Assembly (NCBI GenBank): GCA_964504715.1
Contig: CAZDEP010000001.1
Coordinates: forward strand, 16,830-80,829
Reading direction: 5' to 3'
Origin: an uncultured Candidatus Saccharibacteria bacterium
GTDB lineage: Bacteria > Patescibacteriota > Doudnabacteria > UBA920
Length of the DNA: 64,000 bases
Shown: positions 1 to 64,000 of the stretch, piece after piece
Numbering within the stretch: position 1 is the stretch's first letter
Layout of the letters: each line of letters opens with the position of its first letter
The notes under the pieces: generated by a model
What the model was told of the DNA's origin: nothing
Database searches by the model: none
The model's input: only the letters and a program-made list of their open reading frames with translations
Position numbers and translations under genes: made by a program

Positions 1-1787
1 TGCCGGTGAATGATACGGCCAACGGTACGGGCGGCATTCCGGGGACTGTGGCAAACACGGCAGCATCGGCGGCCTTTACATCAGCAGAGGCGGCTAATAA
101 AGTTTGCGAAACGGCAGAGCAGGCTTACTTTAAAACTGACTCCAATGTACAGCTGGCGTTTGGAGGCTTGGAGCTCATTAGTGGCGGTAAGGCTTTGTTG
201 TTACAGCTTGAGGCTAAGCAAAAAGCTTTGGAAGGTTTTATTTCTTGCCGGAAGGGCGTATTGACCACGGTAAAAGCCATTGTGGCGCCTAACACTTATA
301 CAGTCGGACAAAAGCAGAATTTAATTAATGATATCAGTTCGGTAATAGCCAGTCTGGAAGCCAAACAGGAACCGGTGAAGCAGCAAATGGCTCTGGCGCG
401 GCAGGGTTTTTGGAAGAGTATTGTCCTCCAGATTTTAATAAAAACCACCAAGGCGGTGACCACGCGCGTGGTTAACGACCTGACGTCGCAGTATAAAATT
501 AACGACGTTATGCGCTATACCGATGCGGTGGCGAGCCAGGTGTATACCAACCAGCTTATAAGGGACCAGTCAACCAGCGGCACGGAGCAGTTGATTATAC
601 GCTCTATGCTGACCAATCCGGTTTTAAAATCCAAAGTCCATTCCGCAGTTTACCAGGCCGCGGCCGACGCTTTGGAAGTAAACGGCAGCGTGTTTAACGC
701 CCGCAGCATCGACCCAAAGGACCCCGATTTTTACTTAAAGCTTTCCAAATACGGCATTGGCGAAACCAACCCGCAGTTTATGGAGAGGGTTTATGAGAAC
801 CGCGCGGCGGAAATGGACAAGGTGGGCAAGTCCATGGCGGCCAATGAAATTTTGGTGGGCTCGGGCTTAAAATCGCCGCGCAACTGCGCGGGCAATGTTT
901 CGCAGCAGCAGGCCATAGACCAGCAGTGGCAGCTAGCCAACGACAAAATGCAGAACCGGCTGAGCCTGTATAAGGAATTAAAAGAGGCTTATGACAAGCA
1001 GTACGCTTCGTTAAGTGCCAAGGACCAACAGCAGCTCGTGAAAGATTTGGACAAGGCACAGGCGGACTATTTAAAAGCCGGCGCGGAACTAAGGACCACG
1101 CCGGATAAATTTGAGTCGCCGGTTTTGGAAGTTTGCAAGTATATAGCTTCGCCCGCGGAAATGATTAACAAAGGCATAGATAAGGCTTTTGACAAATACA
1201 CCGACCATCTTTCCCAGTACAACGAAAGCAACCTGCCGTTCTTTATGAACCTGATTTCCGACATTGGGGCCAACGTCAGTCAGAGTTTAATTTTCGGTGG
1301 CAACCCCAAGGCCGTGCTTTTGGACGAAAGCCGGAACATTTCCACTGCCGCGAATTTGGGCTTGAGTTTTATGGACAGCAAAGTGTCAGAACAGAATTTG
1401 AGCAAGGGCGTGCAAATGGATTTTACGGGAAGCGGAGGCAGTTATACTTTAAGCTGGCAGCTTGTAGACGTAAAAGACGCAAGCTACGTGACCATTACGG
1501 GCCCGGGTGCTTCCAACGTACAGCTCGACAACGCGGGCAGGCCAATTGTAGATGTGGCTACCGGCCAACCCAAAGTAAATAAACTCCCAACCCTGGGTTC
1601 ACTAGATGTAAGAGCTCCAAACGGCGGGACTTATTCGCTTCAGGTTTTTGACAGCCAGAACCGGAAACTTAGCAACACGGCGACTCTTACTGTGCCAAAT
1701 CCAAATTCAGCTGTTAGGGGCGCGGCAATAGAAAGTCCGCGGGGGCCTTCGGTAGAAAAAATTGTGCTAAGTGAAAGTTTAAGATAG
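1..1787 (+). CDS. Hypothetical large protein, probably the C-terminal part of a gene that starts upstream of the window; no recognisable catalytic motif; sits first in the T4SS-like cluster
   Basis: The ORF is open from the window edge (GTG at 6 with no upstream stop) and runs to a TAA at 1787. It is followed by two tandem hairpin terminators. Composition is Ala/Gln/Asn/Ser-rich. Confidence 0.45.
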   Translation, partial: PVNDTANGTGGIPGTVANTAASAAFTSAEAANKVCETAEQAYFKTDSNVQLAFGGLELISGGKALLLQLEAKQKALEGFISCRKGVLTTVKAIVAPNTYTVGQKQNLINDISSVIASLEAKQEPVKQQMALARQGFWKSIVLQILIKTTKAVTTRVVNDLTSQYKINDVMRYTDAVASQVYTNQLIRDQSTSGTEQLIIRSMLTNPVLKSKVHSAVYQAAADALEVNGSVFNARSIDPKDPDFYLKLSKYGIGETNPQFMERVYENRAAEMDKVGKSMAANEILVGSGLKSPRNCAGNVSQQQAIDQQWQLANDKMQNRLSLYKELKEAYDKQYASLSAKDQQQLVKDLDKAQADYLKAGAELRTTPDKFESPVLEVCKYIASPAEMINKGIDKAFDKYTDHLSQYNESNLPFFMNLISDIGANVSQSLIFGGNPKAVLLDESRNISTAANLGLSFMDSKVSEQNLSKGVQMDFTGSGGSYTLSWQLVDVKDASYVTITGPGASNVQLDNAGRPIVDVATGQPKVNKLPTLGSLDVRAPNGGTYSLQVFDSQNRKLSNTATLTVPNPNSAVRGAAIESPRGPSVEKIVLSESLR

Positions 1788-1800
1788 AAAAATTATTAAA

Positions 1801-1845
1801 AGGGTCATCCTTGCTAAAAGCAAGGATGACCCTTTTTTGTTTTTC
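1801..1845 (+). terminator. Rho-independent terminator (first of a tandem pair)
   Basis: Perfect hairpin agggtcatccttgc-taaaa-gcaaggatgaccct followed by tttttgttttt. Confidence 0.75.
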
Positions 1846-1855
1846 GGCCTTAATG

Positions 1856-1908
1856 GATGACGGTCTTCTTGCAAAAGCTAGAAGACCGTCATCTTGTTTT
1901 TTTGGTGT
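1856..1908 (+). terminator. Rho-independent terminator (second of the tandem pair)
   Basis: Hairpin gatgacggtcttct-tgcaaaagc-tagaagaccgtcatc followed by ttgttttttt. Confidence 0.7.
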
Positions 1909-1969
1909 GGATAAGCCTTAAGGCCCGGGTTATTTTCAAGGTTTAATCGGATTTGGAAATTTTTGTTGC

Positions 1970-1980
1970 TTTGTGGTATA
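1970..1980 (+). promoter_or_regulatory. Extended -10 promoter element TGTGGTATAAT upstream of the VirB6-like gene
   Basis: Exact tgtggtataat. The same 11-mer recurs upstream of other genes at 15326 and 34693, with variants at 8165 and 44302. Confidence 0.5.
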
Positions 1981-2035
1981 ATTATTTAAACAGTGCAGAA
2001 GAAATATCAGGAAAAATCATTATTTTTTTGATTTT

Positions 2036-5000
2036 TTGAAAACGAAACTAAAAGCAAAAATTGTGAGATTTTTAGGACACTCAAGGCGCTTGAAATTGGC
2101 TTTTGCGTCTTTTTTGCTATTGGCCTCCCTTGTTCCTATTGGGGGTTTATTTAGCTCTGCGCCGGCTGCGCGGGCCCAAACCACCGCTGGTACCAGTCCC
2201 AATACGGTATTTAAGGCGGAAAATTTGGATATTTCAATAGGTACGGACCCGAGCGGCAACGGGGTAAAAAGCGAATATAGAGTGGTTGTAAACGAGCCTT
2301 TAAAAATAAAATATTACTTAAATTGGGGACCGAGCACCCAAAACGGCTATCCGGCTTTGGATTCTACAATAAATACCGAGCGCACGTCCGCGGCATTAAA
2401 AGGTTTTTACGCCGGTTTTAACTACGCGGACTTTGATATTCCCCGTTGTTACAGCTATGGCGGCAGCGCAAATTGCGTACTTAATGCGACCTCCAAGGTA
2501 AGTACGAGCCTGCCTGTTTTGGAAGGTATGGACGTGCCGTATGCCACTCTAATTAAGGACGGAAATTTTCCCTTAAAAAGCGCATCCTCAACGCCCGTGG
2601 GTGAACCTTTGGGCTCCAAAGGTTTTGCTGTTTTTCCAATTTTGAAACTGGATTCCAACATGGGCAGTAATGACTATGGCTTGAGCAAGAATCCGGCCAA
2701 GCTCATAGTCAAGGTTTATGCCAATGAAGCATCCAGAAAAGCGTCGTTTGACAAAGATGGACTGCAATATATAGCCGGTCAGCAGGAAACCGGCCAGGCG
2801 GTTAATGTTACGGCGCGCGGCAGGTCCAGCACCCAAGCCAGTTCCCTAACTTCGTTTTTAAACGATTTGTTTACGGGCATTGCGCAGTTTTTTATTGGAT
2901 TGACTTATGTAGTTTTCACCAAAGTCATATCTCCGCTTTTGGAAGGTTTGCTGTCCATAAGGGTCTATACGGACCAGTTTGTAAATGTTATTTATCCCGG
3001 CTGGGAAGTGTTGCGCAACGTGGTGAATATTTATTTTATAATTGCCATTATTGCCATAGCTTTGGGCACGCTGTTTAGGCTCGAATCCTACCAGGCCAAG
3101 CATTTGCTGGTGCAGCTGATTATTGCGGCTTTAACGGTTAACTTTAGTTTGGTTATTGGCCAGGCCATTTTGGGCGTTGCGGACACGGTGCAAAGCCAGT
3201 TTTTGCCCAACAGCAGTACAGTCATAAGAGACCTGGGTAAAAATTTAATGCCCGCGAACATTCAGGACATTGTAAACGCCAATCCGTTGACGCAGGACAG
3301 CTTTTTTGGCAGCGCCATTACCACGCTGTTTTTAATGTCTATGGCTGTGGGTTCGTTTTTGGTTTTTGCCGCGATTGCCATTTTTTTGATTATTAGAATT
3401 ATAATGCTTTGGATTCTGCTTATGGTTTCGCCTTTGGCGTATGCGGCGCGCGTTTTGCCTTCCACGCAAAGTTTAAGCGGCCAGTGGTGGGGGGAATTTT
3501 TAAAGTATGCGTTCTTTACGCCGGTTATGGCGTTCTTCCTGAATTTAACCGCCATAATTGCGGTGAAATATGAATTTGTATTTAGGGATATAAACTCGCG
3601 CGTGGTGGCCGGGGATCCGCAGCTTAAGGATTTAAGCACGCTGATTTTTGCCACGGCCAGCAACATTTTGCTGTTGGTATTTTTGGTTGCGGCCATTCAG
3701 GTTGCGGACAAGTTTGGCATATACGGAGCGAATGTCATAACCACCACAGTCAAAACCGGCATGTTCGCACCGTTTGCGGGCGCAGGCGGCGCGGCGGCTT
3801 TGGCGGGTAAAGGGGCGCAATGGTTAGGCGGGGACGTTGCGGGCGGATGGCTGCAAAAAAAATACAACAACTGGACCGCAGGTTTGGCGGAGGGTTCCAG
3901 GGGCAAAAAGATTGCTTACGGTATGTTGCACTTGCCCACATATTTTAAATCTCTTAGGAAAGATTCTGGGGAAGAGCTGGAAAGAAGCAAGTCCTTAACT
4001 TCCGCTGCCGCTTTGAGCATTAAAAGGCAGACGCCAGGTTTTAGGAGGCAAGGTGAAGACCCCTTGGCTTTGTATAACGAACACCAAGGCAAAGAACTTA
4101 TGGAAGAACGCAGGGGTGAAGCTTCAAGCAGTGAACAGGATGAAGTCCAGTTTGCAATGCAGCTATGGAGGAAAGCGCGTGATGGGGACAAAGACGCTCA
4201 ACTTATGTTGCCTGAACAATTGCGCCGCATGTTTAAGAACCACAACATGAATGAATTTGTGGAAAATTTTGGTGAAGAGTTTGATATGGAATTTACGGGT
4301 GGTAGGAAGCTTCAATATAAGGATTTGAGATATAACAAAAATAATCTCGGCGGCGTTTTGGACTACATGAAAGCGAATGGCGCGTTGTCCCACCACGTTC
4401 ATGAAGACTTCCAAAAACGTTTAGGTTCACTGGCCTATGATTCGAAAGATTTTACAGGTGCGGAAATGACTTGGACTGACGAACATGGCCATGCTCATAC
4501 CATAAAAAGGGAATACGATCCGGCAACTGTTAGTTTTAAGACGGTCGGCATTGAAGATTATAACGCATTACGAGATTTTGCCTCCTTGGAAATACATAAC
4601 CGGGGATTAGATGTCTTACCTTCTGACGACGAACGGACTGTTGCCAGGAAAACTCGGGAGGCAGGTAGGATTGTCCATGCAGTTGAGACAGGTGATAATA
4701 CTTATGGATATGGGGCCTTACAGTCTACATTTCGCAGTTCAGCTCAAGCACGAGCTTTGCATGGTGGAAATGGCTTTAATGCGGTGAATTATGAAAATGC
4801 AATGCATGATCAAACGAAGATTTTGGAGAAACAAATCAACTTAAGCAAGCAGAAAGGTATTCAACAATTGGATCAGTGGTGGGAATCTCAAATATCTAAA
4901 GATAGTGCCGGAAACACAGTTTTTGGCAGCTCTGGGAAATATACATTCACCCATTTAACTTCAGGTCACGAATATATTGCAGGCCGTGATGGCATGGCTG

Positions 5001-5308
5001 ATAGGGTTAAAGAATTTTATTTGCCTTTAGTGGTAAGAAAGCAGGCCCAACTGCGAGAAAATTTGAAGGATTCAGTTTTAGAAGAAGCTAGGGCAAAAGG
5101 CAGATATGTAGCTGATTTAGAAAGAGAGACTTCTGAGCAAGAATATAGAAATTTGCGTTTAGCATATATGGCTGTATTTAAAGATCCTAAACAGCTTGAT
5201 AATGCGGTAAGTGCGGCAGGAGGCCTGGGAGCCGGAACAAAAGCAGACTATGACAGGGTTGTCGCAAGTTTAAGGGCGGAGTTATCCAGGCCCGGGCTGG
5301 TTCCATAA
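2036..5308 (+). CDS. TrbL/VirB6-like polytopic membrane protein of a type IV secretion-like system. It has an N-terminal signal peptide and secreted domain, a central block of about 6-8 TM helices (roughly aa 280-560), and a ~530-aa C-terminal soluble domain.
   Basis: N-terminal signal-like segment LKLAFASFLLLASLVPIGGLFSSAPAARAQT. The long hydrophobic core resembles TrbL/VirB6 topology. Gene context also fits: a PrgI-like gene and VirB4 follow. Confidence 0.5.
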   Translation: MKTKLKAKIVRFLGHSRRLKLAFASFLLLASLVPIGGLFSSAPAARAQTTAGTSPNTVFKAENLDISIGTDPSGNGVKSEYRVVVNEPLKIKYYLNWGPSTQNGYPALDSTINTERTSAALKGFYAGFNYADFDIPRCYSYGGSANCVLNATSKVSTSLPVLEGMDVPYATLIKDGNFPLKSASSTPVGEPLGSKGFAVFPILKLDSNMGSNDYGLSKNPAKLIVKVYANEASRKASFDKDGLQYIAGQQETGQAVNVTARGRSSTQASSLTSFLNDLFTGIAQFFIGLTYVVFTKVISPLLEGLLSIRVYTDQFVNVIYPGWEVLRNVVNIYFIIAIIAIALGTLFRLESYQAKHLLVQLIIAALTVNFSLVIGQAILGVADTVQSQFLPNSSTVIRDLGKNLMPANIQDIVNANPLTQDSFFGSAITTLFLMSMAVGSFLVFAAIAIFLIIRIIMLWILLMVSPLAYAARVLPSTQSLSGQWWGEFLKYAFFTPVMAFFLNLTAIIAVKYEFVFRDINSRVVAGDPQLKDLSTLIFATASNILLLVFLVAAIQVADKFGIYGANVITTTVKTGMFAPFAGAGGAAALAGKGAQWLGGDVAGGWLQKKYNNWTAGLAEGSRGKKIAYGMLHLPTYFKSLRKDSGEELERSKSLTSAAALSIKRQTPGFRRQGEDPLALYNEHQGKELMEERRGEASSSEQDEVQFAMQLWRKARDGDKDAQLMLPEQLRRMFKNHNMNEFVENFGEEFDMEFTGGRKLQYKDLRYNKNNLGGVLDYMKANGALSHHVHEDFQKRLGSLAYDSKDFTGAEMTWTDEHGHAHTIKREYDPATVSFKTVGIEDYNALRDFASLEIHNRGLDVLPSDDERTVARKTREAGRIVHAVETGDNTYGYGALQSTFRSSAQARALHGGNGFNAVNYENAMHDQTKILEKQINLSKQKGIQQLDQWWESQISKDSAGNTVFGSSGKYTFTHLTSGHEYIAGRDGMADRVKEFYLPLVVRKQAQLRENLKDSVLEEARAKGRYVADLERETSEQEYRNLRLAYMAVFKDPKQLDNAVSAAGGLGAGTKADYDRVVASLRAELSRPGLVP

Positions 5309-5326
5309 GCTAACTTAATTTAAAAA

Positions 5327-6409
5327 ATGGTTTTAATTGAACTAAACAAAGTAAAAAATATTATAAATTCCAGCTCTTATCCTTTAGATTTAAAGGATAA
5401 GCTAATTTCAATTTTGCCCCATTTGGAAAAACATACTTTAACTGGTTTTGGAAAAGAATTGGACACGACGGATTCAAGCCTCGTTGCTAAATTATTGGCC
5501 ACTAAGTGGGAAGAATTCGGTGTTATTTTGGAAGGGGTTAAAAGGTTGGAGCAGGATTATTTTAATTCTTTTATGGCAAAATTGGAACAAGCAAGAAAAA
5601 GTCTTAAAGAGGAAGACAAAATTCATTTTTTATACCTAGTGTTGGATGTTAGGCCTTTAATATCTTCCGGGCAACAATCACCCCCCATAGACCAGTTGAA
5701 TAAAATACTTGATTATGAAATAAATTTATTTTGGCATTTGCCCAAATCTGAGGTTATATATTTGCTTCAAAATCATTTACTTTTTCTGGAATCCGAGGTC
5801 GATTTACTTAGGCATGTTCAGGCTGCGGTATGGGAAAATGATTGGGATTATACGAAAGACTTCGAAAAAACATTTTCGGATTGCATTCTCCACAATAAGG
5901 AAATTTTAGGGTCAAAAGAACCTCATAGTGTTTCAGATTGGATAAAGTTTTACTTTGAATCCGGTTTACAAAAAACCAATCAAATAAATACCATGCAGGT
6001 TGCGGAGTATTTATTCAAAAATCGACAAGTGCAAAGGTTGAGTGAGCGAGAAAAGAGAACTTTGTCGCAGGTACTAAAGCTCTTGGCGTGGCTGAAGGAT
6101 CCGCAACTCGACGAACTGGAAGTTTTAAAATATAGAGAGGGGTTGAGGAATGTGGAGGCAGAAGAACTGGAAGAAGGCATTATTTCACTAATGAGCCGCG
6201 AGCCTGAGGATAAAAAGTTACAAAATGTGGATTTCGTTGTAAAGAAAAAGAATTTAGAAGTTGAGGTAGTGCCCGGGCTGAATTGGGGGGATGTGAGTCC
6301 GCAGCCGGTTAGGAAATTGCCGCCGGTGCCGCCAAGGCCTTCGGTGGATATAGAAAAAAAGCTCGCGGAGTTGAAAAGCAAGGCGCAAAAAAACAGTAGC
6401 AGGCCGTGA
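5327..6409 (+). CDS. Hypothetical Leu-rich protein with a Pro-rich C-terminal tail, inside the T4SS-like cluster
   Basis: Intact 360-aa ORF immediately downstream of the VirB6-like gene; no recognised motif. Confidence 0.35.
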   Translation: MVLIELNKVKNIINSSSYPLDLKDKLISILPHLEKHTLTGFGKELDTTDSSLVAKLLATKWEEFGVILEGVKRLEQDYFNSFMAKLEQARKSLKEEDKIHFLYLVLDVRPLISSGQQSPPIDQLNKILDYEINLFWHLPKSEVIYLLQNHLLFLESEVDLLRHVQAAVWENDWDYTKDFEKTFSDCILHNKEILGSKEPHSVSDWIKFYFESGLQKTNQINTMQVAEYLFKNRQVQRLSEREKRTLSQVLKLLAWLKDPQLDELEVLKYREGLRNVEAEELEEGIISLMSREPEDKKLQNVDFVVKKKNLEVEVVPGLNWGDVSPQPVRKLPPVPPRPSVDIEKKLAELKSKAQKNSSRP

Positions 6410-6688
6410 GAAGCAGGAAGCAAGAAGTAAGTATTAAGAAATAAGAGAAAAGAGAGAAATAAATTTAAATGAAATCTTGGATACCCAAAGGGAAAAGCTT
6501 TAAATGGTATCACAAAAAGAAAAAGCCCCCGATGCGGACGAAACCGCATAAGGGTCTTTCTCATGGTGATATAGTTATTATAACAGGAAAAAGAAAGCTG
6601 TCAAGCCATACTTGAAATTCATAAAATATGCAGCAATTGGAAATCAACAAAATACACCCTGTGAAATAATTTCAAATTTTTTCTTGTT

Positions 6689-6943
6689 ATGTTCTATGTT
6701 TATGTTTTACTTTCGAATAAAGATCATAAATTATATATTGGTTATACTAAAAATTTGAAATTAAGATTTGAGCAGCACGGTAATGGTGAGGTTGAATCAA
6801 CTAAAAATCGCAGGCCGTTGATTTTAATTTATTACGAAGCATGTTTGAATAGATCCGATGCAACAAAACGCGAGAAGTATTTTAAAACACATTATGGCCA
6901 TATGTTTATCAAAAAAAGGCTCAAATCTTATTTCACGGGGTAA
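6689..6943 (+). CDS. GIY-YIG domain nuclease (small stand-alone UPF0213/YhbQ-like type)
   Basis: N-terminal YVYVLLSNKDHKLYIGYTKNLKLRFEQH is a classic GIY-YIG signature (GIY ... YIG spacing, downstream R and E/H); 84 aa. Confidence 0.7.
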   Translation: MFYVYVLLSNKDHKLYIGYTKNLKLRFEQHGNGEVESTKNRRPLILIYYEACLNRSDATKREKYFKTHYGHMFIKKRLKSYFTG

Positions 6944-6948
6944 AAATC

Positions 6949-8088
6949 ATGCAACAAGCTGAACTAAACAAAATTACACAATTAGTAAAAGAATCTTCTC
7001 TATTAAATCCCCAGGAGCGGGAAGAGTGGCTGACTTTAATGGGCTTGATGAATGACAAGCAGCTTTTGGAATTGGAGAAAATATTGGATAGTAACCGGCA
7101 AGCACCCATTGCCAAGCCGGCGCCTTTGGTGCCGCCTTTGGGCAGTTTAATTCCGGCAAAAACGCCCATTGTGCCTGAAAAAAAGGTGCCCGCACCGAAT
7201 TTTGCCGCGCCGAATTTGAGTCATATAGTCAATTTGCCCAAAGTTGGAGCCGTTTTTCCGCATCCCGTGGCGGCTATTGCCAAACCCGCGCCTAAGCTTG
7301 CTGAAAAACCCGCCTCAGCAAAGCCCCTTTCGGCCGGGAATGGTTTTTGGAGTAAAGTTAAGGACGTACTGGCGGAAAAAGAACTGCCTCCCGGGCATAA
7401 GGAACCAACCGAGGAGCTGGAGCTCATAGGCCCGCGGCCGCAAAAATTGCCCGCGCCCCTTCCGCCCAAAAAGCCCGGCGCGGAACCGACTAAAATATTT
7501 GCCCAAAATGTTTACATAAGCCCGTTGCCGCCGCAAAACCCCGCGCCGCACAAAGATTTAATTTTGCCCTCCCGAGGCCAAGTTGAACTTTCTGCAAAAA
7601 AGGTTTTGGAGCCAAAAGCCCAAACGCCTGAGCAGATCGACAAGCTGTTTGTTGCCGGCCTCAAGAATACCAAGGTTTTAATGGATGCCAAATTGGAAGC
7701 CGAACGCAAAAGATTGGCGCCAATTTTGCCTCCGGTCTTGGCGCCCAAAACCCCGGCCGGACAACTTCCAAAAATTTCCACCCCGTCATCACAGCCTGTA
7801 TTTTCCCTTACTAAAGTTGAAGATGTGGAACAGCTTAAAGGCGGCACTGTAAATTCCCAAGAAGCTTCCAAACTCGGTGATCAATTAAGGGATTTGGTGC
7901 GTATGTACGGTTACCACAAAGTGGTTTTCAGTCTGGAAAAAAGTCCGGCTTATAAAAGCTATATAAACACCGGTTTGGCAGCGCTTTCCGGAAAATACGA
8001 TTTCGGGCCAAACGGCAGTGGCGGCAAGTATATGAGCCGGGAAGAGTTTGAAAGCTTTGTGGACGTTTTAAGGAAAATGAAGGGTTAA
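6949..8088 (+). CDS. Hypothetical Pro/Ala/Lys-rich protein, low-complexity middle, structured N- and C-termini
   Basis: Intact 379-aa ORF; the middle has PAP/PKP-type repeats; no catalytic motif. Confidence 0.35.
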   Translation: MQQAELNKITQLVKESSLLNPQEREEWLTLMGLMNDKQLLELEKILDSNRQAPIAKPAPLVPPLGSLIPAKTPIVPEKKVPAPNFAAPNLSHIVNLPKVGAVFPHPVAAIAKPAPKLAEKPASAKPLSAGNGFWSKVKDVLAEKELPPGHKEPTEELELIGPRPQKLPAPLPPKKPGAEPTKIFAQNVYISPLPPQNPAPHKDLILPSRGQVELSAKKVLEPKAQTPEQIDKLFVAGLKNTKVLMDAKLEAERKRLAPILPPVLAPKTPAGQLPKISTPSSQPVFSLTKVEDVEQLKGGTVNSQEASKLGDQLRDLVRMYGYHKVVFSLEKSPAYKSYINTGLAALSGKYDFGPNGSGGKYMSREEFESFVDVLRKMKG

Positions 8089-8152
8089 GTTAGGGAGTAA
8101 AAATTTGGAATTTATTTAGGCATTAGGCCAGTTGGGAATTTTAGTCAAAGTA

Positions 8153-8173
8153 TTGAACTATCCATGGTATAAT
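8153..8173 (+). promoter_or_regulatory. Sigma70-like promoter (TTGAAC -35 and extended -10 TGGTATAAT) upstream of the PrgI-like gene
   Basis: ttgaac-tatccatgg-tataat about 25 nt upstream of the start codon at 8198 (spacer short, call driven by the extended -10). Confidence 0.45.
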
Positions 8174-8197
8174 TACATATATAGAGTAAGCGCATAA

Positions 8198-8650
8198 ATG
8201 CAATATCCGGTACCACAATTCACCGATGTAGAGGACAAGCTCATAGGGCCTTTGGGCGCTAAGCAGTTTTTTATTGTTTTCGCAGCGGGCATCCTTATTT
8301 TTGCCGGATATTCCGCCACCAAAAGCATAGTAGCTCTCATTTTGCTGATTGTAATTTTCGGCTTGCCGGCTTTGGGTCTGGCGTTTGCCAAAATCAACGG
8401 CAGGCCCGCTTACAGGCAGCTTGGCTTTTTAATGTCTTTTTTTACCGCGCCCAAAAAACTGATTTTCCATAAAGAAGCGGTAAATTTTTCCCAAGAGACC
8501 AAAATGAAGGACATAAAGCTGGAAACGCAAGATACGGGGCCGGTTGAATCAAAAGAAACCACCCAGCAAAGGCTAAAAACAGTCCAGGAGCTATTAAGGA
8601 AACAGCAGGAAGAGGAAGAGATGCTTATTGACAAAATTGACCATAATTAA
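8198..8650 (+). CDS. PrgI-family (VirB3-analogous) small membrane protein of Gram-positive-type T4SS
   Basis: N-terminus VPQFTDVEDKLIGPLGAKQFFIVFAAGILIF matches the PrgI consensus (vp.di..EDKi.GPLtlRQf), followed by two TM helices. It sits directly upstream of VirB4, as in conjugation operons. Confidence 0.6.
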   Translation: MQYPVPQFTDVEDKLIGPLGAKQFFIVFAAGILIFAGYSATKSIVALILLIVIFGLPALGLAFAKINGRPAYRQLGFLMSFFTAPKKLIFHKEAVNFSQETKMKDIKLETQDTGPVESKETTQQRLKTVQELLRKQQEEEEMLIDKIDHN

Positions 8651-8744
8651 AAAATTGACAAAATTATGAAGCAGAAAATTAAGTCCTAAAGCAAAAAGCA
8701 ATTTTGTCATTTATGTCAATTTTTTAAATTTTGTCAATATTTAT

Positions 8745-9431
8745 ATGGAAATGGAAAAGAAAAACAAAACCGCGGTAAAAAGCACCCAAAGTTTTTTGCG
8801 CCTCAGTGAAATAAAAAACGACACCGTGGTGGTGGACGACGGCACTTTAAGGGCCATAATTGCGGTTTCGTCCACAAATTTTGACTTAAAAAGCCAGGAC
8901 GAACAGGAAGCAATAATTTTTAATTACCAAAGATTTTTAAATTCCCTGGAGTTCCCGGTCCAAATTTTAATGCAGAGCCGCAAAATGGAAGTGGGGGCCT
9001 ACGTGGAAAAGCTCAAAAAGCTTTCGGAAAAGCAGACTAACGAGCTGTTAAGGGTGCAGACGGTGGAATATACGGAATTCATAAGCCGGCTAATAGAAAA
9101 CGCCAGCATTATGAACAAGAATTTTTATGTCATAGTGCCTTTGGGAAAAAGCATAACACCAAGCCCGGCTGGGATTTTTAGCCGGATATTTTTGGGCGGA
9201 AAAAGCAAGGAGGCCGCCGAAAGGATACAAAATTTTGAAAAAAACAGCGAAGAGCTTTCAACGAGGGTTGTTGCCGCCATTGGCGGGCTTTCCCAGGTGG
9301 GCCTAAAGGCTGTCCGCTTAAGGACGGAGGAAATTATCCAGCTTTATTATAATTCCTATAATTTTGAAAGCGGCCCCGTTATTGACCCTAAAAGCTTGGC
9401 CGAGATAAAACTGGCTGAGCCACAAAAATGA
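8745..9431 (+). CDS. virB4: VirB4/TrbE-family ATPase, N-terminal fragment (aa 1 to about 228); the rest of the gene resumes at 9921 after an inserted element
   Basis: TVVVDDGTLRAIIAVSSTNFDLKSQDEQEAIIFNYQRFLNSLEFPVQILMQSRKMEV is the canonical VirB4/CagE N-terminal motif (lkdGslraiievsginfdL.seeEqe.ii..fq.fLnsLdfpiQi...sr). The ORF stops about 20 bp before the element's left TIR. Confidence 0.65.
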   Translation: MEMEKKNKTAVKSTQSFLRLSEIKNDTVVVDDGTLRAIIAVSSTNFDLKSQDEQEAIIFNYQRFLNSLEFPVQILMQSRKMEVGAYVEKLKKLSEKQTNELLRVQTVEYTEFISRLIENASIMNKNFYVIVPLGKSITPSPAGIFSRIFLGGKSKEAAERIQNFEKNSEELSTRVVAAIGGLSQVGLKAVRLRTEEIIQLYYNSYNFESGPVIDPKSLAEIKLAEPQK

Positions 9432-9450
9432 ATAGTGAAGTAAGAATTAT

Positions 9451-9910
9451 TCAGATCTGCAGATGGGCGGATTTTACAGATACCTACAGATTTTAAAAGA
9501 TAAAGCTTATGGAAAAAAATGAATTCCTGTACGGTGACGAGACTTATAAATTAAGGGGACTGCTTTTTTCTGTTCATAACGAACTTGGCAGGTTTGCCAA
9601 AGAAAAACAATATTGCGACAAAGCCGAGGAAAAGTTTATCATTAACCAGTGGCCACATGTTAGAGAACCCCAAATCGGAGATATTGGTGATAGACCGGAT
9701 TTTATAGTCTGGGACTTAATTGTTGTTGAGTTTAAAGCAAAACCGTATTCGCAACAATCAGATTTTGAGCAGGTGCAACGTTATTTGCAGCAGACTAAAT
9801 TGAAATTAGGCATACTGGTAAATTTTAGGGCAAAATATTTGAATCCCCAAAGAATTTTGAATATTAATCATCTGCAGGTATCTGTAAAATCTAAAGATCT
9901 GTAGATCGGA
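9451..9910 (+). mobile_element. Element of about 460 bp, bounded by ~33-bp terminal inverted repeats, carrying a GxxExxY-family ORF and inserted into the VirB4 gene
   Basis: Left end is acagatgggcggattttacagatacctacagat. Right end is atctgcaggtatctgtaaaatctaaagatctgtagatcgg, the reverse complement of the left end with a few mismatches. A cargo-less copy of the same ends abuts at 37296-37392. Confidence 0.6.
9509..9904 (+). CDS. GxxExxY-family protein (PD-(D/E)XK nuclease-like fold), cargo of the inserted element
   Basis: LLFSVHNELGRFAKEKQY resembles the family motif (..v..eLGpGflEsvYe..). The spacing here is GxxxxExxY, so the match is a variant. The ORF's C-terminal codons lie inside the right terminal inverted repeat. 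Confidence 0.5.
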   Translation: MEKNEFLYGDETYKLRGLLFSVHNELGRFAKEKQYCDKAEEKFIINQWPHVREPQIGDIGDRPDFIVWDLIVVEFKAKPYSQQSDFEQVQRYLQQTKLKLGILVNFRAKYLNPQRILNINHLQVSVKSKDL

Positions 9911-9920
9911 ATAAAATATC

Positions 9921-11765
9921 TTGAGTATTTTTAAAGCAAAAACCGAAGAAGAGTTGCAGGCCAAAAAAGCCCGGCTCGAGGAGATGGAGCAGGAAAGCAA
10001 TGCGGGCAGGCGGCTTAAGGAAGTGGAAAAAACTTACCGCGAAGGGCTGACGACTCTAAAAGATTTAATAGCGCCCGCGGCTTTGAATTTCCAGGGCTCC
10101 CATTTTGAGCTGAACGGAAAATTTGCCCGTACGTTTTTTGTGCTTGCGTACCCGCGTTTTTTGTCCAGCAATTGGCTGTCGTTTATTATAAACGCGGAAG
10201 GCGCGCTGGACGTTTCTATTTTTATTTACCCCATAAATTCGGAAACCATTTTAAAGAAGCTTAAATCCAAAGTCGGCGAAATTGGTTCGCAAATGGCCAT
10301 TAACCAGGAAAAAGGCATGGTCAGGGACCCTATGCTCGAAACCGCTTACAAAGACGTGGAGTCTTTGCGCGATTCGCTGGTGCAAGGCACGGAACGCTAT
10401 TTTAGGGTAGGAATTTATTTTACGGTTTACGCCGAAGATTTAAAGCAGCTGGAAGCATTTTCCACTTCGCTTGAGAGCTCTTTGGGTTCCAAATTAATTG
10501 TTACCAAGCGGGCAATAATGCAAACCCAAGCCGGCCTGAATTCCTCTTTGCCTTTGGGGTTGGACGAACTTGATGTCGGCAATAACATGAATACCGGGCC
10601 ACTTTCCACGACTTTTCCGTTTGTGTCTTCGGACGTAACTTCCAACGACGGCATATTGTACGGCATTAACCGCCATAACAACAGCTTAATTTTGTTTGAC
10701 CGGTTTGCCATGGAAAACGCCAACAGCGTGGTTTTTGCCAAGTCCGGCGCCGGCAAATCTTACGCCATTAAGCTGGAAATTTTAAGGAGCTTAATGGTGG
10801 GCACGGAGGTCATAGTTATTGACCCGGAAAACGAGTACAAACATTTGGCCGAAGCCGTGGGCGGCACCTATTTAAACGTTTCTTTAAACAGCAACTCCCG
10901 AATCAATCCTTTTGATATTCCCGTGGGCCTGGAGGGCGAGGACAATACCGACATTATGCGCACCGCCGTGGTAAACCTTTTGGGGTTGGCGAATTTGATG
11001 GTCGGGAAATTAAATCCGACCGAAGAAGCGCTTTTGGACAAGGCCATTTGGCAAACCTATGCCAAAAAAGACATAACCCCCGAGCTGGCGGATTTTAAGA
11101 GCATTGAACCTCCGACCATGAACGACCTTTTGGAAATTTTGGCCGGCACGGTGGGCGCGGAGAATTTGGCCCAGCGGTTTTCTAAATTCACGGAAGGCAC
11201 TTTTGCGGGACTGTTTAACCAGCCGACCAATGTGGTTTTAAACAACTTGCTGGTGGTTTTTTCCATTAGGGATTTGGAAGAAGAATTGAGGCCCATCGCC
11301 ATGTATATAATCCTAAATTATATATGGAATATTGTCAGAAGCGAATTAAAAAGAAGGATTATGGTAATTGACGAAGCCTGGATCCTTATGCAGCACGAGG
11401 ACAGCGCCCGTTTCCTGTTTGGCATAGCCAAAAGGGCCCGCAAATATTATTTGGGCCTGACAACCATTACGCAAGATGTGGTGGATTTCATGAACAGCCC
11501 TTACGGCAAGCCGATTGTTACTAACTCTTCCATCCAATTGCTTTTAAAACAGTCACCGGCTGCCATTAACGTAATTGCCGAAACTTTCTTTTTAACCGAA
11601 GGCGAAAAATACCTGCTTTTGGAAAGCGAAGTGGGCGAGGGGATTTTCTTTGCGGGCAACAAGCACGCGGCAATTAAAATTTATGCCTCCTACGTCGAAG
11701 ACCAAATTATAACCACGGACCCGAAGCAGTTATTAGAGATAAAAGAAAGCCAGGAAACAGTTTAA
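9921..11765 (+). CDS. virB4: VirB4/TrbE-family T4SS ATPase, remaining ~614 aa: middle domain plus C-terminal AAA+ ATPase
   Basis: LKDLIAPAALNFQGSHFELNGKFARTFFVLAYPRFLSSNWLSFIINAEGALDVSIFIYP matches the VirB4 middle-domain consensus. Walker A is FAKSGAGKSYAIK, Walker B is RIMVIDEAW. The track's first codon is TTG. Confidence 0.85.
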   Translation: MSIFKAKTEEELQAKKARLEEMEQESNAGRRLKEVEKTYREGLTTLKDLIAPAALNFQGSHFELNGKFARTFFVLAYPRFLSSNWLSFIINAEGALDVSIFIYPINSETILKKLKSKVGEIGSQMAINQEKGMVRDPMLETAYKDVESLRDSLVQGTERYFRVGIYFTVYAEDLKQLEAFSTSLESSLGSKLIVTKRAIMQTQAGLNSSLPLGLDELDVGNNMNTGPLSTTFPFVSSDVTSNDGILYGINRHNNSLILFDRFAMENANSVVFAKSGAGKSYAIKLEILRSLMVGTEVIVIDPENEYKHLAEAVGGTYLNVSLNSNSRINPFDIPVGLEGEDNTDIMRTAVVNLLGLANLMVGKLNPTEEALLDKAIWQTYAKKDITPELADFKSIEPPTMNDLLEILAGTVGAENLAQRFSKFTEGTFAGLFNQPTNVVLNNLLVVFSIRDLEEELRPIAMYIILNYIWNIVRSELKRRIMVIDEAWILMQHEDSARFLFGIAKRARKYYLGLTTITQDVVDFMNSPYGKPIVTNSSIQLLLKQSPAAINVIAETFFLTEGEKYLLLESEVGEGIFFAGNKHAAIKIYASYVEDQIITTDPKQLLEIKESQETV

Positions 11766-11770
11766 TTCTA

Positions 11771-11860
11771 TTGACATAATTGACAAAATTTAAATAATTG
11801 ACAAGATTGGGATTCGAAATTTTGCTCAATTTTGTTCAATTATGTCATTTTTGTCAATTT
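11771..11860. promoter_or_regulatory. Dyad-symmetric array of TTGACA-like repeats (about 3 forward, 4 reverse) upstream of the 970-aa gene
   Basis: ttgacataattgacaaaatttaaataattgacaag ... tttgctcaattttgttcaattatgtcatttttgtcaattttt. Similar arrays are at 8655-8740, 55519-55560 and 60705-60750. Confidence 0.45.
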
Positions 11861-11864
11861 TTTT

Positions 11865-14744
11865 ATGGCCGACGATAATAAACCAACAGGCTCAGCAGGC
11901 GTGGCGGAAGAAGCGCCGGCAAAAAAACCGGACGATGCGCCCAAACAGCGTCCGCTTTCAGGCAGGCCGCTAATTATTCAGTTTGGCATACCGATCCCGG
12001 GCGTGGGCGCGGTAATTAACGGTGTTTCCATAGACAATTTTCCCGCCCAGGGCACCCAGGCGGAAATAAACGGCGGGTCTTTTATCAGCCTCGTAGGGAT
12101 CGGCTTGGACAGGTTTGACGACGAATATTGGCGGCTGGAAAGGCAGGGGAAAAAACCTGTGGAGTTGAAAGTTGTGTCCGCAGGCACGGGCGGCGAAGGG
12201 AAAAATTCTTTGAGGGGGAGGTGGGTAACTTTGCAGGTGCCCCGCTCCGAAGTTTCGGGCCTTAATCCCAATGAAAGTTTAGGCCTTAGCTTTTTTAGCA
12301 GCCGGATTGGGGGCAAGTTGCGCACCTTGCCAATGGTTTTTGTTTTTAAATCTGACTCTAGCCAGACCCAGGCAGCGCAGACTGTTTCCAATGCGCCCCA
12401 AATCCCGGTACAGCCCGGTAACATGGGCCCGGGCAATTTATCGGCAAACGGCGGGGCCGGAGTTTTTTCTGGGGCTGAATTGGGCGGACAGGTAATAGGC
12501 GGGGCCGCAAAAGCCGCTGCCGGGGCTTTTTCCGCGGGCGCTGGAGACAAACCCGCATCCGGCCCAATAAAAGCATCAGGCACCTTAAAATCTATGAGCA
12601 CGACGGCCTCTGCTGCTCTGGGCGGCGTCCAGGCGGACTTAGATGGGGGCGGCGGGGAAGTTTCTGTTTCAGAAACCGTAAAAACCACGGGCGCCGCGTT
12701 GCCTCAAACAGTAAAGCAAAGCGTGGAGGTTATAGGCGAGCATTTGGACAAAACCCCCGAGCTTATTGTAAATGCCAACGTCAGGCAAAAAATTTCTTCG
12801 GCGTTAAAAAGCGGTAATCTGTCTTCCTTAAGCGCGGAAGAAAAACAAACTTTAAATACAACCCTAAAGACTGTTACCGAAGGCGGTGGGCAGGTTTCGG
12901 CACAAGTTCAGGCCGCAGCGGGCATTATTTTAAACAGTGAAATAACCGGGGAGGCGCAAGTTAAGGCGCAAGGGCGCGCATCAACCACGGACGAAGCCCC
13001 TGTTAAGCAAACCATGCCAGCCGAAGCTGAAGAATCTGTCCAAGCCCAAACAGCTCCCTCGGCCCAGCCCAAAACCCAATCAATGAGTTTGGGCCAAAGC
13101 CTGCAAGCTACAGGGGAATTTTTGCAAAAAAATAATATCATTCCTAACTTTAAAGGCAGTCGCGGGCGAATTTTACAAGCTTTGGCCAACGGAAAAATTA
13201 ACGAACTTTCCGAAGACGACAGGGAAGTTTTGGCCGGCGCTTTAAAGTCGGCCAAATCGCAAGCGCCGGCCTCACTGCAAGCGTCTTTAAATAAAACAGC
13301 CCAAGCGGTAGCTACAGGACCCAAGGCCGAGGCAAATATTTCCAAGCCGTCGGAAATTAAAGAGACCGCGCTTAAAGCGAGCGCGCCTTTGTCGGTTAAG
13401 CGGGAGTTTGACGCGAAAATCGCGCAAATGAATACTGCGGGGCGTAAAGTTGATGCCGCGGTTTTGGGCAAAAGGCCCGAAGGCGCCGATGAAATAAATT
13501 TAAGCCGGGGAAAAGACATTAAAGTTAGGGAAAAAGAAAAGGCTGAAGAATCCGTCAAAGAAGGCGCAGAAGGGGCGGAAATAGGAACGCAATCTCCGCA
13601 GGAAGGCGAATTATCCAGGCAGGAAGGTATGCCCGAGGAAAAAATTTCCCCGGTTCTTCCCATGCCGCCGGCCGCTCCGGAAAAAACCGAAGAAGAAAAA
13701 GACGAGCCTAATTCAAAATCAGGTATCAAACGCAAGCCCGAAGAAAAATCCGGCGAAAACAATCCGGAGGAGCTAAGCCAGGACGAACAAAACCGTTTGG
13801 CGGAATTGGAAGAACAGCAGGCGCGGCTGCAAAATCAGGAAAGGCTTAAAGCCGTAAAAGAACAACAAGAGCAAAGTCTCGCCCGGCAGGCCGCGGAAAA
13901 AGAGGCAAACGCCGCTCTAAACGCTGTTTTAATGAAAGGCATTATGGCAGTCTGGCTTGCCGCCGTCGAAACTTTGGGACTTTCAATTTTAGTGGGCGCT
14001 TTGGCGGGAGATGTAATTTGGATTTTTAAAGGGTGGATTTTAAAAAAATTTGAATCTGGCAGAAACATTTTAAACAAATTTCATGGCGGAAAAAATGCGG
14101 GGCACTTAAAAATAGAGTTAAGCGGGAAAGTAAAGTTGAATATTATTGCCATGAACCTGGCAGTAGTGGCGGTAATTATTTTTTTGGCGGGCATACTCTT
14201 TGCGGCTATTAGGTTTGGTTGCAAAACTTATTTGCTGAGGGGCGATTATTGCGCAGTAATTAACAATATGGATTTTGAGTCGTTTAAGTCTTATATTACT
14301 GTGCCAACTGTCCCGGCGGCGCCCGTTGGGGGCGTATGCAGCCCGGTTCCGGCCGGCGTGGCCAGCCCTTCGGCTTTGGCTGGCACTTGCTTTGGGCAAA
14401 ACGCTTCCGCGGCTTCCATGATAGCCGCGGCGGAAAGCGGGGGAGACCCGGGCAAGGCAAGCCGCGTGGATATTTGTACGGTGGACAACAGCGTGGTTTC
14501 CTGGGGCCTGTTCCAAATAAATTTAAGCGCGCATAAAATCGGCAGCCTGGATTGCCCCAAAGCTTTTAGCAAAATGTATACCGGCAGCAGCAAAGACTGC
14601 CGCGTGGTGGACCAGGCGCTGTACCAACTGTGTGTTAAGGCCGCTACCGCTCCCGACTCTCAAATCCAAACCGCCTGCGCAATTTCCGGCAACGGCAGCA
14701 ACTGGAACGCTTGGCTGAATACTAAAAATAAATGCGGACTTTAA
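11865..14744 (+). CDS. Giant T4SS-associated protein. It has a ~190-aa N-terminal domain, a ~500-aa Ala/Gln/Lys/Glu-rich disordered linker, two hydrophobic helices, and a C-terminal lytic transglycosylase (SLT/VirB1-like) domain.
   Basis: C-terminal ...AAAESGGDPGKASRVDICTVDNSVVSWGLFQINL carries the SLT catalytic Glu-Ser and the GLxQ(I/V) motif at the expected spacing. Hydrophobic helices are at about aa 690-715 and 750-775. The ATG at 11865 is preferred over the upstream TTG. Confidence 0.6.
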   Translation: MADDNKPTGSAGVAEEAPAKKPDDAPKQRPLSGRPLIIQFGIPIPGVGAVINGVSIDNFPAQGTQAEINGGSFISLVGIGLDRFDDEYWRLERQGKKPVELKVVSAGTGGEGKNSLRGRWVTLQVPRSEVSGLNPNESLGLSFFSSRIGGKLRTLPMVFVFKSDSSQTQAAQTVSNAPQIPVQPGNMGPGNLSANGGAGVFSGAELGGQVIGGAAKAAAGAFSAGAGDKPASGPIKASGTLKSMSTTASAALGGVQADLDGGGGEVSVSETVKTTGAALPQTVKQSVEVIGEHLDKTPELIVNANVRQKISSALKSGNLSSLSAEEKQTLNTTLKTVTEGGGQVSAQVQAAAGIILNSEITGEAQVKAQGRASTTDEAPVKQTMPAEAEESVQAQTAPSAQPKTQSMSLGQSLQATGEFLQKNNIIPNFKGSRGRILQALANGKINELSEDDREVLAGALKSAKSQAPASLQASLNKTAQAVATGPKAEANISKPSEIKETALKASAPLSVKREFDAKIAQMNTAGRKVDAAVLGKRPEGADEINLSRGKDIKVREKEKAEESVKEGAEGAEIGTQSPQEGELSRQEGMPEEKISPVLPMPPAAPEKTEEEKDEPNSKSGIKRKPEEKSGENNPEELSQDEQNRLAELEEQQARLQNQERLKAVKEQQEQSLARQAAEKEANAALNAVLMKGIMAVWLAAVETLGLSILVGALAGDVIWIFKGWILKKFESGRNILNKFHGGKNAGHLKIELSGKVKLNIIAMNLAVVAVIIFLAGILFAAIRFGCKTYLLRGDYCAVINNMDFESFKSYITVPTVPAAPVGGVCSPVPAGVASPSALAGTCFGQNASAASMIAAAESGGDPGKASRVDICTVDNSVVSWGLFQINLSAHKIGSLDCPKAFSKMYTGSSKDCRVVDQALYQLCVKAATAPDSQIQTACAISGNGSNWNAWLNTKNKCGL

Positions 14745-14865
14745 GCATAGCCCGACTTACGCGCTTGACCTTGCGGGCTACCTACATTAAATAAAAGTTG
14801 GGATCAACATTTGTTTTTCAATATTGGTGACAAGTATGAATAATTAAATTGCAAGCAATAAAAAT

Positions 14866-15315
14866 ATGAAAAAATATCTGATATTTTTTGGAATACCCAT
14901 GGTATTGCTGCTTTTGGTTTACAGTTTTTATTCCGCTTTTAAAAACAGTTCCGGTCCCAATGGCACAAACGGTGAGACCTTGGAGCTTTCAAGCACACAA
15001 GGGCCGCCCGTTACCGTTAAGAATTTTCTAAAATCCCCGGTCCAGAATTTAAGCTATGGCGCAGTGATTGCCGAAACTCCGGACTATAAAATAATTTATT
15101 TTTCCGAGGACGAAGGTATAATTATTACCCTAAAATCTACCCCCTTAGGCTACGCCCAAGTGGAAGCGGAAGGCGAATTGCTTGTTAAATTGGGCATTTT
15201 AAGGACCCAGGCATGCAGTTTAAAGGTATTTATTACCGTGCCTATGGACGTGAGCGCGGAGGCTGCGGGCAAAAATTACCCTTTAAGCTTTTGCACAGGC
15301 GGAAAAGTTTTATAA
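14866..15315 (+). CDS. Small secreted or membrane-anchored hypothetical protein
   Basis: N-terminal hydrophobic segment LIFFGIPMVLLLLVYSFYSAF; 149 aa; no motif. Confidence 0.35.
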   Translation: MKKYLIFFGIPMVLLLLVYSFYSAFKNSSGPNGTNGETLELSSTQGPPVTVKNFLKSPVQNLSYGAVIAETPDYKIIYFSEDEGIIITLKSTPLGYAQVEAEGELLVKLGILRTQACSLKVFITVPMDVSAEAAGKNYPLSFCTGGKVL

Positions 15316-15325
15316 TTTAAAATTT

Positions 15326-15336
15326 TGTGGTATAAT
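15326..15336 (+). promoter_or_regulatory. Extended -10 TGTGGTATAAT upstream of the beta-propeller gene
   Basis: Exact tgtggtataat about 50 nt upstream of the ATG at 15390. Confidence 0.45.
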
Positions 15337-15389
15337 AAATTAACAGATTAAGCCTGAATATTGAAAATTAAAATAAATATTTAACAGGG

Positions 15390-16598
15390 ATGAATAAAAA
15401 AGCAATTATTATATTGGGCGCCATATTCTTTTTGATTATTGGCACCTTGGGTTTTTTGGTTTATTCTAAATATAGTGGCTCCGGCAGCCAAAAAACGGCA
15501 GAAACGCCGGGCAATACAGCAGATCAAAATGCCACCACCACAGTAGACACCAACACGGACGTTTCGGGTAATCCGGACGGCCAAAACCCAAACCCCAACG
15601 CAGGCAATAAATTTTTCAGGCTGACCGAATCGGACCAGATTATTTCGCCCGTCCTTTTTTATAACGGCAACGGTATAACTTATTTGAATTCCAAGGGCGA
15701 ATTAATTAAGAGCGACTTTGAAACCGGCCTCGACGGTTCGGTTTCTTTAACCCGCACCCGAAGCCTGGCCATTCCGCTTAAAAGCGGCATAGAAAAAGTC
15801 TTGTGGCCCAAAAATGGCGACGATTTTATTGCCCAAATTTCCACTGAAAGCGCGGCTTTCAGTTATTTTAATTTCCAGGCGGGAAGTTATAGCGATTTGC
15901 CCACACAGGTAAAAGCGGTGGAGTGGCTGCCGGGCGGCGACAAAATTTTGTTTATATGGGTGGACAAAGACTCAAGCGGCCAGGAAAAAGCCACTTTAAA
16001 TACGGCCAAGCCCGACACTTCCGAATATTCGCAAGTCGCCGAACTTTACGAGACTGATGATGCCATCCATCTTTCTCCCGACGGCTTAAACTTGCTTTTT
16101 TACCGTACCCAAAATTCGGGCGGTACCAATAAAATTATTTTGACCGACCCGCAGGGCAAAGTTTGGAAAGATTTGGTGGCAACGGGATATAATTACGGCG
16201 TGTTGTGGAGCCCGGACAGCCAGAAGTTTATATTTGCAAAAAAAGCGCCACAGGCCCAAGGTTACCAGCTTTGGTATTATGACTTGTATACCGGCGAAAC
16301 CAAGAACTTAGGCCTAGGCGGCCTGCCCCAAAAAGCGGTGTGGGCGGGAGACAGCCGGAGCGTGTACGTGGCCGCGCCCAAAGACGGCACGCCGATTATG
16401 GATGCCTCTGACTTAAACAGCCGTTTTACCACAGACAAGTTTTACAAAATTGACACTTCCACTTTGGAAAAAGTTGAGTATGACCCGGGGAGTATGAATA
16501 TTGACGGCCGGGAAATGTTCCTAAATCCGGGTGAAAACAAGCTGTTTTTTAAAAACGCCCAGGATGGAGGGTTGTACTACTTGGACTTAACCCAATAG
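15390..16598 (+). CDS. Membrane-anchored PD40/TolB-like beta-propeller repeat protein
   Basis: N-terminal TM helix, then repeated (L/W)SPDG/SPDS..(L/I)(F/L) segments (LSPDGLNLLFY, WSPDSQKFIFA) typical of PD40 WD40-like repeats. Confidence 0.5.
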   Translation: MNKKAIIILGAIFFLIIGTLGFLVYSKYSGSGSQKTAETPGNTADQNATTTVDTNTDVSGNPDGQNPNPNAGNKFFRLTESDQIISPVLFYNGNGITYLNSKGELIKSDFETGLDGSVSLTRTRSLAIPLKSGIEKVLWPKNGDDFIAQISTESAAFSYFNFQAGSYSDLPTQVKAVEWLPGGDKILFIWVDKDSSGQEKATLNTAKPDTSEYSQVAELYETDDAIHLSPDGLNLLFYRTQNSGGTNKIILTDPQGKVWKDLVATGYNYGVLWSPDSQKFIFAKKAPQAQGYQLWYYDLYTGETKNLGLGGLPQKAVWAGDSRSVYVAAPKDGTPIMDASDLNSRFTTDKFYKIDTSTLEKVEYDPGSMNIDGREMFLNPGENKLFFKNAQDGGLYYLDLTQ

Positions 16599-16675
16599 GT
16601 GTCCTTTTTGGGCATTTAGGTTTTTGAAAGTCTTAAATTTCTAATTAGCCTAATTTCTAATATCTAAATAGGCCT

Positions 16676-16695
16676 CAATTCCCAATTGGGAATTG
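16676..16695. promoter_or_regulatory. Perfect 18-bp palindrome AATTCCCAATTGGGAATT upstream of radA (candidate operator)
   Basis: caattcccaattgggaattg lies about 50 bp upstream of the radA start, inside an AT-rich region that also has CTAATTTCTAA repeats. Confidence 0.35.
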
Positions 16696-16744
16696 GACAT
16701 TATTTAGGTCAATTAGTACAATTAGAGTAATTAGGAATTTTTTA

Positions 16745-18073
16745 ATGGTTAAAACTAATACAATTTTTGTTTGCTCGAATTGCAATTACCAAAGCCCCAA
16801 GTGGCAGGGCAAGTGCCCCAACTGCGGCGAATGGAATACTTTTGAGGAAAGGACGCAAGTTAGCAGGGGGAAATCTCAGGGGCAGGTGCAGGCCGCCAAG
16901 TCTGTGGGACTTTCGTCGCTTGGAGGCGGACAACGGCCCAGGGTCCAAAGCGGGATTTCGGAGTTTGACGAAGTAATCGGCGGAGGCCTTGTGGCGGGTT
17001 CGCTCGTGCTTTTGGGCGGCGATCCGGGCATTGGCAAATCTACCCTGGCTTTACAAATTTCCTTAAACCTCCAGGACCGGGTGCTTTATGTTTCCGGTGA
17101 AGAGTCGGCCAACCAAATAAAAATGAGAGCCGACCGGATTACAAAAAACCAAAATTTGCAGGTTTTGTCCGAGACCAACCTCGACGCCGTATTGAGTTCT
17201 GTGGAAGCGCAAACGCCTGAAATTGTAATTGTCGATTCCATCCAAACTATGTATTCCGAAGACGCCAGCGGCGTGGCCGGGGGCGTGGCGCAAGTAACGA
17301 GCGCAGTGCAGAAAATAATGCGCCTGGCCAAAAGCAGCCATATAACTTTTATCCTCATCGGCCATGTTACCAAGGAAGGGTATTTGGCAGGGCCCAAAAC
17401 TTTGGAGCATATGGTTGATACCGTGCTGTATTTGGAGGGCGAAAGGTTTGCAAACTTACGCATTTTGCGCGGCGTAAAAAACCGCTTTGGCACGACCAAT
17501 GAAGTGGGCGTTTTTGAAATGTCGGGAGGCGGATTGGCGGAAGTTAAAAATCCTTCCCAGCTGTTTTTGGGTGAAGATTCCATAAAAGCATCGGGCAACA
17601 CCATTACCAGCGTTATGGAAGGCAGCCGCGCCCTGCTTATAGAAATCCAGGCCCTGACTTCCCCCAGCAATTTTGGCTATCCCAAGCGTACAACCAGCGG
17701 CTACGACAACAACCGTTTGCAGCTTATTACCGCCATACTATCCAAGCGCGCGGGCTTGAACCTCTCCAACCAGGATATTTTTGTAAATGTGGTGGGCGGC
17801 ATAAAGATTGAAGAACCCGCGGCCGATTTGGCAGTGGCTCTGGCAATAGTTTCCAGTATGAAAGATATAATTATCCAGGAGGCGGTAGTAATCGGCGAGC
17901 TGGGGCTTTCCGGGGAATTAAGGTTTGTGCCCAATTTGGAAAAAAGGATAAAAGAAGCGGAGAAGCTGGGTTTTAAAAAAGCCATCTGTCCTAAAGGCAA
18001 AATCGCCTTAAAGTCTTCCAAACTTGAAATAGTCCAAGTTAGAACCCTCTCTGAAGCCATTAGCAAACTTTAG
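16745..18073 (+). CDS. radA: DNA repair protein RadA/Sms
   Basis: N-terminal C4 zinc finger CSNCNYQSPKWQGKCPNCGEW, Walker A GGDPGIGKST, the KNRFG motif, and a Lon-protease-like C-terminal domain. Confidence 0.9.
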   Translation: MVKTNTIFVCSNCNYQSPKWQGKCPNCGEWNTFEERTQVSRGKSQGQVQAAKSVGLSSLGGGQRPRVQSGISEFDEVIGGGLVAGSLVLLGGDPGIGKSTLALQISLNLQDRVLYVSGEESANQIKMRADRITKNQNLQVLSETNLDAVLSSVEAQTPEIVIVDSIQTMYSEDASGVAGGVAQVTSAVQKIMRLAKSSHITFILIGHVTKEGYLAGPKTLEHMVDTVLYLEGERFANLRILRGVKNRFGTTNEVGVFEMSGGGLAEVKNPSQLFLGEDSIKASGNTITSVMEGSRALLIEIQALTSPSNFGYPKRTTSGYDNNRLQLITAILSKRAGLNLSNQDIFVNVVGGIKIEEPAADLAVALAIVSSMKDIIIQEAVVIGELGLSGELRFVPNLEKRIKEAEKLGFKKAICPKGKIALKSSKLEIVQVRTLSEAISKL

Positions 18074-18102
18074 AAATTTTTTAATATTTTATAACTTTTC
18101 TC

Positions 18103-18138
18103 CCCATAGGCTAATTCGGGCGAATTAGCCTATGGGGT
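18103..18138. repeat. About 30-bp perfect palindrome, copy 1 (ccccataggctaattcgggcgaattagcctatgggg)
   Basis: A near-identical copy in inverted orientation (centre ggc versus ccc) is at 22584-22620. Together they bracket a 4.4-kb cassette between the convergent radA and recG genes. Confidence 0.6.
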
Positions 18139-18237
18139 AAGTTAAAATTGTGTTCAAATAATTCCCCTTATTTGACAGGGTTTTAGAGTTTGTTATTATA
18201 TATAAAATAGAGGTTTAAAAATAAGGAAACAAAATAT

Positions 18238-18516
18238 ATGAAAAAATGGTTGATATTTATTTTTTTGGTAATTCTGCCGTTTGTTTTGGGGATATTTTAT
18301 GATAAAAAATTTGAGTATGCGGGCAATTGGCTGGAGGATTATCAAAATTATTTTAAAGTAGGATTCTTGTTGGTATCTATAACTTCTTCCGCATGGTTAG
18401 CCCTAATTGCAAAGAAGGAAAAAAATATTTTTTTGCTTGTTGTGTCAGTAATAATATTTATAATATTATCTTATATATTATATTTAGGCATAAACTTAAT
18501 TAGTATTTCCTTCTAA
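18238..18516 (+). CDS. Small hydrophobic membrane protein (hypothetical)
   Basis: 92 aa with 3 predicted TM helices; very AT-rich codon usage. Confidence 0.3.
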   Translation: MKKWLIFIFLVILPFVLGIFYDKKFEYAGNWLEDYQNYFKVGFLLVSITSSAWLALIAKKEKNIFLLVVSVIIFIILSYILYLGINLISISF

Positions 18517-18536
18517 ATTCATATTTATCCACCCAT

Positions 18537-21440
18537 ATGAAAAAACTTCTCTTCCTTCTCCTTCTCTTTGCCCTTGTCTTCCCCCTGCCTATGTCAGCGG
18601 ACGAAAACTTGTGCCCCCAGTTCAGCCAGCACAGCGCCGGAGAGGGGTTTGTAGACTACGAAAGCCATGAGTACATCAATGGCTTTTTAAGTATCCACTT
18701 TAAATTAGCTCCCAATTCAAACCATAAACTGGGTACAGCCTACAAGCTTTTAAGGAGTTCTGACTGCCAGGAAGCCGCCCCCGGAGGCTGGTGGTCCATG
18801 GGCACCTTTGATATTCCCCAGGAGGTAAATAACTTCTCCATCCGCTTTTACCAGCGGATTAATTTCGGGGAGTATAAATACAGAGTCTATAACGACGATA
18901 CGAACCAGGTAATCAACTGTGATGCCTGTGATACCGGCTTCTGGAACATGGTCTACTTTGGCGGTGAACCGCCCCATAAATTCTGGCTGACCCTGTATAC
19001 CCCTTATGATTTTGGCTACATTCCCAACCTTTCCGTCCTCCCACCCACCAGGTTTATTGCCTCTGCCCCGGACATTGAGCAGCCTGAATACACAGGGAAA
19101 ACCCCGGTACTCATAGTGCCGGGCGTATTAGGTAGTAATTTAATAAAAGGCGATAGTAATTTATGGGTCAATCCCGTTAAAATGGTTAACGATTTTAGTG
19201 ATCAGTTCATGGACCCCTTGCAATTTACAGAAAATCTTGTCCCATTAGATTCTTCAATATTATTAGATAATGTTATTAGAAAAGAAAGTTATCTATTTTT
19301 TGATTTTGATTATACTTTTGGTCTAATAAATATTTTTTCTAATCAAGGTTACACCGAAAATAAAGACCTTTTTACCTTTCCCTATGATTGGCGCTACGGA
19401 GTTACGGGTGTATACGGGGACGGTACAAATAATGTGGGAAAATTAAAACAGAAAATTGAAGCAATAAAATTGCAAACCGGTTCTCCAAAAGTTGATATTA
19501 TAGCCCATAGCAACGGCGGGCTTTTGGTAAAGAAGTATGTTATGGAAAATCCCTCCAACCACAGCATTAACAAAGCAATTTTTGTGGGTGTGCCAAATTT
19601 GGGCGCCCCAAAAGCTGTCAAAGTATTATTACAAGGCGATAATTTTGGCGTCAAAGGACTTTCTGATGAAGAAATGAAAAAGATAGCAAAGAATATGCCC
19701 GGAGTTTACGATTTAGCCCCTGGAAAAAATTACTTTGATGCCAAGGGGAGTTATGTCAAAATCATCGAACAGAAGTTTATGGCCACAGACCCCGTTCGGG
19801 ACTTGGATTTTTCAGCCGTAAGGCAGTTTTTAGGCGGTGACCACGGTTTGAATTACGCGGCCTACGACAATGGGCAAGCCCTGCATAACAATGCTTTCGA
19901 AAACTTTGACCTGCGCACTGCGGGTGTGGATATGTACAATATAGTCGGTTGCAAAAGCGGGACCATAGGCGGGATTACAGAAGTCCGCAGTAAAGACTTT
20001 TTTGGTAACCCCTTGTTTAATTACAGACGGCCCAGCATTGTGTCTGGAGATGAAACAGTACCCTACGAAAGTGCCAACAGCATAAAAGTAGATGATGGGA
20101 AAGTATACTACGCTAAAAAATATACTCACTCCGAAATGCTAAGTGCCAATGGCACCCGAGAATTAATTGTAAACCTAATCTTAGGGCAAAATCTTTTAAA
20201 GATGGGGTCAAATATTATTCCGAGGCAGGGAGTACTCGCCGACCCCAGCCATTGTGAGTTGAATGGCAAGAAAATAGATATTTTAAGCCCGGTGGATATT
20301 GAGGTTTTTGACCAAAGCGGGAACCGTTTGGGCAAAGCGGCGGACGGGAGCCTGGAAAGCAATATTCCGGGTGCAGACATAAATGTCTTTGGGGACAAAA
20401 AATTTGTCTATTTGCCCACTGACAGCGGCGAGGTGTATGATATTAAACTAAAAGGCGAGGGTGAGGGCAGATTTACTTTAAATGTGCAGGATATTTCAGG
20501 CAGCCAGGAGGGGAGCACTGAAGTTTTTCCCAACCTGCCGGTTTCCCCAAGGCTTTTAGGCAATTTGTCTTTAGGTGCTAATTCCAGCGTTTTGAAGCTG
20601 GACAATAATGGCGACGGTGTGGTGGACAATACTTTAAATCCGGCGGCCGTTTTAAACCCCAACCAATCCCAAGACCTCCTTCCGCCCGTTTCAACCTCCA
20701 CCCTTGTTGGCACTATGGGCCAGCCGGGGTTTTACCGTAGCAATGTCCAAATAACCTTAAGCGCTAAGGATGTGGTGGTGCCGGGGTATGAATTAGAGAC
20801 TTCGGGCCTTCTTAGCTTAAAGTTTAGGCTGGATAATGCTTCAAGTACGCCCTATTCTACCTATTCAAGTCCTATTCTGGTGGAGGGGGAAGGCAAACAT
20901 ACCTTAGAATTCTTTTCCACGGACAAAGCCGGTAATAACGAAGAGGTTCAGACTGTAAATTTTGTAATAGATAAAACCGCTCCGGAATTTACAATTCAGT
21001 TCAATACGGTCTCCAAAGATTTTGATTATGCTGCAACGGATAACCAGGATATCCCCGTATCTATTGTTTGTAATACCACCCAATGCAGCAGTAGCGACAT
21101 GGCGGGCAATGCCAGCATATTTAAATATGAAAAGAAATCACTGGCAAATTCCAAAAATTTGCTTTTGAAAAGTATAAATTACAACAGGAAAATAACGAAT
21201 TTTGACCCTAACCTTTTTAACGTTATTTATAGCCTCAATAAGGGGGAAATGGCTGAAATTAGTCAAACCATACTTATAAAAAACCAGCAGGTTGCTAACA
21301 TTATGTATAACAGAAAATTAAACCAGTCAATTTATACTGACTGGTCAAAAGGCACAAAACCTGTTATTACTAAACTTGAAGGTCTTAAATATTTACAATT
21401 ACAAACAAATAACTCAAAAATTAAGGTTAATCAAAAATAA
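18537..21440 (+). CDS. Large secreted protein with an N-terminal class-2 lipase-like alpha/beta-hydrolase domain (AHSNGG nucleophile elbow) and a long C-terminal beta-rich adhesin-like extension
   Basis: Signal peptide MKKLLFLLLLFALVFPLPMSA. VLIVPGVLGSN plus IIAHSNGGLLVKKY resembles the Bacillus LipA/LCAT-type AHSxGG lipase motif. The C-terminus has calcium-binding-like DNNGDGVVDN and Big-like segments. Confidence 0.55.
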   Translation: MKKLLFLLLLFALVFPLPMSADENLCPQFSQHSAGEGFVDYESHEYINGFLSIHFKLAPNSNHKLGTAYKLLRSSDCQEAAPGGWWSMGTFDIPQEVNNFSIRFYQRINFGEYKYRVYNDDTNQVINCDACDTGFWNMVYFGGEPPHKFWLTLYTPYDFGYIPNLSVLPPTRFIASAPDIEQPEYTGKTPVLIVPGVLGSNLIKGDSNLWVNPVKMVNDFSDQFMDPLQFTENLVPLDSSILLDNVIRKESYLFFDFDYTFGLINIFSNQGYTENKDLFTFPYDWRYGVTGVYGDGTNNVGKLKQKIEAIKLQTGSPKVDIIAHSNGGLLVKKYVMENPSNHSINKAIFVGVPNLGAPKAVKVLLQGDNFGVKGLSDEEMKKIAKNMPGVYDLAPGKNYFDAKGSYVKIIEQKFMATDPVRDLDFSAVRQFLGGDHGLNYAAYDNGQALHNNAFENFDLRTAGVDMYNIVGCKSGTIGGITEVRSKDFFGNPLFNYRRPSIVSGDETVPYESANSIKVDDGKVYYAKKYTHSEMLSANGTRELIVNLILGQNLLKMGSNIIPRQGVLADPSHCELNGKKIDILSPVDIEVFDQSGNRLGKAADGSLESNIPGADINVFGDKKFVYLPTDSGEVYDIKLKGEGEGRFTLNVQDISGSQEGSTEVFPNLPVSPRLLGNLSLGANSSVLKLDNNGDGVVDNTLNPAAVLNPNQSQDLLPPVSTSTLVGTMGQPGFYRSNVQITLSAKDVVVPGYELETSGLLSLKFRLDNASSTPYSTYSSPILVEGEGKHTLEFFSTDKAGNNEEVQTVNFVIDKTAPEFTIQFNTVSKDFDYAATDNQDIPVSIVCNTTQCSSSDMAGNASIFKYEKKSLANSKNLLLKSINYNRKITNFDPNLFNVIYSLNKGEMAEISQTILIKNQQVANIMYNRKLNQSIYTDWSKGTKPVITKLEGLKYLQLQTNNSKIKVNQK

Positions 21441-21441
21441 T

Positions 21442-21780
21442 ATGACAAAAGGGCAAAAGATAGGGTTTTGGGCGGTGTTGGGATTGTTTATTCTTCCAGA
21501 AGTATTATGGAGTCCGGTGGGGAATTTTATTTATGCATTTATAAAAGACAGGCCTTTTAGAAACAATGCTCTTATGCATTCTGATTTCAGGGGCTTTGCA
21601 TTATTTATTGTATCATTGCAATTTATAGGAATATTTTCAGTTTTGGTAGTCTTATTAAAAGATAAAACATATCAATCATTTAAAGCAGGGCGAGTCCTAG
21701 TTTTTATAATTAGTATTGTTACCCTTGCCACTTTGGTGGTTTTATATACTCTTTTCGCTACAAAAAATATTAATATCTAA
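21442..21780 (+). CDS. Small 3-4 TM membrane protein, paralog A (candidate immunity-like protein)
   Basis: MTKGQKIGFWAVLGLFILPEVLWSPVGNFIYAFIK is about 70% identical at the N-terminus to the ORF at 22157. The ATG at 21442 is preferred because the track start at 21376 overlaps the upstream gene. Confidence 0.45.
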   Translation: MTKGQKIGFWAVLGLFILPEVLWSPVGNFIYAFIKDRPFRNNALMHSDFRGFALFIVSLQFIGIFSVLVVLLKDKTYQSFKAGRVLVFIISIVTLATLVVLYTLFATKNINI

Positions 21781-21848
21781 AAGAAGAAATATTATTTTTT
21801 GTCCCAAGTATTTAGTAAACCGCTCAAAAAAATTAATAAAATAAATTA

Positions 21849-22145
21849 GTGACTAGCAATAAAAGATTTAATTCACTCATCTTTACCACCATCGTTTTAC
21901 CCTACTTGCTTTCTTTCTTAAATTGGAAATATTCTTCATACGACAATTTTAGATGGGGTTATGATCATATAAATCAGCTAAGTATTATGGGGATAGCAAT
22001 TGCCGTTTTGGGTTCCGGGTTAGTGTTGTATTTGAATAACAAGGAAGGCAAAAACAAAAGTTGGAATATTATAGGGGGTTTATTGCTGGTATTCAATCTA
22101 GTTTATTTGTACATCGCGTACAATTTTTCTCATTTTGGCTTTTAG
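21849..22145 (+). CDS. Small membrane protein (hypothetical, GTG start)
   Basis: 98 aa with 3 hydrophobic helices, between the two paralogs. Confidence 0.3.
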   Translation: MTSNKRFNSLIFTTIVLPYLLSFLNWKYSSYDNFRWGYDHINQLSIMGIAIAVLGSGLVLYLNNKEGKNKSWNIIGGLLLVFNLVYLYIAYNFSHFGF

Positions 22146-22156
22146 CTTAAAAATTT

Positions 22157-22525
22157 TTGCATAAAATGACAAAGAAACAAAGGATCGGATTTTGGAGTAT
22201 TTTAGGGTTATTTATTTTGCCGGAAGTTTTATGGAGTCCGGTGGGGAATTTTATTTACTCTTTATTAAAACCCCCAGTCAATGGATCAGTACAGGTTTTA
22301 AGGAATAACTTCCTCCTTACTAATAAATATGACAATTTTTTTAGCGCCGTGTTGTTTATCCAGCTTTTGGGTTTGTTTGCTTCCGCAGTTTACCTAATTG
22401 TCATGCATAACTCAGTGCGAAATAAATGGCTGCTTTGGCCTTCCATGATTATCCTTTTGTTTTCATCGGTAGTGGTTTTTTACCTTTTTGGTTTCTCTAT
22501 CACCCTAAGGAACATTGGCTTTTAG
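22157..22525 (+). CDS. Small membrane protein, paralog B of 21442-21780
   Basis: KKQRIGFWSILGLFILPEVLWSPVGNFIYSLLK aligns with paralog A. Confidence 0.45.
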   Translation: MHKMTKKQRIGFWSILGLFILPEVLWSPVGNFIYSLLKPPVNGSVQVLRNNFLLTNKYDNFFSAVLFIQLLGLFASAVYLIVMHNSVRNKWLLWPSMIILLFSSVVVFYLFGFSITLRNIGF

Positions 22526-22583
22526 GCTTAAAATAAATCAAAAAGTTATAAAATCAATTAATATAAGCCATTTACCCGCCCTT

Positions 22584-22620
22584 GCCTATAGGCTTATTCG
22601 CCCGAATTAGCCTATGGTAG
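22584..22620. repeat. About 30-bp palindrome, copy 2 (cctataggcttattcgcccgaattagcctatgg), inverted relative to copy 1
   Basis: See 18103-18138. It lies just downstream of the recG stop on the minus strand. Confidence 0.6.
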
Positions 22621-22651
22621 GAAAAGCTAGAATCAAGAATCCAAAATCAAA

Positions 22652-24721
22652 TCATTCCAGGTGGATGGTTTGGTTTTGGATTTCTTTTTTTAGTTCAGGG
22701 TAATTATTTAGGCCGGGGTCTTTTTCGAGTAAGGTTTTTGCTTCAGAGCGGGCGGCGGGGATTAGACTAAAGTAGGAGGGGTCAAAATATTTAAAGTTCC
22801 ATCCCGATTGGCTGGATCCAAAAAGTTCGCCAAAGCCGCGGAGTTTTAAGTCGAGTTCGGCAAGCTCAAAGCCGTCCTGGGTTTTTTCAAAGGCTTTAAG
22901 GCGTTTGGTGATATCACTATCGTCCGCGGTTTGGTCCAAGCGGGGCGGGGAAATAAAAAGCAGGCAATAGGACTGGTGGCTGGCCCTGCCTACGCGTCCG
23001 CGGAATTGGTGGAGCTGGGCCAGGCCAAAACGCTCCGCGCCTTCTATTATCATAACGCTGGCATTGGGTACGTCCACGCCCACTTCCACTACGGAAGTGG
23101 AAACCAGAATTTGGATGCGGTTATTTAAAAAAGCGTCCATAACCTGTTCTTTTTCTTCGGCCTTAAGGCGCCCGTGAAGGAGCCCTATTTGGAAGGCGGG
23201 GAAGGCCTTTTTTAAAAGTTCGACTTCGGTTTTGGCCGCCTTAATCCCCAGCCGGTCGTTTTCCTCAATTAGCGGGGTAATTACAAATGCCTGCCTTCCC
23301 GCTTGGATTTGGGTGCGTATGAACGAATAAGCATCCGGTCTTTTGTCGGGGGGCGTGAGTTTGGTAATAATTGGCTTCCTGTCAGCCGGCTTGGTTTTTA
23401 TTTGGGAGATATCCAATTCGCCATAAACCGCCAGCTGCAGGGTGCGGGGGATGGGTGTGGCCGAAAGCGAAAGCAGGTGCGGCACCGTGGGTTTATTAAG
23501 CAGCATGGCAGAGCGCTGCTTTACGCCAAAGCGGTGCTGTTCGTCTATTATGACCAAGGCCAGGCTGCCAAATTCCACTTTATTTTGCAAAAGGGCGTGG
23601 GTGCCAATGAAAATGCCGGGCGCGCCGGTTTTAATTAATTTATGCAGGTCGGCTTTTTTAAGTTCCTCATTGGCAACTTGCGCATAGCTGTGGGTGAGCA
23701 GGGCGAGTTTAAAATTTGCAAGGTGGGGCTTTAAGAATTTTTTTGCGGTTTCAAAATGTTGTCGCGCTAAAATTTCCGTAGGCGCTAGGAAAGCGACCTG
23801 CTTTTTGGCACGGGCAGTTTGCAGGGCGGCAATTAAAGCCACCAAAGTTTTGCCCGAGCCGACATCACCTTCCAAAAGGCGGTTCATGGGGGCAGGCTTT
23901 TCCAAGTCCTGCAAAATATCCCAGGCGGACTTTTTTTGTTCGGGCGTAAGCGCAAAAGGCAGGCTGTCGACAAAATTTTTAACCAGCTCACGGTCAAATT
24001 TTACCGCGTGAGCCTTTTTTTTGCTTAATTCCTGCTTGTATTTTTGTACTGCCAGCTGGACCATAAAAATTTCCTCAAAAGACATGCGGGTCCTGGCGCT
24101 TTGTGCATCGGTTAAATTTTTTGGAAAGTGGGCCAGCTCCACGGTTTTTTCCAGCGCAGGCAGGGTATATGGCTTTAAAATTTCGGGAGGCAGCCTGTCT
24201 TTGAGTTCGTGCTTAAAGGGCAGGGCCTTGCTTATGAGGTTGCGCAGAGTTTTCGGGTATAAGCCGGAGGTTAAATGGTAAACAGGCAGCAAGCGCGAGG
24301 TATGCACTGGAAATTCGCCGGCTTTTTCGTAAAGCGGGTTTACAAATTGCAGACGCCCGTTATAAGTTTCCACCACGCCCGCAATAAAAATCTCATCGCC
24401 CACTTTTAAGCTTTTGGCCAGGTAGGCTTGGTTAAACCAAATGACTTTTATGTTGCCCGTATCGTCGGCTATGAGCGCTTCGGCCAGGCTTAGGCGCCCC
24501 CGAAAGGAAAAGCGGCTGCCAATGCTTTTTATTTTCCCGCCCACGCTTACATTTTCCCCGGCTTTTAGCTCTTTAATTTTTTTTACTTCGGAAAAGTCCA
24601 AATAGCGGTAAGGGAAATACAACAACAAATCCCGAACCGTATGAATTTCGAGTTTTTTTAAAGCCGCTAAAAGCGGCTTATTTAGACGGCCAAGTATTTC
24701 AATGGGGGAGTTTACATCCAT
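22652..24721 (-). CDS. recG: ATP-dependent DNA helicase RecG
   Basis: OB-fold wedge region, helicase motifs GDVGSGKT (I), DEQHRFG (II), and QxxGRVGR motif VI (HQFRGRVGR). Confidence 0.9.
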   Translation of the reverse strand: MDVNSPIEILGRLNKPLLAALKKLEIHTVRDLLLYFPYRYLDFSEVKKIKELKAGENVSVGGKIKSIGSRFSFRGRLSLAEALIADDTGNIKVIWFNQAYLAKSLKVGDEIFIAGVVETYNGRLQFVNPLYEKAGEFPVHTSRLLPVYHLTSGLYPKTLRNLISKALPFKHELKDRLPPEILKPYTLPALEKTVELAHFPKNLTDAQSARTRMSFEEIFMVQLAVQKYKQELSKKKAHAVKFDRELVKNFVDSLPFALTPEQKKSAWDILQDLEKPAPMNRLLEGDVGSGKTLVALIAALQTARAKKQVAFLAPTEILARQHFETAKKFLKPHLANFKLALLTHSYAQVANEELKKADLHKLIKTGAPGIFIGTHALLQNKVEFGSLALVIIDEQHRFGVKQRSAMLLNKPTVPHLLSLSATPIPRTLQLAVYGELDISQIKTKPADRKPIITKLTPPDKRPDAYSFIRTQIQAGRQAFVITPLIEENDRLGIKAAKTEVELLKKAFPAFQIGLLHGRLKAEEKEQVMDAFLNNRIQILVSTSVVEVGVDVPNASVMIIEGAERFGLAQLHQFRGRVGRASHQSYCLLFISPPRLDQTADDSDITKRLKAFEKTQDGFELAELDLKLRGFGELFGSSQSGWNFKYFDPSYFSLIPAARSEAKTLLEKDPGLNNYPELKKEIQNQTIHLE

Positions 24722-24726
24722 ATTTA

Positions 24727-24801
24727 TGGTGCTTCCAGCAGGAGTCGAACCTGCATCTCAGCCTTCGGAGGGCTACACTCTATCCATTGAGCTATGGAAG
24801 C
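24727..24801 (-). tRNA. tRNA-Arg (anticodon CCG)
   Basis: The reverse complement folds as a cloverleaf: acceptor GCTTCCA/TGGAAGC, anticodon stem TAGCC/GGCTG, loop CTCCGAA, T-loop GGTTCGACTCC. CCA is encoded. Confidence 0.8.
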
Positions 24802-24828
24802 GCAAAAAATTGGGTAAAGATCAAAAGA

Positions 24829-25350
24829 TCAGAATTTAAACCAGTGCATTACCCTTTGCGCCGTGGTCGGTTCGGTGTCCGGATGCTCAATTAGGAAAGA
24901 AAGAAGAAAATCCCTGACTTCATCCGGGTCTTGCTCGCTGAGCTCAATGACCATTACCTTATTCAAATAATTGGAGGTTTCAAAGTTTAAAGTCTTGTGA
25001 TGTTCCTTATCCACCACCCAGAAGTGCTTAATTTGCTTATAGGGCATATGCACAGTGCCATGGTTTATGCCTTTGGAATTGAGTTCAACAGTTACCGTTC
25101 TGGGCGTTTGCCGGGAAAAGTAAATAATCAGCAGGGTAATAAGCCCTACGGTAACGGAGGCAAAAATATCTTTTTGGATAAGTACAAAAAAGCCAATGAA
25201 CAATATGGCAATGGAAATAAGCGTAACGTACCACCCGGCTGATTTTTCGTAAAATTTGAATTCCGGCGCTTCCCAGGAAATGTTTATTTTACTTTTTGCC
25301 ATAATTTTAAGAGTTGATAATTTTTGGCGGAAGCGAGAGGATTCGGTCAC
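24829..25350 (-). CDS. Hypothetical membrane protein (2 TM) with a C-terminal soluble domain
   Basis: 173-aa ORF with hydrophobic segment YVTLISIAILFIGFFVLI. Confidence 0.35.
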   Translation of the reverse strand: MTESSRFRQKLSTLKIMAKSKINISWEAPEFKFYEKSAGWYVTLISIAILFIGFFVLIQKDIFASVTVGLITLLIIYFSRQTPRTVTVELNSKGINHGTVHMPYKQIKHFWVVDKEHHKTLNFETSNYLNKVMVIELSEQDPDEVRDFLLSFLIEHPDTEPTTAQRVMHWFKF

Positions 25351-25541
25351 TTCACGCTGCGCTTATTTCTCCGCCTGCCCATGGATCGAATCGCGCTACG
25401 CTACAGCGACCCCTGCCGCTATTTGTTGCTCCTAACCCCGCAACAAATTTTTTGCTTCGCAAAAACCGCTTTTTTCAAATCCTTCTTAATTTGTTCGCCA
25501 ATGGCTTAAGAAGGGATGGAATTCAGTTTATCTTTTCTAAC
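25346..25541 (+). mobile_element. About 195-bp tRNA-3'-end-associated element, copy 1, bounded by a 21-bp direct duplication of the tRNA-Ser(UGA) 3' end
   Basis: tggcggaagcgagaggattcg occurs at 25325-25345 and again as the genuine tRNA 3' end at 25542-25562. The core gtcacttcacgctgcgc...gcgctacgctacagcgacccctgccgct is shared, in inverted orientation, with copy 2 at 27843-28035. Confidence 0.6.
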
Positions 25542-25631
25542 TGGCGGAAGCGAGAGGATTCGAACCTCTGAAGGGTTTTAGCCCTTAGCGGTTTTCAAGA
25601 CCGCCCCGTTCGACCGCTCCGGCACGCTTCC
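25542..25631 (-). tRNA. tRNA-Ser (anticodon UGA)
   Basis: Reverse complement GGAAGCGTGCCGGAGCGGTCGAACGGGGCGGTCTTGAAAACCGCTAAGGGCTAAAACCCTTCAGAGGTTCGAATCCTCTCGCTTCCGCCA; long variable arm, anticodon loop CTTGAAA. Confidence 0.8.
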
Positions 25632-25667
25632 AGATGAATTCATATTTATTATACCATTAAGACGGCA

Positions 25668-25708
25668 AAAAAACAAAGACGCCCGGCTCTAGAACAGGCG
25701 TCTTGCTT
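25668..25708 (-). terminator. Rho-independent terminator downstream of the anti-sigma-like gene
   Basis: On the minus strand: caagacgcc-tgttctagagccg-ggcgtctttg followed by ttttttt. Confidence 0.6.
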
Positions 25709-25849
25709 TTACCCTAGGGGCCAAATTTGATTTTGGCCACTTTGGGAGTGTTGTTTCTTTTCCGGCATCTTTTGCCGGTTTTATTTCAGGACTGTATTGC
25801 TATCCTGAGGCCGGCAAAGAATTTTGCTTTGCCGAATCAAAATACCAAA

Positions 25850-27013
25850 TCATTCAACGTACTGGGGGAGAGGGTCTTCTATAATAAACCCGCCTACCGC
25901 ATTGTTCGGATTGATTTTGGACTCTTCCTGCAATTCGTCGCGGATTTTAGGCGCAGGTTTTAGCAGGCTTTCCGGGCTGGTGGTGGTGTCCGGCTGTTTT
26001 TGGGATTCCGGCGAGCTGGTGGCCGCAGGGGCGGGGTCTTCAGTTCGGCCCAGGGCAGAAAGTTTTAAGGCAATAATTTTTGTACCGGATTTTTTGCCTG
26101 TGACCGCGACTTTTTCCCCGATTTTAAGTTCGGAGAAATTTAAATTTTTGCCGTCCGCGGAAATAAGGGTAGTGGAGGCATTTACGGCAAAGGAGGTTTT
26201 TTCCACCTGCAGGCCGTCTTTTTCAATTTTAGTGATTTGTCCGGAGAGGGTTACGCTGTCTTCCGACCCCAAAAGGTTTGTAAGGGCCGCTTCTGCCGTG
26301 GTAATTTCCACGGATTGCTTAATTTCGGAAATCCGGGTTTGATTTTTTAAACTAAGGGCAATTACATCTTTGGTGTCGTCGTTTTGGGCAATGTCAGAAA
26401 TCAGAGCCTGTTCTTTTTTGCCCACTTCTTCCAGGGAGTTTAAAAGTTCAGGGTTAGCCGAGGTTATGGATTCGCGCGAGAGGGTATTTACTTCTTCTGC
26501 CGCCTGCTGTGTAGCTTTCGAAACTTCCTTAATTGCAGCGAGCTTTTGGCCGGTATTGTCGCCCGGCAGGCTGGCCAGTTTTTGCGCTTCTGCTACTCTT
26601 TTTTTTGCAATTTGCACCTGCAAATAAGCCCTCTGGATTTTGTCGCCGGCGAATTTTACCCTAAATTGCTCCGCGCTTTTTTTAATTTCAAAAAGTTTTT
26701 GCCCGGGCAAACTGTTGGCCGTGGCGTAGGTAAACCCTCCAACCAAAAGCAAGCCTGCACAAATTGCCACAGCAGGAATAAAATTAAAGACTTTCAAAAA
26801 TTCCAAGTTCCAGCCAAAACCCACCGAGGGCTTTTGGGCTAGGTATTTGCGGCGGCTGGCGGCAAGGGCGGGGGTAGCTGCCCGAATAGAGCTTAAGCTT
26901 TTTAAAATTTGCGCCCACTCTTTTTCCTCTGAAGACATGCTCAAAATCCCGAGCTCATTTAAGGAGCCTTTTTTTACAGCGGTGATTAATTGTTCGAGTT
27001 GTCTGTCGTCCAT
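25850..27013 (-). CDS. Single-pass membrane protein, putative anti-sigma factor partner of the adjacent ECF sigma (cytoplasmic N-terminus, one TM, extracytoplasmic low-complexity domain)
   Basis: Translationally coupled to the sigma gene (start overlaps its stop at 27013). TM helix FIPAVAICAGLLLVGGFTYA. Confidence 0.45.
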   Translation of the reverse strand: MDDRQLEQLITAVKKGSLNELGILSMSSEEKEWAQILKSLSSIRAATPALAASRRKYLAQKPSVGFGWNLEFLKVFNFIPAVAICAGLLLVGGFTYATANSLPGQKLFEIKKSAEQFRVKFAGDKIQRAYLQVQIAKKRVAEAQKLASLPGDNTGQKLAAIKEVSKATQQAAEEVNTLSRESITSANPELLNSLEEVGKKEQALISDIAQNDDTKDVIALSLKNQTRISEIKQSVEITTAEAALTNLLGSEDSVTLSGQITKIEKDGLQVEKTSFAVNASTTLISADGKNLNFSELKIGEKVAVTGKKSGTKIIALKLSALGRTEDPAPAATSSPESQKQPDTTTSPESLLKPAPKIRDELQEESKINPNNAVGGFIIEDPLPQYVE

Positions 27014-27603
27014 TAGGGTTTTTCCTGGAGTTTTTTAAGCTCCAAAAGCTTGGTTATGGCGCGGTGCTGTATGACTCGTATGGCGCCTTCGGTCTTATTT
27101 AATATTACGGCGATTTCGGCGTTGCTTAAATCTTCCAAAAATTTTAATTTAATTACCGCCTGTTGTTCCGCGCCCAGTTCTTTTAAAAGTTTAAGCAATG
27201 CCGCCTGCTCGTATTCGAGCTGCAAAAGGTCCACGGTGTTAGTCTCGTATTCCAGGGTATTTTCCACATCTTCCAAACTTACCGTAAGCTTTTTTTCCCG
27301 GTAATAATCTATAACCGTGTTGCGGGCAATGCGGTAAATCCAGCCAAGGAAAACTTCTGGTTTGTCCAGGGTGCCTAACTTGCCGAAAGCTTTTATAAAG
27401 ACTTCCTCGGCCAAATCTTCCGCTACTTCCTTGTGGCCTACGCGGTAAAAAATGAACCTGTAGATTTTTTGGAAGAGCAGGTCATACACCTGGCCAAAAG
27501 CCGCCTCGCTCCCACCTTGGGCTTTTTTCACCAATTGGGCGAGTTCCTGGGCATTTTCATCAAATTCCATTGTACTAATATTTAAGACGTCAGAGTTGGG
27601 CAT
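27013..27603 (-). CDS. ECF-type RNA polymerase sigma-70 family factor
   Basis: Region 2 reads QGGSEAAFGQVYDLLFQKIYRFIFYRV...AEDLAEEVFIKAF. Region 4 HTH reads LSNAEIAVILNKTEGAIRVIQHRAITKL. Confidence 0.8.
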   Translation of the reverse strand: MPNSDVLNISTMEFDENAQELAQLVKKAQGGSEAAFGQVYDLLFQKIYRFIFYRVGHKEVAEDLAEEVFIKAFGKLGTLDKPEVFLGWIYRIARNTVIDYYREKKLTVSLEDVENTLEYETNTVDLLQLEYEQAALLKLLKELGAEQQAVIKLKFLEDLSNAEIAVILNKTEGAIRVIQHRAITKLLELKKLQEKP

Positions 27604-27748
27604 TTGTTACAAATTAAGGAATATTTCCGGGGAAAAAGCAATGCCAGAGAGTATTATAGCAAAAAACGCCGATTTTGGGCGTTTGGCTTGCTTTGACCGT
27701 AAGTTATTTTTATTGTAAAATTATTCAAGACCAATAAGTTTTTGCAAC

Positions 27749-27842
<94 letters not shown>

Positions 27843-28035
27843 TTGGCAATCAAATAACCCGATCAGTTGTATGACTGCCAATAGCTAACAAAGGGATTCG
27901 AAAAGAGCGGTCCCCGGGCAAAGCCCGGGGAATTGAAAGCGAGCAAGCGCAGCTTTCAATAGCGGCAGGGGTCGCTGTAGTGTAGCGCGATTCTATCCGC
28001 CGCCAGGCGGATAGATGAGCGCAGCGTGAAGTGAC
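27843..28035 (-). mobile_element. About 190-bp tRNA-3'-end-associated element, copy 2 (inverted relative to copy 1), bounded by a 28-bp direct duplication of the tRNA-Ser(GCU) 3' end
   Basis: cgaatcccaccctctccgccattggcaa occurs at 27822-27849 (tRNA 3' end plus 7 nt) and again at 28036-28063. The core atagcggcaggggtcgctgtagtgtagcgcgattc...gagcgcagcgtgaagtgac is the reverse complement of the copy 1 core. Confidence 0.6.
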
Positions 28036-28168
28036 CGAATCCCACCCTCTCCGCCATTGGCAAACACGCAACTTTCAGGTTTCGTGGTTGCCAATGGGAC
28101 GCAAGCAGGATTCGAAAAAAACGTTTTTGCTTGGGAAGCACGATTAATCAAGGGCAGGGTTTTATAAA

Positions 28169-28615
28169 ATGAAAGAAATCACGCTTCATGGCCAATGGTT
28201 GGTTAAAGCGCCGCTTGAAAGCGTATTTGGCATAGTAACTGACTTTGAGAAGTTTCCCGAGCATTTCCCGAAGGTTGCCGAGTCTGTACACGTAAACAAA
28301 CGCGACGGCAATTATTTGGAAATAGACGCCACGGTAAGGTCTTTTGGCCAAAAGTTTCCGGTACAAATGAAAACCCGCATTTTGCCGGAAAAAGGTTTTA
28401 TTTCAGACAACAGCAGTCCCAAATTTGGCACTTCCGGACATGAGGAAATGCTGCTTTCGGCCTCGCGGGAAGGTACCTTAATAGATTATACCTACAGAGT
28501 CACAATCCATAAGCCATGGCTGCGCGTTGTGGCAACTCCGCTTATTCGGTGGTACTCCATGAAGTATTGGGAAAAAGCATTTATTGACGAATTAAAAAAG
28601 ATCCTGGAAAAGTAA
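28169..28615 (+). CDS. SRPBCC-superfamily (polyketide cyclase/Bet v1-like) protein
   Basis: 148 aa. The N-terminal pattern ...WLVKAPLESVFGIVTDFEKFPEHFP is typical of the Polyketide_cyc2/SRPBCC ligand-binding fold. Confidence 0.5.
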   Translation: MKEITLHGQWLVKAPLESVFGIVTDFEKFPEHFPKVAESVHVNKRDGNYLEIDATVRSFGQKFPVQMKTRILPEKGFISDNSSPKFGTSGHEEMLLSASREGTLIDYTYRVTIHKPWLRVVATPLIRWYSMKYWEKAFIDELKKILEK

Positions 28616-28660
28616 GCATGGAATTCAGTAAAATAAATACCTACGTGTGTAGGTATTTTT

Positions 28661-29398
28661 TTAGTCGCGCGCGGCTGTGAGGCAAAAAACTTTTTGGGCA
28701 CCATTTCTTTTTAAAACCTTGGCCGCCTCAAGCAAAGTGGAGCCGGTGGTGGTAACGTCGTCAACCAGAATAAACGATGCGCCTTTTAGGTTGGCTTTAG
28801 GAAAACCAGGCAGGATGCTGAAAGCTGACTCGACGTTTTTTATTCTTTCTTCGCGTTTTAAATTTTTTTGGGTTTTGGTAATTTTTTTTCGGCGCAGCGC
28901 ATCAACAGCCTGTAAACCCATCACGTTCGCTATAGATTCGGCTAAAACTTTGGATTGGTTAAAGCCGCGCCAGTTTTGGCGCATCCAGTGCAAAGGCACA
29001 GGTATTAGGTTATAGGTATTAGGTGTTAGAAGAAAAGGGAAATCTTTTTTTATTACATTGGCAATCATTTCCGCTAACTGTTTATAAACCTCCGGAAGAA
29101 AAGAATATTTGCCTTTTATCAAAATATCGGCTACGCGGGGGTCGTGGTAATCAAATATGGAAATCAGACCGTCAGCCATATGCGGGCTTTGGCAATGGGG
29201 ATGGGTGAGTCCGCCCAAAGACGGTTTTTTACAGACAATGCAAATTTGAAAATCCACTTTGGACAAAAGCGGCCGGCAGTCAGTGCAAATAAAATTCGGC
29301 CCTTCGGTTTCGCAAATTAAACAGCGGATGGGGAACAACAGGTCCATAACAAAGGTTGACGCATCGCGAAAGAGGGGTTTGAGGAAGGAACGGAGCAT
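28661..29398 (-). CDS. comFC: ComF family protein (competence-associated phosphoribosyltransferase-domain protein, ComFC-like)
   Basis: N-terminal Cys-rich zinc finger (CLICETEGPNFICTDC ... CIVCKKP ... HPHC) and a C-terminal PRTase motif FILVDDVTTTGSTL. Confidence 0.75.
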   Translation of the reverse strand: MLRSFLKPLFRDASTFVMDLLFPIRCLICETEGPNFICTDCRPLLSKVDFQICIVCKKPSLGGLTHPHCQSPHMADGLISIFDYHDPRVADILIKGKYSFLPEVYKQLAEMIANVIKKDFPFLLTPNTYNLIPVPLHWMRQNWRGFNQSKVLAESIANVMGLQAVDALRRKKITKTQKNLKREERIKNVESAFSILPGFPKANLKGASFILVDDVTTTGSTLLEAAKVLKRNGAQKVFCLTAARD

Positions 29399-29624
29399 GA
29401 AATAAGAAGTATGAATTAAGAAGTAAGGAAGATAGAAGAACTAGAATTAGGCTAAAATATCCAATACCCAATTACCAATATCCAATCGAACTAAAAAATA
29501 TGATAATTAAAGTTTAACAAATTTAAGGCAAAAGTCCTATAAAGCAAAAAGTTTTTTTGCAAAAAAAAGCGCCCGGCAGGGGTAGCTTTACACAAATGCC
29601 CAAATTGGATCAAAAAGCGGAAAT

Positions 29625-29650
29625 TTAAAAGGCTCAACCGACGTTGAGCC
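29625..29650 (-). terminator. Hairpin terminator downstream of clpC (stem nearly identical to the gatB terminator)
   Basis: aaaggctcaacc-gacg-ttgagccttt; the U-run on the minus strand is weak (tttaaattt). Confidence 0.45.
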
Positions 29651-29668
29651 TTTGGTTATGATTTGTAA

Positions 29669-32248
29669 TTAAGCCGTTACGGGCAGGGGGAGTTTGGCGT
29701 TTTTTTTGGCCGTAATTTCTATTTGGCCTTTTTTGACTTCGGCTAAAATTTCCAAGCTGCCCGTTTTTTTGTTCTCTATAATTTTTTCCGCCACCTTGTC
29801 CTCGAGCATATCCTGCAGATTTTTACGGACAAAGCGCGCGCCCTGGGCCGGGTCAAAGCTTTTTTCCGCAATGAATTTGGCCACTGTGGGTGCGGCTTTC
29901 AGCAGGACATCCTGTTCCATTAGCCGGCTTTGCAGTTGGCCAATTTGCAGGGCGGAAATTTTGGCCAATTCCTTAAAGCCGAGCGGCCGAAAGACCATAA
30001 TTTTGTCTATACGGTTTAAGAGTTCGGGCCTAAATTCCTGCTTTAAGCTTTCTACCACGCTGTTTTTGATTTGTTCATATTCGCGCTGCAGCTTATTTTG
30101 CTCGTCCAATTTGGCTTCCTTGTCGGCAAAGCCGATTTTTTGCGCCTGTTGGTTGAGTTCCTGCATCCCCAGGTTGGAAGTCATAATGACAATGGTGTTC
30201 CTAAAGTTGACTTTTTTGCCCATAGCATCGGTTAAGTAACCATCTTCCAAAATTTGCAGGAGGATGTTAAAGACTTCGGGGTTGGCTTTTTCTATTTCGT
30301 CAAACAACACGACGCTGTAGGGCTTGCGCCTAACGGCTTCGGTCAGCTGGCCGCCTTCGCCGTAGCCCACATAGCCGGCCGGCGCGCCTATAAGCCTTGC
30401 GACATTGTGCCTTTCCATAAATTCCGACATGTCCACGCGTATAAGCGCTTCTTCGTCTTCAAAAACTTCCGAGGCCAAAACTTTGGCGGTTTCGGTTTTG
30501 CCCACGCCCGTGGGGCCTAAGAAAATAAACGAACCCAAAGGCCGGTTGGGGTTTGAGATTCCGGCTCGGCTGCGCCTTATGGCCTTGGAAATTTCCTCCA
30601 CGACCTCGTCTTGCCCTACAATTTTGGCCTTGAGGGTCTTTTCCAAATTGGCCAGCTTGCCGATTTCCGTTTTCGTCAACCGGTTAAGCGGGATTTTAGT
30701 CATCATGGAAACCGTATGGGCAATTTCTTCCGCGCCGATGGTATGGGTGGGCGACTGGCTTTCGTTAAGCAGGTTTTTGGACAGCTCGGCTTTTTGCTTG
30801 AGCAGCTTTTCTTCCTGCGTCCTTAAGTGGAGGGCGGTGGTAAAATCCTGGTTTAACACGGCCTTGGTTTTTTCCTGTTCCAAAATTTCCAAATCGCTTT
30901 CAATTTTTTTAGTGGTCCTTAAAAGTTTGCTGGACGAACCGAGGCTCCTTAAAAACGCGGCGGTTTCATCTATTAAATCCACCGCCTTGTCGGGCAAAAA
31001 GCGGTCGTTTATGTAGCGGGAAGAAAGGTCGACGGCGGCTTTTATGGCTTCGTCGGTTATAACCACGTTGTGATGTTTTTCGTAAGAAGGCCTTAAGCCC
31101 CTTAAAATATCCACCGCTTCTTCTTTCGCCGGCTCTTCCACCAGCACGGGCTGGAACCTTCTTTCCAGGGCCGCGTCCTGTTCAATATGTTTTTTGTATT
31201 CCGAAAGCGTGGTGGCGCCTATGGCCCTCAGTTCGCCCCGGGCCAAAGCGGGCTTTAAAATGTTGGCCGCATCGAGGCTGCCGGTGGTCGCGCCTGCGCC
31301 TACCATGGTATGCAGTTCGTCTATAAATAAAATGATGTTGGGGTTATTTTTAACTTCATCTATTATTTGCTTTAGGCGGTTTTCAAATTCGCCCCGAAAC
31401 ATGCTGCCGGCCACTATTAAAGCCAAATCAAGCGAAAGGATTTTTTTGTCGAGCAGGCTGTCGGGGACTTCGCGCTTGGAAATCGCGAGGGCCAAACCTT
31501 CCACAATGGCGGTCTTGCCCACGCCGGCTTCGCCTATTAGCAGGGGGTTGTTTTTTGTGCGGCGGTTCAGTATGGAAATCACGCGTTCGATTTCGGTTTT
31601 GCGGCCAATGACCGGGTCCACCAAACCTTGGGCGGCTTTTTTAGTTAAGTCAGTGGTAAAATATTCCAACAGGCTGCCTTTTTTTTGGTTCATACCCATG
31701 GGATTCTGCGGCATGGGCCCGTTCATGCTACCCATACTGCCGCCGCTTGGCGCCTGTCCTTCGCCCGCCTCGGGCAAGTCGGGGAATTTGGAAATGTTTT
31801 CAAAGACGTTCAGCAAATTTTGTTCAAGCTCGTACATATCCACGCCCAGTTTGGACAAAATTACCCGCGCTTTATTTTGCGGTATGGCCAACAGCCCGTA
31901 CAAAAAATGTTCGGTGCCAATAAATTGGTAGCCAAATTGGCTGGCAATAATCGCGCTTTTTTCTATGGCGGATTTGAGGTTTTCCGACAAAACCGGCTTC
32001 CAGGTTTGGACCTTGTTGTTGGTGTTGACCAACATAAGTTCCTGTTTGACAATTTCGGCCGAAAGTTTGGTCTTAGTGAGGATTTCCGCGGCAAAAGAGC
32101 TCTTTTCGGTGACAATGCCGAATAAAAGATGTTCGGTGCCAATATGGTCGTGTTTTAATTCTTCACTGGCAAGTTGTGCAGCAATAAGCGCATTTTTGGC
32201 GCGAGATGACAATCTTTCAAGGATGTAAGAGAAATTGTTTCCGTTCAT
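29669..32248 (-). CDS. clpC: ATP-dependent Clp protease ATP-binding subunit ClpC (class III Hsp100)
   Basis: Two Clp_N repeats (HIGTEHLLFGI, FIGTEHFLYGL). AAA-1 Walker A GEAGVGKT, AAA-2 Walker A GPTGVGKT. A short M-domain points to ClpC rather than ClpB. The sensor-2 GAR motif is present. Confidence 0.9.
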   Translation of the reverse strand: MNGNNFSYILERLSSRAKNALIAAQLASEELKHDHIGTEHLLFGIVTEKSSFAAEILTKTKLSAEIVKQELMLVNTNNKVQTWKPVLSENLKSAIEKSAIIASQFGYQFIGTEHFLYGLLAIPQNKARVILSKLGVDMYELEQNLLNVFENISKFPDLPEAGEGQAPSGGSMGSMNGPMPQNPMGMNQKKGSLLEYFTTDLTKKAAQGLVDPVIGRKTEIERVISILNRRTKNNPLLIGEAGVGKTAIVEGLALAISKREVPDSLLDKKILSLDLALIVAGSMFRGEFENRLKQIIDEVKNNPNIILFIDELHTMVGAGATTGSLDAANILKPALARGELRAIGATTLSEYKKHIEQDAALERRFQPVLVEEPAKEEAVDILRGLRPSYEKHHNVVITDEAIKAAVDLSSRYINDRFLPDKAVDLIDETAAFLRSLGSSSKLLRTTKKIESDLEILEQEKTKAVLNQDFTTALHLRTQEEKLLKQKAELSKNLLNESQSPTHTIGAEEIAHTVSMMTKIPLNRLTKTEIGKLANLEKTLKAKIVGQDEVVEEISKAIRRSRAGISNPNRPLGSFIFLGPTGVGKTETAKVLASEVFEDEEALIRVDMSEFMERHNVARLIGAPAGYVGYGEGGQLTEAVRRKPYSVVLFDEIEKANPEVFNILLQILEDGYLTDAMGKKVNFRNTIVIMTSNLGMQELNQQAQKIGFADKEAKLDEQNKLQREYEQIKNSVVESLKQEFRPELLNRIDKIMVFRPLGFKELAKISALQIGQLQSRLMEQDVLLKAAPTVAKFIAEKSFDPAQGARFVRKNLQDMLEDKVAEKIIENKKTGSLEILAEVKKGQIEITAKKNAKLPLPVTA

Positions 32249-32483
32249 GAAAATAGATTTTAGATATTAGGTGCTAGATTTTAGGAAGAAAAATGAATCA
32301 ATGCTACTATGTTATTATAACATCTTATTGATTAAAATTATTATAAACATTTGTTATCACTCTTGTCAACGGAGTGATAGTATTATTCGCGGATACGCTG
32401 ATTCCGCGGGATTTGCGGATTCAAAGAAAGAGCTTTATTTTCATTAGTGCTATCTGCCTCATCCGAGTATCCGCGAGATAAAC

Positions 32484-32969
32484 ATGAATAATCCCATCCA
32501 AAAATCAGAAGACGAAAATAAGGCTTATGACTATGCCATGTTTTTACTGAATATCCGCCTTAGGACCGAAGGGGAATTAAGAGAAAAAATGAGAAGTAAG
32601 AAGTATGAAGACAGAATTATGGACGAAGTTATTAGGCGATTGAAAGAATTACATTACATAGACGACCAGAGGTTTGCGGAAGTGTATTTGGAAAATTTAA
32701 AAAAATACAAGTCGTGGGGCTATTTTGGGATAAAGAAAAAGTTTATGGAAAAAAAGCTGCCGCGGGAAATTATTGAAAATGTTTTAGCGGAGGGGATGAC
32801 GGAAGAAGAGGAATTGGAGATTGCGAAGAAGTTTTTAAAGAAGCAAAATTCCCTCCCCTTGAGGGGGAGGGATAAGGGTGGGGTGAGTCGTGAAGATAAG
32901 TCAAGGCTGGCTAGAAAACTCGCGGCGAAAGGGTTTAGGGGCAACGTGGTAGCTAAGCTGATATTTTAA
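32484..32969 (+). CDS. recX: Recombination regulator RecX
   Basis: KAYDYAMFLLNIRLRTEGELREKMRSKKYEDRIMDEVIRRLKELHYIDDQRFAEVYLENL is the RecX helical-repeat signature. The C-terminal part carries an in-frame GC-rich palindrome at 32850-32870. Confidence 0.7.
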   Translation: MNNPIQKSEDENKAYDYAMFLLNIRLRTEGELREKMRSKKYEDRIMDEVIRRLKELHYIDDQRFAEVYLENLKKYKSWGYFGIKKKFMEKKLPREIIENVLAEGMTEEEELEIAKKFLKKQNSLPLRGRDKGGVSREDKSRLARKLAAKGFRGNVVAKLIF

Positions 32970-33910
32970 AGGTTCATTTCCCTTAATCTATTTATTCTTT
33001 CTTCAATTGGCGGATGGGTGTTAAACATTTTGGCAAACCAGCTTCTGCCGGAGGGGGAGGCCGCCCTGAGTGCATCGGAAGGGCCTGCGTCTTCGTGAAA
33101 AGGATTCGCTATATAAAGGTGGGCGGTGGCTTTGTTGGCAGCTTCCAGCGGTTCGGTGTCGGCGCTGATTTTTTCCAAAGCCCTGGCCAGGCCTTCCGGG
33201 TAGCGGGTTAAGAGCGCGCCCGAGGCATCGGCCAGAAATTCCCGTTTTCGGGAAACCGCAAGTTTAATGAGCGTGGCAATAATAGGCGAAAGAATGGCAA
33301 GAGCTATGCCGGCCACAAGCAAAACGGCTTGGAGTTGCCCGCCGCCTTCGCTGTTGCGGCTCCGGCGCCGGCCGCCCCAAAAAGTCGCCCTAAGCATCCA
33401 GTCCGCAAGCAGGGTTACTACTCCCACCAACACCACCACCAAAGTCATTACGCGAATATCATAGTTTCCAATGTGCGAAAGTTCGTGTGCCACCACGCCT
33501 TCGAGTTCCGTTTTTTCAAGTTTTTGCAATATTCCCGTGGTAAAACAGACAATGGCATGCTCCGGGTCCCGGCCCGTGGCAAAGGCGTTCGGGGCCGTAT
33601 CATCAATTACATAAATTTTTGGCGTGGGCAGGCCGGCGGCAATGCAAAGGTTTTCCACCAAGCGGTAGAGTTCGGGGTTACTCTGCCTGTCTACCTCTTT
33701 GGCCTGCGACAAAGCCAGGGTAATTGAATCGCTAAAATAATAAGAAATGAATGAGCTTAAAAACGAAAAGCCAACGGCAAAATACAGAATTTGCGGGGAA
33801 TTGTAGGCTTGGGAAAAAACAAAACCCAAAAGCGAAATTACGATCAAAAAGCTGAATATTAAAATCCAGCTTTCGGTTTTGTTTTTGGATATGTGGTCGT
33901 AGGTTAGCAT
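32966..33910 (-). CDS. htpX: Zinc metalloprotease HtpX (M48 family)
   Basis: HExxH motif HELSHIGNYD, four TM helices, M48 topology. Confidence 0.85.
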   Translation of the reverse strand: MLTYDHISKNKTESWILIFSFLIVISLLGFVFSQAYNSPQILYFAVGFSFLSSFISYYFSDSITLALSQAKEVDRQSNPELYRLVENLCIAAGLPTPKIYVIDDTAPNAFATGRDPEHAIVCFTTGILQKLEKTELEGVVAHELSHIGNYDIRVMTLVVVLVGVVTLLADWMLRATFWGGRRRSRNSEGGGQLQAVLLVAGIALAILSPIIATLIKLAVSRKREFLADASGALLTRYPEGLARALEKISADTEPLEAANKATAHLYIANPFHEDAGPSDALRAASPSGRSWFAKMFNTHPPIEERINRLREMNL

Positions 33911-33982
33911 AAAACTTGAATTAAGAAGAATGAAGTAAGAATTATGATTCGATTCCTTACTTCTAAATACTTACTTCTTACT

Positions 33983-34531
33983 TCAAAATTTTACTTGTAC
34001 TGGTTGCCCCTCGGGGCCCTTTTCGTCAATGTCAAAAAAATCTCTGGCAGAAAAGCTGAACATTGAGGCAAAGAGGTTGGTGGGGAAGACCTGCAGCTGG
34101 GTGTTGTAGTCGCGCACCGTGCCGTTATAAAAGCGCCTCGACGCCTGGATTTTGTCTTCGGTGTCGGTTAAATCCCGCTGCATTTGCATAAAGTTGGTGT
34201 TGGACTTTAAATCCGGATACGCTTCCGCCACGGCAAACAAAGACTTTAAGGCGCCCGAAAGCATATTTTCATCTTTCAATTTTTCCTGCATGGTTCCTGC
34301 GCCCATGGCCATATTGCGGGCTTTGGTCACGTTTTCCAAAACCGAGGATTCCTGTTTGGCGTAACCTTTGACGGTTTCCACCAGGTTGGGGATGAGATCG
34401 TATCGCCGCTTTAGCTGGACTTCTATGTCGCTCCAGGCTTCATCCACGCGGTTTTTAGAGCGGATAAGCCCGTTGTAGACCATAACGGCGCCAACAACCA
34501 GCACGGCTAAAACTATCCAAAATATAAACAT
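33983..34531 (-). CDS. lemA: LemA family protein
   Basis: N-terminal TM helix plus EAWSDIEVQLKRRYDLIPNLVETVKGYAKQES...L..V..AR, the LemA consensus. Confidence 0.8.
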   Translation of the reverse strand: MFIFWIVLAVLVVGAVMVYNGLIRSKNRVDEAWSDIEVQLKRRYDLIPNLVETVKGYAKQESSVLENVTKARNMAMGAGTMQEKLKDENMLSGALKSLFAVAEAYPDLKSNTNFMQMQRDLTDTEDKIQASRRFYNGTVRDYNTQLQVFPTNLFASMFSFSARDFFDIDEKGPEGQPVQVKF

Positions 34532-34692
34532 AAATTTTTTATTTCCGATTAATGTCCTAATTTATTAGGATTATGTTTGAATTATAGCATATTTGGGGCA
34601 AAAAGTTTTGATATTTTGAAATTTATCCACTGACATTGGATGGGTTGCTTAATATTAAGTGGCCGATATAAAAATTTGGGATTTTAAAGAAT

Positions 34693-34703
34693 TTGTGGTA
34701 TAA
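34693..34703 (+). promoter_or_regulatory. Extended -10 TGTGGTATAAT upstream of secA
   Basis: Exact tgtggtataat; a hairpin ccctctcct-ccc-aaggagaggg overlaps the RBS at 34748-34772. Confidence 0.45.
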
Positions 34704-34778
34704 TTACCGCAGATTTGTGTGAGAAAGAAACCAAAAAACAATCTAACCCTCTCCTCCCAAGGAGAGGGGTAATAATGT

Positions 34779-37175
34779 ATGGGATTTACAGAAAATTTAC
34801 AACAAAAAGTAAACAATTTCCTCGATACCCGCTATATCCACCGCCTGGAAAATAAGATAGCGCTTATTGCCAAAGAGCGAGAGGAGCTAAAAAGCTGGAG
34901 TGAAAAAGAGCTGAGGCTGGCGGCTTTGGCATTTAAGGATGACCTAAAAAAAGGCAAGACTTTGGACGATATTTTGGTCCCGGCTTTTGCCGTAGCCAAT
35001 GAGGCCGCAAGGCGCGTACTTGGCCAGGTGCCCTTTGATGTGCAGATCTTGGGCGGCATAGTCATCCATATGGGCAAGGTTGCCGAAATGAAGGCCGGCG
35101 AGGGCAAAACCCTAACCGAAACCATGCCCGTATATTTAAACGCGCTTTTGGGCAGGGGCGTGCACATTGTGACGACCAACGATTATTTGGCCGAGCGGGA
35201 CTCTAAGTGGATGGGCAAACTTTACGACCTTTTGGGATTGAGCGTGGGGTATGTAACATCCGCCATGAAGTCCGAGCAAAGGCGCAAAGCGTATGCGTGC
35301 GACATAACTTACGTTACCAACCAGGAAATCGGCTTTGATTATTTGCGCGACAATTTGGTGTTTTCCAAAGTCGACAGGGTCTTAAGGCCCGAGCATCCTT
35401 TGCATTTTGGCATAGTGGATGAAATAGATTCCATATTAATAGATGAGTCGCGTACGCCGCTGATTATTGCCCAAGCTTTAAAAGAGGAGAGGGATTACTA
35501 TGACCAATTCAGCAAAATTGCAGCGGGACTAAAAGAAGGCGAAGATTTTGAAGTCGACTATAAGAATAAAAACGCCAAGATGACGGAAGGGGGCCTGGAC
35601 AGAGTCGAGAAAATTTTGGGTGCCCCGGTGTTTTCCGCCGACAATCCCATGGCGGCGTTTTACTTGGACGTGTCTTTAAGGGCGCGCGTGCTGTTTGAGA
35701 AAGACCGGGATTATATTATTTCTGCAGACGGAGTGGAAATTGTGGATGAATTCACCGGCCGTGTTTTGCCGGGGAGGAGGTTTAGCGACGGCGTGCACCA
35801 GGCGATTGAAGCCAAGGAAAAGGTGAAAGTCAAAGAGGCCGACCGGACCGCCGCCAGCATTACTTTCCAGAATTTTTTCCCGCTTTACGAAAAATTTTCG
35901 GGTATGTCGGGCACGGTTATGCGCGCCCGCGACGAGTTTAACCAGGTCTATAAACTTGATGTGGTTCAAATCCCCACCAACCGTCCCTTGGCGCGCATTG
36001 AGCATAATGACTTGTTTTTTAAAACGCAAAAAGGAAAGTTTTTGGGTTTAATGAAAAAAGTCCGGCACATTCACCAAAAGGGCCAGCCGCTTTTGGTAGG
36101 CGCGCGCAATGTGGAAACCGCCCACGCGGTGGCGGAAATGTTTGAAAACGAAGGGCTGCCGTTCCAACTTTTGACCGCCAGCGACCATAAAGCCGAGGCG
36201 GAAAAAATCGCCAAAGCGGGCGCGGAGGGTATGATAACCATTGCTACCAACATGGCAGGCCGCGGTACGGATATTATGCTGGGGGCTGGCGTTGAAAAGC
36301 TGGGCGGCCTGTTTGTAATTGGTACCGAACGCCATGAATCCCGGCGCATAGACGACCAGCTGGCCGGGCGCAGCGGCCGGCAGGGCGAAGCGGGCGAGTC
36401 CGAGTTCCTTATTTCCATGGAAGACGAAATAATGATGCTTTTTGGCAGCCAAAAAATAATTGATGCCATGGAAGAGTATGACCTGCCCGAAGACGAATAT
36501 ATTTCCGGCCCCTCTTTGGACAAAGCGTTCGCCCAGGCGCAGGATTTTATAGAAAGCAAAAATTATGACAGCCGGATTTACCTTTATAAGTACGACAGCG
36601 TAACCAATTACCAGCGTTTGGAAGTCTACAAACTGCGGGACGGTCTGCTGGAAAATCCGGAAGGTTTTAACAATTTTGCCGTGCAGGCGGTGGAAGAAAC
36701 GGTGGGGAGGATTTTTGCACTCGCCGATCCGGCCGCCGTTGCCCGGCGGTTAAAAGAAATTTTTGGCGTGGGTATTGAAAGCCAAAATTTGGCTTTCTTA
36801 CAAAAAGAGCCGGGGATGGGCGAGACTTTTAACGAACTGTTGAATCCTTTTTATAAGTCGCCAAAGGCAGAAGTTTTAAAACAGGCGGCGGCGCAAGCGG
36901 CTATGGAGGCGGGGAGTCGGCTGGAAAAGATTTTTTCCGATCCGGAAGTTTATAAGGCTTCCCAGGCGCTGGTTCTGGAAATTATCGACAATAACTGGAG
37001 CCGACATTTGGAGTTGGTGGAAATCCTTAAAGAAGAATCCGGATTGTTTTCTTACGCCTCGCAGGATCCGCTCATTGACTATATTTTGGAAAGCAAAAAG
37101 TTGTTTGAGCATATGGGAGATAGCATACAAGAGCAGTTTCTTCAAACGGTGTTTGGGCGTTTGTCGCGATCCTAG
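34779..37175 (+). CDS. secA: Preprotein translocase ATPase SecA (short form, ~800 aa)
   Basis: DEAD-motor motifs: MKAGEGKTL (Walker A), TNDYLAERD, IVDEIDSILIDE (Walker B), TNMAGRGTDI. Confidence 0.9.
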   Translation: MGFTENLQQKVNNFLDTRYIHRLENKIALIAKEREELKSWSEKELRLAALAFKDDLKKGKTLDDILVPAFAVANEAARRVLGQVPFDVQILGGIVIHMGKVAEMKAGEGKTLTETMPVYLNALLGRGVHIVTTNDYLAERDSKWMGKLYDLLGLSVGYVTSAMKSEQRRKAYACDITYVTNQEIGFDYLRDNLVFSKVDRVLRPEHPLHFGIVDEIDSILIDESRTPLIIAQALKEERDYYDQFSKIAAGLKEGEDFEVDYKNKNAKMTEGGLDRVEKILGAPVFSADNPMAAFYLDVSLRARVLFEKDRDYIISADGVEIVDEFTGRVLPGRRFSDGVHQAIEAKEKVKVKEADRTAASITFQNFFPLYEKFSGMSGTVMRARDEFNQVYKLDVVQIPTNRPLARIEHNDLFFKTQKGKFLGLMKKVRHIHQKGQPLLVGARNVETAHAVAEMFENEGLPFQLLTASDHKAEAEKIAKAGAEGMITIATNMAGRGTDIMLGAGVEKLGGLFVIGTERHESRRIDDQLAGRSGRQGEAGESEFLISMEDEIMMLFGSQKIIDAMEEYDLPEDEYISGPSLDKAFAQAQDFIESKNYDSRIYLYKYDSVTNYQRLEVYKLRDGLLENPEGFNNFAVQAVEETVGRIFALADPAAVARRLKEIFGVGIESQNLAFLQKEPGMGETFNELLNPFYKSPKAEVLKQAAAQAAMEAGSRLEKIFSDPEVYKASQALVLEIIDNNWSRHLELVEILKEESGLFSYASQDPLIDYILESKKLFEHMGDSIQEQFLQTVFGRLSRS

Positions 37176-37295
37176 TGCCGTTTCATTTTAAACCTGACGG
37201 CCAATATCCCTTAAATTAATTTATTTTAGAGGAGTTTGAAAATCTGACAATCGACATAATTAAAATGAAACGGTACTAAAATAATTTATTCCGAT

Positions 37296-37392
37296 ATACA
37301 GATGGGCAGATATTTCAGATAACTACAGATATTATTATAAATATTTTATTTACCATCTGTAGGTATCTGTATTATCAGATAATCAGTAAATC
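37296..37392. mobile_element. Cargo-less MITE-like copy (left TIR directly abutting right TIR) of the element that splits virB4
   Basis: acagatgggcagatatttcagataactacagat + spacer + ccatctgtaggtatctgtattatcagataatcagtaaatcgg. Each end is about 85% identical to the 9451/9868 TIRs. Confidence 0.6.
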
Positions 37393-37443
37393 GGCATACA
37401 TTAGTAATTGACCTAATTAGTTAAATTAGGCTATAATTTTTCC

Positions 37444-37725
37444 ATGCTTACACGTGAGGAAGTAATAAAACTTTCCCAGCTGGCAAGGATAGAACTTAGC
37501 GACACAGAGGTGGAAAAGTTCCAGAAGGACCTGTCCGCGGTTTTTGAGTATGTGGAAGAATTAAAACAGGTGAATGTGGAAGGCCTGGAGGAAGTTTCCC
37601 AGGTTACCGGGCTGGTAAATGTCCAGAGGGAAGACAAAGTTGTGGACCACGGCAACCGCGAGGAAATTTTTACCCAGGCGCCGGAAATGAAAGATGGGTA
37701 CTTTAAAGTGAAAGCAATTTTATAG
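37444..37725 (+). CDS. gatC: Asp/Glu-tRNA amidotransferase subunit C
   Basis: 93 aa. The pattern IT.EEV.KLA.LARIELSD.E...F..DL..V...VE.L is GatC-like. It sits immediately upstream of gatA. Confidence 0.8.
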   Translation: MLTREEVIKLSQLARIELSDTEVEKFQKDLSAVFEYVEELKQVNVEGLEEVSQVTGLVNVQREDKVVDHGNREEIFTQAPEMKDGYFKVKAIL

Positions 37726-37798
37726 CCGAGCGTTTAGGGCTAAGCGCTAAGGGCTAAGATTTCTTAGCGCTATACGCTTAGCCCTTAGCCCTGAAAAA

Positions 37799-39286
37799 AT
37801 GACTTTTGAATTTTTATCTCTAACTGACTTACGCAAGCTTTTAGACACCAAACAGGTTTCGTCTGTCGAACTGACGAAATATTTTTTGGAGCGCATAAAA
37901 AAGTATGACAAGGAACTCAATTCCTTCATTACCGTTTGCGAAGAGGAGGCCCTTAAGCAGGCCAAGGACGCTGATGATTTTATAAATAGTCCCGGAGAAA
38001 ATCCTTTTCTTTGCGGGATTCCGTATGCGGCCAAAGACCTGTTCTGCACCAACGGAATACGCACCACCGCAGCTTCCAAAATTTTAGATAACTACATACC
38101 GCCCTACGATTCGACCGTCATTGCCAAATTAAAAGAGCAAAAGGCCGTATTGGTCGGCAAAACCAATTTGGACCAGTTTGCACACGGGTCTTCGGGCGAA
38201 ACGTCCGCTTACGGCCCGACCAAAAACCCCTGGGATAAAACCCGCATGCCGGGCGGTTCTTCTTCGGGCTCGGCTTCCGCCGTTGCGGCGGGCCTGGTGC
38301 CATGGGCCACGGCCACAGAAACCGGCGGCAGCATCCGCCAGCCGGCATCCTTAACCGGGCTTTCCGGCTGGAAACCCACCTACGGCCGAGTAAGCCGCTA
38401 CGGCGTTGTGGCCATGGGTTCATCGCTCGATTCAATTGGCGCCATGGCGGGGAGCGTGGAGGAATTGGCCTATTTGGCAGAATTTATGTCGGGTCGAGAT
38501 GAAAAAGATTCCACCACAGGTCCTACTGAAGTTCCGCGTTATGCATCTTTGCTGTCAAAAGATATTAAGGGCCTGAAAGTTGGGATCCCGAAGGAATATT
38601 TTGTGGAAGGCATGGAGGCGGACGTAAAAGCGCGGGTGTTTGAAGCCATAAAAGAATTGGAAAAACTGGGCGCTAAACTTTACGACGTAAGTTTGCCCAA
38701 CACCAAATACGGTTCTTTGGTTTACGCCATAGTCTGTCCGTCCGAGGTCTCTTCCAATTTAATGCGCTACGACGGCATTCGTTTTGGTTATACATCGAAA
38801 GAAGCAAAAAATTTAATGGAAGTTTACGCCAAAAGCCGGGCGGAAGGTTTTGGCAATGAAGCCAAAAGGCGGATTATGACGGGCACGTACGTTCTTTCCG
38901 CCGGGTATTTTGACGCCTACTATAAAAAGGCGCAAAAAGTTAGAAGGCTGATAGTCAATGAATTCGAAGAAGTTTTTAAAACTGTGGATGTGCTGGCCTG
39001 CCCGTCTTCCCCAAACGTGGCTTCGACTTTAGGCAAGGCGGCGGAAAATCCGCTGCACGGCTACATTGCCGACCAGTTGAACATTCCGGGCAGCTTGGCC
39101 GGCTTGCCTGCGCTTTCGGTCCCGTGCGGTTTTGGCAAACCCAGCGAGGGTGCTTCGCCCTCCATGGACGGCCTGCCCGTGGGCTTACAAATTATTGGCC
39201 CGCAGTGGGGGGAGCAAACGGTATTTAACGTCGGCCACGCGTATCAAAGCGTGACGGATTGGCATAAGAAACACCCCTCAATTTAG
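37799..39286 (+). CDS. gatA: Asp/Glu-tRNA amidotransferase subunit A (amidase signature family)
   Basis: Amidase signature GGSSSGSASAVAAG with catalytic Ser-cisSer-Lys context (KDLFCT...GGSSGGS). Confidence 0.9.
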   Translation: MTFEFLSLTDLRKLLDTKQVSSVELTKYFLERIKKYDKELNSFITVCEEEALKQAKDADDFINSPGENPFLCGIPYAAKDLFCTNGIRTTAASKILDNYIPPYDSTVIAKLKEQKAVLVGKTNLDQFAHGSSGETSAYGPTKNPWDKTRMPGGSSSGSASAVAAGLVPWATATETGGSIRQPASLTGLSGWKPTYGRVSRYGVVAMGSSLDSIGAMAGSVEELAYLAEFMSGRDEKDSTTGPTEVPRYASLLSKDIKGLKVGIPKEYFVEGMEADVKARVFEAIKELEKLGAKLYDVSLPNTKYGSLVYAIVCPSEVSSNLMRYDGIRFGYTSKEAKNLMEVYAKSRAEGFGNEAKRRIMTGTYVLSAGYFDAYYKKAQKVRRLIVNEFEEVFKTVDVLACPSSPNVASTLGKAAENPLHGYIADQLNIPGSLAGLPALSVPCGFGKPSEGASPSMDGLPVGLQIIGPQWGEQTVFNVGHAYQSVTDWHKKHPSI

Positions 39287-39311
39287 AATTATGAAGTAAG
39301 AATTAAGAATT

Positions 39312-39842
39312 ATGGACGAAATCAGAGAATTAATATTGAGAGGAGAAACCTTTCCTGCTAAGCAGGAAGTTGTTTTTGCTCCTGATTATATTTTAGATGT
39401 TGATCAGGAAACTGAGAAAGTCTTAAATCAATACCATAAAATTGGAGTAGACGCCACTAATTTAGTAGCATTAGTTGATGAACCTTTTACTCCAGAAGAG
39501 TATCGGGATGGAAAAAAGACATTGTTGTTAAAAGAAATTCCTGTAATTTCCCCAAAAGCAAGGATTCAGGAATTGGAAAATTATAGAAAGCGTTACAGGG
39601 GAATGTATGATGAAAGGAATGAAAGTTCGGGTATTTTCGTAAACATTGCTGGTACTCGGATTAAATCTCGAAAAGAAAACCCAAGAGAAGTTATGATTTT
39701 TGATTTTATTAGAACATCTAAAGGGGTGGTTGAGTGTCAGTGTTATAAATTGTTAGAAGAAGGACGTTTGAACAACGCCTTTTCTCATAGCATTAATTTT
39801 CCATATAATAGGGAATCGCTCCATGTTTATAATATGGATTAA
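39312..39842 (+). CDS. Hypothetical protein inserted between gatA and gatB
   Basis: 176-aa intact ORF with no motif; it interrupts the otherwise canonical gatCAB operon. Confidence 0.35.
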   Translation: MDEIRELILRGETFPAKQEVVFAPDYILDVDQETEKVLNQYHKIGVDATNLVALVDEPFTPEEYRDGKKTLLLKEIPVISPKARIQELENYRKRYRGMYDERNESSGIFVNIAGTRIKSRKENPREVMIFDFIRTSKGVVECQCYKLLEEGRLNNAFSHSINFPYNRESLHVYNMD

Positions 39843-39848
39843 ATAACT

Positions 39849-41441
39849 ATGAAATCTTTTCCCATATCAACCGAATACAAACCCGTAATTGGTTTTGAAA
39901 TTCACGTCCAGCTGAATACGAAGTCCAAAATGTTTGGGCGGGCGGCGAATAATCCGGACCAGAGCGTGCCGAATACGGACATAGACGAGGTCAATACCGG
40001 CCAGCCGGGGACTTTGCCTGTGGCAAACAAGGAAGCCATCCGCTTGGCCGCCATGGTGGGTTTGGCTTTGAATTGCACAATTGACGAGTGGAGCAAGTTT
40101 GACCGCAAACACTATTTTTATCCCGATTTGCCGAAAGGCTACCAAATTTCGCAGTACGACCAACCGATATCTAAGAATGGGTGGTTGGATGTTGCTGTGC
40201 CTGTCATTGCGAGGAGGAATGCATCTGACGACGAAGCAATCTTACCCCAGGAACAGATTGCTTCGGCCAGTCAAGGATCTGGCCTCGCAATGACAAAAAC
40301 TAAAAGAATCGGCATCACCCGTGCTCATTTAGAAGAAGATGCCGGGAAAAACGTGCATCCCGAGGGCTTGAATTATTCTTTGGTGGATTACAACCGCGCG
40401 GGCGCGCCCTTGCTCGAAATTGTTACGGAGCCGGAAATAGAAAGCGGCGAAGAAGCCAAGGCCTTTTTAACCGAGCTTAGAAATATTATCCGCTATTTGG
40501 GCGCATCGAGCTGCGACATGGAAAAAGGCACCATGCGCGTGGAGCCGAACATTAGCGTGCGAAAGCCCGGCGAAACCACGTTGCCGAAATACAAAGTGGA
40601 AGTTAAGAACATCAACTCCATTAAATTCGCCCAAGCCGCTATAGACTACGAAATTGCGCGGCAAACGGAAATATTAAAAGAGAACGGCGTGCCGAAGCAG
40701 GTGACCATGGGCTGGAATGAAAAGGAAAACAAAACGGTGGAGCAGAGGAGTAAGGAAGAGGCCAATGACTACCGCTACTTCCCGGACCCGGACTTGCCCG
40801 TGTTGCAGTTTACCAAAGCCTATTTGGACGATCTTCGTAATAAAATGCCGGAACTGCCCGCGCAAAAGCGCGAGCGATTTATGAGCGAATACAATTTGCC
40901 TGCGGCAGATGTGGAAAATTTAATAAACTGGAAAGAGCTGGCCGCATTTTTTGAAGATGTGGTGAGCGAGATTCAGGAGTGGAAATTAGTAGATATTGGG
41001 GGAAATTGGGATATTAATGGCACAATAAAACTGGCTGTCAATTGGTGTTTGGGCGAGTTTAGCGCGAATTTGAATCAAAATCATATAAACCCCCAAGACT
41101 CACGTGTGGACGCCGAGAATTTTGCCGAACTTTTGAAAATGATCCAGAAAGGCGAAATTTCCGGCAGTGCCGCCAAACAAGTTTTTAAAGTCATGTTTGA
41201 AAAGGGTGGCGATCCATCTAACATTGTAGAAGACCTAGGCCTTTCGCAAGTGAGCGACGAGTCGGCAATTTCTTCGGCAATCGACACTGTAATATCTAAT
41301 AACCCGAAAGCCGTAGCCGACTTTAAAGCCGGTGAGCAAAAAAGTTTTGGTTTCCTTGTGGGCCAAGCCATGAAAGAACTGAAAGGCAAGGGGAATCCGC
41401 AGGTGATAAACCAGCTTCTTAAAAAGAAGCTGGAGTATTAA
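39849..41441 (+). CDS. gatB: Asp/Glu-tRNA amidotransferase subunit B, containing a 32-codon in-frame insertion
   Basis: FQISQYDQPISKNGW ... KRIGITRAHLEEDAGK ... plus a C-terminal YqeY-like domain. The insertion lies between NGWLDVAV and KTKRIGITR (B. subtilis has only GG there, as recalled from memory). Confidence 0.9.
   Translation: MKSFPISTEYKPVIGFEIHVQLNTKSKMFGRAANNPDQSVPNTDIDEVNTGQPGTLPVANKEAIRLAAMVGLALNCTIDEWSKFDRKHYFYPDLPKGYQISQYDQPISKNGWLDVAVPVIARRNASDDEAILPQEQIASASQGSGLAMTKTKRIGITRAHLEEDAGKNVHPEGLNYSLVDYNRAGAPLLEIVTEPEIESGEEAKAFLTELRNIIRYLGASSCDMEKGTMRVEPNISVRKPGETTLPKYKVEVKNINSIKFAQAAIDYEIARQTEILKENGVPKQVTMGWNEKENKTVEQRSKEEANDYRYFPDPDLPVLQFTKAYLDDLRNKMPELPAQKRERFMSEYNLPAADVENLINWKELAAFFEDVVSEIQEWKLVDIGGNWDINGTIKLAVNWCLGEFSANLNQNHINPQDSRVDAENFAELLKMIQKGEISGSAAKQVFKVMFEKGGDPSNIVEDLGLSQVSDESAISSAIDTVISNNPKAVADFKAGEQKSFGFLVGQAMKELKGKGNPQVINQLLKKKLEY
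40201..40296. repeat. 96-bp palindromic MITE-like element inserted in-frame in gatB
   Basis: Arms tgtcattgcgagg / cctcgcaatgaca; inner arms cgacgaagcaatc / gattgcttcgg. A second copy of the same family lies intergenic at 42977-43083. Confidence 0.65.
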
Positions 41442-41458
41442 GTATTAGGTATTATGCT

Positions 41459-41497
41459 AAAGGCTCAACCTAAGGTTGAGCCTTTAGATTTTTTTAT
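41459..41497 (+). terminator. Rho-independent terminator of gatB
   Basis: aaaggctcaacc-taa-ggttgagccttt followed by agatttttttat. Confidence 0.75.
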
Positions 41498-41940
41498 ATA
41501 GCATGATTTTGTTTCAATGTACTAGTACGGTAATGAAAATTGAATAATGAAGTAAAAATAATGAATTAAAAAGCAAAAAAAGGCACCGCCGACTGGTAAA
41601 ACTGTCGGCGGTGTTTTGAAAACCTCCCTCATTAGCGGAGGTGTTTCCCCGAGCGGGGAAACTCCGAACCCCCGAGACTGGGGGAGTGGGAGGGGGGCGG
41701 AGAAGGAACTTTGGTTATTCCTCCTCCATGACATATCATCTTGGTGTCCTCTTGTGGTTTCTTTTTTTCCCCTGGGGGTTGTGTAAACCCTGGGGGCGCG
41801 AAATCGGGGTTATCAGTGCTGTCACACATGCCTAAAAGTTTAAAATATTTTTTTGTTTTTTTCAAGAGGTTATATTTTTTTGTTAATATTGTTCTCGACA
41901 AGCTCGAACAATATGGGGGCGTGTATTTTTGCAAACATAA

Positions 41941-41985
41941 AAAGGCGGTGTGTGATTGGATCTCTCCAACACCCACCGCCTTTTG
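41941..41985 (-). terminator. Hairpin terminator just downstream of the PEP-CTERM gene
   Basis: aaaaggcggtgtgtg ... acacccaccgcctttt is an imperfect stem with an A/T-run on both sides (bidirectional). Confidence 0.5.
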
Positions 41986-42006
41986 AGATGTAATGCGAAA
42001 CTTCGT

Positions 42007-42660
42007 CTACTTCCTCCGCCGGCGAACGACGGCCATACCCACGAGCCCGGAGCCCAGAAGGGCCCACGTCCCCGGCTCGGGGACGTCGGAGAACTTCGTC
42101 TCCAAACTGAGATTGTCCCATCCCACGGGGCCCTCGCCACCTGAGGACTCGTAAACTCGGCTGCTGCGGGGATCGTCCCCACCAGCAGCGAACGCCACGA
42201 AGGCGTCCACCGAGGTGTTGAGTGTGATGTCTAGTACCAGTACCTGTTCTGGGCTGCTGACGACATAGGGGTTCGTAAGGTAAAAGTGCAAATCGAACCC
42301 CTCCTCGTCACGATTGGCCCCCGGGCTAAAAATCATCGGGCTATTGTAAACTACCCGATAATCCGTCCCCAGGTTAGTCCCAAAGCCCAAAGTTTGCCCT
42401 GTAGCCGTTCCCAAACCTATAGTTGCATCCAGAAGGTAGGGGTCCGAAGTGTAGAATAAATCATCGAGACTCCTAAAGGAGATCTCGCTGATGCGGAAAC
42501 CCGCTGGGATCCCCGTATAGAACTGCTGGTAACGCGCATTCTGCGCGTACCAGCTGAACGGAAAAACGTTGTTGGCGTCGGTGCCACCGATGGTGATTGT
42601 TGAGCCGCTGGCCGAGAAGGCCAAGGCTAAAAACAGAACGAGAAGAGTAAAGTTTCGCAT
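42007..42660 (-). CDS. Secreted PEP-CTERM sorting-domain protein; the gene is GC-rich, roughly 58% against about 44% for its surroundings
   Basis: Signal peptide MRNFTLLVLFLALAFSASGS. C-terminal VPEPGTWALLGSGLVGMAVVRRRRK, that is PEP motif + TM helix + Arg-rich tail. The codon composition is clearly different from neighbouring genes. Confidence 0.6.
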   Translation of the reverse strand: MRNFTLLVLFLALAFSASGSTITIGGTDANNVFPFSWYAQNARYQQFYTGIPAGFRISEISFRSLDDLFYTSDPYLLDATIGLGTATGQTLGFGTNLGTDYRVVYNSPMIFSPGANRDEEGFDLHFYLTNPYVVSSPEQVLVLDITLNTSVDAFVAFAAGGDDPRSSRVYESSGGEGPVGWDNLSLETKFSDVPEPGTWALLGSGLVGMAVVRRRRK

Positions 42661-42976
42661 GATTTTCCCTCCTGCGAATTTGTAGGCGTCGCGGTCTAGT
42701 AGGTGCGGGCGCCAGAAGGTGCTTGGCTTTAAGGCTTTTTAGGCCTTTTTGCTCGCAAATGCGGGCAAAAGTTACTTTTAGAGCCATTTTTAAGTAACCT
42801 ATAATTATATCATAAATTAATAATTTTGTCAATAGTAAAACCTCTTATTTTAGGGGTATTTTCTAAGATTTTAATGAAATTAAGTAATGAAAAAACCATT
42901 TAAAAACCCCTGTCTGGAATAAATCCTTGCAAGGGGTTAGTAATCTATTTAAAATTTAAAATCACCCTATTTTTTT

Positions 42977-43083
42977 CTGTGTCATTGCGAGGAGACAGGG
43001 CCTAGTCTGTCGACGAAGCAATCTAGCAGTTGGGTTTATGTGAAAGATTGCTTCGGTCGTCTAACTCCCTCGCAATGACACAA
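42977..43083. repeat. Intergenic copy of the palindromic MITE-like element found in gatB
   Basis: ctgtgtcattgcgagg ... cgacgaagcaatc ... gattgcttcggtcg ... cctcgcaatgacacaa. Confidence 0.65.
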
Positions 43084-43110
43084 ATAATAAAATGCATAAA
43101 ACATGGCAAT

Positions 43111-44136
43111 TTATTTATTCAACCACTTTCTTATTTCCTGAATTGGCGGGCGGGAGGGGCTTGATATCCAACGAATATTTTTATTCCTTTTCCACCATGT
43201 CATTTGCCGTTTGCTGTAGTGCTTAATCGCAAAAGAAAGCTGGGACACCATAGCATCGTAAGAAATTTTATTTTGAAGATACAGGGAGACAAAACGGTAT
43301 TCCAAACCGAACTGTTCAAGGCGTTTCCAGGTAAGACCATAACCGCCCCTAACCCCTCCTTTGAAAGGAGGGGAATGCAGACTCTTAACTTCTTGGATCA
43401 TACCCGCCTTAAGGCGCGCTTTTAGCCGCTTGTCGATTTTTTTATATAAATCAGCCTGGGGGATTTTTATGCCGAGCCATAGGACTTGGTTTAAGGGATC
43501 CTTCGACTCACCCTCGAGGCCGTCGGGTTCGCTCAGGATGGCGGAGCGTGGCGGAACCGGTTTGCCTGTGGTTAAAATAATTTCCAGCGCGCGAATGAGC
43601 CGTCGTTTGTTATGGCGGTCAATGGTTTTAGCCCTGGCCGGATCGAGTCGGCTAATTCCGGCGAATAAGCCGGTGGTGGAAAGTTTTTCCAGTTTCGCGC
43701 GAAGTTTTAGGTTGGGCTTTACGTCCGGCAGATTTTGGCCGTAAACCACGGCGTCTATCCAGTGGCCGGTGCCGCCGCAGAGAATGGGTAGCTTGCCGCG
43801 GCTCACGATATCATCAACTATTTTTTTTGCCCGGCTTTTAAAAAGCGCAACTGAAAATTGCCTGTGTGGATCAACAAAGTCAATTAAATGGTGGGGGATG
43901 GATTTGTAGACATACACATAATCCGAATGATCCGAATGCTGCAATCCGAATGATCCAAAAGGGGAGTGTTGCCATTGGCCTTCAATTTTCCCTGTGCCTA
44001 AGTCCATACCTTTGTAAATTTGCCGGCTGTCTACGGAAATTATTTCGCCATTAAAACGCTTGGCCAGCTTGACGGCCAATTCGGATTTGCCCGAGGAAGT
44101 GGGGCCGACAATAATTAATAGCTTGTAGGGAGTCAT
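43111..44136 (-). CDS. miaA: tRNA dimethylallyltransferase MiaA
   Basis: P-loop IIVGPTSSGKSELAVKLA, then SVDSRQIYKGMDLGTGK, then PHHLIDFVDP. It carries an in-frame palindrome (43354-43374) and a 3x tandem repeat (43905-43950). Confidence 0.85.
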   Translation of the reverse strand: MTPYKLLIIVGPTSSGKSELAVKLAKRFNGEIISVDSRQIYKGMDLGTGKIEGQWQHSPFGSFGLQHSDHSDYVYVYKSIPHHLIDFVDPHRQFSVALFKSRAKKIVDDIVSRGKLPILCGGTGHWIDAVVYGQNLPDVKPNLKLRAKLEKLSTTGLFAGISRLDPARAKTIDRHNKRRLIRALEIILTTGKPVPPRSAILSEPDGLEGESKDPLNQVLWLGIKIPQADLYKKIDKRLKARLKAGMIQEVKSLHSPPFKGGVRGGYGLTWKRLEQFGLEYRFVSLYLQNKISYDAMVSQLSFAIKHYSKRQMTWWKRNKNIRWISSPSRPPIQEIRKWLNK

Positions 44137-44301
44137 AAAAAAGAAGCAGAAGGAAACACATAGGACCTATAATTTTTTTCCGGCGTGCGGGCTTGGGCGT
44201 TTTAAAGCCGCGCCGTGGATTTTCATCCGGGGGCGCTTTTTTATTTCTCGTTTTTTTGATTTGGTCGGATATTCGTCCAAAATTTTTTTCTTCATAGGTT
44301 T

Positions 44302-44312
44302 TATGGTATAAT
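44302..44312 (+). promoter_or_regulatory. Extended -10-like TATGGTATAAT upstream of the 44347 gene
   Basis: tatggtataat lies about 35 nt upstream of the ATG. Confidence 0.4.
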
Positions 44313-44346
44313 TATTGTATCTTAACTTTAATTTTTTGGAAAATAT

Positions 44347-44904
44347 ATGAAAAAATCAGCCTTATTTATTGTAGTGTTGTTGGTTTTACTCGGAGGTTAC
44401 TATTTGTACGATAAAAATAGCAAATATGCGATGGCGCCAATAGAAAGCGAGGACCAACTTCGCGACCAATCCGGGCAAAAAGAAGATGCCCCGGAGCAGC
44501 CCGGGAGCCAGGCTTCGGGCACGCCTTCTCAGGCTCCGACGGGAAACCCGCAAGCCGCTACGGGCGCCGGCACGGAAGTAAGCGGGCATTTTTCCACGGG
44601 GGAGGAATTGGAAGGGCCGGACATTTTGGTGGTGGAAGTCGCTTATGACGGACAAAATTTTAGTCCCCAAACCGTTTCCGTAAAAGTTGGGGACATTGTG
44701 ATTTTCCGCAATAATTCCGGCAAAGATTTTTGGCCGGCGTCAGGCTCGCACCCGACCCATACTGCTTATCCGGAATTCGATGCCAAAACGGCAATTGCGC
44801 CGAAAGGCAAATTCCAGTTTAAATTTGAAAAGGCGGGACAGTGGGCTTATCACGACCATTTGAATCCTTCGGCAACCGGCGTGATAAATGTGAGCGCGAA
44901 ATAG
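44347..44904 (+). CDS. Secreted cupredoxin-fold-like protein (putative; no Cys ligand seen)
   Basis: Signal/TM anchor, then a low-complexity linker, then a ~100-aa beta-rich domain (VKVGDIVIFRNNSGKDFWP ... AYHDHLNP) that resembles a cupredoxin/EfeO-type fold but lacks the canonical Cys. Confidence 0.35.
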   Translation: MKKSALFIVVLLVLLGGYYLYDKNSKYAMAPIESEDQLRDQSGQKEDAPEQPGSQASGTPSQAPTGNPQAATGAGTEVSGHFSTGEELEGPDILVVEVAYDGQNFSPQTVSVKVGDIVIFRNNSGKDFWPASGSHPTHTAYPEFDAKTAIAPKGKFQFKFEKAGQWAYHDHLNPSATGVINVSAK

Positions 44905-45039
44905 CACTACAGAAAATATCCGGGTATTTTCACAGCTTTCGGATCTTGTAAAATTATAGGACCAATCGGACGAATAAGACTAATGGGTTGTATACGACTG
45001 ATAGTGCATATAAGACCAATAAGACAGGTAGCAAGCATA

Positions 45040-45761
45040 TGACAGACAGCCATCAATATATAAAAAACATTCTTGACCGGCAAATACAGACGGGGCATTT
45101 TCCTCATGCGTATTTATTTGTCGGGCCCAAAGGCTCGGGCAAAAAAACCATGGCAATTGATTTGGCCAAGAAACTTTTGGGCACGGAGAATTTAGCGGTG
45201 CATCCGGATTTTTCGGAATTTAGCGCGGAGGCTGGAGCCTCGGCCGAATCGGTGCGGGAATTTACCATTAGGATGGGCATGAAGCCGTTTGTGGCCAAAC
45301 TCAAATTTGCGCTGGTGGGTAATATGGAGAACCTCACAAGCCAAGGCGCCAACGCGCTTTTAAAGACTTTGGAGGAGCCGCCCGAAAATACGGTTATGGT
45401 CCTAACAGCGAATTTGAGGAGGGTTTTGCCGACAATTTTTTCCCGGTGCCAGGTATTTAATTTTAATAGGCGCGGATCACGCGCGGATTCTAACGCGGAT
45501 TACCCGCTGAAGGATCTTAAAATCAGCGATTATGCTGGCAAGAGTTTGGCCGAAAAGCTTTTGGCAATAAATACATTTGCAGATTTGGAAGAAATGGAGT
45601 TAAGGCAGAGCATTGAAGATTTTATTTACCAAACGGCGGAAACGTTGTCGACATTGCCCCACAAGTATACGCAGCTGGCCGCGGGCCTTAAGGCCTACGA
45701 AGATTTGGACACAAATAAAAATAGAAAATTAATTTTGCAGGGGTTAATGGTAAAAATATAA
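45040..45761 (+). CDS. holB: DNA polymerase III delta' subunit (HolB-like clamp-loader subunit)
   Basis: GHFPHAYLFVGPKGSGKKT (P-loop-like), LLKTLEEPPENTVMVLTA, and SRC motif TIFSRCQVF. The ATG at 45040 is preferred over the track start. Confidence 0.75.
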
Positions 45762-45767
45762 CAGGGC

Positions 45768-45850
45768 TCTCTACGAACTACGAACTGAGTGCGAACTTAC
45801 GAACATCCCGTTTCGTATATTTCGTAAAAAGTTCGTAGTTCGTAGAAAAA
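45768..45850. repeat. About 83-bp structured repeat, copy A (outer 15-bp arms ctacgaactacgaac / gttcgtagttcgtag); it is the inverted partner of copy B
   Basis: tctctacgaactacgaac-tgagtgcgaacttacgaacatcccgtttcgtatatttcgtaaaaa-gttcgtagttcgtag. The reverse complement of the inner 45 bp is found exactly in copy B. Confidence 0.7.
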
Positions 45851-45855
45851 TTTAT

Positions 45856-46911
45856 ATGAAAAACAAAATAATCTTCCTTTCCCTTATTTTTTTAGCGGCT
45901 TCGTGCAACCCGTTTAAGCAGCCGCAAATTGCCGGCGTGGCCAAATCAACGAACGGCGGCGTGGACTGGCAAGCCGCCAACGCCACCAAGGAAAATTTGG
46001 GTTCAGTGGCGGGAGTCAATGTCGCCAAAATGGATTTCGACCCCCAGAACCGCGAAGTGGTGTATGTGTCGGGGTTTAACGACGGTCTTTATAAATCAAC
46101 AGATTCGGCCGGCACTTGGGAAAGGATATTGAGCAATATTTGGGTGTTTGATTTTGCCATAGACCCTTTTGATAGCAAAATTATATACGCCGGCGGTTAT
46201 TTTGGGGACAAGGGCAGCTTGGTTAAAACCCGCGACGGGGGGAAAAGTTGGGAGGAAATTTACAGCGAAGCGACGCCGCAGGTTTCGGTAAGGGGCGTGG
46301 CAATAAACCCCATTAACACCAACCAAATTGTCATAGGCACGAGCGCGGGCGGAGTTATAAAATCCAACGACGGCGGTTTGACCTGGAAGCTGGTGAAAAA
46401 TTTCGGTGAAAGGGTAAACAGGGTCTATTGGCAGAACGGGCAGGTCTACGCTTTGGTGAGGAGCAAGGGCTTGTTTAAGTCCACCAATTTGGACAGCGGG
46501 GAATTTTCCGACCTGACTTTGAGCCTGACCAAAAGCGATAATTTTTACCAAAACTTCATTGGCATAAACGATCAAAGCTTTAACCAGGCCTATATAGACA
46601 CACTGGCCCCCGGACTGATATATTTAACAGCAGGGAAAGGGTTTTTTAAAACCGTAAACGAGGGGCAAACATGGCAGAAGTTGGCGTTGCCGGGAAATTA
46701 TGACGTAAATTTGCCTGCCCGCCCGGTTGCGGTTTATAAACAATCAAGCAATATTGTAATGGTAGGCATTGGCAATGTGGTTTACAGGTCGGCCGACGGG
46801 GGCACAACCTGGCAAACGCAAAAAGTCAATTCTTTGGGTTTTGTAAATTATATATTAATCGACCCGCAGCTTTCCCAGATTGTTTATGCTGGGAATTTTG
46901 TATCACAATAA
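45856..46911 (+). CDS. BNR/Asp-box repeat lipoprotein (sialidase-like beta-propeller fold without obvious catalytic residues)
   Basis: Lipoprotein signal LSLIFLAASCNP. There are five S/T-x-D-x-G-x-T/S-W Asp-box motifs: STDSAGTW, TRDGGKSW, SNDGGLTW, VNEGQTW, SADGGTTW. Confidence 0.6.
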   Translation: MKNKIIFLSLIFLAASCNPFKQPQIAGVAKSTNGGVDWQAANATKENLGSVAGVNVAKMDFDPQNREVVYVSGFNDGLYKSTDSAGTWERILSNIWVFDFAIDPFDSKIIYAGGYFGDKGSLVKTRDGGKSWEEIYSEATPQVSVRGVAINPINTNQIVIGTSAGGVIKSNDGGLTWKLVKNFGERVNRVYWQNGQVYALVRSKGLFKSTNLDSGEFSDLTLSLTKSDNFYQNFIGINDQSFNQAYIDTLAPGLIYLTAGKGFFKTVNEGQTWQKLALPGNYDVNLPARPVAVYKQSSNIVMVGIGNVVYRSADGGTTWQTQKVNSLGFVNYILIDPQLSQIVYAGNFVSQ

Positions 46912-46985
46912 TCTCTACGAACTACGAACTTTTTTACGAAATATACGAAACGGGATGTTCGTAAGTTCGCACTCAGTTCGTAGTT
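46903..46985. repeat. About 83-bp structured repeat, copy B (inverted copy of 45768-45850)
   Basis: tctctacgaactacgaac-ttttttacgaaatatacgaaacgggatgttcgtaagttcgcactca-gttcgtagttcgtag. Confidence 0.7.
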
Positions 46986-46999
46986 CGTAGAAAATCCAT

Positions 47000-47557
47000 A
47001 TGATCGACCAAATTATTAGCCAACACAAACCGGAATTTGAAAAAGTCATTGAGCATTTTTTGCACGAGCTGTCCGGCGTGCGCACAGGCCGGGCAAACCC
47101 TGCGCTCTTAAATACCGTGCAGGTGGAAAGCTACGGCTCGCGGATGCCCCTTGAACACGTGGCCTCCGTAACGGTATCGGACGCGAGGACTTTGGTAATC
47201 AGTCCGTGGGATAAAGGACAAATTCAGGCCATAGAAAAGGGTATTCAAATCGCGAATTTGGGTTTCAACCCATCGAATGACGGCGTGGTGATCCGCATAA
47301 CATTGCCCGCGCTTAACGAAGAACGCAGGAAAGAAATGGTAAAACTGGTGGGGCAGATTGCGGAAAAAGGCCGGATTGGCATTCGCAATGTCCGCGAATC
47401 CGCCATCAAAGAAATGAAAAAGGCGGAAAGCGACGGTAAAATTTCCAAAGACGATCTTACGGGCGGACAAAGGAAGCTGCAGGAAAGCGTGGACAGGTAT
47501 AATGAGGAAATAAAAAAGCACGCGGAGGGGAAAGAGAAGGAAGTAATGACCGTGTAA
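47000..47557 (+). CDS. frr: Ribosome recycling factor
   Basis: 185 aa; LSGVRTGRANPALLNTVQVESYGSRMPLEHVASVTVSDARTLVISPWDK is the RRF consensus. Confidence 0.9.
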   Translation: MIDQIISQHKPEFEKVIEHFLHELSGVRTGRANPALLNTVQVESYGSRMPLEHVASVTVSDARTLVISPWDKGQIQAIEKGIQIANLGFNPSNDGVVIRITLPALNEERRKEMVKLVGQIAEKGRIGIRNVRESAIKEMKKAESDGKISKDDLTGGQRKLQESVDRYNEEIKKHAEGKEKEVMTV

Positions 47558-47637
47558 GCAAGTATAATGTATAAAGTATTATGTATTATGCAAATTTTGC
47601 TCATACGTAATACGTTATACTAAATACGTTTTACATT

Positions 47638-48852
47638 ATGATTTCCACTGTAATTATCTTTATTATCATTTTAGGCCTGCTCGTGTTTGTGCATGAGTTT
47701 GGGCATTTTTACGCGGCCAAAAAAAGCGGGATGCGAGTTTTGGAATTTGGATTTGGGTTCCCGCCAAGATTGTTGGGGGCCCAGAAAGTGAATGGAAAAT
47801 GGCGGATCGTTTGGGGCCATAAAGATCCAACGCAATCAACCTCTCCCCATCCCTCCACACATCTTGCGGAGGGAGCAAGCCAAGGTGCATCCGTTGTTTC
47901 CTCCCCCTTGAGGGGGGAGGAAGGTGGGGGTGATGATAGCACTATATATTCCATAAATGCCATTCCTCTTGGCGGGTTTGTAAAAATTTGGGGTGAAAAC
48001 AACGAATACGAAAACGATCCGCGCTCATTCATTAGCCGCCCGTTTTGGAACAGGTTTGCCACGCTTGTTGCGGGCGTGGTAATGAACGTGGTGTTGGCGT
48101 GGGTTTTACTGTCGGCCGGATTTATGGCGGGGATGCCCACAGCCGTGGAAAGTTTGGAAAGTTTGCCTAAAAGCGCCACGCTGCTAAACCCGCATGTGGG
48201 AGTGTTGGAAGTTTTGGAAAAAAGTCCTGCGCAAGCGGCGGGCCTTATGCCTGACGATTTAATTTTGGGGGTGGATGGGCAAAAGTTTTATACTGCTTCG
48301 GGATTCCAAGAATACATTCGGGCAAACAAAGGCAAAGTTTTTGAATTTAATATCCAAAGGGGCGGTGAAGAAAAAACCATCAGAGTGGAATCGTTGGCCA
48401 ACCCGGGAGAAAACGAGGGGCCCACGGGCATTGCCATAGCCGATGTGGGAAATTTAAGGTTTACGCCTTTTTATGCCGTCATATATGGCGCCAAGGCCAC
48501 GGGCATCCAGCTGTATGGCATTGGCAAGGGCTTGGTTGGGCTTTTTGGTTCCGGTATGGGGCTTAAAGCCCTGGGCGGGCCCGTTAAAATTGCACAGGTT
48601 ACGGGGCGCGCCGCGGAAATGGGCTTTATTTATCTTTTGCAGTTTACTTCCTTCCTTTCGCTAAACTTGGCAATTTTGAATATTTTGCCTTTTCCCGCGC
48701 TCGACGGCGGCAGGGTTTTGTTTTTGATAATTGAAAAAATCCGCGGGGTAAGGAATAATCCCAAAGTTGAGCAAGCCTTCAACGCCGCCGGCTTTGCGCT
48801 CCTAATTTTACTGATGATTTTAGTGACAATTAAAGATGTGAGAGGAATATAA
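47638..48852 (+). CDS. rseP: RIP metalloprotease RseP (site-2 protease, M50) with a ~50-aa insertion after the HExxH helix
   Basis: HEFGHF zinc motif, a PDZ domain (GVLEVLEKSPAQAAGLMPDDLILGVDGQ), and LNILPFPALDGG. The insertion AQKVNGKWRIVWGHKD...SSPLRGEEGGGDD precedes the conserved IPLGGFVKI. Confidence 0.85.
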   Translation: MISTVIIFIIILGLLVFVHEFGHFYAAKKSGMRVLEFGFGFPPRLLGAQKVNGKWRIVWGHKDPTQSTSPHPSTHLAEGASQGASVVSSPLRGEEGGGDDSTIYSINAIPLGGFVKIWGENNEYENDPRSFISRPFWNRFATLVAGVVMNVVLAWVLLSAGFMAGMPTAVESLESLPKSATLLNPHVGVLEVLEKSPAQAAGLMPDDLILGVDGQKFYTASGFQEYIRANKGKVFEFNIQRGGEEKTIRVESLANPGENEGPTGIAIADVGNLRFTPFYAVIYGAKATGIQLYGIGKGLVGLFGSGMGLKALGGPVKIAQVTGRAAEMGFIYLLQFTSFLSLNLAILNILPFPALDGGRVLFLIIEKIRGVRNNPKVEQAFNAAGFALLILLMILVTIKDVRGI

Positions 48853-49674
48853 ATGGCGTCATGGGAGAAAAATCGCGGGTTTGAGCAGAGGAAGCAGGAT
48901 AAGGCATTTTTTAAGTCCGCCAATCCGGATTTTATGTCCGAGCCCGGCGTGGATAAAAATTTAACCCGCTTACCTCCCGGCAAAATTAGAAAGGAGCTGG
49001 AGTTTGACCATCCGGAACCCGAGGCCCAAACGGTTGGCTTGGACAGCCTCAAAGGAAAAGCGCGGGTGTATGAAGAAGAGGATAATTTTTTTCGAAAAAT
49101 TGATTCCGACTCCGTAAGACAAGCCATGGAGGCGATGCTGTTTGATCCTTTATTTAAGGAAATAATAAATCTTAAACTTCAAAATTATAAACTAAGCGAA
49201 ATTGCGGAATTGACAGCTGCAGGGAGCCGGCAAACACGGAAATCCGGAGCCCCTTTGAGCATGGAGAGAATAAGACAGATTGAGTCAATTGCAGTGCGCA
49301 AGTTAAGGCATTATTTTGAGTTTAAAAAATCGAAGCCGGTGATAAAAAAAGGCATAAATTTAAGTCCTGATGAGCTATTTTTGGTTTCCGAAAGATTGAT
49401 TGAAAATAGAAGGGGACTTCTTTTGGAAAGAGGGTTGGCGCTGCCCCATAGCGTGCTTGGCGGTTGGATACGATCCGCATTAATGACAGATGCATTGGTT
49501 ACCCATGAGGAGCGCGAAGTATTAAAGGCAATGTTTATAAAAAAGCAAACCGCTGACCAGATTGCAAAAAACATGCATTTATCCAGAAGTATTGTGCTGG
49601 ATTTGACCAATGTAGCATATAAAGGAATAAAAAATTCTTTAAAAGAAAAGTTAAAAGATTATAAACCATCATAG
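48853..49674 (+). CDS. Hypothetical protein with two sigma-70 region-4-like HTH segments
   Basis: LSEIAELTAAGSRQTRKSGAPLSMERIRQIESIAVRKLRH and TADQIAKNMHLSRSIVLDLTNVAYKGIKN resemble sigma70_r4 helix-turn-helix units. No region 2 is seen. Confidence 0.35.
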   Translation: MASWEKNRGFEQRKQDKAFFKSANPDFMSEPGVDKNLTRLPPGKIRKELEFDHPEPEAQTVGLDSLKGKARVYEEEDNFFRKIDSDSVRQAMEAMLFDPLFKEIINLKLQNYKLSEIAELTAAGSRQTRKSGAPLSMERIRQIESIAVRKLRHYFEFKKSKPVIKKGINLSPDELFLVSERLIENRRGLLLERGLALPHSVLGGWIRSALMTDALVTHEEREVLKAMFIKKQTADQIAKNMHLSRSIVLDLTNVAYKGIKNSLKEKLKDYKPS

Positions 49675-49677
49675 TAT

Positions 49678-50907
49678 ATGAGACAATCACATTATTTTTT
49701 AAAAACCAGCAAGACCCAGCCCGGGGAGGACCTTTCCACCAACGCGCGGCTTTTGGAGCAGGGCGGTTTTGTCCAAAAAGTTTTGGCGGGCGTTTATGAT
49801 TTTTTGCCTTTGGGCTTAAGGGTCCTTTCGCGCATTGAAAATATTGTCAGGCAGGAAATGGACAAAATCGGAAGCGAAATGTTTATGCCTGTTTTGCATC
49901 CGAAAGAAAATTGGCAGGCTACGGGCCGGTGGACGGGATTGGACGTGCTTTTTAAAATCAAATCCCAGCATGGCAGCGAATACGCCATGGGGCCTACCCA
50001 CGAAGAAATAGTCACGCCGGCGGCCCAAGCCGTAATATCTTCTTATAAAGATTTGCCTTTGGCTGTGTATCAGATCCAAACCAAATTCCGGGACGAACCT
50101 CGGGCAAAGTCCGGCCTTATGCGCGGCAGGGAATTTAGGATGAAAGACCTGTACAGCTTCCATGCGACCGCAGAGGATTTGGAAAACTATTATACCAACG
50201 TGGCCATGCCGGCTTACGAAAAAATATTTAAGCGGTTGGGCTTAAACGCTTTGCTGACGGAGGCTTCCGGCGGGACATTTTCCAAATTTTCCCACGAATA
50301 CCAGGTAGAAATTCCAAGCGGGGAAGACACGATTTACATATGCGAAAAATGCAATTTAGCCAAGAACAAAGAGATTTTTGAAGCAGGTGTAAAGTGTTCG
50401 GCCTGCGGCAGCGACAAATATAGGGAAACCAAAGCGTCGGAAGTGGGCAATATTTTTAAATTGCAGAATAAGTATTCTTCGGCTTTTAATTTGCAGTTTA
50501 CGGACAAGGACGGTTCCAAAAAGCCTGTGCTTATGGGCTGTTATGGGATAGGCACCAGCCGGCTTATGGGCGTAAGCGTGGAAAAATACCACGACGAAAA
50601 GGGCATAATTTGGCCCGAGGCCATTGCTCCTTTTAAGGTGCATCTTTTGGCGCTTAAAGGCGGGGAAAAAGCGGCCGATGAGTTGTATGAGGCTTTATTA
50701 AAGACGGGAATTGAAGTATTATATGACGACAGGGAAGCCAGCGCCGGGGTGAAGTTTGCGGATGCGGATTTAATAGGCATACCTTACAGGGTACTGGTCA
50801 GCGAAAAGACCCTCAAAGAGGAGAGTGTGGAGGTGAAAAAAAGGAGCGAGGAAAAAACAAAATTAGTTAAAATAAAAGATGTTTTACCAATTTTCCAGAA
50901 CAAATAA
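49678..50907 (+). CDS. proS: Prolyl-tRNA synthetase (short class II form lacking the bacterial editing domain)
   Basis: Class II motifs, an N-terminal pattern (FLKTSKTQPGEDLSTNARLLEQGGFVQKVLAGVYDFLPLGLRV) that reads as ProRS-like by recall, a zinc-binding insertion CEKCN...CSACG, and a C-terminal anticodon-binding domain. Confidence 0.8.
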   Translation: MRQSHYFLKTSKTQPGEDLSTNARLLEQGGFVQKVLAGVYDFLPLGLRVLSRIENIVRQEMDKIGSEMFMPVLHPKENWQATGRWTGLDVLFKIKSQHGSEYAMGPTHEEIVTPAAQAVISSYKDLPLAVYQIQTKFRDEPRAKSGLMRGREFRMKDLYSFHATAEDLENYYTNVAMPAYEKIFKRLGLNALLTEASGGTFSKFSHEYQVEIPSGEDTIYICEKCNLAKNKEIFEAGVKCSACGSDKYRETKASEVGNIFKLQNKYSSAFNLQFTDKDGSKKPVLMGCYGIGTSRLMGVSVEKYHDEKGIIWPEAIAPFKVHLLALKGGEKAADELYEALLKTGIEVLYDDREASAGVKFADADLIGIPYRVLVSEKTLKEESVEVKKRSEEKTKLVKIKDVLPIFQNK

Positions 50908-51033
50908 TTTTCAATTTGTAATTTTCAATTTTCAGTCAGTTTTCAATTTAAAATTTTTTTACTTTGGATCATTCATTGAAAATTAGAAAATAAAAATTGA
51001 AAATTTAGAGACCCTGGTCTTAAATTTTCAATT

Positions 51034-52086
51034 ATGTTTGACAGATTATACCAACGTTTCAGTAAAGACATCGGCATAGATTTGGGCACGGCCAATACCC
51101 TCGTTTACGTAAAAGACAAGGGCATTGTTATTAATGAGCCGAGCGTGGTGGCTTTAAACACCCGCACCAAGCAAATATTGGCTATTGGCAATGAAGCCAA
51201 GCGCATGGTGGGCAGGACGCCGCCGCACATTGTCGCCAGCCGGCCTTTGGTGGACGGCGTAATTTCGGATTTTGAAATTACCGAGTCGATGCTGAGATAT
51301 TTTATTGACAAGGTCCATAACCAAACCTTTACTTTTTTGCGGCGCCCGCGCGTGGTTATTGGCATTCCTTCGGGCGTGACGGAAGTGGAAAAGCGCGCGG
51401 TGGTTGATGCGGCCATAAACGCCGGCGCTTCCCGCGCGTATTTAATAGAAGAGCCTATGGCAGCCGCCATGGGCGCGCGCCTGCCCGTGCAGGACCCTCA
51501 AGGTTCCATGATTGTGGACATTGGCGGCGGCACGACCGAGATTGCACTTATTTCTTTGGGCGGCATTGTTATTTCCCGCTCTTTGCGGGTCGCAGGCGAT
51601 GAAATGAATGAAAATATTATCCAATACGCGAGGGATAATTTTAATTTGCTTATAGGCGAACGGACGGCGGAAGAAGTAAAAATGCAAATTGGCAGCGCGT
51701 ACTTTTTGGAAGAGCCGCTGCATACGCAAATCCGCGGACGCGATTTGCTAACCGGCCTGCCCAAGGAAATTACGGTTTCGGATGTGGAAGTCCGCGAAGC
51801 GCTCATGCCTTCCTTAAAAGTGATTGTCAATGCGGTAAAGTCGGTGGTGGAAGAAATACCGCCGGAGCTGACTTCAGATATAATGAAAAAAGGCATAATT
51901 TTTGCAGGCGGCGGCGCACTGCTTAGGGGTTTGGACAAATTGGTTTCGGAGGCCACTGCCATGCCTGTGGAAATTGCGGAAGACCCTTTAACCTGCGTGG
52001 CCAGAGGCGCGGGCGTGGTCGTGGAAGATTTGGAAACTCTAAAAGACGTGCTTTTGCCCATGGATTTTGGAAAAATTCCGAGATAG
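51034..52086 (+). CDS. mreB: Rod shape-determining protein MreB (actin homolog)
   Basis: DIGIDLGTANTLVYV (phosphate 1), DIGGGTTEIA (phosphate 2), and the overall actin/Hsp70 fold motifs. Confidence 0.9.
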   Translation: MFDRLYQRFSKDIGIDLGTANTLVYVKDKGIVINEPSVVALNTRTKQILAIGNEAKRMVGRTPPHIVASRPLVDGVISDFEITESMLRYFIDKVHNQTFTFLRRPRVVIGIPSGVTEVEKRAVVDAAINAGASRAYLIEEPMAAAMGARLPVQDPQGSMIVDIGGGTTEIALISLGGIVISRSLRVAGDEMNENIIQYARDNFNLLIGERTAEEVKMQIGSAYFLEEPLHTQIRGRDLLTGLPKEITVSDVEVREALMPSLKVIVNAVKSVVEEIPPELTSDIMKKGIIFAGGGALLRGLDKLVSEATAMPVEIAEDPLTCVARGAGVVVEDLETLKDVLLPMDFGKIPR

Positions 52087-52156
52087 TTCGCAAATGCACG
52101 AATAAATACAAATAGCACAAATAAAAAATTGCGGAATTTGTGATATTTGTGAATTA

Positions 52157-52963
52157 GTGATTGTTATGCGTTTTATATATACCAAAGTTTTCGGAGTATT
52201 TTTTGGGATTCTGGTTTTGGCCACCCTGCTGGTTTACTTCCATTACAACGGCTGGTTGGGGGTTTTCCAGAGGTTCGCGCTCCAGGCGCCGCGTCCCGTC
52301 AGCTTTTTGGTGCGAAAAACCACTTCGCCCATAAAAAGTTTTTTTTCCAATGCTTACAATCTGCGCGAAATTGTGAGGCAAAATACCAAACTTTCCGACC
52401 AGGTAAGGGCCTTGCAGGCCAAGCAGGTGTTGTTTGACCAGTACGAACAGGAAAACCAATCATTAAGGCAGGAATTGCAGTTTGCAAAAACCAGCAAACT
52501 GTCGCTGCAATTGTGCGGAGTGATGGGCAGGAACCCCACCGGCATAATAGACACTATTACCATAAACTGCGGCGCGAAACAGGGGGCGGAACCCGGCCGC
52601 GCGGTGATTTCCAAAGGCTTTTTGGTCGGCAAAATCACTTACGCTGCCGAAGATTTAAGCACAGTGCAGTTAATTACCAACGCCAGTTTTTCGGTTGACG
52701 CCAAAATCAGCCAAAGCGGGCGTTTGGCCATTGGCCGCGGATCTTACGATTCGGGGCTGGTGTTGGACCAAATTTCCCAGGACGAGCCCCTGGAACGCGG
52801 CATGCTAGTAGTGACGGCGGGGGTGAATGACAAGGTGGTGAAGAATTTGTTGATTGGGGAAGTGGGCGAAGTCATTTCCGGTCCCAACGACCTGTTTAAA
52901 AAAACCACGCTTATTAGTCCTGTGGATTTTGGTGATTTGGAATTCGTGTTTTTGGTTAAATGA
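52157..52963 (+). CDS. mreC: Rod shape-determining protein MreC
   Basis: N-terminal TM helix, a coiled coil (LRQELQFAK), and the C-terminal beta domain ...GLVLDQISQDEPLERGMLVVTAG. Position is between mreB and mreD. Confidence 0.75.
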   Translation: MIVMRFIYTKVFGVFFGILVLATLLVYFHYNGWLGVFQRFALQAPRPVSFLVRKTTSPIKSFFSNAYNLREIVRQNTKLSDQVRALQAKQVLFDQYEQENQSLRQELQFAKTSKLSLQLCGVMGRNPTGIIDTITINCGAKQGAEPGRAVISKGFLVGKITYAAEDLSTVQLITNASFSVDAKISQSGRLAIGRGSYDSGLVLDQISQDEPLERGMLVVTAGVNDKVVKNLLIGEVGEVISGPNDLFKKTTLISPVDFGDLEFVFLVK

Positions 52964-53017
52964 TTACGAAATGCGCAATTTTCGGATCGACCCGTCTAAA
53001 AAGGCATTCTTGATATT

Positions 53018-53545
53018 ATGAAATATTTTATTTATTTAGCTTTATTAATTATCCTGCTGGCTTTAAACAGTGAGTTTGCGGCCATTTTTTTTAGCCTGCC
53101 GATTCGGCTGAATTTGTTGCTTTTGCCGGTGGTTTTTTCCGCCCTTGACACCAGCCAGCATGATTATTTGTTTTTGGCATTTGCCGCGGGCTTGTTGCTG
53201 GATTTTTATAATGCTTCGCCTTTTGGCGTTTGGCTTTTTAGTTTTTTACTGGTCGGGGCATTTTTAAGCTGGATTGCGAAAACTTTTTTGGTGTATAAGT
53301 TGGACTTAAAAATTTTGCCGGTTTTGGTTTTGGTTGCTTTCGCGTGTATGGAGGTAATGGTGATATTTTTTTCCAAAATTTTTCCCGGACATGAGAATTT
53401 TAGATTTGAAGTTTACGGTGCTTTAAAAAAGTCGGCCTTAACCGCGCCGGTGGAAATGGCGCTTGCGCTGCCTGCCTATTTTTTGTGGGCGTGGATATTA
53501 AGGCAAATCGCCAAAACCGAAGTTAAGAAATTGACATTGAAATGA
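53018..53545 (+). CDS. mreD: Rod shape-determining protein MreD (polytopic membrane)
   Basis: 175 aa with about 5 TM helices, located between mreC and the PBP2 gene; no strong motif. Confidence 0.55.
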   Translation: MKYFIYLALLIILLALNSEFAAIFFSLPIRLNLLLLPVVFSALDTSQHDYLFLAFAAGLLLDFYNASPFGVWLFSFLLVGAFLSWIAKTFLVYKLDLKILPVLVLVAFACMEVMVIFFSKIFPGHENFRFEVYGALKKSALTAPVEMALALPAYFLWAWILRQIAKTEVKKLTLK

Positions 53546-55500
53546 TCCCTAAAAAAAACCCTTTTGAGATCGATTTGGAGCAGGGGCCGATCCAAAACCG
53601 GCGGCCTTTGGAATGGGAAGAATCGGCCGTGGATTCCTTAAGCAAGGTGGAAGGGTTTTCGCAAAAAAATCTTTTAAAAACTTCATTTTGGCCGGGCTGG
53701 TTTTTAGTCCTTTCGTTTGCGGCCATATTTTGCCGCGTGTTTTATCTTTCCGCCGTAAAAGGTGAATACTTTAAGGGTGTTTCCGAGAACAACCGTTTAA
53801 GGAAGCAGATTGTTTTGGCGCCGAGGGGGATTATAAAAGACAGAAACGGACAGGTGTTGGCAAAAAATACCGCCAGCTATAACTTAGTGGCCATTCCTTT
53901 TGATTTGCCCCGCAAAGGTTTAAAGGAACAGTTAGAGACATTAAGCACCGTTGTGAAGATAGACGTGGAAGGAACGCTAAAAAAAATATCCAGTGTCAAT
54001 CAAACTTCGGTGGACCCGGTTGTAATTAAACAGGATGTGCCGCAGGAGCAAAGCGTGCTTTTTGAAACCCGGGCTTCGGAATTTATCGGCTTTTCCATCC
54101 AGCAGGTGCCGGTGAGGGACTATGCCAATCCGGAAGCTTATTTCCACATATTGGGTTACGCCGGCGTTATAAGCGCAGACGAATTAAAAGTTTTGGATCC
54201 GACGGTCTATAGCGGCCTCGATTTTTTGGGCAGGGCCGGGGTGGAACAAATGTACGAGAATTATTTGCACGGCGTAAACGGTTTTAGCCAAATTGAAATA
54301 GATGCCAAAGGAAATTTATTAAGCAACCTTGGGACCCAGGCCCCCAGCGCCGGCAATACCGCCGTGCTGAATTTGGACAAGGATTTGCAGGACTTGCTTT
54401 ATAAGCTATTAAAAAATTCCCCGGGCGGAAAAAAATCCGCCGCAGTGGCCATGAACCCCAAAACGGGGGAAGTCCTGGCGCTTTTAAGTTTGCCGGGCTT
54501 GGACGGCTCCAAGTTTGAGAGAGGATTCAGCGGGGAGGAATATTCCAAAATATTGAACGACCCGGCTTTACCCCTTTTTAACCGCGCCATCTTGGGAACT
54601 TACCCGCCCGGCTCCACCGTTAAGCCTATGGTGGGCGCCGCGGCTCTCCAGGAAGGCGTAATTTCCGACCGGACGGTCTATAACGACCGCGGCGTGCTGG
54701 TCATTCCAAACCAATACGACCCCAGCATTAATTATAATTTTTACGGTTGGAAACGCACCGGTTTGGGCAAGGTTGATGTCAGGCAGGCAATCGCCAAAAG
54801 CAGCGACATCTTTTTTTATTTAGTGTCGGGCGGGTATCCCCAAGGGGATGTGACAGGTTTGGGTATAGACAAGCTGGCGGCTTATTACCGAAAGTTTAAT
54901 TTGGGCAAACCAACGGGCATAGACCTGCCGGGGGAAAAGCCGGGCCTGGTTCCCGATCCGGAATGGAAAAAAAACTACTTTAAAGACGACCCCATTTTGA
55001 GCAAATGGTATTTGGGCGACACCTACCATGTGGGCATTGGCCAGGGGGATTTATTGGTTACGCCGCTCCAGGTTGCGCTGTGGACGTCCACCATTGCCAA
55101 TCGCGGCGTGGGCTTCCAGCCGCAAGTTTTAAAAAAGGTTTTAAAAGGGGATACGCAAGAAGTTTTGTTTGAACAAAAGCCGCAGGTGCTCATAAGCCGC
55201 TTTATTGACCTGAAAAATATTAAAATTGTGCAGGAAGGCATGAGGGAAACCGTGGTCGGCGGGACGGCGCGGTCTTTAAGCACCCTGCCCATTGCGGCGG
55301 CGGGCAAGACCGGCACGTCGCAGTTTGACGGCGCGGACCCAAAAAGGACACACGCCTGGTTTACCGCTTACGCGCCTTACGAAGATCCCCAAATCGCAAT
55401 TACCGTGCTGGTGGAAGCGGGCGGCGAAGGCAGCAGCGTTTCCGTGCCGGTAGTTAAGGAGGCCTTAAAATGGTGGGCGGAGAATAGATATGGGAAGTAA
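53542..55500 (+). CDS. mrdA: Penicillin-binding protein 2 (elongasome transpeptidase)
   Basis: N-terminal TM helix, PBP dimerisation domain, and transpeptidase motifs STVKP (SxxK), the SxN region, and KTGT (AGKTGTSQ). Confidence 0.85.
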   Translation: MIPKKNPFEIDLEQGPIQNRRPLEWEESAVDSLSKVEGFSQKNLLKTSFWPGWFLVLSFAAIFCRVFYLSAVKGEYFKGVSENNRLRKQIVLAPRGIIKDRNGQVLAKNTASYNLVAIPFDLPRKGLKEQLETLSTVVKIDVEGTLKKISSVNQTSVDPVVIKQDVPQEQSVLFETRASEFIGFSIQQVPVRDYANPEAYFHILGYAGVISADELKVLDPTVYSGLDFLGRAGVEQMYENYLHGVNGFSQIEIDAKGNLLSNLGTQAPSAGNTAVLNLDKDLQDLLYKLLKNSPGGKKSAAVAMNPKTGEVLALLSLPGLDGSKFERGFSGEEYSKILNDPALPLFNRAILGTYPPGSTVKPMVGAAALQEGVISDRTVYNDRGVLVIPNQYDPSINYNFYGWKRTGLGKVDVRQAIAKSSDIFFYLVSGGYPQGDVTGLGIDKLAAYYRKFNLGKPTGIDLPGEKPGLVPDPEWKKNYFKDDPILSKWYLGDTYHVGIGQGDLLVTPLQVALWTSTIANRGVGFQPQVLKKVLKGDTQEVLFEQKPQVLISRFIDLKNIKIVQEGMRETVVGGTARSLSTLPIAAAGKTGTSQFDGADPKRTHAWFTAYAPYEDPQIAITVLVEAGGEGSSVSVPVVKEALKWWAENRYGK

Positions 55501-55689
55501 GTGGATAATATTGGCATAATTGAACAAAATTGACAAAAATAATAAAAATGACAAAAATAAAGATAATAGGATCCAAATTTCAAATATCAAATTACCAATT
55601 TCAAATAAATTTTTAAATGGCTTAATGTCAGAAATTGGAAATTTAAGAATTAAAATTTTTTTGGAATTTGATATTTGTAATTTGAAATT

Positions 55690-56523
55690 ATGCAAATCAT
55701 CGACGGCAGGAAAATTGCTTCGGAAATCATCAAAAATCTTAAATCAGAAGTGGCAGCGTTGCCCTTTAAGCCTGTGTTTTGCGATATTTTGGTGGGCAAC
55801 GACCCGGTGTCCGCGCAATATGTTAATTTAAAAGCCAAAAAAGCGGGCGAAGCGGGCATGGAATTTTTGCAGGCAAACTTTAACGCCGGGATTACTACGG
55901 AAGAACTTGTTAATGAAATAAAAAAGTTAAACCAAATACCCCGCATGGCGGGCTTAATAGTCCAGTTGCCTTTGCCGGAAAATTTGGACCGGCGGCGGGT
56001 TTTAGACAGTATAGATTTTTCTATTGACGTAGACTGCATGGGCGGTAAAAGGAGCGGCGAATTTTATAATGGAAATTTGGAAATTGTTCCTCCCACCTCA
56101 GCTGCGGTTATGGCAATTCTTGACTCCTTAAATTTAGATTTACACCAACATTCGCTTGTGGTTGTGGGCAAGGGAGAACTGGTTGGCAAGCCCGTAAAGT
56201 TCCTTTTGGAGCAGAGGGGTTTAAAGGTCAGTCTAATAGACCGAAGTACCCTAAAGCCCGAAGAAGTTATGCGGCAGGCAGACGTGATAATTTCGGCAAC
56301 CGGCAAGCCTAAACTAATTCAAGGCAATATGATTAAACCCGGTTCGGTTGTAATTGACGCCGGAACCGCGGAAGACGGCGGCCAAATAGTGGGGGATGTG
56401 GATTTGGAAAGCGTAAAAGAAGTGGCAGGTTTTGTTTCGCCGGTGCCCGGCGGCGTGGGTCCTGTCACGGTTGCGTGTCTGCTTCAAAACGTTTTAAAAG
56501 TTGCGGGTAAACTTTTGGTTTAA
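55690..56523 (+). CDS. folD: Bifunctional methylenetetrahydrofolate dehydrogenase/cyclohydrolase FolD
   Basis: The LVGNDPVSAQYVNLKAKK pattern is read as FolD-like, together with a Rossmann-fold GxGxxVG segment (VVVGKGELVGKP), PGGVGPVTVACLLQN, and the 277-aa length. Confidence 0.9.
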   Translation: MQIIDGRKIASEIIKNLKSEVAALPFKPVFCDILVGNDPVSAQYVNLKAKKAGEAGMEFLQANFNAGITTEELVNEIKKLNQIPRMAGLIVQLPLPENLDRRRVLDSIDFSIDVDCMGGKRSGEFYNGNLEIVPPTSAAVMAILDSLNLDLHQHSLVVVGKGELVGKPVKFLLEQRGLKVSLIDRSTLKPEEVMRQADVIISATGKPKLIQGNMIKPGSVVIDAGTAEDGGQIVGDVDLESVKEVAGFVSPVPGGVGPVTVACLLQNVLKVAGKLLV

Positions 56524-56529
56524 CCTGCT

Positions 56530-57474
56530 TTGGATTTTGACATTATCAAAAAAGGCACTGTGGACATGGAAAATAAACAACAATATAAAATTAGAAGAAA
56601 AATTTTAAAAAATATTTTAATCAGTCTAAATTTTTGGGTTGATAGATTTTTGGTTTTTTTCCAGTTTAGACAAAAGCGGCAATTTTGGGGCATAATTTAT
56701 GACAGTGTGACTAAGCAGCCGCTTGACCCGGTTAGGGTAAGCCTGGTTTACGCCGACACCGGAAAAGTGGAAAGCACAGCCGTTACGGATTTGCAGGGGC
56801 GCTACGGGTTTTTAGCGCGCCCTGGCCGTTTTAAGATATTCCCCCAAAGGACGAACTATGTTTTTCCTTCCACGCATGTGACTGGCGATAGCGACGGCAT
56901 ATACACTCACCTTTATCACGGCGAATTTTTTGAGTTGGGAAAACAATCCGAAGTCATAGCGCCCAACATCCCCATGGATCCGGTATCGGAGGACTGGAAC
57001 CAGCAGGCTAAAAAGCGGTTTGTAGTGAAATATGCATACGTGCGCTTGCTGGCCGAAAAATTGTTTTCAGTTTTTTTATGGTTCGGTTTTTTGTCCGTTG
57101 TTTTATATTTGACCTTGCATAATTTTCAGCCGGTATTTTTACGCTGGGTTTTGGGCGCGTATGTTGCAATTCTGCTTTTGGAAGTGGTTATGCCGAGGCC
57201 CCGTTTTTGGGGGCGGATTGCAGATAGCAGCAATAACCCGGTGGCGGGCATCCGTTTGAGGCTGGCAAACCCGTTGCTTCCTGGGGTAGTTTTTGGGTCG
57301 GCTTTAAGCCGGGACGACGGCAAGTTTTTCCTGAGGGCCAGCCCGGGCAGGTATAGTTTGGAAGTTTTGGATGATGACAGCCAGGCCGTTTTGTCGGTCT
57401 TTACGGTTAGGGTGGGGCAAGAAGGGGTGTATAGCGGCGAGTTTGTTATCCGGGCAGTGAAAAATATGGTATAA
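56530..57474 (+). CDS. Hypothetical membrane protein with two carboxypeptidase-regulatory-like (CarboxypepD_reg-type) beta-sandwich segments
   Basis: GIIYDSVTKQPLDPVRVSLVYADTGKVESTAVTDLQGRYGF and GRIADSSNNPVAGIRLRL... are typical of CarboxypepD_reg/Big-like domains; a central 2-TM region. Confidence 0.35.
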   Translation: MDFDIIKKGTVDMENKQQYKIRRKILKNILISLNFWVDRFLVFFQFRQKRQFWGIIYDSVTKQPLDPVRVSLVYADTGKVESTAVTDLQGRYGFLARPGRFKIFPQRTNYVFPSTHVTGDSDGIYTHLYHGEFFELGKQSEVIAPNIPMDPVSEDWNQQAKKRFVVKYAYVRLLAEKLFSVFLWFGFLSVVLYLTLHNFQPVFLRWVLGAYVAILLLEVVMPRPRFWGRIADSSNNPVAGIRLRLANPLLPGVVFGSALSRDDGKFFLRASPGRYSLEVLDDDSQAVLSVFTVRVGQEGVYSGEFVIRAVKNMV

Positions 57475-57492
57475 TTATATAAACGAATATTT

Positions 57493-57888
57493 ATGGGCAA
57501 TCCCAGCAAAAAAATACTGGTAGTTGAAGACGACGCCATGCTTCGGCGGATTATGGTTGACCGGTTAAAAGTCCTTGGTTATGAGGTTTTTCAGGCCGGC
57601 GACGGGCAGGCGGCAGTGGATTTAACGCTGGACAAAAAACCCCACTTAATCCTGCTCGATTTGCTCCTCCCGGTTATAGACGGCTTTATAGTTCTTCAAA
57701 AAATCCGCGATTATCCGGAAAAAACCGTATCAGACGTGCCGGTGATTGTGTTGAGTAATTTGTGGAGCGACAAAGACATTTTAAGGGTCAAGGCCTTAAA
57801 GATCGACGAGTATTTTGTCAAAGCCACTACGGATCTGGAAGTCGTTTTTGCTAAGGCAAAAGCACTCTTAGACAGGCAAACGGCCTAA
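57493..57888 (+). CDS. Stand-alone response regulator receiver (CheY-like) protein
   Basis: KILVVEDDAMLRRIMVDRL...ILLDLLLPVIDGF...VIVLSNL contains the phospho-acceptor Asp and the conserved Thr/Lys region; 131 aa with no output domain. Confidence 0.75.
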   Translation: MGNPSKKILVVEDDAMLRRIMVDRLKVLGYEVFQAGDGQAAVDLTLDKKPHLILLDLLLPVIDGFIVLQKIRDYPEKTVSDVPVIVLSNLWSDKDILRVKALKIDEYFVKATTDLEVVFAKAKALLDRQTA

Positions 57889-58033
57889 TTTGACAAAATG
57901 TAAGCATTGTATTATTATTTATTCAAAGGCCTCCAAGGCCTTTTAAAAAAGATTAATCACAAATATCACTAATTAATACAAATAAAAATGTGTTTGTTTG
58001 GTGAAATTTGTGTCATTCGTGCATTTGTGATCT

Positions 58034-58216
58034 ATGAATATTTTTGGCTTTCTCGGCGAAGTTAAAGCCGAGCTGTCTAAAGTAGTTTGGCCCACCAGGC
58101 AAGAGGTGCTTAAATATACCGCCACCGTGATAATATTCAGTGTCGCCATTGCGCTCATATTGGGCTTGGCCGATTTGGGCATACTAAAGCTCTTTGAAAA
58201 AATTATTGTAAGATAA
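58034..58216 (+). CDS. secE: Preprotein translocase subunit SecE
   Basis: 60 aa; FLGEVKAELSKVVWPTRQEVLKYTATVIIFSVAIALILGLADLG matches the SecE consensus (e.kKV.WP.r.e......VV) with a TM helix. It lies upstream of nusG. Confidence 0.7.
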   Translation: MNIFGFLGEVKAELSKVVWPTRQEVLKYTATVIIFSVAIALILGLADLGILKLFEKIIVR

Positions 58217-58753
58217 ATGCTTCCTCCCGGACACGTCGCCGCAGGTTTTTTAACCGCTTGGGGACTTTTAAAAATTTTAAAACCCGAACTGACTCCCGTG
58301 GAGTACCAGCAGCTGCTTTTGTGGGGGGCTTTTGTAGGATTTTCTCCTGACTTGGACGTTTTTTATGCTTTTTTAAAGCAGCGATCCTTTTTGGTGGCGC
58401 ATCCTACCACGCCTGTCCATCGGAATTATTTTAGCCACGCGCCCGTTGTATGGGCGGCTTTGGGACTGCTGGTATATTTTTTGGCAAAGTCGGAGTTTTA
58501 TAAAATTTTCGGCCTTATTGTCTGGATTTCTTCCTGGAGCCATTTTACCCTCGATACTTTGGAGTTTGGTATTCCGTGGCTGTGGCCAATTAGCCGGCGG
58601 CTGTTTGCCTTTTGGGGAACGGGGGAAAGGTCCGGCATAGAGGAAAAAAATTTTTTCCGGCATACAATCCAGGTTTTAAAGGCTTACACTAAGAAAATAA
58701 GTTTTTATTTGGAAGTTTTAATTATAGTTATGGCATTAATTGTTTATTTTTAA
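58217..58753 (+). CDS. Hypothetical polytopic membrane protein inserted between secE and nusG (possibly a metal-dependent membrane hydrolase-like protein)
   Basis: 178 aa with 4-5 TM helices and His-rich loops (HPTTPVHRNYFSH). Confidence 0.35.
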   Translation: MLPPGHVAAGFLTAWGLLKILKPELTPVEYQQLLLWGAFVGFSPDLDVFYAFLKQRSFLVAHPTTPVHRNYFSHAPVVWAALGLLVYFLAKSEFYKIFGLIVWISSWSHFTLDTLEFGIPWLWPISRRLFAFWGTGERSGIEEKNFFRHTIQVLKAYTKKISFYLEVLIIVMALIVYF

Positions 58754-58856
58754 ATTAATATGCATGCGAAAATGAGCATACGAAACAACGAAATGGCCAT
58801 GCGAAAGTTGTTTTTCGTAGTTTTTTGCAGTTTCGCATGTAATTTTCGCATTCACT

Positions 58857-59402
58857 ATGTCTAGACAACAAGTTACGGGCCAGCGCCAATGGTATGTGCT
58901 TCATACCTATAGCGGGTATGAAGACAGCGTTGCTTTAAACGTAAAGCAAAGGATAGAGTCCATGGGCATGCAGGACAAGATTTTTGACGCCATAGTGCCC
59001 AAGGAAAAGAAGATCAAAATTAAAGACGGCAAAAGGGTGACCGTGGAAGAGAAAATTTTTCCCGGGTATGTGTTGGTAGACATGATTGTTACCGACGACT
59101 CTTGGTATGTGGTAAGAAATACCCCCAACGTTACGGGTTTTGTCGGCAGCGGTACTGTGCCGACTCCGGTTTCGCCGGATGAATGGACTTATTTGCAAAA
59201 GCGTATGGGCGCCGAGGAGCCTAAGTTTAAAGTGGAATTCCAGTTGAATGACTTGGTTAAAATTACCGACGGGCCTTTTAAGGACTACGAGGGCAAAGTC
59301 GGCAATGTGGACGAGGCGCACGGCAAGGTTAAAGTCATGGTTACCATCTTCGGCCGCGAAACGCCGGTAGAGCTTGATTTTTTGCAGGTTAAGAAAATTT
59401 AA
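58857..59402 (+). CDS. nusG: Transcription termination/antitermination factor NusG
   Basis: NGN domain (QWYVLHTYSGYEDSV) and KOW motif (VGDLVKITDGPFKDYEGKV). Confidence 0.9.
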   Translation: MSRQQVTGQRQWYVLHTYSGYEDSVALNVKQRIESMGMQDKIFDAIVPKEKKIKIKDGKRVTVEEKIFPGYVLVDMIVTDDSWYVVRNTPNVTGFVGSGTVPTPVSPDEWTYLQKRMGAEEPKFKVEFQLNDLVKITDGPFKDYEGKVGNVDEAHGKVKVMVTIFGRETPVELDFLQVKKI

Positions 59403-59433
59403 AATAGGTTCTTAATTAAATTAATTAAATTTT

Positions 59434-59628
59434 ATGTTGGAACAACATTCGGAAGGTCAAAATATAGATTTAGTCCGTTTGACGGAAGCAGGGCGTGCTC
59501 TTAATGGATTTATGGCTGAATTTTCCAAGCTCAGTCCGGAAGAAGTGGCAAAGTTGGTGGAAGAAAATCAAGACCAAATAGCCGACTTGCTAAATAAGCT
59601 GGATACTCGGAAGAAAACTTGGGAATAA
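59434..59628 (+). CDS. Small hypothetical acidic protein
   Basis: 64-aa ORF with no motif; it may be spurious. Confidence 0.2.
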   Translation: MLEQHSEGQNIDLVRLTEAGRALNGFMAEFSKLSPEEVAKLVEENQDQIADLLNKLDTRKKTWE

Positions 59629-59735
59629 CAGATTAGATTATTATGCTGCTTAGGCATTAGTAAAAATAGTGTCCCTAATTCATAATTTATGCTTCTTGAA
59701 TTATGAGTTATGAATAAAATAATTAACATATAAAA

Positions 59736-59790
59736 TATGGATTCTGTAGGCATCTGTAGTATCCGTATTAGATTTTTGTAGATTTATGGC
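59736..59790. repeat. Solo right-end-like copy of the TIR element family (ggattctgtaggcatctgtagtatccgtattagatttttgtagatttatgg) upstream of rplK
   Basis: It resembles the right ends at 9868-9910 and 37350-37392 (ctgtaggtatctgta...atc.gta.atcgg). Confidence 0.45.
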
Positions 59791-60211
59791 TAAAAAAGTA
59801 AAGACAATGTTAAAGCTCCAGCTTCCGGCTGGAAAAGCCACACCTGCTCCGCCAGTAGGTACGGCTTTGGGGCCCCACGGCGTTAACCTGGCGCAGTTCG
59901 TTAAGGAATTTAACGACAAAACCCAGGCTATGGGCGACATGGTCATTCCCATTGAAATGACCATTTATGAAGACAGGTCTTTTTCATTCATCCTAAAGAC
60001 TCCGCCGGCCGCCAATTTGATAATGAAGGCCATTGGCCTGGCCAAAGGTTCGGCCAACCCCCTGGCAAACAAGGTGGGCAAAATTTCCAAAAAGCAAATT
60101 AAGGAAATTGCGGAAAAGAAAATGCCGGATTTGAACGCGAACGATTTGGCTGCCGCGGAAAAAATTATCGCCGGAACCGCCCGCAGCATGGGTGTAGAGG
60201 TAATAGAGTAA
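59786..60211 (+). CDS. rplK: 50S ribosomal protein L11
   Basis: [34 protein letters not shown] is the L11 signature. Confidence 0.9.
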
Positions 60212-60364
60212 TTAACCTAATTGTTCTAATTGACCTAATTTCTAAACAATGACTAATGTTAAATAAACAAATGTCAAACCGCTGGAGTTCTTAGACATTA
60301 TTGTATTTGGCATGAGAAATTGTTTAGATCAATTAGAAATTAGAATAATTAGAAATTTAAAACT

Positions 60365-60700
60365 ATGTCCCTAAAAAAAGCTTATCTCTATTTGGTTTCC
60401 GTCATCTCCCTGGTGATAGCCGTAGTGGGCGCGATTATGATAATAAATCTTGCCCTTAAAACCTGGGTTTTCCCCAAGGCAGACAGCAATGTGTATTATT
60501 CGGCGCCTTGCGTAAATTCCTATGACAGCGCGGGCAAGCCGCAAGGCTGCGACCCGGCGCAGCAGGAGCTGTTTTCCAAACAGGATGCGGAAAACCGAGC
60601 GAGCCAAAAGCAGCGCGACGCCGCGCAGGCATTAGCCATGATACTTGTGGCTACTCCTGTCTGGTATTACCACTGGAAAATGGCGAGAAGAGAAGCATAG
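60365..60700 (+). CDS. Hypothetical small membrane protein inserted between rplK and rplA
   Basis: 111 aa with an N-terminal TM helix and a C-terminal TM; Cys-containing periplasmic segment. Confidence 0.35.
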   Translation: MSLKKAYLYLVSVISLVIAVVGAIMIINLALKTWVFPKADSNVYYSAPCVNSYDSAGKPQGCDPAQQELFSKQDAENRASQKQRDAAQALAMILVATPVWYYHWKMARREA

Positions 60701-60916
60701 GAAAATTGACAAAATTGAACAAAAATAAGCTGCAGTCTAATTATGTCAATTTATTTAATTTTTTAAATTTTAATCAATATTAATATTTGTGGGACCTGAA
60801 AAATTTTGTTGTTCACTGAGCTTGTCGAAGTGGTAACAAAATTGAGCCTTCGACAGGCTCAGACATAAATTTAGAGCATGTCTGATAAGGGTTTGCACCA
60901 CGAAAGGAATCAAGTT

Positions 60917-61600
60917 ATGCCAAAATTGGCAAAGCGAGTTAAGGCCAACAATGAGTTGGTAGACAAGAATAAAATTTACGGCGCCGAAGAGGCCATCAAT
61001 TTGGCCAAAAAAACCGCCACCACCAAGTTTGTTGGTTCTTTGGAAGTGCATATAAGGACCGGCATAGACCCGAAGCAGACCGACCAGGCCGTAAGGGGCA
61101 CGGTTAGCCTCCCGCACGGGACAGGCAAAACCAAGCGCGTGGCCGCTTTTGTCAGCGACGCCAAGGAAAAGGAAGCCAAGGAAGCCGGCGCGGTTTTAGT
61201 CGGCGGCGAGCAGCTTATAAAGCAAATTAAAGAAACTGAAAAGATTGATTTTGACATAGCCGTAGCCGAACCCGCGCTTATGCCCAAGCTTGCGGTCATT
61301 GCCAAAATTTTGGGACCCAAAGGCGTTATGCCCAACCCCAAAACCGGCACGGTGGGAGAAAATATCGGCAAAATGGTTAAAGAAATTGCCGGCGGCAAAG
61401 TTAACTTTAAAAATGACGACAGCGGCAACATCCACCAGATAATCGGTAAAACCAACTTTGAAAGCGCCCAGCTTTTGGAAAACTTTAAAGTTTTGCTGGA
61501 AGGCATCCACTCCGCCAAGCCCTCTACTGTTAAAGGCCAGTACATTGTTTCGGTATCTGTGAATTCTTCCATGGGCCCCGGGATAAGGGTGAAAGTATAA
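60917..61600 (+). CDS. rplA: 50S ribosomal protein L1
   Basis: MPKLAKRVKA ... VRGTVSLPHGTGKTKRVAAF ... LGPKGVMPNPKTGTV is the L1 signature. The ATG at 60917 has the RBS aaaggaa upstream. Confidence 0.9.
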   Translation: MPKLAKRVKANNELVDKNKIYGAEEAINLAKKTATTKFVGSLEVHIRTGIDPKQTDQAVRGTVSLPHGTGKTKRVAAFVSDAKEKEAKEAGAVLVGGEQLIKQIKETEKIDFDIAVAEPALMPKLAVIAKILGPKGVMPNPKTGTVGENIGKMVKEIAGGKVNFKNDDSGNIHQIIGKTNFESAQLLENFKVLLEGIHSAKPSTVKGQYIVSVSVNSSMGPGIRVKV

Positions 61601-61630
61601 GAAAAAGTGGCAAGTAGCTAATAGAAGTAT

Positions 61631-61668
61631 AAAAATGCCTTTCTGCAAGATGCAGAAGGGCATTTTAA
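61631..61668 (+). terminator. Rho-independent terminator after rplA
   Basis: aaaatgcctttctgca-agat-gcagaagggcatttt followed by aaaatt. Confidence 0.6.
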
Positions 61669-62949
61669 AATTCGCGAAAAAAAAGAAAAACCGGCGCGCT
61701 GGTTGGCGGCCGGTTTTGTTTTGGGGCGGGGCAGGGATGGTTATCCTTTCCCCGCCTGGTAAGGGGGTTTGCCGGGATCCACGGGTGGATCCCAGTTGAA
61801 TGGTTCTGGTTCTTCGCGGTCGCAATCAACCGCGAATAAAATTTTATATTCGCTAAAGTCGTATATCATAGCCCTTGTCATAACGCCCTCCGTTATGATT
61901 TTAAGGCCATTCGCAAGCTTTTTACGTATAGTCTTAAAGCCATAAATTTTTTGTAAAAATAAAAAACCAGCCCCTTGCGGGACCGGTACTTTGTTATGGA
62001 TAATTCTCGACTAAACTCGAATATTATCAACAAAAACAAACCCAAAGCCCCTTAAGGAGGTAAGGCTAAGAAGGAGCGAGAGGTTGTTTAAGAAATTATG
62101 CATTTGTTATATTTTATCAGGCTGTGGGAGTTTGTCAAATGTGGGCGCAGATTTCACGCGGAATTACTGCAGACGCGGATACACGCGGAAGGTTATAAAT
62201 AAGGGAGCGGAGGGACTCCCTAGAGGCGATGTATAGAACATCAGCTTAGGGAATCGCTCCGCTGAGGATTAGATCCCGGTAAAAAATCTCCATCGGTCGT
62301 ACCGAGGGTTGATCTTTTCTTCCGCCTCGGGGGCGGAAGGGGGTTGGGCGGTTGCCGGCTCTTCGCCGGCGGTTTGGGTTTGGGGGCCTTCATCGGACCC
62401 TTCCCCAAAATAATTGAGTTTATTTTGGTCGGACATAAGTTTGGGCATTTTTAATTTAAAACTTGCCCAAGCTAATGGCTGCAAAACTTTTTCCTCCTTT
62501 TTTAGGGTGCCTGGTTTGCCTATTTTTAAATAAGCAAAATTACGCATCCTATTTATTGCGTTACCCCTCCCTAACCTTCCCCCTAAAGGGGAGGGAGCTT
62601 AAAAAGTATTGTGCGTTCTGTAGCGTGCCCATTTATGGGCTGGAATATATTGATGGCTGCAGCCGATAAATCGGCACACTACGTCGCATCGTTTTTATTA
62701 AAAAATAAAGGTTAATTAAAAACCCCTGCCTTTTAGGCAGGGGTTTGAGAGTTTAGATTAAACTAAAAACTCTTCCGCTGCCGGAGGCCGGGGATAATAA
62801 TAATGCTAATTATGCTTGCAGACGCGCTGATATTTGTGAACATAAACTTGTTGATAAAACTGCCCGTAAAAGGCATTTATTATGCTTATTTTAAGCACCG
62901 GAAAAAATTTTGTCAAGCAATAATTTATGGTGTAGAATAAATCAAGTCA

Positions 62950-63438
62950 TTGAAATTATTGATTTTTATGGAAAAACCAAGGGAAAATTATATTTCCTGG
63001 GACGAGTGCCTAATGCGCATGGCCAGGCTGATTGCGCAGAGGTCAAAAGACCCCTCCACCCAGGCCGGTTCGGTGATTGTAAATGAAAATAACGTAATTT
63101 ACGGACTTGGCTATAACGGCTTTCCGCGCGGTATTAATTCGGAAGATTTGCCCTGGGACCGCGAGGGCGAGCTTTTAGACACCAAATATGCCTATGTCTG
63201 CCACGCGGAAGAAAATGCGGTTTACAACGCCAACGGCCCGGTAAAAAATTGTAAAATCTACTGCACGCTTTTTCCCTGCAATGAATGCGCCAAAACCATT
63301 ATCCAAAATGGCATAAAAGAAGTGGTGTATGAAAGCAATAAGTACAAGGACCTGCCCGCCTTTAAAGCGTCGCAAAAATTATTTGATATGGCCGGGGTTA
63401 AATGCCGCGAGTTTATAAGCCAAGGGGCGAAAGAATAA
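62950..63438 (+). CDS. dCMP deaminase (CMP/dCMP deaminase zinc-binding family, ComEB-like)
   Basis: Zinc ligands CHAEENAV (H/C-A-E) and PCNECAK (PCxxC); 162 aa. Confidence 0.85.
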   Translation: MKLLIFMEKPRENYISWDECLMRMARLIAQRSKDPSTQAGSVIVNENNVIYGLGYNGFPRGINSEDLPWDREGELLDTKYAYVCHAEENAVYNANGPVKNCKIYCTLFPCNECAKTIIQNGIKEVVYESNKYKDLPAFKASQKLFDMAGVKCREFISQGAKE

Positions 63439-63441
63439 AAA

Positions 63442-63996
63442 ATGGATAAAACTATTTTAGCAGTGGTGGGTTTGCCCGGAGCGGGCAAAACGGTTTCCGC
63501 CAATTATATTTTAAAAAAAACCGGCTGGCCGAAAATTTATTTTGGCCAGGCCGTTCTAGACGCCGTTTTGGCCAAGGGCCAGGCTTTGGGCGAAGCCAAC
63601 GAAAGGGCTGTTAGGGAAGCTATCCGAGCCGAGCATGGACCTGCGGCCTTTGCAATAGTAAATTTGCCGGCCATAAAAAAGGCTTACGAAAATTCCAGCG
63701 TCATTTTGGAGAGTATGTATTCCTGGGACGAATATAAATTTTTAAAACAGGAGTTCGGCGACGCGTTTAAAGTTTTGGCTATTTACAGCTCTCTGGAAAC
63801 CCGCGTAAAAAGAATGGCAGTAAGGCCGGAGCGCCCCTTAAGCCGGGCGGATTTGGAATCGCGGGATGCCGCACAAATTGAAAATATCCACCAGGCGGGG
63901 CCCATTGCCCGGGCGGATTGGAGCATAATCAATGAAGGAAGTTTGGAGGAGTTATACAAAAATATTGACGAGGTGTTAGGGAAATATAGTTCCTAA
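63442..63996 (+). CDS. P-loop nucleoside/nucleotide kinase-like protein (AAA_17/dNMP-kinase-like)
   Basis: Walker A VVGLPGAGKTVSANYIL. It is small (184 aa) and lies adjacent to the dCMP deaminase. Confidence 0.5.
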   Translation: MDKTILAVVGLPGAGKTVSANYILKKTGWPKIYFGQAVLDAVLAKGQALGEANERAVREAIRAEHGPAAFAIVNLPAIKKAYENSSVILESMYSWDEYKFLKQEFGDAFKVLAIYSSLETRVKRMAVRPERPLSRADLESRDAAQIENIHQAGPIARADWSIINEGSLEELYKNIDEVLGKYSS

Positions 63997-64000
63997 TTAT

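Follow-up and report, generated by a model that had tools for sequence, protein, structure and literature searches.

Why does the gatB gene of a Candidatus Doudnabacteria bacterium, a member of the Patescibacteria (CPR), carry 32 codons that stand in place of a two-residue turn in related proteins, and that form, at the DNA level, a palindrome recurring between genes? We addressed this question in a window of 64,000 nucleotides, by which we mean the whole stretch of DNA analysed. The first-pass annotation had proposed that a mobile palindrome lies in frame within gatB, that a second copy is intergenic, and that the protein either tolerates or has domesticated the insert as a surface loop. Our results support the in-frame insertion, the second copy and tolerance, the site being a β-hairpin tip of variable length, whereas domestication finds no support. 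We consider it highly probable that the insert is a selfish palindromic repeat, translated in frame and tolerated in a permissive loop of GatB, and that it has not been domesticated. Insertions of this kind are already known; the interesting part is the apparent hot spot, a single loop in which at least six families are found.

The host gene and the inserted codons

The features of the host gene are as follows.

39849-41441, plus strand: gatB coding sequence, host of the insertion, 530 codons plus stop (open reading frame and translation)
40200-40295, plus strand: the 32 inserted codons, P118-T149 (PVIARRNASDDEAILPQEQIASASQGSGLAMT), from alignment with 120 orthologs and codon-level comparison with the empty sites L004, L250, L254 and L331

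The gatB gene is predicted to be functional, given its intact HLEEDAGK motif and its identity to orthologs. The protein is 74-86% identical to 47 aligned orthologs, with the insert-free ones reaching up to 86%, and it matches T. maritima GatB (3AL0_B) at E = 7e-130; a protein identical to it carries the Pfam domains GatB_N and GatB_Yqey. Since the same protein is found on three contigs, and the contig shown here is present in two samples, the insert is no assembly artefact.

The ortholog alignment delimits the insertion as P118-T149, flanked by ...NGWLDVAV and KTKRIGITRAHLEEDAGK, where insert-free orthologs have a turn of two residues (GG or NG). The insert reported at 40201-40296 is real but was placed one base off, as the codons occupy 40200-40295 and the palindrome 40202-40295. 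Mapped onto structure, it falls at the tip of a β-hairpin in the N-terminal (cradle) domain of GatB, at residues 108-115 of the T. maritima protein. In the AlphaFold model the insert lies between strands 108-118 and 149-163, with pLDDT < 50 for residues 123-145, and the inserted loop is modelled as disordered. The length of this region varies in other phyla as well, where the flanking anchor motifs are 23 to 48 residues apart. A second variable loop of GatB also gathers such peptides.

Anatomy of the two copies

The element is a non-autonomous palindromic repeat, built as a head-to-head dimer of a unit of ~26-45 nt. The copies in the window and their parts are listed below; the architecture used for the left unit of the gatB copy was derived from 341 units found elsewhere.

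40202-40295, no strand: palindromic element of 94 nt in gatB, head-to-head dimer of two repeat units (inverted repeats of 13/13 and 11/11; hairpin energy)
40202-40242, plus strand: left unit of the gatB copy, with tag TGTC, box A GTCATTGCGAG (40203-40213), a 19-nt spacer and box B GAAGCAATC (40233-40241)
40243-40254, no strand: central loop of 12 nt separating the two units
40255-40295, minus strand: right unit of the gatB copy, with tag TGTC, box A (40294-40284), hairpin spacer GGCCAG-8 nt-CTGGCC and box B (40264-40256)
42980-43080, no strand: intergenic copy of 101 nt, its palindrome reaching 42978-43082, with four boxes as in the gatB copy
42980-43024, plus strand: left unit of the intergenic copy, with side hairpin GACAG-8 nt-CTGTC
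43045-43080, minus strand: right unit of the intergenic copy (inverted repeats)

In the gatB copy, the outer arms TGTCATTGCGAGG (40202-40214) and CCTCGCAATGACA (40283-40295) match at 13 of 13 positions, and the inner arms CGAAGCAATCT (40232-40242) and AGATTGCTTCG (40255-40265) at 11 of 11. Each outer arm is separated from its inner arm by a 17-nt spacer, and as the two spacers lack complementarity, the palindrome is perfect in its arms only. The intergenic copy, first placed at 42977-43083, was found at 42980-43080, 31 nt past the miaA stop (43111) and ahead of the promoter-like site that belongs to a PEP-CTERM gene. It had been called the same element, which holds for the four boxes but not for the whole sequence: the spacers and loop of the two copies are unrelated, and their polarity is opposite, with a left-hand side hairpin in the intergenic copy and a right-hand one in gatB.

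The window holds two copies. An exact 12-mer and an exact 11-mer each occur four times, always inside the two elements; in a shuffle test run at the one-mismatch level, the 11-mer had five matches at ≤1 mismatch against 1.1 expected, a count reached in 0 of 100 shuffles. The hairpins have energies of -45 kcal/mol for gatB (z = -6, on either strand) and -51 kcal/mol for the intergenic copy (z = -8). Folded as DNA, single units were not better than shuffles in five of six tests, the exception being the right unit of gatB (-9.3 kcal/mol, z = -3.0), and it is comparison among units that suggests the unit-level fold.

Searched over the whole window at the gathering score, Rfam 15 returned three tRNAs only, and at an E-value threshold around both copies the best matches were microRNA models (E = 0.13 to 8). 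A hammerhead core was considered by eye for the CTGACGA / stem / GAA layout and rejected, as the GAA after stem II is absent.

A repeat family of bacteria and phages

The order of the unit is a (C/T)GTC tag, ATTGC, GA, a variable hairpin, GAA, GCAAT and a short tail, giving a stem of five Watson-Crick pairs, then GA/GAA, then the variable second hairpin. GTC is preceded by C in 180 of the 341 unique units and by T in 145, and all four units of the window begin with TGTC. ATTGC...GCAAT directly follows the tag in every unit, an invariance that arises by construction since it was part of the search pattern. The spacers are 1 to 31 nt long, and 177 unique ones pair inward from their ends 3.95 times on average, as against 1.0 in shuffles; many are GCGNAGC mini-hairpins (PMC13037366). 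The commonest tail is C-CAG, i.e. CCA (92 of 341), and many others read CTC or CCC; the window units have CTT, CTG, CTA and CTT.

The exact unit pattern had at least 120 matches in a viral collection and at least 120 in a genome collection, and the unit was found in at least 12 phyla plus phage contigs. Hosts among the matches listed include Alpha-, Gamma- and Deltaproteobacteria, Bacteroidota, Chloroflexota, Cyanobacteria, Zixibacteria, Planctomycetota, Sporomusa, Helicobacter and Patescibacteria, the last including a Doudnabacteria MAG (L144). One Novosphingobium replicon carries the repeat in at least 40 places, and units of the same family lie in frame inside UvrA, GuaA, phage portal and terminase genes. 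The element of the window itself was unmatched in the phage GenBank collection. Full-text literature searches with the box sequences gave unrelated primer matches only, and searches on CPR and palindromic insertions gave nothing specific.

The first-pass annotation described the element as MITE-like, a term that proved loose. A classical MITE would be a deletion derivative of an IS, which a DDE transposase mobilises by recognising the 13-nt terminal inverted repeats; the small size and the terminal inverted repeats fit this idea, as does an IS256/Mutator-family transposase ORF between two partial dimers in one locus (L179). However, this transposase looks like part of an IS inserted near the repeats, as it is not bounded by complete elements. 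Moreover, the 109 head-to-head dimers found among about 350 units elsewhere, in which the palindrome extends one base outward (C paired with G in 68, T with A in 20), lack flanking direct-repeat duplications, with counts at or below expectation for k = 2-8 and offsets 0-2. Near 351 units (884 ORFs within 300 nt against 4160 farther away) we saw no enrichment of any gene family, the neighbouring clusters being phage structural and housekeeping only. In the viral sample, half elements outnumber dimers roughly threefold (123 single units, 38 dimers), and the interior consists of two hairpin units with covarying stems, not of a deleted IS. A MITE origin is thus very improbable, and the anatomy is that of a CGTC-tagged head-to-head REP dimer. 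In addition, the Y1-transposase domain (Y1_Tnp) is absent among the 27 window ORFs scanned, i.e. 20 small ORFs and the immediate neighbours.

Frame constraint on the insert

It had been asked whether copies inside genes are always a multiple of three in length. At the GatB site every insert keeps the frame, whereas copies in general show no such bias: the 109 dimers from other genomes divide as 41/37/31 by length modulo 3, and only 16% of dimer readings are both 3n and stop-free. All 64 insert-bearing GatB sequences are in frame and open at the protein level. The gatB loci found by tblastn, which do not depend on gene calls, are likewise all in frame, including five of five with inserts, a small unbiased sample since the metagenome scan gave only about eight close loci (63-81% identical). 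Because copies generally lack a 3n bias, the preserved frame points to selection on a translated insert, and it is from this conservation of frame that translation of the insert is suggested.

Some inserted sequences escape translation; mitochondrial 'byp' elements, for example, are bypassed by the ribosome. The stable hairpin within the coding region of gatB could in principle be bypassed in the same way, or removed from the mRNA, leaving a GatB that lacks the 32 residues. Yet the length and stop content of such an intervening sequence would be free, which is at odds with a site where all inserts are in frame and open when so few dimer readings are. Rfam gave no intron or ribozyme match either, and we regard this explanation as extremely improbable.

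Empty and filled sites among orthologs

The alignment comprised 121 GatB sequences (the query and 120 orthologs), of which 46 have the minimal turn and 11 a slightly longer one, while the others carry inserts at the same site. Orthologs that are 76-86% identical to the query outside the insert are either insert-free (V-NGK-TKR) or have this same element, again in the form of palindromic DNA. All ortholog inserts checked at the DNA level were hairpin DNA, and none encoded the same 32 residues in DNA that is not palindromic, a combination that would have spoken for a lineage-specific insertion unrelated to the repeat.

It would be tempting to see the loop as domesticated, i.e. as 32 residues that have gained a function in GatCAB, such as contact with tRNA, GatA or a partner protein, and that are kept by selection on the peptide. 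In favor of this idea, the insert is retained in an essential and otherwise conserved gene, its arms are still perfect, and a VIAR...AMT peptide is common to ten GatB sequences (the query and nine orthologs). However, conservation among the VIAR...AMT alleles coincides with the four DNA boxes, the very ones that intergenic copies conserve too, and the residues that separate the boxes differ in both identity and number. Furthermore, about half of the 120 close orthologs lack an insert, others carry unrelated sequences in the same loop, and the low pLDDT over the insert also argues against a function. We hold domestication to be very improbable, and infer that the loop is neutral for GatCAB function.

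The four alleles that carry this element probably go back to a single old insertion. That both arms of the gatB copy have nevertheless stayed perfectly complementary hints at a force preserving the hairpin, an effect for which neutrality alone does not account.

Several families in one loop

In GatBs with 70-84% identity to the query, the same few codons harbor at least six palindrome families that are unrelated to one another. Each of the query's three closest relatives has a different family, and pairs whose core residues diverge by only 3-7% are found in different states (none versus family C, B versus C). In L008 and L251 the elements are nested, with a B-type within an E-type, and most inserts of any family begin with Pro directly after the strand. 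At the orthologous intergenic site of L009, a different palindrome family lies exactly where the window holds this element.

These observations could be explained if the loop were a targeted hot spot, with palindromes homing to, nesting in or replacing an existing hairpin, or recognising the local DNA, so that the loop would be a record of site-specific insertion and not of mere tolerance. There are several points against this idea, which we regard as possible but unlikely. Given that loop length varies across phyla, selection alone can concentrate surviving insertions at this tip. The families at the GatB loop are reshuffled by recombination: the P0057/P0117 gene pair is a mosaic, with blocks of 100% identity and patches of 82-95% around the site, so that apparent fast turnover can reflect old alleles moved by homologous recombination. 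The common junctions within a family suggest one event per family, the empty sites have no target sequence in common, and the second variable loop also collects such peptides. That the GatB tip and the site just downstream of miaA are both true hot spots, at which unrelated hairpin repeats successively nest in or replace one another, is accordingly put forward only tentatively, as a doubtful proposal.

A TGTC...GACA target motif noticed in the empty site of L004 was rejected, as three other empty sites lack it.

Discussion

We suggest that tolerance of a selfish repeat best explains the locus. In this scenario, one copy would have inserted at the β-hairpin tip in the N-terminal domain of GatB and survived because its length and reading frame leave the gene open. 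Transcribed and translated together with gatB, it would add a flexible loop of ~30 residues to an otherwise normal enzyme, and this loop would be tolerated, not used. To the observed anatomy, family, empty and filled sites, frame constraint and permissive site, the scenario adds a mode of movement, in which the substrate would likely be single-stranded hairpin DNA and the enzyme would act in trans. We know of no dedicated transposase for the family.

The closest parallel in anatomy is offered by the CGTC-tagged REPs (Di Nocera, De Gregorio & Rocco 2013, PMC3733652), which have a CGTC/TGTC tag (variant CCTC), an 8-9 bp stem that starts with A-T, a 4-5 nt loop and a 3-nt unpaired tail that is mostly CCA. 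They occur predominantly as head-to-head dimers, have no transposase, include Neisseria dRS3 and Rickettsia RPE-4/RPE-6, and are known from intragenic copies (PMC3733652). Our element likewise has an unpaired CGTC/TGTC tag at one end, a stem opening A-T, T-A and mostly head-to-head units, and it lacks an associated transposase gene. Its distribution is also alike, spanning several phyla and strong in Alphaproteobacteria, with copies that usually lie shortly past the end of a gene and occasionally in frame, as in uvrA and tRNA-related enzymes. In the short 3' tail the likeness is partial, CCA being the consensus of our family but CTT/CTA/CTG the tails of the window units. The element differs in its 5 bp stem (ATTGC/GCAAT), its purine internal loop (GA/GAA) and its second variable hairpin of 7 to over 30 nt, and its host belongs to the Patescibacteria, outside the survey of PMC3733652. 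The supplements of that paper list neither the box sequences nor the typical encoded peptides. The element thus appears to fit the CGTC-tagged REP superfamily in tag, AT-start stem and dimer form, but not in stem and loop geometry, a likening drawn from features and not from identity with one of the four published families.

In behavior, the element resembles the Rickettsia RPEs, palindromic selfish repeats that lie between genes and also in frame in housekeeping genes, where they are translated at places where the fold is thought tolerant; RPE-1-type elements are about 150 bp long and Rickettsia-specific (PMC10969869, PMC3733652). In-frame palindromes in essential genes have been known since the RPEs, so that a single gatB insertion is unsurprising. 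The likeness, which is one of behavior and not of sequence, lies in a palindromic repeat that occurs between genes as well as in frame in a conserved gene, and that is absent from orthologs. In contrast to the RPEs, the element is 94-101 bp long, its unit is common to many phyla, and at least six families share one protein loop among close relatives. To our knowledge, such a gathering of six families in one loop is undescribed for RPEs.

REPINs (Bertels & Rainey 2011) are tagged by GTAG, and their cognate RAYT gene is present in single copy with REPs on its flanks (PMC3116915, PMC3337134). Like them, our element consists of two inverted units and a spacer that form a long hairpin, it seems to move as the doublet and not as the single unit, and target duplications are lacking; unlike them, it has a (C/T)GTC tag, no Y1-transposase among the ORFs scanned and no gene family enriched beside its units. 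Bacterial MITEs such as Correia, ERIC and Nezha (reviewed in PMC10969869) are comparable in being small, non-autonomous, bounded by terminal inverted repeats and able to form in-frame fusions with host ORFs, but the element differs from them in having no target-site duplication, no parent IS among neighbouring ORFs and a modular two-unit hairpin.

If the hot spot is real, hairpin-targeted movement might be common to 'orphan' CGTC-type and other REP-like repeats in small CPR genomes, and such repeats would regularly supply essential CPR proteins with lineage-specific loops. A unit found in at least 12 phyla and in phage contigs is also present, whether active or retained, in a CPR bacterium whose genome is tiny. 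The conserved two-hairpin unit, with its GCGNAGC-type mini-hairpins, is a concrete substrate for finding the enzyme that moves CGTC-type repeats, and the GatB loop, with its empty, filled, nested and replaced alleles, offers a natural series for measuring the arrival, persistence and loss of repeats. Finally, the locus carries a warning for annotation, since among the 'CPR-specific insertions' of conserved proteins some may be selfish DNA that is translated.

Palindromic elements in gatB and downstream of miaA

The gatB gene of this Doudnabacteria-type genome carries a palindromic element within its reading frame, and a second copy lies between genes. The features concerned are:

37444-37722, gatC, preceding gatB
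37799-39286, gatA, preceding gatB
39312-39842 (+), 176-codon ORF between gatA and gatB, no Pfam match
39849-41441 (+), gatB, 530 residues, from ORF and translation
40202-40295, gatB copy of the element, a nested palindrome
42980-43080, intergenic copy, with the same four boxes (arm words) as the gatB copy

The first-pass annotation had reported 32 extra in-frame codons at 40201-40296; the in-frame insert stands, and its position is one base off, the inserted codons being 40200-40295. They encode PVIARRNASDDEAILPQEQIASASQGSGLAMT, flanked by ...NGWLDVAV on the left and KTKRIGITRAHLEEDAGK on the right. The identical GatB protein is present on three contigs, and the window contig was found in two samples. 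The palindrome had been called perfect-armed, which holds for the outer arms (TGTCATTGCGAGG / CCTCGCAATGACA, 13/13 complementary) and the inner arms (CGAAGCAATCT / AGATTGCTTCG, 11/11), while the two 17-nt stretches that separate outer from inner arms lack complementarity to one another. The intergenic copy that it had also proposed is confirmed by its four boxes; it follows the miaA stop at a distance of 31 nt and precedes a promoter-like match (12/12) for a PEP-CTERM gene. In spacers and loop it shows no relation to the gatB copy, and its polarity is opposite. Both copies fold strongly (-45 and -51 kcal/mol, z = -6 to -8 versus shuffles), and the exact boxes are absent from the rest of the 64-kb window.

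A unit shared across phyla

Searching viral and genome collections with the pattern GTCATTGCGAG-N(1-31)-GAAGCAATC gave at least 120 matches in each. Hosts among the matches listed include Alphaproteobacteria (Bradyrhizobium, Sphingomonas, Novosphingobium, Rickettsiales, Micavibrio), Gamma- and Deltaproteobacteria, Bacteroidota, Chloroflexota, Cyanobacteria, Zixibacteria, Planctomycetota, Latescibacterota, Melainabacteria, Sporomusa, Helicobacter rodentium and Patescibacteria, including a Doudnabacteria MAG; one Novosphingobium resinovorum replicon has the repeat in at least 40 places. The repeated entity is a unit consisting of (C/T)GTC, ATTGC, GA, a variable segment, GAA, GCAAT and a tail, most commonly CCA, and a complete element is two head-to-head units enclosing a variable loop. 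All four window units conform to this plan. Single units outnumbered dimers in the viral sample (123 versus 38), and the base 5' of GTC was C in 180 and T in 145 of 341 unique units.

The variable segments (177 different) pair from their ends inward, with a mean of 3.95 versus 1.0 in shuffles. In many units the segment is GCGNAGC, the sequence of an unusually stable DNA mini-hairpin (review PMC13037366); others read G-GA-stem-loop-stem-GA-C with tandem G.A pairs. Because the conserved fold contains G.A pairs, it can form on only one strand per unit, and in a dimer it lies on opposite strands in the two units. This strand-specific fold hints that the recognised form is single-stranded DNA rather than RNA alone.

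At 109 dimers no target-site duplication was found, and no gene family was enriched beside units; the element is thus not a MITE in the strict sense. The palindrome of these dimers extends one base further outward (C/G or T/A), and no Rfam family matched the element. It is closer to the CGTC-tagged REPs defined by Di Nocera et al. (PMC3733652), which have an unpaired CGTC tag, often TGTC, A-T pairs at the stem start and a 3-nt CCA tail, occur mostly as head-to-head dimers without a transposase in several phyla, chiefly Alphaproteobacteria, and include intragenic copies such as Rickettsia RPE-4 and RPE-6. The tag, A-T stem start, dimers, lack of a transposase and intragenic copies are alike, whereas those REPs differ in having a stem of 8-9 bp with a loop of 4-5 nt. 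The likeness is one of described features, and the element could not be equated with any of the four named families. In how it works, the element resembles RPE or REPIN.

Two loci show the element with other sequences. In a Candidatus Doudnabacteria MAG (L144, 4565-4925) the outer boxes surround ~300 nt with five tandem 27-nt repeats, so the loop can host other repeats. In a Patescibacteria MAG (L179, 556-1838) two partial dimers flank a 308-aa ORF for an IS256/Mutator-family transposase, apparently an insertion sequence that had entered a repeat or its immediate surroundings.

Reading frame and protein structure

A length divisible by three, noted for the gatB copy, is not a rule for copies in general: the 109 dimers divide 41/37/31 by length modulo 3, without 3n bias, and only 16% of their (orientation, frame) readings are both 3n and stop-free. 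We examined the gatB frame in a tblastn-based scan of metagenome contigs, independent of gene calls, using loci with both anchor motifs; all gatB loci were in frame, five of them with an insert at the GatB site. Translation together with purifying selection predicts such in-frame inserts, and the frame pattern speaks against both splicing and ribosomal bypass. In-frame units of the family also occur in UvrA, GuaA (GMP synthase), one terminase and three phage portal proteins (loci L244, L219, L048, L064 and L127). The latter are portal-MuF fusions, whose repeat-encoded peptides are mutually similar (EIAS...LAMT / ARND).

In sequence alignments the insert maps between positions 108 and 115 of Thermotoga maritima GatB (3AL0 chain B) and to positions 112-115 in the Aquifex aeolicus protein. 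In an AlphaFold2 model (mean pLDDT 80, from 48 aligned sequences) it lies between strands 108-118 and 149-163, with residues 123-145 at pLDDT <50. Since the distance between the flanking anchor motifs in other phyla ranges from 23 to 48 residues, this hairpin tip is generally tolerant of length change. A second length-variable region lies at residues ~379-393 (window about 40980-41035), where other orthologs have short repeat-like peptides (GADIIRPQEGKMVSSP, SSRSAGLARDDS, SGTPRRAG); the window stretch is non-palindromic.

A multi-family hot spot

The closest GatB proteins share 70-84% identity, some of them named Candidatus Doudnabacteria or Patescibacteria. We aligned the best 120 matches and classified 121 sequences, query included: the minimal turn V-NGK-TKRIGITRAHL (proteins of about 497 aa) is found in 46, a slightly longer turn in 11, and 15-60 extra residues at exactly the same place in the other 64. 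These inserts are of mutually unrelated kinds.

Insert kinds at the GatB site
A: PVIAR..DEAI..IAS..LAMT, the gatB element of the window; query and nine orthologs
B: ..FAKASSDKF..
C: several proline/GEG types
D: PFMG..ADKSA.YK.
E: TTPSA.AATPP..GG..GGGG.
F: GADL..SSPT type

At the DNA level, in eight such ortholog genes, all inserts consist of hairpin DNA, whereas no hairpin occurs in the insert-free gene; among them no ortholog was found with the same 32 residues encoded by non-palindromic DNA, the case that would have refuted the first-pass reading.

The three nearest relatives of the query have three other insert families, and insert state can differ between GatB proteins whose core residues diverge by only 3-7%. 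This turnover is partly apparent, as alleles have moved by homologous recombination: gatB of P0057 (with insert, L330) and P0117 (without, L331) form a mosaic of 100%-identical nucleotide blocks and 82-95% patches, the largest divergent patch surrounding the insertion site, which points to exchange between Doudnabacteria lineages. The four A-type alleles with available DNA have a common left junction, CCT GTC ATT GCG AG, which fits a single ancestral insertion of the A family. Even at about one event per family, this means six to ten independent arrivals in one GatB loop.

Elements are nested at the GatB site in two loci (L008, L251), and in L009 (about 7480-7530) the orthologous counterpart of the intergenic site (42980-43080) has a different palindrome (ACATGACGGTCTTCTTGC..). 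Either selection on a permissive loop or a tendency of hairpin repeats to favor hairpins already present could account for the hot spot; we consider the latter the less probable. The L009 palindrome family also occurs in the window at 1856-1895 (ATGACGGTCTTCTTGC...GCAAGAAGACCGTCAT), adjoining a perfect 18-bp hairpin at 1798-1836.

What lies in the gatA-gatB slot (39312-39842, +) changes from relative to relative (compared: window; L002, L004, L005, L008, L009, L330); the small genes there include a 23S_rRNA_IVP four-helix protein, a GIY-YIG nuclease, a PemK toxin and other ORFs without matches. It looks like a landing place for small selfish genes.

Other repeats and small genes

Imperfect, AT-rich palindromes whose arms measure 20-40 nt and consist of TTGACAAAATTGAC-like or TTTCAAAT-like words lie at 8626-8741, 11772-11859, 50906-51005, 55574-55689 and 60224-60354 and may be yet another repeat class. 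GC-rich clusters of adjacent hairpins (-60 to -68 kcal/mol across 150 nt), which contrast with the lower G+C of the genome, lie at 41560-41710, downstream of the gatB terminator, and at 61660-61810, overlapping the end of a 209-codon ORF and encoding a PLPGGER-type peptide there. The window also has two stand-alone nuclease genes, GIY-YIG (84 aa, 6689-6940) and PDDEXK_3 (131 aa, 9509-9901), small genes of a sort characteristic of the selfish genes in CPR genomes; no link between them and the palindromes was found.

In summary, the insertion in GatB is real and its earlier reading, as a palindrome tolerated in frame, essentially right. In-frame palindrome insertion of this kind is already known, and a single GatB case is of moderate interest; what our analysis adds is that the unit is shared across phyla and keeps a conserved two-hairpin plan, that a CPR genome has it, and that GatB contains a hot spot which has received several families.

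What the first reader, a model, noticed from the sequence alone, without database searches (positions are those of the whole stretch)
41580..42720. GC-rich island encoding a PEP-CTERM protein, flanked by a structured G-rich noncoding tract
From about 41580 to 42700 the GC content jumps to roughly 58% against about 44% around it. The segment encodes a 217-aa secreted protein ending in a textbook PEP-CTERM sorting signal (VPEPGTWALLGSGLVGMAVVRRRRK). That signal normally requires an exosortase and is typical of diderm bacteria, so its presence here is unexpected. It could be horizontal acquisition, an assembly chimera or contaminant, or evidence of an exosortase-like system in this organism. The palindromic MITE at 42977-43083 lies next to the island border.
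Basis: partly seen in the sequence, partly recalled or inferred. Interest (0 to 1): 0.6.

Follow-up and report, generated by a model that had tools for sequence, protein, structure and literature searches.

The report
PEP-CTERM surface protein gene in CPR bacterium
A genuine, lineage-conserved gene for a secreted surface protein carrying a PEP-CTERM sorting tail sits in the genome of a Candidatus Doudnabacteria-like (CPR) bacterium, a group thought to lack the outer membrane this signal has always been tied to; it is not an assembly error, and the "noncoding G-rich tract" beside it is a second small gene.

Summary
The 217-aa protein (42007..42660, minus strand) and its tail VPEPGTWALLGSGLVGMAVVRRRRK are confirmed. 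The tail passes the curated PEP-CTERM cut-offs. The GC rise is real but smaller than stated: 53.1% for 41580-42720 and 56.6% for the CDS, against 45.2% for the window. It is two GC-rich patches separated by a 35% GC spacer. Amino-acid composition and codon choice each explain about half of the CDS excess.

Chimera and contaminant are rejected. Other assemblies reproduce both junctions at 100% identity. A 72%-identical orthologue occupies the same gatB-miaA slot in related metagenome contigs.

GatB's nearest named relatives are Candidatus Doudnabacteria and Patescibacteria. In more distant relatives the same slot holds two unrelated cargo domains (259 aa, 202 aa). These keep a PEP-CTERM tail, a near-consensus sigma-70 promoter and a similarly built 5' leader. 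PEP is invariant in all nine CPR-context proteins.

The "G-rich noncoding tract" is a conserved 65-aa minus-strand ORF with its own promoter and terminator.

No exosortase lies in the 64 kb. The rest of the genome could not be searched, so whether the tail is processed or only anchors the protein remains open. Verdict: a real PEP-CTERM protein in an unexpected lineage.

The parts
42007..42660 (-). CDS of the 217-aa PEP-CTERM protein. It has a signal-peptide-like N-terminus (aa 1 to about 20), a roughly 170-aa all-beta sandwich domain and a C-terminal sorting tail.
   Evidence: ORF. HMM hits. AF2 model with pLDDT 85.5 and pTM 0.79: helix 2-15, 12 strands over 21-191, helix 196-216. Family profile finds 2928 cluster representatives at E<=1e-3.
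42010..42084 (-). PEP-CTERM sorting tail (aa 193-217): VPEP motif, hydrophobic helix GTWALLGSGLVGMAVV and basic end RRRRK.
   Evidence: TIGR02595 matches residues 193-217 at 28.7 bits against a cut-off of 16. PF07589 scores 30.2 against 20.7. PEP is invariant in nine CPR-context proteins, while the tail DNA is only 56-77% identical.
42804..42832 (-). Sigma-70-type promoter TTGACA-17-TATAAT, 12 of 12 consensus positions, with TG before the -10 box.
   Evidence: The same promoter is conserved in L003, L005, L027, L019 and L030 (TTGACA-17-TATAAT), with -10 variants in L026 (TATCTT) and L032 (TATACT).
42661..42797 (-). Conserved 5' leader of about 137 nt (start inferred). It has a 5'-proximal hairpin P1 beginning GGUUA, hairpin P2 flanked by a U-run and an A-run, hairpin P3, and an anti-SD CCUUCU (42714-42719) able to pair with the SD AGGAGG (about 42667-42673).
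   Evidence: Alignment and RNAalifold. Single-sequence folds of eight leaders show the SD paired in all. P2 occurs as five different sequences, all base-paired. The leader is more conserved than the CDS. The energy z-score is only -0.54, so the structure rests on covariation, not stability.
41940..41984 (-). Intrinsic terminator of the PEP-CTERM gene: hairpin followed by UUUUUAUGUUU.
   Evidence: Inverted repeat I3. Fold -28.1 kcal/mol, z = -5.65. Conserved in L003, L005 and L027.
41884..41913 (.). Palindrome AATATTGTTCGAG-CTTG(T)-CGAGAACAATAT just upstream of the small ORF's promoter. It looks like an operator site.
   Evidence: Sequence. One copy in the window. An identical core is found in L001-L005 and L027, all of which carry the small ORF.
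41837..41865 (-). Promoter-like site TTGAAA-17-TAAACT for the small ORF.
   Evidence: 9 of 12 positions. The surrounding sequence is nearly identical in L003, L005 and L027.
41632..41829 (-). Conserved small ORF of 65 aa: MCDSTDNPDFAPP...MICHGGGITK...SLGGSEFPRSGKHLR.
   Evidence: Orthologues in L003 (76 aa), L027 (65 aa) and L005 (partial). Window against L027 shows 21 synonymous and 15 non-synonymous codon differences, with differences by codon position of 10/8/29. Indels are in frame and the stop codons are swapped. No Pfam, NCBIfam or PADLOC family. Its GC is fully explained by amino-acid composition.
41572..41620 (-). Intrinsic terminator of the small ORF: a 10-bp GC stem followed by CCUUUUUUUGCUUUUU.
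   Evidence: Fold -19.8 kcal/mol, z = -4.17. Conserved in L003 and L027.
41457..41487 (+). Intrinsic terminator of the convergent gatB gene. It marks the edge of the unit.
42970..43090 (.). Palindromic MITE-like element between miaA and the PEP promoter. It neighbours the unit but is not part of it.
   Evidence: Inverted repeat I1. Fold -51.2 kcal/mol, z = -8.57. Absent from the orthologous spacer of L003. A second copy lies in gatB.

Best explanation
The region holds two real, independently transcribed minus-strand genes in the conserved gatB-miaA slot of a Candidatus Doudnabacteria-like (CPR/Patescibacteria) chromosome.

Gene 1 (42007..42660) encodes a small surface protein. It has a Sec-type signal peptide, a roughly 170-aa beta-sandwich (jelly-roll, carbohydrate- or receptor-binding-like) domain and a canonical PEP-CTERM tail.

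Shown:
- The gene is read from a consensus sigma-70 promoter.
- Transcription passes through a conserved structured leader whose anti-SD can occlude the ribosome-binding site.
- It ends at its own terminator.

Inferred:
- The protein is exported and its signal peptide is removed.
- The C-terminal helix plus RRRRK holds it in the cytoplasmic membrane with the beta-sandwich outside.
- PEP has stayed invariant through deep divergence and through replacement of the cargo domain. The tail is therefore most likely recognised by an exosortase/archaeosortase-family enzyme encoded elsewhere in the genome (my estimate about 0.5-0.6). That enzyme would cleave at PEP and re-anchor the protein, as archaeosortase A does with PGF-CTERM proteins in single-membrane archaea.
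- If no such enzyme exists, the tail simply acts as a C-terminal membrane anchor.

The high GC is a property of the gene, not a scar of recent transfer or misassembly. It comes from Gly/Ala/Pro/Arg-rich composition plus GC3-rich codons, the same direction of bias seen in RRF, L1, NusG and ClpB.

The family itself is widespread in diderm bacteria. It was probably acquired by an ancestor of this Doudnabacteria clade long ago.

Gene 2 (41632..41829) is a conserved 65-aa protein of unknown function.
For: Identity of the protein:
-.
- Fold.

Not an artefact:
- L001 (Logan assembly of SRR14271345) is 100% identical over 1951 nt spanning both borders. L002 comes from SRR14271340.
- Orthologues lie in the same slot in ENA contigs L003 and L004, from other projects.

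Divergence in step with the neighbours:
- PEP 72.4% aa identity; GatA 90%, GatB 84%, MiaA 79%, HolB 64%, orf185 62%.

Host:
- The best named GatB relatives are Candidatus Doudnabacteria and Patescibacteria group.
- The window carries VirB6-like, TraG/VirB4-like and lysozyme-like T4SS-type genes.

Slot conservation with cargo swap:
- L019 carries a 259-aa protein and L032 a 202-aa protein. Both pass TIGR02595, and hhalign aligns only the tails.
- L016 and L017 lack such a gene.

Selection on the signal:
- PEP is invariant in 9 of 9 CPR-context proteins, while tail DNA identity is 56-77%.

Expression signals:
-.

GC decomposition:
- Expected 51.8% under host codon usage against 56.8% observed.
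- The GC3 excess of +0.114 is the largest of 51 genes. The next largest belong to LemA, MreC, RRF, ClpB, L1 and NusG.
- Orthologues keep 52-59% GC against 36-49% in their flanks.

Family breadth and diderm relatives:
- 2928 representatives.
- P0006 lies in a contig that also carries LpxI.

Small ORF coding:
-.
Against: - No exosortase/EpsH-like gene was found in the 64-kb window. The only ORF with more than 4 predicted TM segments is TrbL/VirB6-like. Only part of the window's ORFs were scanned by HMM, and the rest of the genome could not be searched.
- Only one PEP-CTERM protein lies in the window. Exosortase-positive genomes typically have many, with a median of 8 (PMC1569441).
- Host taxonomy rests on GatB similarity and gene content, not on rRNA or a marker-gene tree.
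- Signal-peptide cleavage, the transcription start and leader function are inferred, not measured.
- The leader's folding energy is no better than shuffled sequence (z = -0.54). Covariation rests on eight or nine sequences, partly aligned by hand.
- L001 and L002 may come from the same sampling project as the source assembly, so they are independent assemblies but perhaps not independent samples.
Confidence: 0.75

Rival explanations
1. Assembly chimera or contaminant: a fragment from a GC-richer diderm organism was joined into a CPR contig.
For: The CDS GC is in the top 0.2% of same-length windows. PEP-CTERM is otherwise known from diderms.
Against: - Both junctions are reproduced at 100% identity by Logan assemblies of two runs.
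- A 72% orthologue with the same flanking genes appears in contigs from other projects.
- The promoter, leader and terminators are AT-rich like the host and conserved with the gene.
- The GC-rich stretch is interrupted by a 35% GC spacer.
Confidence: 0.02
2. Recent horizontally acquired island: the gene arrived recently from a high-GC donor and has not yet ameliorated. It may be non-functional in this host.
For: - GC3 is 0.68 against 0.47-0.59 for other genes.
- The family is abundant outside CPR, and the closest non-CPR relative is from an LpxI-bearing organism.
- The slot is empty of PEP-CTERM genes in L016 and L017.
Against: - Orthologues down to 49-54% identity all sit in CPR-like contexts and all keep the GC excess.
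- Divergence matches that of neighbouring housekeeping genes.
- Relatives with only 74-81% GatB identity already carry PEP-CTERM genes in the same slot.
- The ORF is intact, with a consensus promoter and strong SD.
- Half of the GC excess is due to amino-acid composition.
- An ancient transfer is compatible with the data; a recent one is not.
Confidence: 0.08
3. No sorting enzyme: the lineage has no exosortase. The PEP-CTERM tail serves only as a stop-transfer C-terminal membrane anchor for a surface-exposed beta-sandwich protein.
For: - No exosortase lies in 64 kb.
- Only one PEP-CTERM gene lies in the window.
- CPR genomes are small and are proposed to lack an outer membrane.
- The helix plus RRRRK is sufficient for anchoring.
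Against: - PEP is invariant in 9 of 9 CPR-context proteins, across three unrelated cargo domains. The rest of the tail and its DNA drift freely. That is hard to explain if only hydrophobicity and charge mattered.
- The window is less than about 10% of a roughly 1-Mb genome, so absence here says little.
Confidence: 0.35
4. The G-rich tract 41580-41830 is a structured noncoding RNA.
For: Local hairpins I5 and I7. Weak sub-threshold Rfam hits such as ncS025 at 22 bits against a gathering score of 46.
Against: - No Rfam hit reaches threshold.
- Substitutions are concentrated at third codon positions (10/8/29).
- There are 21 synonymous codon changes against L027, in-frame indels, conserved N- and C-terminal peptides and a TAA-to-TGA swap.
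- A GAG-to-GAA change keeps the codon but breaks the I7 hairpin (read from the sequences).
Confidence: 0.05

Closest known systems
PEP-CTERM / exosortase (EpsH, XrtA/XrtB) protein-sorting system (Haft 2006, PMC1569441)
   Same: N-terminal signal peptide, little-known cargo domain and a C-terminal PEP motif followed by a roughly 14-20-residue hydrophobic helix and a basic cluster. The tail passes the TIGR02595 and PF07589 cut-offs.
   Different: The host is a Doudnabacteria-like CPR bacterium, a group proposed to lack an outer membrane. All described PEP-CTERM hosts have one. No exosortase or EPS locus was seen in the window. Only one copy lies in 64 kb. The gene sits in a fixed housekeeping slot with its own sigma-70 promoter and leader, not in an EPS locus or under the sigma-54 PrsR/PrsK control described by Haft.
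Flocculation-associated PEP-CTERM protein PepA (NF033554) and related small PEP-CTERM families (NF038129, THxN NF038125)
   Same: Similar size and architecture. There is weak similarity over residues 77-217 to the C-terminal half of PepA (44.1 bits, E = 2e-11). Relatives give similar weak hits.
   Different: The score is far below the curated cut-off (44 against 80), and no other curated family cut-off is reached. The protein belongs to an uncurated family of about 2900 cluster representatives.
Archaeosortase A / PGF-CTERM lipid anchoring of surface proteins in Haloferax (PMC7157517, listed)
   Same: This is the working analogy. A tripartite C-terminal signal is processed by an exosortase-family enzyme in a cell with a single membrane, anchoring abundant surface proteins.
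   Different: The motif differs (PGF, not PEP) and the host is archaeal. No enzyme has been identified here. This is an analogy only, taken from my own knowledge of that system.
Rickettsia palindromic elements (RPE) inserted in frame in protein genes. This applies to the neighbouring MITE, not to the PEP gene.
   Same: A palindromic repeat with the same termini as the element at 42977-43083 is inserted in frame in gatB and translated.
   Different: Different sequence family and host. The comparison with RPEs is from memory.

Membership tests
PEP-CTERM sorting domain proteins (TIGR02595 / PF07589) | HMM score above the curated cut-off | tested here: met
   TIGR02595 scores 28.7 bits against a cut-off of 16. 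PF07589 scores 30.2 against 20.7.
PEP-CTERM sorting domain proteins (TIGR02595 / PF07589) | Tripartite tail at the extreme C-terminus: PEP motif, hydrophobic TM stretch, basic cluster | tested here: met
   VPEP-GTWALLGSGLVGMAVV-RRRRK followed by the stop codon. The model shows a helix over residues 196-216.
PEP-CTERM sorting domain proteins (TIGR02595 / PF07589) | N-terminal signal peptide | tested here: inconclusive
   MRNFTLLVLFLALAFSASGS has the expected n-, h- and c-region shape and is modelled as a helix over residues 2-15. No dedicated signal-peptide predictor was available.
PEP-CTERM / exosortase system | Co-occurrence with an EpsH/exosortase-family multi-pass membrane protein (8 or more TM helices) in the same genome | not testable with these tools
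   None was found in the 64-kb window. A hydropathy screen found one ORF with more than 4 TM segments, and it is TrbL/VirB6-like.
PEP-CTERM / exosortase system | Host has an inner membrane, periplasm and outer membrane, plus EPS genes (PMC1569441) | tested here: inconclusive
   GatB relatives are Doudnabacteria / Patescibacteria, a group proposed to lack an outer membrane (PMC12102498). No Lpx, Bam or EPS genes were seen among the window ORFs scanned. However, 64 kb cannot establish the envelope type.
PEP-CTERM / exosortase system | Multiple PEP-CTERM proteins per genome (median 8) | tested here: inconclusive
   One lies in the window. Related CPR contigs show members in other contexts, namely L031 next to a PilB-like ATPase and L030. 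Per-genome counts are unknown.
floc_PepA (NF033554) | Whole-protein score of at least 80 bits | tested here: not met
   44.1 bits, with a partial match of residues 77-217 to profile positions 155-261.
Known RNA families (Rfam 15), for the G-rich tract and the 5' leader | Score at or above the gathering threshold | tested here: not met
   Only three tRNAs in the window reach threshold. In 41400-43200 all hits are far below their thresholds.

The most novel reading that the evidence does not exclude
Doudnabacteria, although CPR bacteria without an outer membrane, run an exosortase/archaeosortase-type sorting pathway. It would anchor a highly expressed, rapidly diversifying major surface protein (adhesin or S-layer-like). 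The protein is encoded by a fixed 'cassette' in the gatB-miaA slot. The cargo domain of this cassette is repeatedly replaced, while the consensus promoter, a structured SD-occluding leader RNA and the PEP-CTERM tail are kept. This would be a bacterial single-membrane counterpart of archaeal ArtA/PGF-CTERM anchoring. It would extend PEP-CTERM biology beyond diderm bacteria.
Probability: 0.3. Interest if true: 0.75.

Novelty: new member of a known kind. Interest (0 to 1): 0.5.

Why it matters
PEP-CTERM/exosortase sorting has been defined by strict co-occurrence with an outer membrane and EPS loci. A PEP-CTERM gene that is stably inherited, strongly signalled for expression and under selection on the PEP motif in a CPR lineage challenges that. 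Either it shows the rule is not absolute, or it says something about the still poorly known CPR envelope. Surface proteins of CPR epibionts are the molecules most likely to mediate host attachment. This gives a concrete candidate and a concrete test: look for the enzyme. Full-text searches of the held library found no paper linking PEP-CTERM or exosortase to CPR.

Tried and rejected
- Genome-contig scan with the protein. It returned only tail-only matches in Proteobacteria, Acidobacteria and similar.
- Metagenome-contig scan with the leader pattern AAAGCCANGNACCTTCTGGCGC. All six hits were chance matches inside high-GC coding sequence. No new leaders were found.
- Third protein search with a 27-sequence profile. 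It gave 25 hits and no organism names, so the donor lineage could not be named.
- Rfam at gathering and E-value thresholds. Nothing was found for the tract or the leader.
- Covariance model R1 of the leader. It found no further copy in the window or in unrelated loci. It also failed to detect the divergent leaders of L030, L031 and L032, which were therefore compared by hand.
- PADLOC, Pfam and NCBIfam found no family for the small ORF or for the 176-aa ORF.
- The NCBI 176,879-bp source contig could not be retrieved through the look-up of encoding contigs, so walking out of the window to look for an exosortase was impossible.
- I considered cargo swapping by recent recombination at conserved flanks. 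I rejected it as a recent event because tail and signal-peptide DNA are only 56-83% identical.
Full report
**1. Observation**

It ends ...FSDVPEPGTWALLGSGLVGMAVVRRRRK. The tail scores 28.7 bits on TIGR02595 (cut-off 16) and 30.2 bits on PF07589 (cut-off 20.7).

Exact GC values:
- 45.2% for the window.
- 53.1% for 41580-42720, not about 58%.
- 56.6% for the CDS, with GC3 of 0.68.
- 55.4% for 41580-41830.
- 35.2% for the spacer 41831-42006.

So there are two GC-rich patches, not one island. The CDS is in the top 0.2% of 654-nt windows. A 300-nt window inside gatA (38150-38449, 63.3%) exceeds anything in the PEP gene.

**2. Not a chimera**

The exact protein is encoded on Logan contigs from two sequencing runs. 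L001 (8.5 kb, SRR14271345) is 100% identical to the window over 1951 nt spanning both borders, from miaA into gatB.

A 72%-identical orthologue lies between miaA and gatB on ENA contigs from other projects, L003 and L004. Its divergence falls inside the range of its neighbours: GatA 90%, GatB 84%, MiaA 79%, HolB 64%, orf185 62%. Its GC is equally raised, at 55.8% against 47%.

The same holds for every other member recovered:
- L005: 55.5%.
- L027: 52.3%.
- L026: 59.1%.
- L030: 57.7%.
- L031: 54.9%.

All have AT-richer flanks.

**3. Host**

The 120 best GatB relatives are 70-84% identical. Every one that carries an organism name is 'Candidatus Doudnabacteria bacterium' or 'Patescibacteria group bacterium'.

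The window also carries a TrbL/VirB6-like protein, a TraG/VirB4-like ATPase and a lysozyme-like protein. That gene set matches the T4SS described for Patescibacteria. [quoted passage not shown]

Haft et al. state that PEP-CTERM occurs only in bacteria with inner and outer membranes and EPS genes, and co-occurs with EpsH (PMC1569441). A 2023 preprint repeats this distribution and describes the enzyme as having eight or more TM helices. Full-text searches found no paper linking PEP-CTERM or exosortase with CPR.

**4. The slot**

I looked at the gatB-miaA interval in more distant relatives:
- L019 (GCA_964407965.1, GatB 81%) has a 259-aa protein with a signal-like N-terminus and the tail TPEPGTWALIGSVLVGLPFLRRFRRG.
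- L032 (GCA_964474825.1, a 1.2-Mb contig, GatB 74%) has a 202-aa protein ending TLTPEPSSLLLMGSGASCLLWLRRRKA. Its GC is 58% against 43.5% for the locus.
- L016 and L017 (GatB 79%) instead carry a Cys-rich small ORF of about 70 aa and no PEP-CTERM gene.

Both the 259-aa and the 202-aa proteins pass TIGR02595. Profile-profile comparison with the 217-aa family aligns only the tails.

Members of the 217-aa family also occur in other CPR-like contexts. L031 lies downstream of a PilB/GspE-like ATPase. L030 has a gatB 3' fragment upstream.

Across the nine CPR-context proteins PEP is invariant. The tails read VPEPGTW three times, then VPEPATW, TPEPAPW, VPEPASL, APEPGTF, TPEPGTW and TPEPSSL. Tail DNA is only 56-77% identical to the window's. 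That pattern indicates purifying selection on the motif itself. It is my main, indirect argument that a recognising enzyme exists.

**5. The protein family and fold**

A single-sequence search found only six relatives. A profile search of 1.84 billion cluster representatives found 2928 at E<=1e-3 and 917 at E<=1e-10. Most are 215-260 aa and cover the whole profile from signal peptide to tail. Some are giant proteins with several copies of the domain.

None reaches a curated NCBIfam cut-off other than the PEP-CTERM domain. Similarity to floc_PepA is weak: 44 bits for the window protein against a cut-off of 80.

The nearest relative with a non-CPR context (P0006, 26% identity) lies on contigs that also encode LpxI, that is, a lipid-A-making diderm.

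With a 23-sequence alignment AlphaFold2 gives pLDDT 85.5 and pTM 0.79. The model has an N-terminal helix (2-15), a 12-strand beta-sandwich (21-191) and a C-terminal helix (196-216). Foldseek against PDB gives only weak jelly-roll-type matches with TM <= 0.47. These include phage baseplate and tail-tip proteins, PHR domains, the furin P-domain and carbohydrate-binding modules. The fold is thus a generic binding-type beta-sandwich without a close solved relative.

**6. GC explained**

If the protein's amino acids were encoded with the window's average codon usage, the CDS would be 51.8% GC. The observed value is 56.8%. About half of the excess over typical genes (about 47-49%) is therefore amino-acid composition and half is codon choice.

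The GC3 excess of +0.114 is the largest of 51 genes. It goes in the same direction as LemA, MreC, RRF, ClpB, L1 and NusG, which show +0.07 to +0.08. Together with the consensus promoter and strong SD, this fits a highly expressed gene at least as well as a foreign one. This is inference.

**7. Expression signals**

A 12/12 sigma-70 promoter with an extended -10 lies at 42832..42804. It recurs, with minor -10 variants, upstream of all CPR members, including the two with unrelated cargo.

The leader of about 137 nt is more conserved than the CDS among the closer orthologues. RNAalifold predicts three hairpins, plus a helix pairing CCUUCU with the SD AGGAGG.

In single-sequence folds of eight leaders the SD is paired in all. 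Hairpin P2 exists in five different sequence versions, all base-paired. P1 always starts near a conserved GGUUA.

Several cautions apply:
- The window leader folds no better than shuffles (z = -0.54).
- The divergent leaders had to be aligned by hand.
- A covariance model found no further copies.
- A metagenome scan with a leader pattern found only chance matches.

I therefore treat the leader as a probable cis-acting element, acting through mRNA stabilisation by the 5' hairpin and/or translational control by SD occlusion. Its function is unproven.

The gene ends at a strong terminator at 41984..41940 (-28.1 kcal/mol, z = -5.65).

**8. The 'G-rich noncoding tract'**

On the minus strand, 41632..41829 is an ATG-initiated 65-aa ORF: MCDSTDNPDFAPPGFTQPPGEKKKPQEDTKMICHGGGITKVPSPPPSHSPSLGGSEFPRSGKHLR.

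Orthologues follow the PEP gene in L003 (76 aa), L027 (65 aa) and L005 (cut by the contig end). The evidence that it is coding:
- The N-terminus MCDS[ST]D[NS]PD[FY]AP and the C-terminus SLGGSEFPRSGKHLR are conserved.
- The middle differs by in-frame indels.
- The stop codon alternates between TAA and TGA.
- Window against L027 differs at 21 synonymous and 15 non-synonymous codons, with differences by codon position of 10/8/29.

Its GC equals the value expected from its amino acids.

Around the ORF:
- A promoter-like site lies at 41865..41837.
- A palindrome at 41884-41913 is conserved in all loci that carry the ORF.
- A terminator lies at 41620..41583 (-19.8 kcal/mol, z = -4.17).

No Pfam, NCBIfam, PADLOC or Rfam family matches. 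The ORF's function is unknown. It is absent from L019, L026 and L032, so it is not an obligate partner of the PEP-CTERM gene.

**9. Exosortase**

A hydropathy screen of 52 window ORFs found only one with more than four predicted TM segments. That is the 1090-aa protein, which is TrbL/VirB6-like by Pfam. No Exosortase_EpsH hit appeared among the ORFs scanned. Only one PEP-CTERM-type tail exists in the window in any frame.

The window is probably under a tenth of the genome, since a relative has a 1.2-Mb contig. I could not reach the rest. Presence or absence of the enzyme is therefore untested.

**10. Mechanism, with shown and inferred steps**

Shown:
- The gene is real and its position is conserved.
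- The domain layout and the HMM membership of the tail.
- The promoter and terminator motifs.
- Conservation of PEP across cargo replacement.

Inferred:
- Sec export and signal-peptide cleavage.
- Anchoring by the C-terminal helix with RRRRK on the cytoplasmic side.
- A surface-exposed beta-sandwich acting as a binding module.
- Cleavage at PEP by an exosortase-family enzyme and re-anchoring (probability about 0.5-0.6). The alternative is that the tail stays as a plain membrane anchor (about 0.35).
- An ancient origin of the family in this clade by transfer from diderm bacteria.

**11. Verdict**

This is a real, conserved PEP-CTERM protein gene in an unexpected host lineage, and therefore a new member of a known kind.
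- The chimera reading is refuted.
- The 'recent island' reading is not supported.
- The 'noncoding tract' is a small gene.
- Interest is moderate. It would rise sharply if an exosortase is found in these genomes, or if the leader proves regulatory.

Noticed in passing
window 40203-40294 (inside gatB 39849..41441): A second copy of the palindromic element (termini GTCATTGCGAGG / CCTCGCAATGAC) is inserted in frame in gatB at codon 119 and translated as VIARRNASDDEAILPQEQIASASQGSGLAMT. GatB relatives P0140 and P0112 have no insert there. P0073 and P0075 have other VIAR/VIAS...LAMT inserts, and P0070 has a different Pro/Gly-rich insert at the same loop. This is recurrent in-frame MITE insertion in an essential gene.
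   Followed up: partly
window 39312-39842 (+); L003 9242-9598; L017 1639-1899; L019 4897-5181; L032 7621-7998: The short gatA-gatB spacer is a variable slot. The window has a 176-aa ORF with no family hit. L003 has a 23S_rRNA_IVP gene, L017 and L019 have GIY-YIG genes, and L032 has an unrelated 125-aa ORF.
   Followed up: partly
window 41884-41913: A 12-nt-arm palindrome (ATATTGTTCGAG ... CGAGAACAATAT) lies immediately upstream of the small ORF's -35 box. It is identical in all loci carrying that ORF and looks like an operator. A degenerate version appears near gatB in L016 and L017.
   Followed up: partly
L016 8079-8294 (-) and the L017 spacer 3760-4351: Relatives without a PEP-CTERM gene carry a conserved small ORF of about 66-71 aa in the same slot. 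It has the motifs NRDEIMERFF and CxVPGCGYxLNxDGSCxGC (zinc-ribbon-like) and its own promoter-like sequence. No Pfam hit.
   Followed up: no
window 2036-14744: A cluster typical of the Patescibacteria T4SS: a TrbL/VirB6-like protein of 1090 aa (weak, 20.5 bits), a TraG/VirB4-like P-loop ATPase (9921..11765) and a 970-aa protein with a C-terminal lysozyme-like SLT_3 domain.
   Followed up: partly
L030 about 130-230: Upstream of the PEP-CTERM gene of P0190 lies a fragment of about 100 nt resembling the reverse complement of the gatB 3' end. This suggests a rearrangement or duplication of the slot in that organism.
   Followed up: no
window 38150-38449 (inside gatA): This is the highest 300-nt GC in the profiled stretch 38000-46000 (63.3%). 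It lies within an ordinary, well-conserved housekeeping gene, so short GC peaks are not confined to the PEP gene.
   Followed up: no
window 43111-44136 (miaA): MiaA contains odd-looking segments (SPFGSFGLQHSDHSDY, PPFKGGVRGGYG). Its length varies between 312 and 371 aa among relatives. These may be further in-frame repeat insertions.
   Followed up: no
P0192, P0195, P0196 (representative-library hits): The beta-sandwich domain of this family also occurs 4-10 times in tandem in giant proteins of about 2000-2500 aa, so it is a reusable surface-protein module.
   Followed up: no
window 42746-42771 (+ strand reading): Leader hairpin P2 is flanked by a U-run and an A-run. Read on the opposite strand it scores as an intrinsic terminator, so it could also stop antisense transcription entering the PEP gene's 5' end.
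   Followed up: no

Follow-up and report, generated by a model that had tools for sequence, protein, structure and literature searches.

Two inverted copies of a palindromic repeat around a BNR-repeat gene in Doudnabacteria: a probable REP/MITE-like element of the spacers between co-transcribed genes

The locus described here lies in a window of 64 kb, by which we mean the whole stretch of DNA that was analysed, and consists of a BNR/Asp-box gene placed between holB and frr with a palindromic repeat in the spacer on either side of it. Its features are as follows.

44304..44312, + strand: extended -10 promoter motif TGGTATAAT, likely start of the cupredoxin-like/holB/BNR/frr... transcript
44988..45761, + strand: holB (DNA polymerase III delta'), upstream cistron, stop codon 8 nt before A
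45770..45846, unstranded: element A, 77-nt palindromic repeat in the holB-BNR spacer
45770-45786 and 45830-45846: outer arms of A, two tandem CTACGAA/TTCGTAG heptamers each
45787-45829: interior of A, asymmetric, with degenerate GCGAA/ACGAA...TTCGT units (degenerate inner stem)
45856..46911, + strand: BNR/Asp-box beta-propeller gene, 351 aa, with Sortilin-Vps10, PSII_BNR and BNR Pfam matches
46914..46991, unstranded: element B, 78-nt copy in the BNR-frr spacer, orientation opposite to A
46914-46930 and 46975-46991: outer arms of B; the B interior is the reverse complement of the A interior
47000..47557, + strand: frr (ribosome recycling factor), downstream cistron, ATG 9 nt past B

The N-terminus of the BNR protein carries a signal peptide and a lipobox-like Cys. 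An earlier note on this DNA had described reverse-complement copies of about 80 bp enclosing this 351-aa gene and nothing else, and a repeat search of the window bears this out, with A spanning 77 nt, B spanning 78 nt, and 45856-46911 as the sole ORF inside. The repeat arms agree at 100% over 61 nt (45770-45830 against 46931-46991) and over 21 nt (45826-45846 against 46914-46934), and the two elements are exact reverse complements except for one base in an A5/T6 run. The length of 83 bp first assigned to the repeats took in non-repeated flank; the gap between A and the ATG is 9 nt and not 5 bp, and B begins 2 nt past the TAA rather than at the stop codon itself. The inner segment of 45 nt occurs exactly twice in the window, once per strand, where shuffled sequences are expected to give none. 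The palindromic outer 15-mers are likewise found at four places only in the 64 kb, all of them within A and B, but the perfect terminal palindrome of each element measures 17 bp (TCTACGAACTACGAACT / AGTTCGTAGTTCGTAGA). These outer arms are built of tandem heptamers (CTACGAA x2.3; TRF gives period 7 at all four arms) and have no internal self-complementarity, and each element holds 4+4 ACGAA/TTCGT units. A search of the whole window against Rfam at gathering thresholds returned three tRNAs only and no match at A or B, and an exact-sequence literature search with 14-mers of the element found no paper.

Each copy taken singly is predicted to fold into a strong RNA hairpin, with energies of -34 to -41 kcal/mol and z-scores of -6 to -9.6; the value for A is -39.8 kcal/mol (z -7.6), and for B it is -33.8 kcal/mol on the + strand and -40.8 on the - strand. 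When A and B are allowed to pair with each other, they form a perfect dsRNA of 77 bp at -134.8 kcal/mol, where the two local hairpins give -71.6, and this A:B duplex is the minimum free energy structure of the whole region.

Both elements look to lie inside a single operon that reads through to frr. The extended -10 motif TGGTATAAT gave 10 perfect matches in the scan, seven of which precede a correctly oriented gene start by 30–60 nt, and it proved more informative than a generic sigma-70 scan, which produced only weak 9/12 matches. Between 44304 and 47495 the motif has no match even with one mismatch allowed, and since the next perfect match on the + strand after 44304 comes only at 57467, A and B are intercistronic. 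Only 6 of the 58 genes in the window have a Shine-Dalgarno sequence, and many starts abut the 3' arm of a spacer hairpin, which ends 2–10 nt upstream of the ATG. It had been proposed as a fallback that the repeats are bidirectional terminator hairpins, and a dedicated terminator or insulator pair could make BNR a transcription unit of its own. Strong, independently folding hairpins do stand right past the stop codons, in other phyla related CTACGAA hairpins are often placed between convergent genes, and the TTCGTAG unit repeats TAG every 7 nt and therefore places stops in several frames. The structural part of that fallback holds, but the terminator label is unsupported. Downstream of hairpin A comes AAAAATTTAT and downstream of hairpin B AAAATCCAT, while on the - strand GAGAGCCC and GAGATTAT follow; neither hairpin has a T-tract on either strand, and the terminator scan calls neither, whereas canonical terminators with a GC stem and a T-run are present elsewhere in the window at ~1801, 41581 and 61687. 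A terminator pair would also need transcription of BNR and the essential frr to restart, yet neither A nor B is followed by a promoter motif for this, and the presence of the hairpins varies between close relatives. We therefore regard a terminator or insulator function as unlikely, and read A and B as hairpins within a read-through transcript.

A and B are not isolated in the window, and belong to a fast-turnover class of unit-array hairpins that runs through all of it. Most of its short spacers hold hairpins made from inverted arrays of 7–9-nt units, each spacer with a unit of its own, and 41 of the 56 tandem arrays of period 7–10 fall within the non-coding 11.7% of the window (p = 1.7e-26). 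The members discussed here, all unstranded, are these.

8626..8741: spacer hairpin of 9-nt units ATTGACAAA/TTTGTCAAT
11770-11862, 55510-55556 and 60702-60771: arrays related to the 8626-8741 hairpin
37726..37798: gatC-gatA spacer hairpin of GCTAAGC/CTTAGCC units, -35.3 kcal/mol, z -4.1
47558..47637: frr-rseP spacer hairpin of GTATAAT/ATACGTA units, z -3.6
50905..51033: aaRS-mreB spacer hairpin of AATTTTC/GAAAATT units, at the orthologous position in L034 with 91% identity
58754..58856: ydjM-nusG spacer element of GCGAAA/ACGAAA...TTTCGTAG/TTTCGCAT units
60212..60364: spacer hairpin after rplK, of CTAATTAG-type units, -44.5 kcal/mol, z -9.1

Comparison with relatives shows how such spacers change. 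Orthologous spacers hold hairpins that are alike in design and unrelated in sequence. In L026, whose BNR is 96% identical (about 93% over the coding nucleotides), both spacers flanking BNR carry unrelated hairpins, and homology to the window ends exactly at the stop codons and restarts at ATATG. The TACGAAC family, to which the CTACGAA heptamer of A and B belongs, is absent from both L026 and L034. The GCGAAA family occupies three loci in three close relatives, namely ydjM-nusG in the window, holB-BNR in L026 (86% over 91 nt), and the BNR-frr spacer in L034-L037 (84.5% over 97 nt). In L034 holB and BNR overlap (ATGA), with no holB-BNR spacer and no hairpin; its BNR ORF starts 17 codons further upstream, and because of this overlap the locus does not reveal a clean insertion boundary. 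L027 has a spacer of 28 nt only. No pair of empty and filled sites was found for the holB-BNR or BNR-frr spacer among the relatives compared, and insertion is thus read from the relocation of families rather than seen directly. Within arrays, a (CTTACTA)n spacer differs between L034 and L036 by exactly two units, which points to slippage. The turnover is not uniform, as some spacer hairpins are kept between the window and L034 at 91–96%, and such conserved members may be under selection. In L019, two TACGAAC-type elements that are 94% identical flank a small gene in direct orientation, in a trxB...pfkB array.

The gene between the repeats has a different history. BNR has 316 homologues, mostly of 350–355 aa and several of them named Candidatus Doudnabacteria, and the order and orientation holB-BNR-frr-rseP are kept in relatives down to 62% BNR identity. 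Judged by these homologues, BNR represents a protein family of constant length that is conserved in Doudnabacteria, and by its synteny the gene is ancestral at the holB-frr position; it is not cargo and did not arrive with the repeats. Such long residence argues against a gene switch and a mobile gene cassette alike. The cassette, suggested earlier as a cut-and-paste unit, would have placed BNR and its repeats jointly between holB and frr, much as an integron or a composite transposon does, and exactly one ORF is indeed bracketed from stop codon to start codon. Integron cassettes have attC sites with RYYYAAC...GTTRRRY cores, are handled by the integrase IntI and are variably present. Here the arm sequence is GTTCGTA, whose C falls on an R position, so that the GTTRRRY core is unmatched; no integrase or transposase is encoded among the ~60 ORFs of the window; and the gene, whose presence upstream of frr might have varied between strains, stays in place with its family of constant length while the hairpins around it differ or are absent. 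A cassette is thus hardly credible. Together with attC, we also tried TIGR arrays, CIRCE and the LexA box as candidates and rejected them, since core motifs or spacing misfit and partner genes are absent. TIGR arrays have two alternating repeats of 8–12 nt with 9-nt variable spacers, in 36-nt units repeated 5–15 times, and adjoin a Nop-domain gene (PMC12045711), whereas A and B have period 7, no variable spacers and a single hairpin, and no Nop domain occurs in the window.

The proposal first attached to this locus was that of an invertible, phase-variable segment, in which a site-specific recombinase would flip 45847-46913 and turn BNR expression on and off. The likeness lies in perfect inverted repeats of 77 bp that flank a short segment holding a single surface-protein-like gene. 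Invertons such as fimS, hin/gin and the promoter invertons of Bacteroides combine short repeats, a site-specific recombinase encoded next to them, and an internal promoter or alternative coding ends. The locus of A and B differs on each of these points. Its repeats are far longer than is typical, fold on themselves and are found singly elsewhere; a Pfam search for a nearby recombinase found no Phage_integrase, Resolvase or Recombinase domain among the ~60 ORFs of the 64 kb, and thus no tyrosine or serine recombinase, and no transposase either; and the segment is one complete ORF without promoter motif or alternative gene ends. Close relatives have non-identical hairpins or none at the matching spacers, which argues against a conserved inversion system, and BNR and frr point the same way in all relatives as well as in the two assemblies spanning the segment. 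A flip would moreover place an antisense gene within the transcript feeding frr. A dedicated switch is accordingly very improbable. Homologous recombination could act without one, since 77 bp of perfect identity at a distance of 1.07 kb is a workable substrate, and occasional RecA-dependent inversion or hairpin-mediated rearrangement could leave a by-product polymorphism without regulatory purpose; gene conversion could likewise maintain the identity of the copies. We hold this to be unlikely as well, because no contig of the inverted form was found and both full assemblies agree. One of these, an ENA assembly (L001, 99.5% identical), has the arrangement of the window, and two Logan contigs from other samples both break inside B, as k-mer assemblers break at repeats, and are uninformative on inversion. 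A false lead is thereby removed, as the BNR locus of this CPR bacterium offers neither a phase-variable surface protein nor a mobile cassette.

Hairpins with CTACGAA stems also occur as single copies at more than 20 other metagenome or genome loci, 0–30 nt past stop codons. A scan of a genome collection for the hairpin gave only a Muribaculaceae MAG and did not recover the organism of the window, and against viral contigs the CTACGAA pattern and three composition-matched permutations all gave zero matches, a comparison that does not discriminate between the heptamers. As an internal control, the fetched loci also hold like hairpins from AATTAGG, AGGGGCC, AATCCCT and ACTGATC heptamers; CTACGAA is therefore probably one among many units, and its recurrence is partly due to ascertainment. 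That the CTACGAA-stem hairpin is shared by unrelated phyla is a separate small puzzle. The units might also be thought to act as translation-control arrays or as sites for an RNA- or DNA-binding protein, for instance of the S1, Csp or CsrA type, given 4+4 units in each element, the many 3' arms that end 2–10 nt before an ATG where Shine-Dalgarno sequences are scarce, and the parallel with TAACTGA repeats (PMC4679880). Within the hairpin, however, the units are base-paired, and close relatives gain and lose elements while their genes stay unchanged. The unit sequence also differs from spacer to spacer, so that no single binding specificity fits, and we consider this role quite improbable.

The reading we prefer, at a probability of roughly 70%, takes A and B as a pair of copies of one REP/MITE-like palindromic element that occupies spacers between co-transcribed genes; their inverted layout would be incidental. 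The element would be a small non-coding palindromic repeat in the REP/REPIN/MITE sense, of 77–78 bp with 17-bp terminal inverted repeats of CTACGAA heptamers. One copy would recently have been copied or inserted beside the other, so that the two spacers around BNR were filled; the recency is suggested by identity of 100% apart from the single base in the A5/T6 run, and the orientation would be arbitrary since the element is near-symmetric. Unit arrays probably lengthen and shorten by replication slippage, and the complementarity of the arms may be kept by template switching or selection. Whole elements would spread by copying between spacers, through a putative trans-acting enzyme or gene conversion. 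By analogy with Correia and REP elements, their main effect would be felt at the RNA level, as stable intercistronic stem-loops that would modulate processing, stability or translation of the adjacent cistrons; this is suggested by the position of the elements in a polycistronic transcript, directly upstream of starts without a Shine-Dalgarno sequence.

More broadly, and judged by the window, this minimal-genome lineage of Patescibacteria devotes most of its scarce intergenic DNA to hairpins of inverted tandem-unit arrays, which turn over faster than the genes and relocate from spacer to spacer. If confirmed genome-wide, this bears on operon punctuation and translation in organisms largely without Shine-Dalgarno sequences, on what moves palindromic repeats where no RAYT or transposase is evident, and on the tendency of short-read assemblies of such genomes to break at their spacers.

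A wider and doubtful claim, to which we give little weight, is that these are undescribed tandem-array palindromes of Doudnabacteria and possibly other Patescibacteria, and that A and B in addition clamp together and silence the BNR cistron. They would spread through intercistronic spacers and change places among them with no recognisable transposase, and would abut starts without Shine-Dalgarno sequences as the main punctuation of polycistronic mRNAs. In the folding model, pairing of A with B within one transcript into the 77-bp dsRNA would leave the BNR cistron as a loop and offer RNase III an ideal substrate, which, if true, would let an accessory cistron be excised or silenced post-transcriptionally inside the essential holB...frr operon.

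Among known systems, the REP/REPIN elements of Proteobacteria go with RAYT/TnpA-REP transposases (Y1 HUH), whereas no RAYT (Y1_Tnp) or other transposase is found among the ~60 ORFs of the 64-kb window, nor a RAYT among the called genes of the relatives at the fetched loci. REP, BIME and REPIN sequences resemble A and B in being short non-coding extragenic palindromes that are confined to spacers, often just past the stop codons of operons, and they resemble the class as a whole in occurring in either orientation, forming hairpins in ssDNA or mRNA and varying in presence between strains (PMC3333891; PMC3116915). The tetranucleotide GTAG that precedes REP stems (PMC3333891; PMC3116915) is contained in every TTCGTAG unit, but inside the stem and not at its foot, and other unit families of the window lack it. 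A and B differ from REP doublets in that their arms are tandem heptamers and not individually palindromic REPs, and their stems are AT-richer and much longer. The TACGAAC family counts 2 copies in the 64 kb of the window, against the tens to hundreds per genome that define REP, BIME and REPIN, and many unit families coexist here, against one to three REP families per genome.

The likeness to MITEs rests on the perfect 17-bp terminal inverted repeats and, for the GCGAAA family, on the differing positions in related genomes; no target-site duplication is seen, the flanks being CTC|...|AAA for A and ATC|...|AAA for B. In Correia elements (CREE) the terminal repeat is conserved and 26 bp long, the target duplication is TA, an IHF site is present, and near-identical copies number in the hundreds, whereas A and B have no visible target duplication, ends of tandem heptamers, and two copies known from 64 kb. 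Correia elements (CREE/NEMIS, Neisseria) are described as about 100 bp long with terminal inverted repeats, lying beside genes and co-transcribed with them, with hairpins bound or cleaved by RNase III and positions that differ between close genomes (PMC2649163). They and other MITEs share with A and B the scale of ~100 bp, the terminal inverted repeats, the hairpins, the placement next to genes and the variable position.

A parallel in the unit itself is with the intergenic heptanucleotide repeats, such as cyanobacterial STRR and the TAACTGA repeats of Beggiatoaceae, Cyanobacteria and Bacteroidetes, which are strongly intergenic with period 7 (PMC4679880). TAACTGA repeats lie a few nucleotides upstream of starts in spacers without canonical ribosome-binding sites, and a role in protein binding or translation control has been proposed for those of Beggiatoaceae (PMC4679880). 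A and B and their class agree with this type in period 7, in intergenic enrichment, in 3' arms that end 9 nt before the ATG, in a heptamer shared across unrelated phyla, and in slippage-type changes of copy number, as in the (CTTACTA)n spacer. The heptanucleotide repeats are, however, nearly always direct arrays, as in the BOGUAY genome with 169 direct heptamer sets against one inverted (PMC4679880), whereas here the arrays come as inverted pairs that form long hairpins.

The inverted repeats on either side of the BNR gene, element A in the holB-BNR spacer and element B in the BNR-frr spacer, are present as the earlier note reported, with edges that give 77 and 78 nt in place of its 83. A repeat search recovers two pairs of arms that are perfect complements, one of 61 nt (45770-45830/46931-46991) and one of 21 nt (45826-45846/46914-46934), and the two lengths arise because these pairs overlap at an A5/T6 run.

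Layout of the BNR locus
45770-45846, element A, 77 nt, 8 nt after the holB stop codon and 9 nt (not 5) before the BNR ATG
45856-46911, + strand, 351-aa BNR/Sortilin-Vps10-type protein, sole ORF between A and B, as had been claimed
46914-46991, element B, 78 nt, 2 nt after the BNR stop codon (not at it) and 9 nt before the frr ATG

A differs by one base from the reverse complement of B and is otherwise identical. Their 45-nt interior is asymmetric; each strand of the 64 kb has one copy of it and no more, shuffled sequence has none, and the 15-mer arms have only four sites in the window, all within A and B. Both carry a perfect terminal palindrome of 17 bp (TCTACGAACTACGAACT...AGTTCGTAGTTCGTAGA), each arm being two tandem CTACGAA heptamers; in the interior, degenerate GCGAA/ACGAA units come first and TTCGT units after them. 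Folded alone, either one forms a long stem-loop (-34 to -41 kcal/mol, z -6 to -9.6); both are palindromic repeats that fold on themselves.

The flanking repeats had suggested an invertible, phase-variable segment or a cut-and-paste cassette. A Pfam scan of about 60 ORFs across the 64 kb, covering the proposed check for a nearby site-specific recombinase, returned no tyrosine or serine recombinase, transposase, Y1/HUH or Nop-domain protein, and A, BNR and B are arranged identically in L001, an ENA assembly of independent origin (99.5% identical); both speak against inversion, and neither the invertible segment nor the cassette is supported. Two Logan contigs from other samples start inside B, the break expected of k-mer assembly at a repeat. 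In the ENA contig, frr is broken into two ORFs, of 156 and 47 aa, where about 26 nt (2327-2353) are rearranged or duplicated; with coverage at 2.6x, misassembly is the probable cause.

At E <= 1e-10, 316 proteins are homologous to BNR; their length is mostly 350-355 aa, and several carry the source name Candidatus Doudnabacteria or Patescibacteria. The holB-BNR-frr-rseP order and orientation are kept at BNR identities of 96%, 68%, 64% and 62%, as well as in a lineage with a 92% identical Frr. Because of this conservation in relatives a gene cassette is excluded, and the gene is judged ancestral at the locus, not cargo. The comparison of orthologous loci that had been offered as a refutation thus came out against mobility in spirit: the BNR gene is conserved there and the repeats are not. 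At two loci with a 64% identical BNR (L030 5814-6170, L031 3676-4032), frr and rseP are separated by an inserted gene of the 23S_rRNA_IVP family (118 aa), and the spacers of this operon therefore accept small selfish genes too.

In relatives, both spacers next to BNR are usually occupied by hairpins, long and imperfect, of A/B-like design and unrelated sequence, built from ACGAAA/GCGAAA and CCGGAA/ACGGAA units (L026), TACTAAA/TACGAAA (L027), or ACGAAT/ACAAAT and TACTAAT/TGCAAAT (L030 and L032). The same architecture, short forward units and then their complements, recurs through the window.

Window hairpins by unit type
8626-8741, 11770-11862, 55510-55556 and 60702, ATTGACAAA/TTTGTCAAT units
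9432-9508 and 37290-37380, CAGAT-type units
16636-16744 and 60212-60364, CTAATTAG-type units
37729-37792, GCTAAGC/CTTAGCC units
47562-47629, GTATAAT/ATACGTA units
50905-51005, AATTTTC/GAAAATT units
52087-52156, ACAAAT-type units
58754-58856, GCGAAA/ACGAAA units, ydjM-nusG spacer

Tandem arrays of period 7-10 fall in the non-coding 11.7% of the window in 41 of 56 cases (p = 1.7e-26). Because this architecture is found throughout the window and in relatives' spacers, A and B are two members of a window-wide, spacer-confined class, unusual solely as a same-family pair at 100% identity. Spacer hairpins are recurrent start or end points of short-read contigs (window 46962; position 1 of L002, L003, L026 and L038) and fragment assemblies of this lineage. 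The inverted pair at BNR is ordinary; of moderate interest is the class-wide pattern in a CPR genome, which merits a genome-wide look.

Several other features of the window were observed. Three long non-coding stretches, 42661-43110 (450 nt), 61601-62268 (668 nt) and 62548-62949 (402 nt), fold at z about -6 and contain several GC-rich stem-loops as well as a hairpin with 23-bp arms at 42970-43090; they match no Rfam family at gathering threshold and may be unannotated ncRNAs. The rseP gene (M50 protease) contains a perfect G/C-rich palindrome, TTTCCTCCCCCTTGAGGGGGGAGGAA, at 47896-47925, which showed up in a sliding fold. A type IV secretion/conjugation-like cluster at 2036-14744 (TrbL/VirB6-like, PrgI, TraG/VirB4-like ATPase, lysozyme-like domain) includes a stand-alone 84-aa GIY-YIG protein (6689-6943) and a 131-aa PD-(D/E)XK nuclease (9509-9904).

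Close relatives differ in which members of the class they have and where, through gain, loss and relocation. Coding DNA of the window and L026 is about 93% identical, with homology ending at stop codons and restarting at ATATG, and their frr-rseP spacers are unrelated. The 58754-58856 hairpin matches the holB-BNR spacer of L026 (86% over 91 nt) and the BNR-frr spacer of L034-L037 (84.5% over 97 nt), so that one family, GCGAAA/ACGAAA, is at a different locus in each of three close relatives. L034 lacks the upstream hairpin altogether, holB and BNR overlapping there (ATGA), and in L027 the spacer is just 28 nt. Such volatility is not universal: the aaRS-mreB and mreB-mreC hairpins are kept at orthologous positions between window and L034 (91% and 96%). 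Direct evidence of slippage polymorphism comes from the (CTTACTA)n frr-rseP spacers of L034 (5559-5629, 71 nt) and L036 (3375-3431, 57 nt), two samples with identical Frr protein, which differ by exactly two units. On L019, a contig independent of the window, two TACGAAC-type elements, 94% identical, flank the gene of a small membrane protein, part of an array trxB...pfkB...efp; because this pair is in direct orientation, the relative orientation of element pairs looks incidental.

The gene order is miaA (- strand), cupredoxin-like, holB, BNR, frr, rseP, sigma-like, class II aaRS, mreBCD, PBP2 and folD, and every gene from 44347 on is on the + strand. The extended -10 motif TGGTATAAT appears to be the main promoter signal of this organism, with seven of its ten perfect matches (1974, 8165, 15328, 25648 on the - strand, 34696, 44304 and 57467) correctly oriented and 30-60 nt ahead of a gene start. 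The match at 44304 precedes the cupredoxin-like gene, and because the + strand has no other perfect match before that at 57467, A and B are most likely intercistronic within one transcript. The alternative of bidirectional terminator/insulator hairpins holds insofar as each element folds alone, but as terminators they are not supported: neither has a T-run on either strand and a terminator scan calls neither; canonical terminators (GC stem plus T-run) occur at about 1801, 41581 and 61687. A recognisable Shine-Dalgarno is present in about 6 of 58 window genes, and in many the 3' arm of a hairpin abuts the start codon.

Since the elements would lie in a polycistronic transcript, Shine-Dalgarno sequences are rare and start codons abut 3' arms, they most likely act through the processing, stability or translation of mRNA. 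REP and Correia elements act at these levels (PMC3333891, PMC3116915, PMC2649163). In fold predictions, A:B pairing within one transcript (-134.8 kcal/mol) exceeds two local hairpins (-71.6 kcal/mol) and gives the MFE for 45700-47060 as a whole; such a duplex, specific to the inverted arrangement, can form in the model, but co-transcriptional folding together with translating ribosomes may block it, and it is an improbable reading. As to origin, unit arrays would grow and shrink through replication slippage, template switching, or selection acting on the stem, would keep the arms complementary, and whole elements would be copied from spacer to spacer by a putative trans-acting enzyme or gene conversion, and the 100% A/B identity would mark a recent local copy.

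Distribution scans that kept both CTACGAA/TTCGTAG arms constant and let the interior vary turned up such hairpins singly in a Muribaculaceae MAG and 20 metagenome contigs (GC 0.34-0.69), with 2-8 units per arm (L004 4721-4794; L005 2592-2672; L006-L025), nearly always 0-30 nt past the stop codon of one or more neighbouring genes. The WBZP01 metagenome has a family of at least 10 copies with a conserved inner stem TGAAGAG...CTCTTCA. Three high-GC hairpins come directly after a tRNA 3' end (...GGTTCGAGTCCGTGCGGGGACAAA; L010 ~8650-8760, L014 ~610-720, L024 ~3845-3955), where they may serve as terminators of the tRNA or mark a context like that of an attachment site. Because other heptamers form hairpins in the same contigs, CTACGAA is probably one unit among many, and its cross-phylum recurrence partly reflects a search that targeted it. 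Viral contigs gave zero matches to the CTACGAA pattern and to permuted heptamers alike, hence no discrimination.

Among known systems, inverton, integron attC and intrinsic terminator each fail at least one defining feature tested, as does the TIGR array (as defined in PMC12045711), with no Nop-domain protein among the ~60 window ORFs. A and B would operate like REP/REPIN or Correia-type MITEs. Unlike in REP/REPIN, their arms are not individually palindromic and no RAYT was found near them among the ~60 window ORFs (Pfam); unlike in MITEs, target duplication is absent at both. They share period-7 units, intergenic position and closeness to start codons with STRR/TAACTGA-type heptamer repeats (PMC4679880), from which arrays of their class differ in being inverted pairs. 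A and B are best described as a variant of the palindromic intergenic repeat element.
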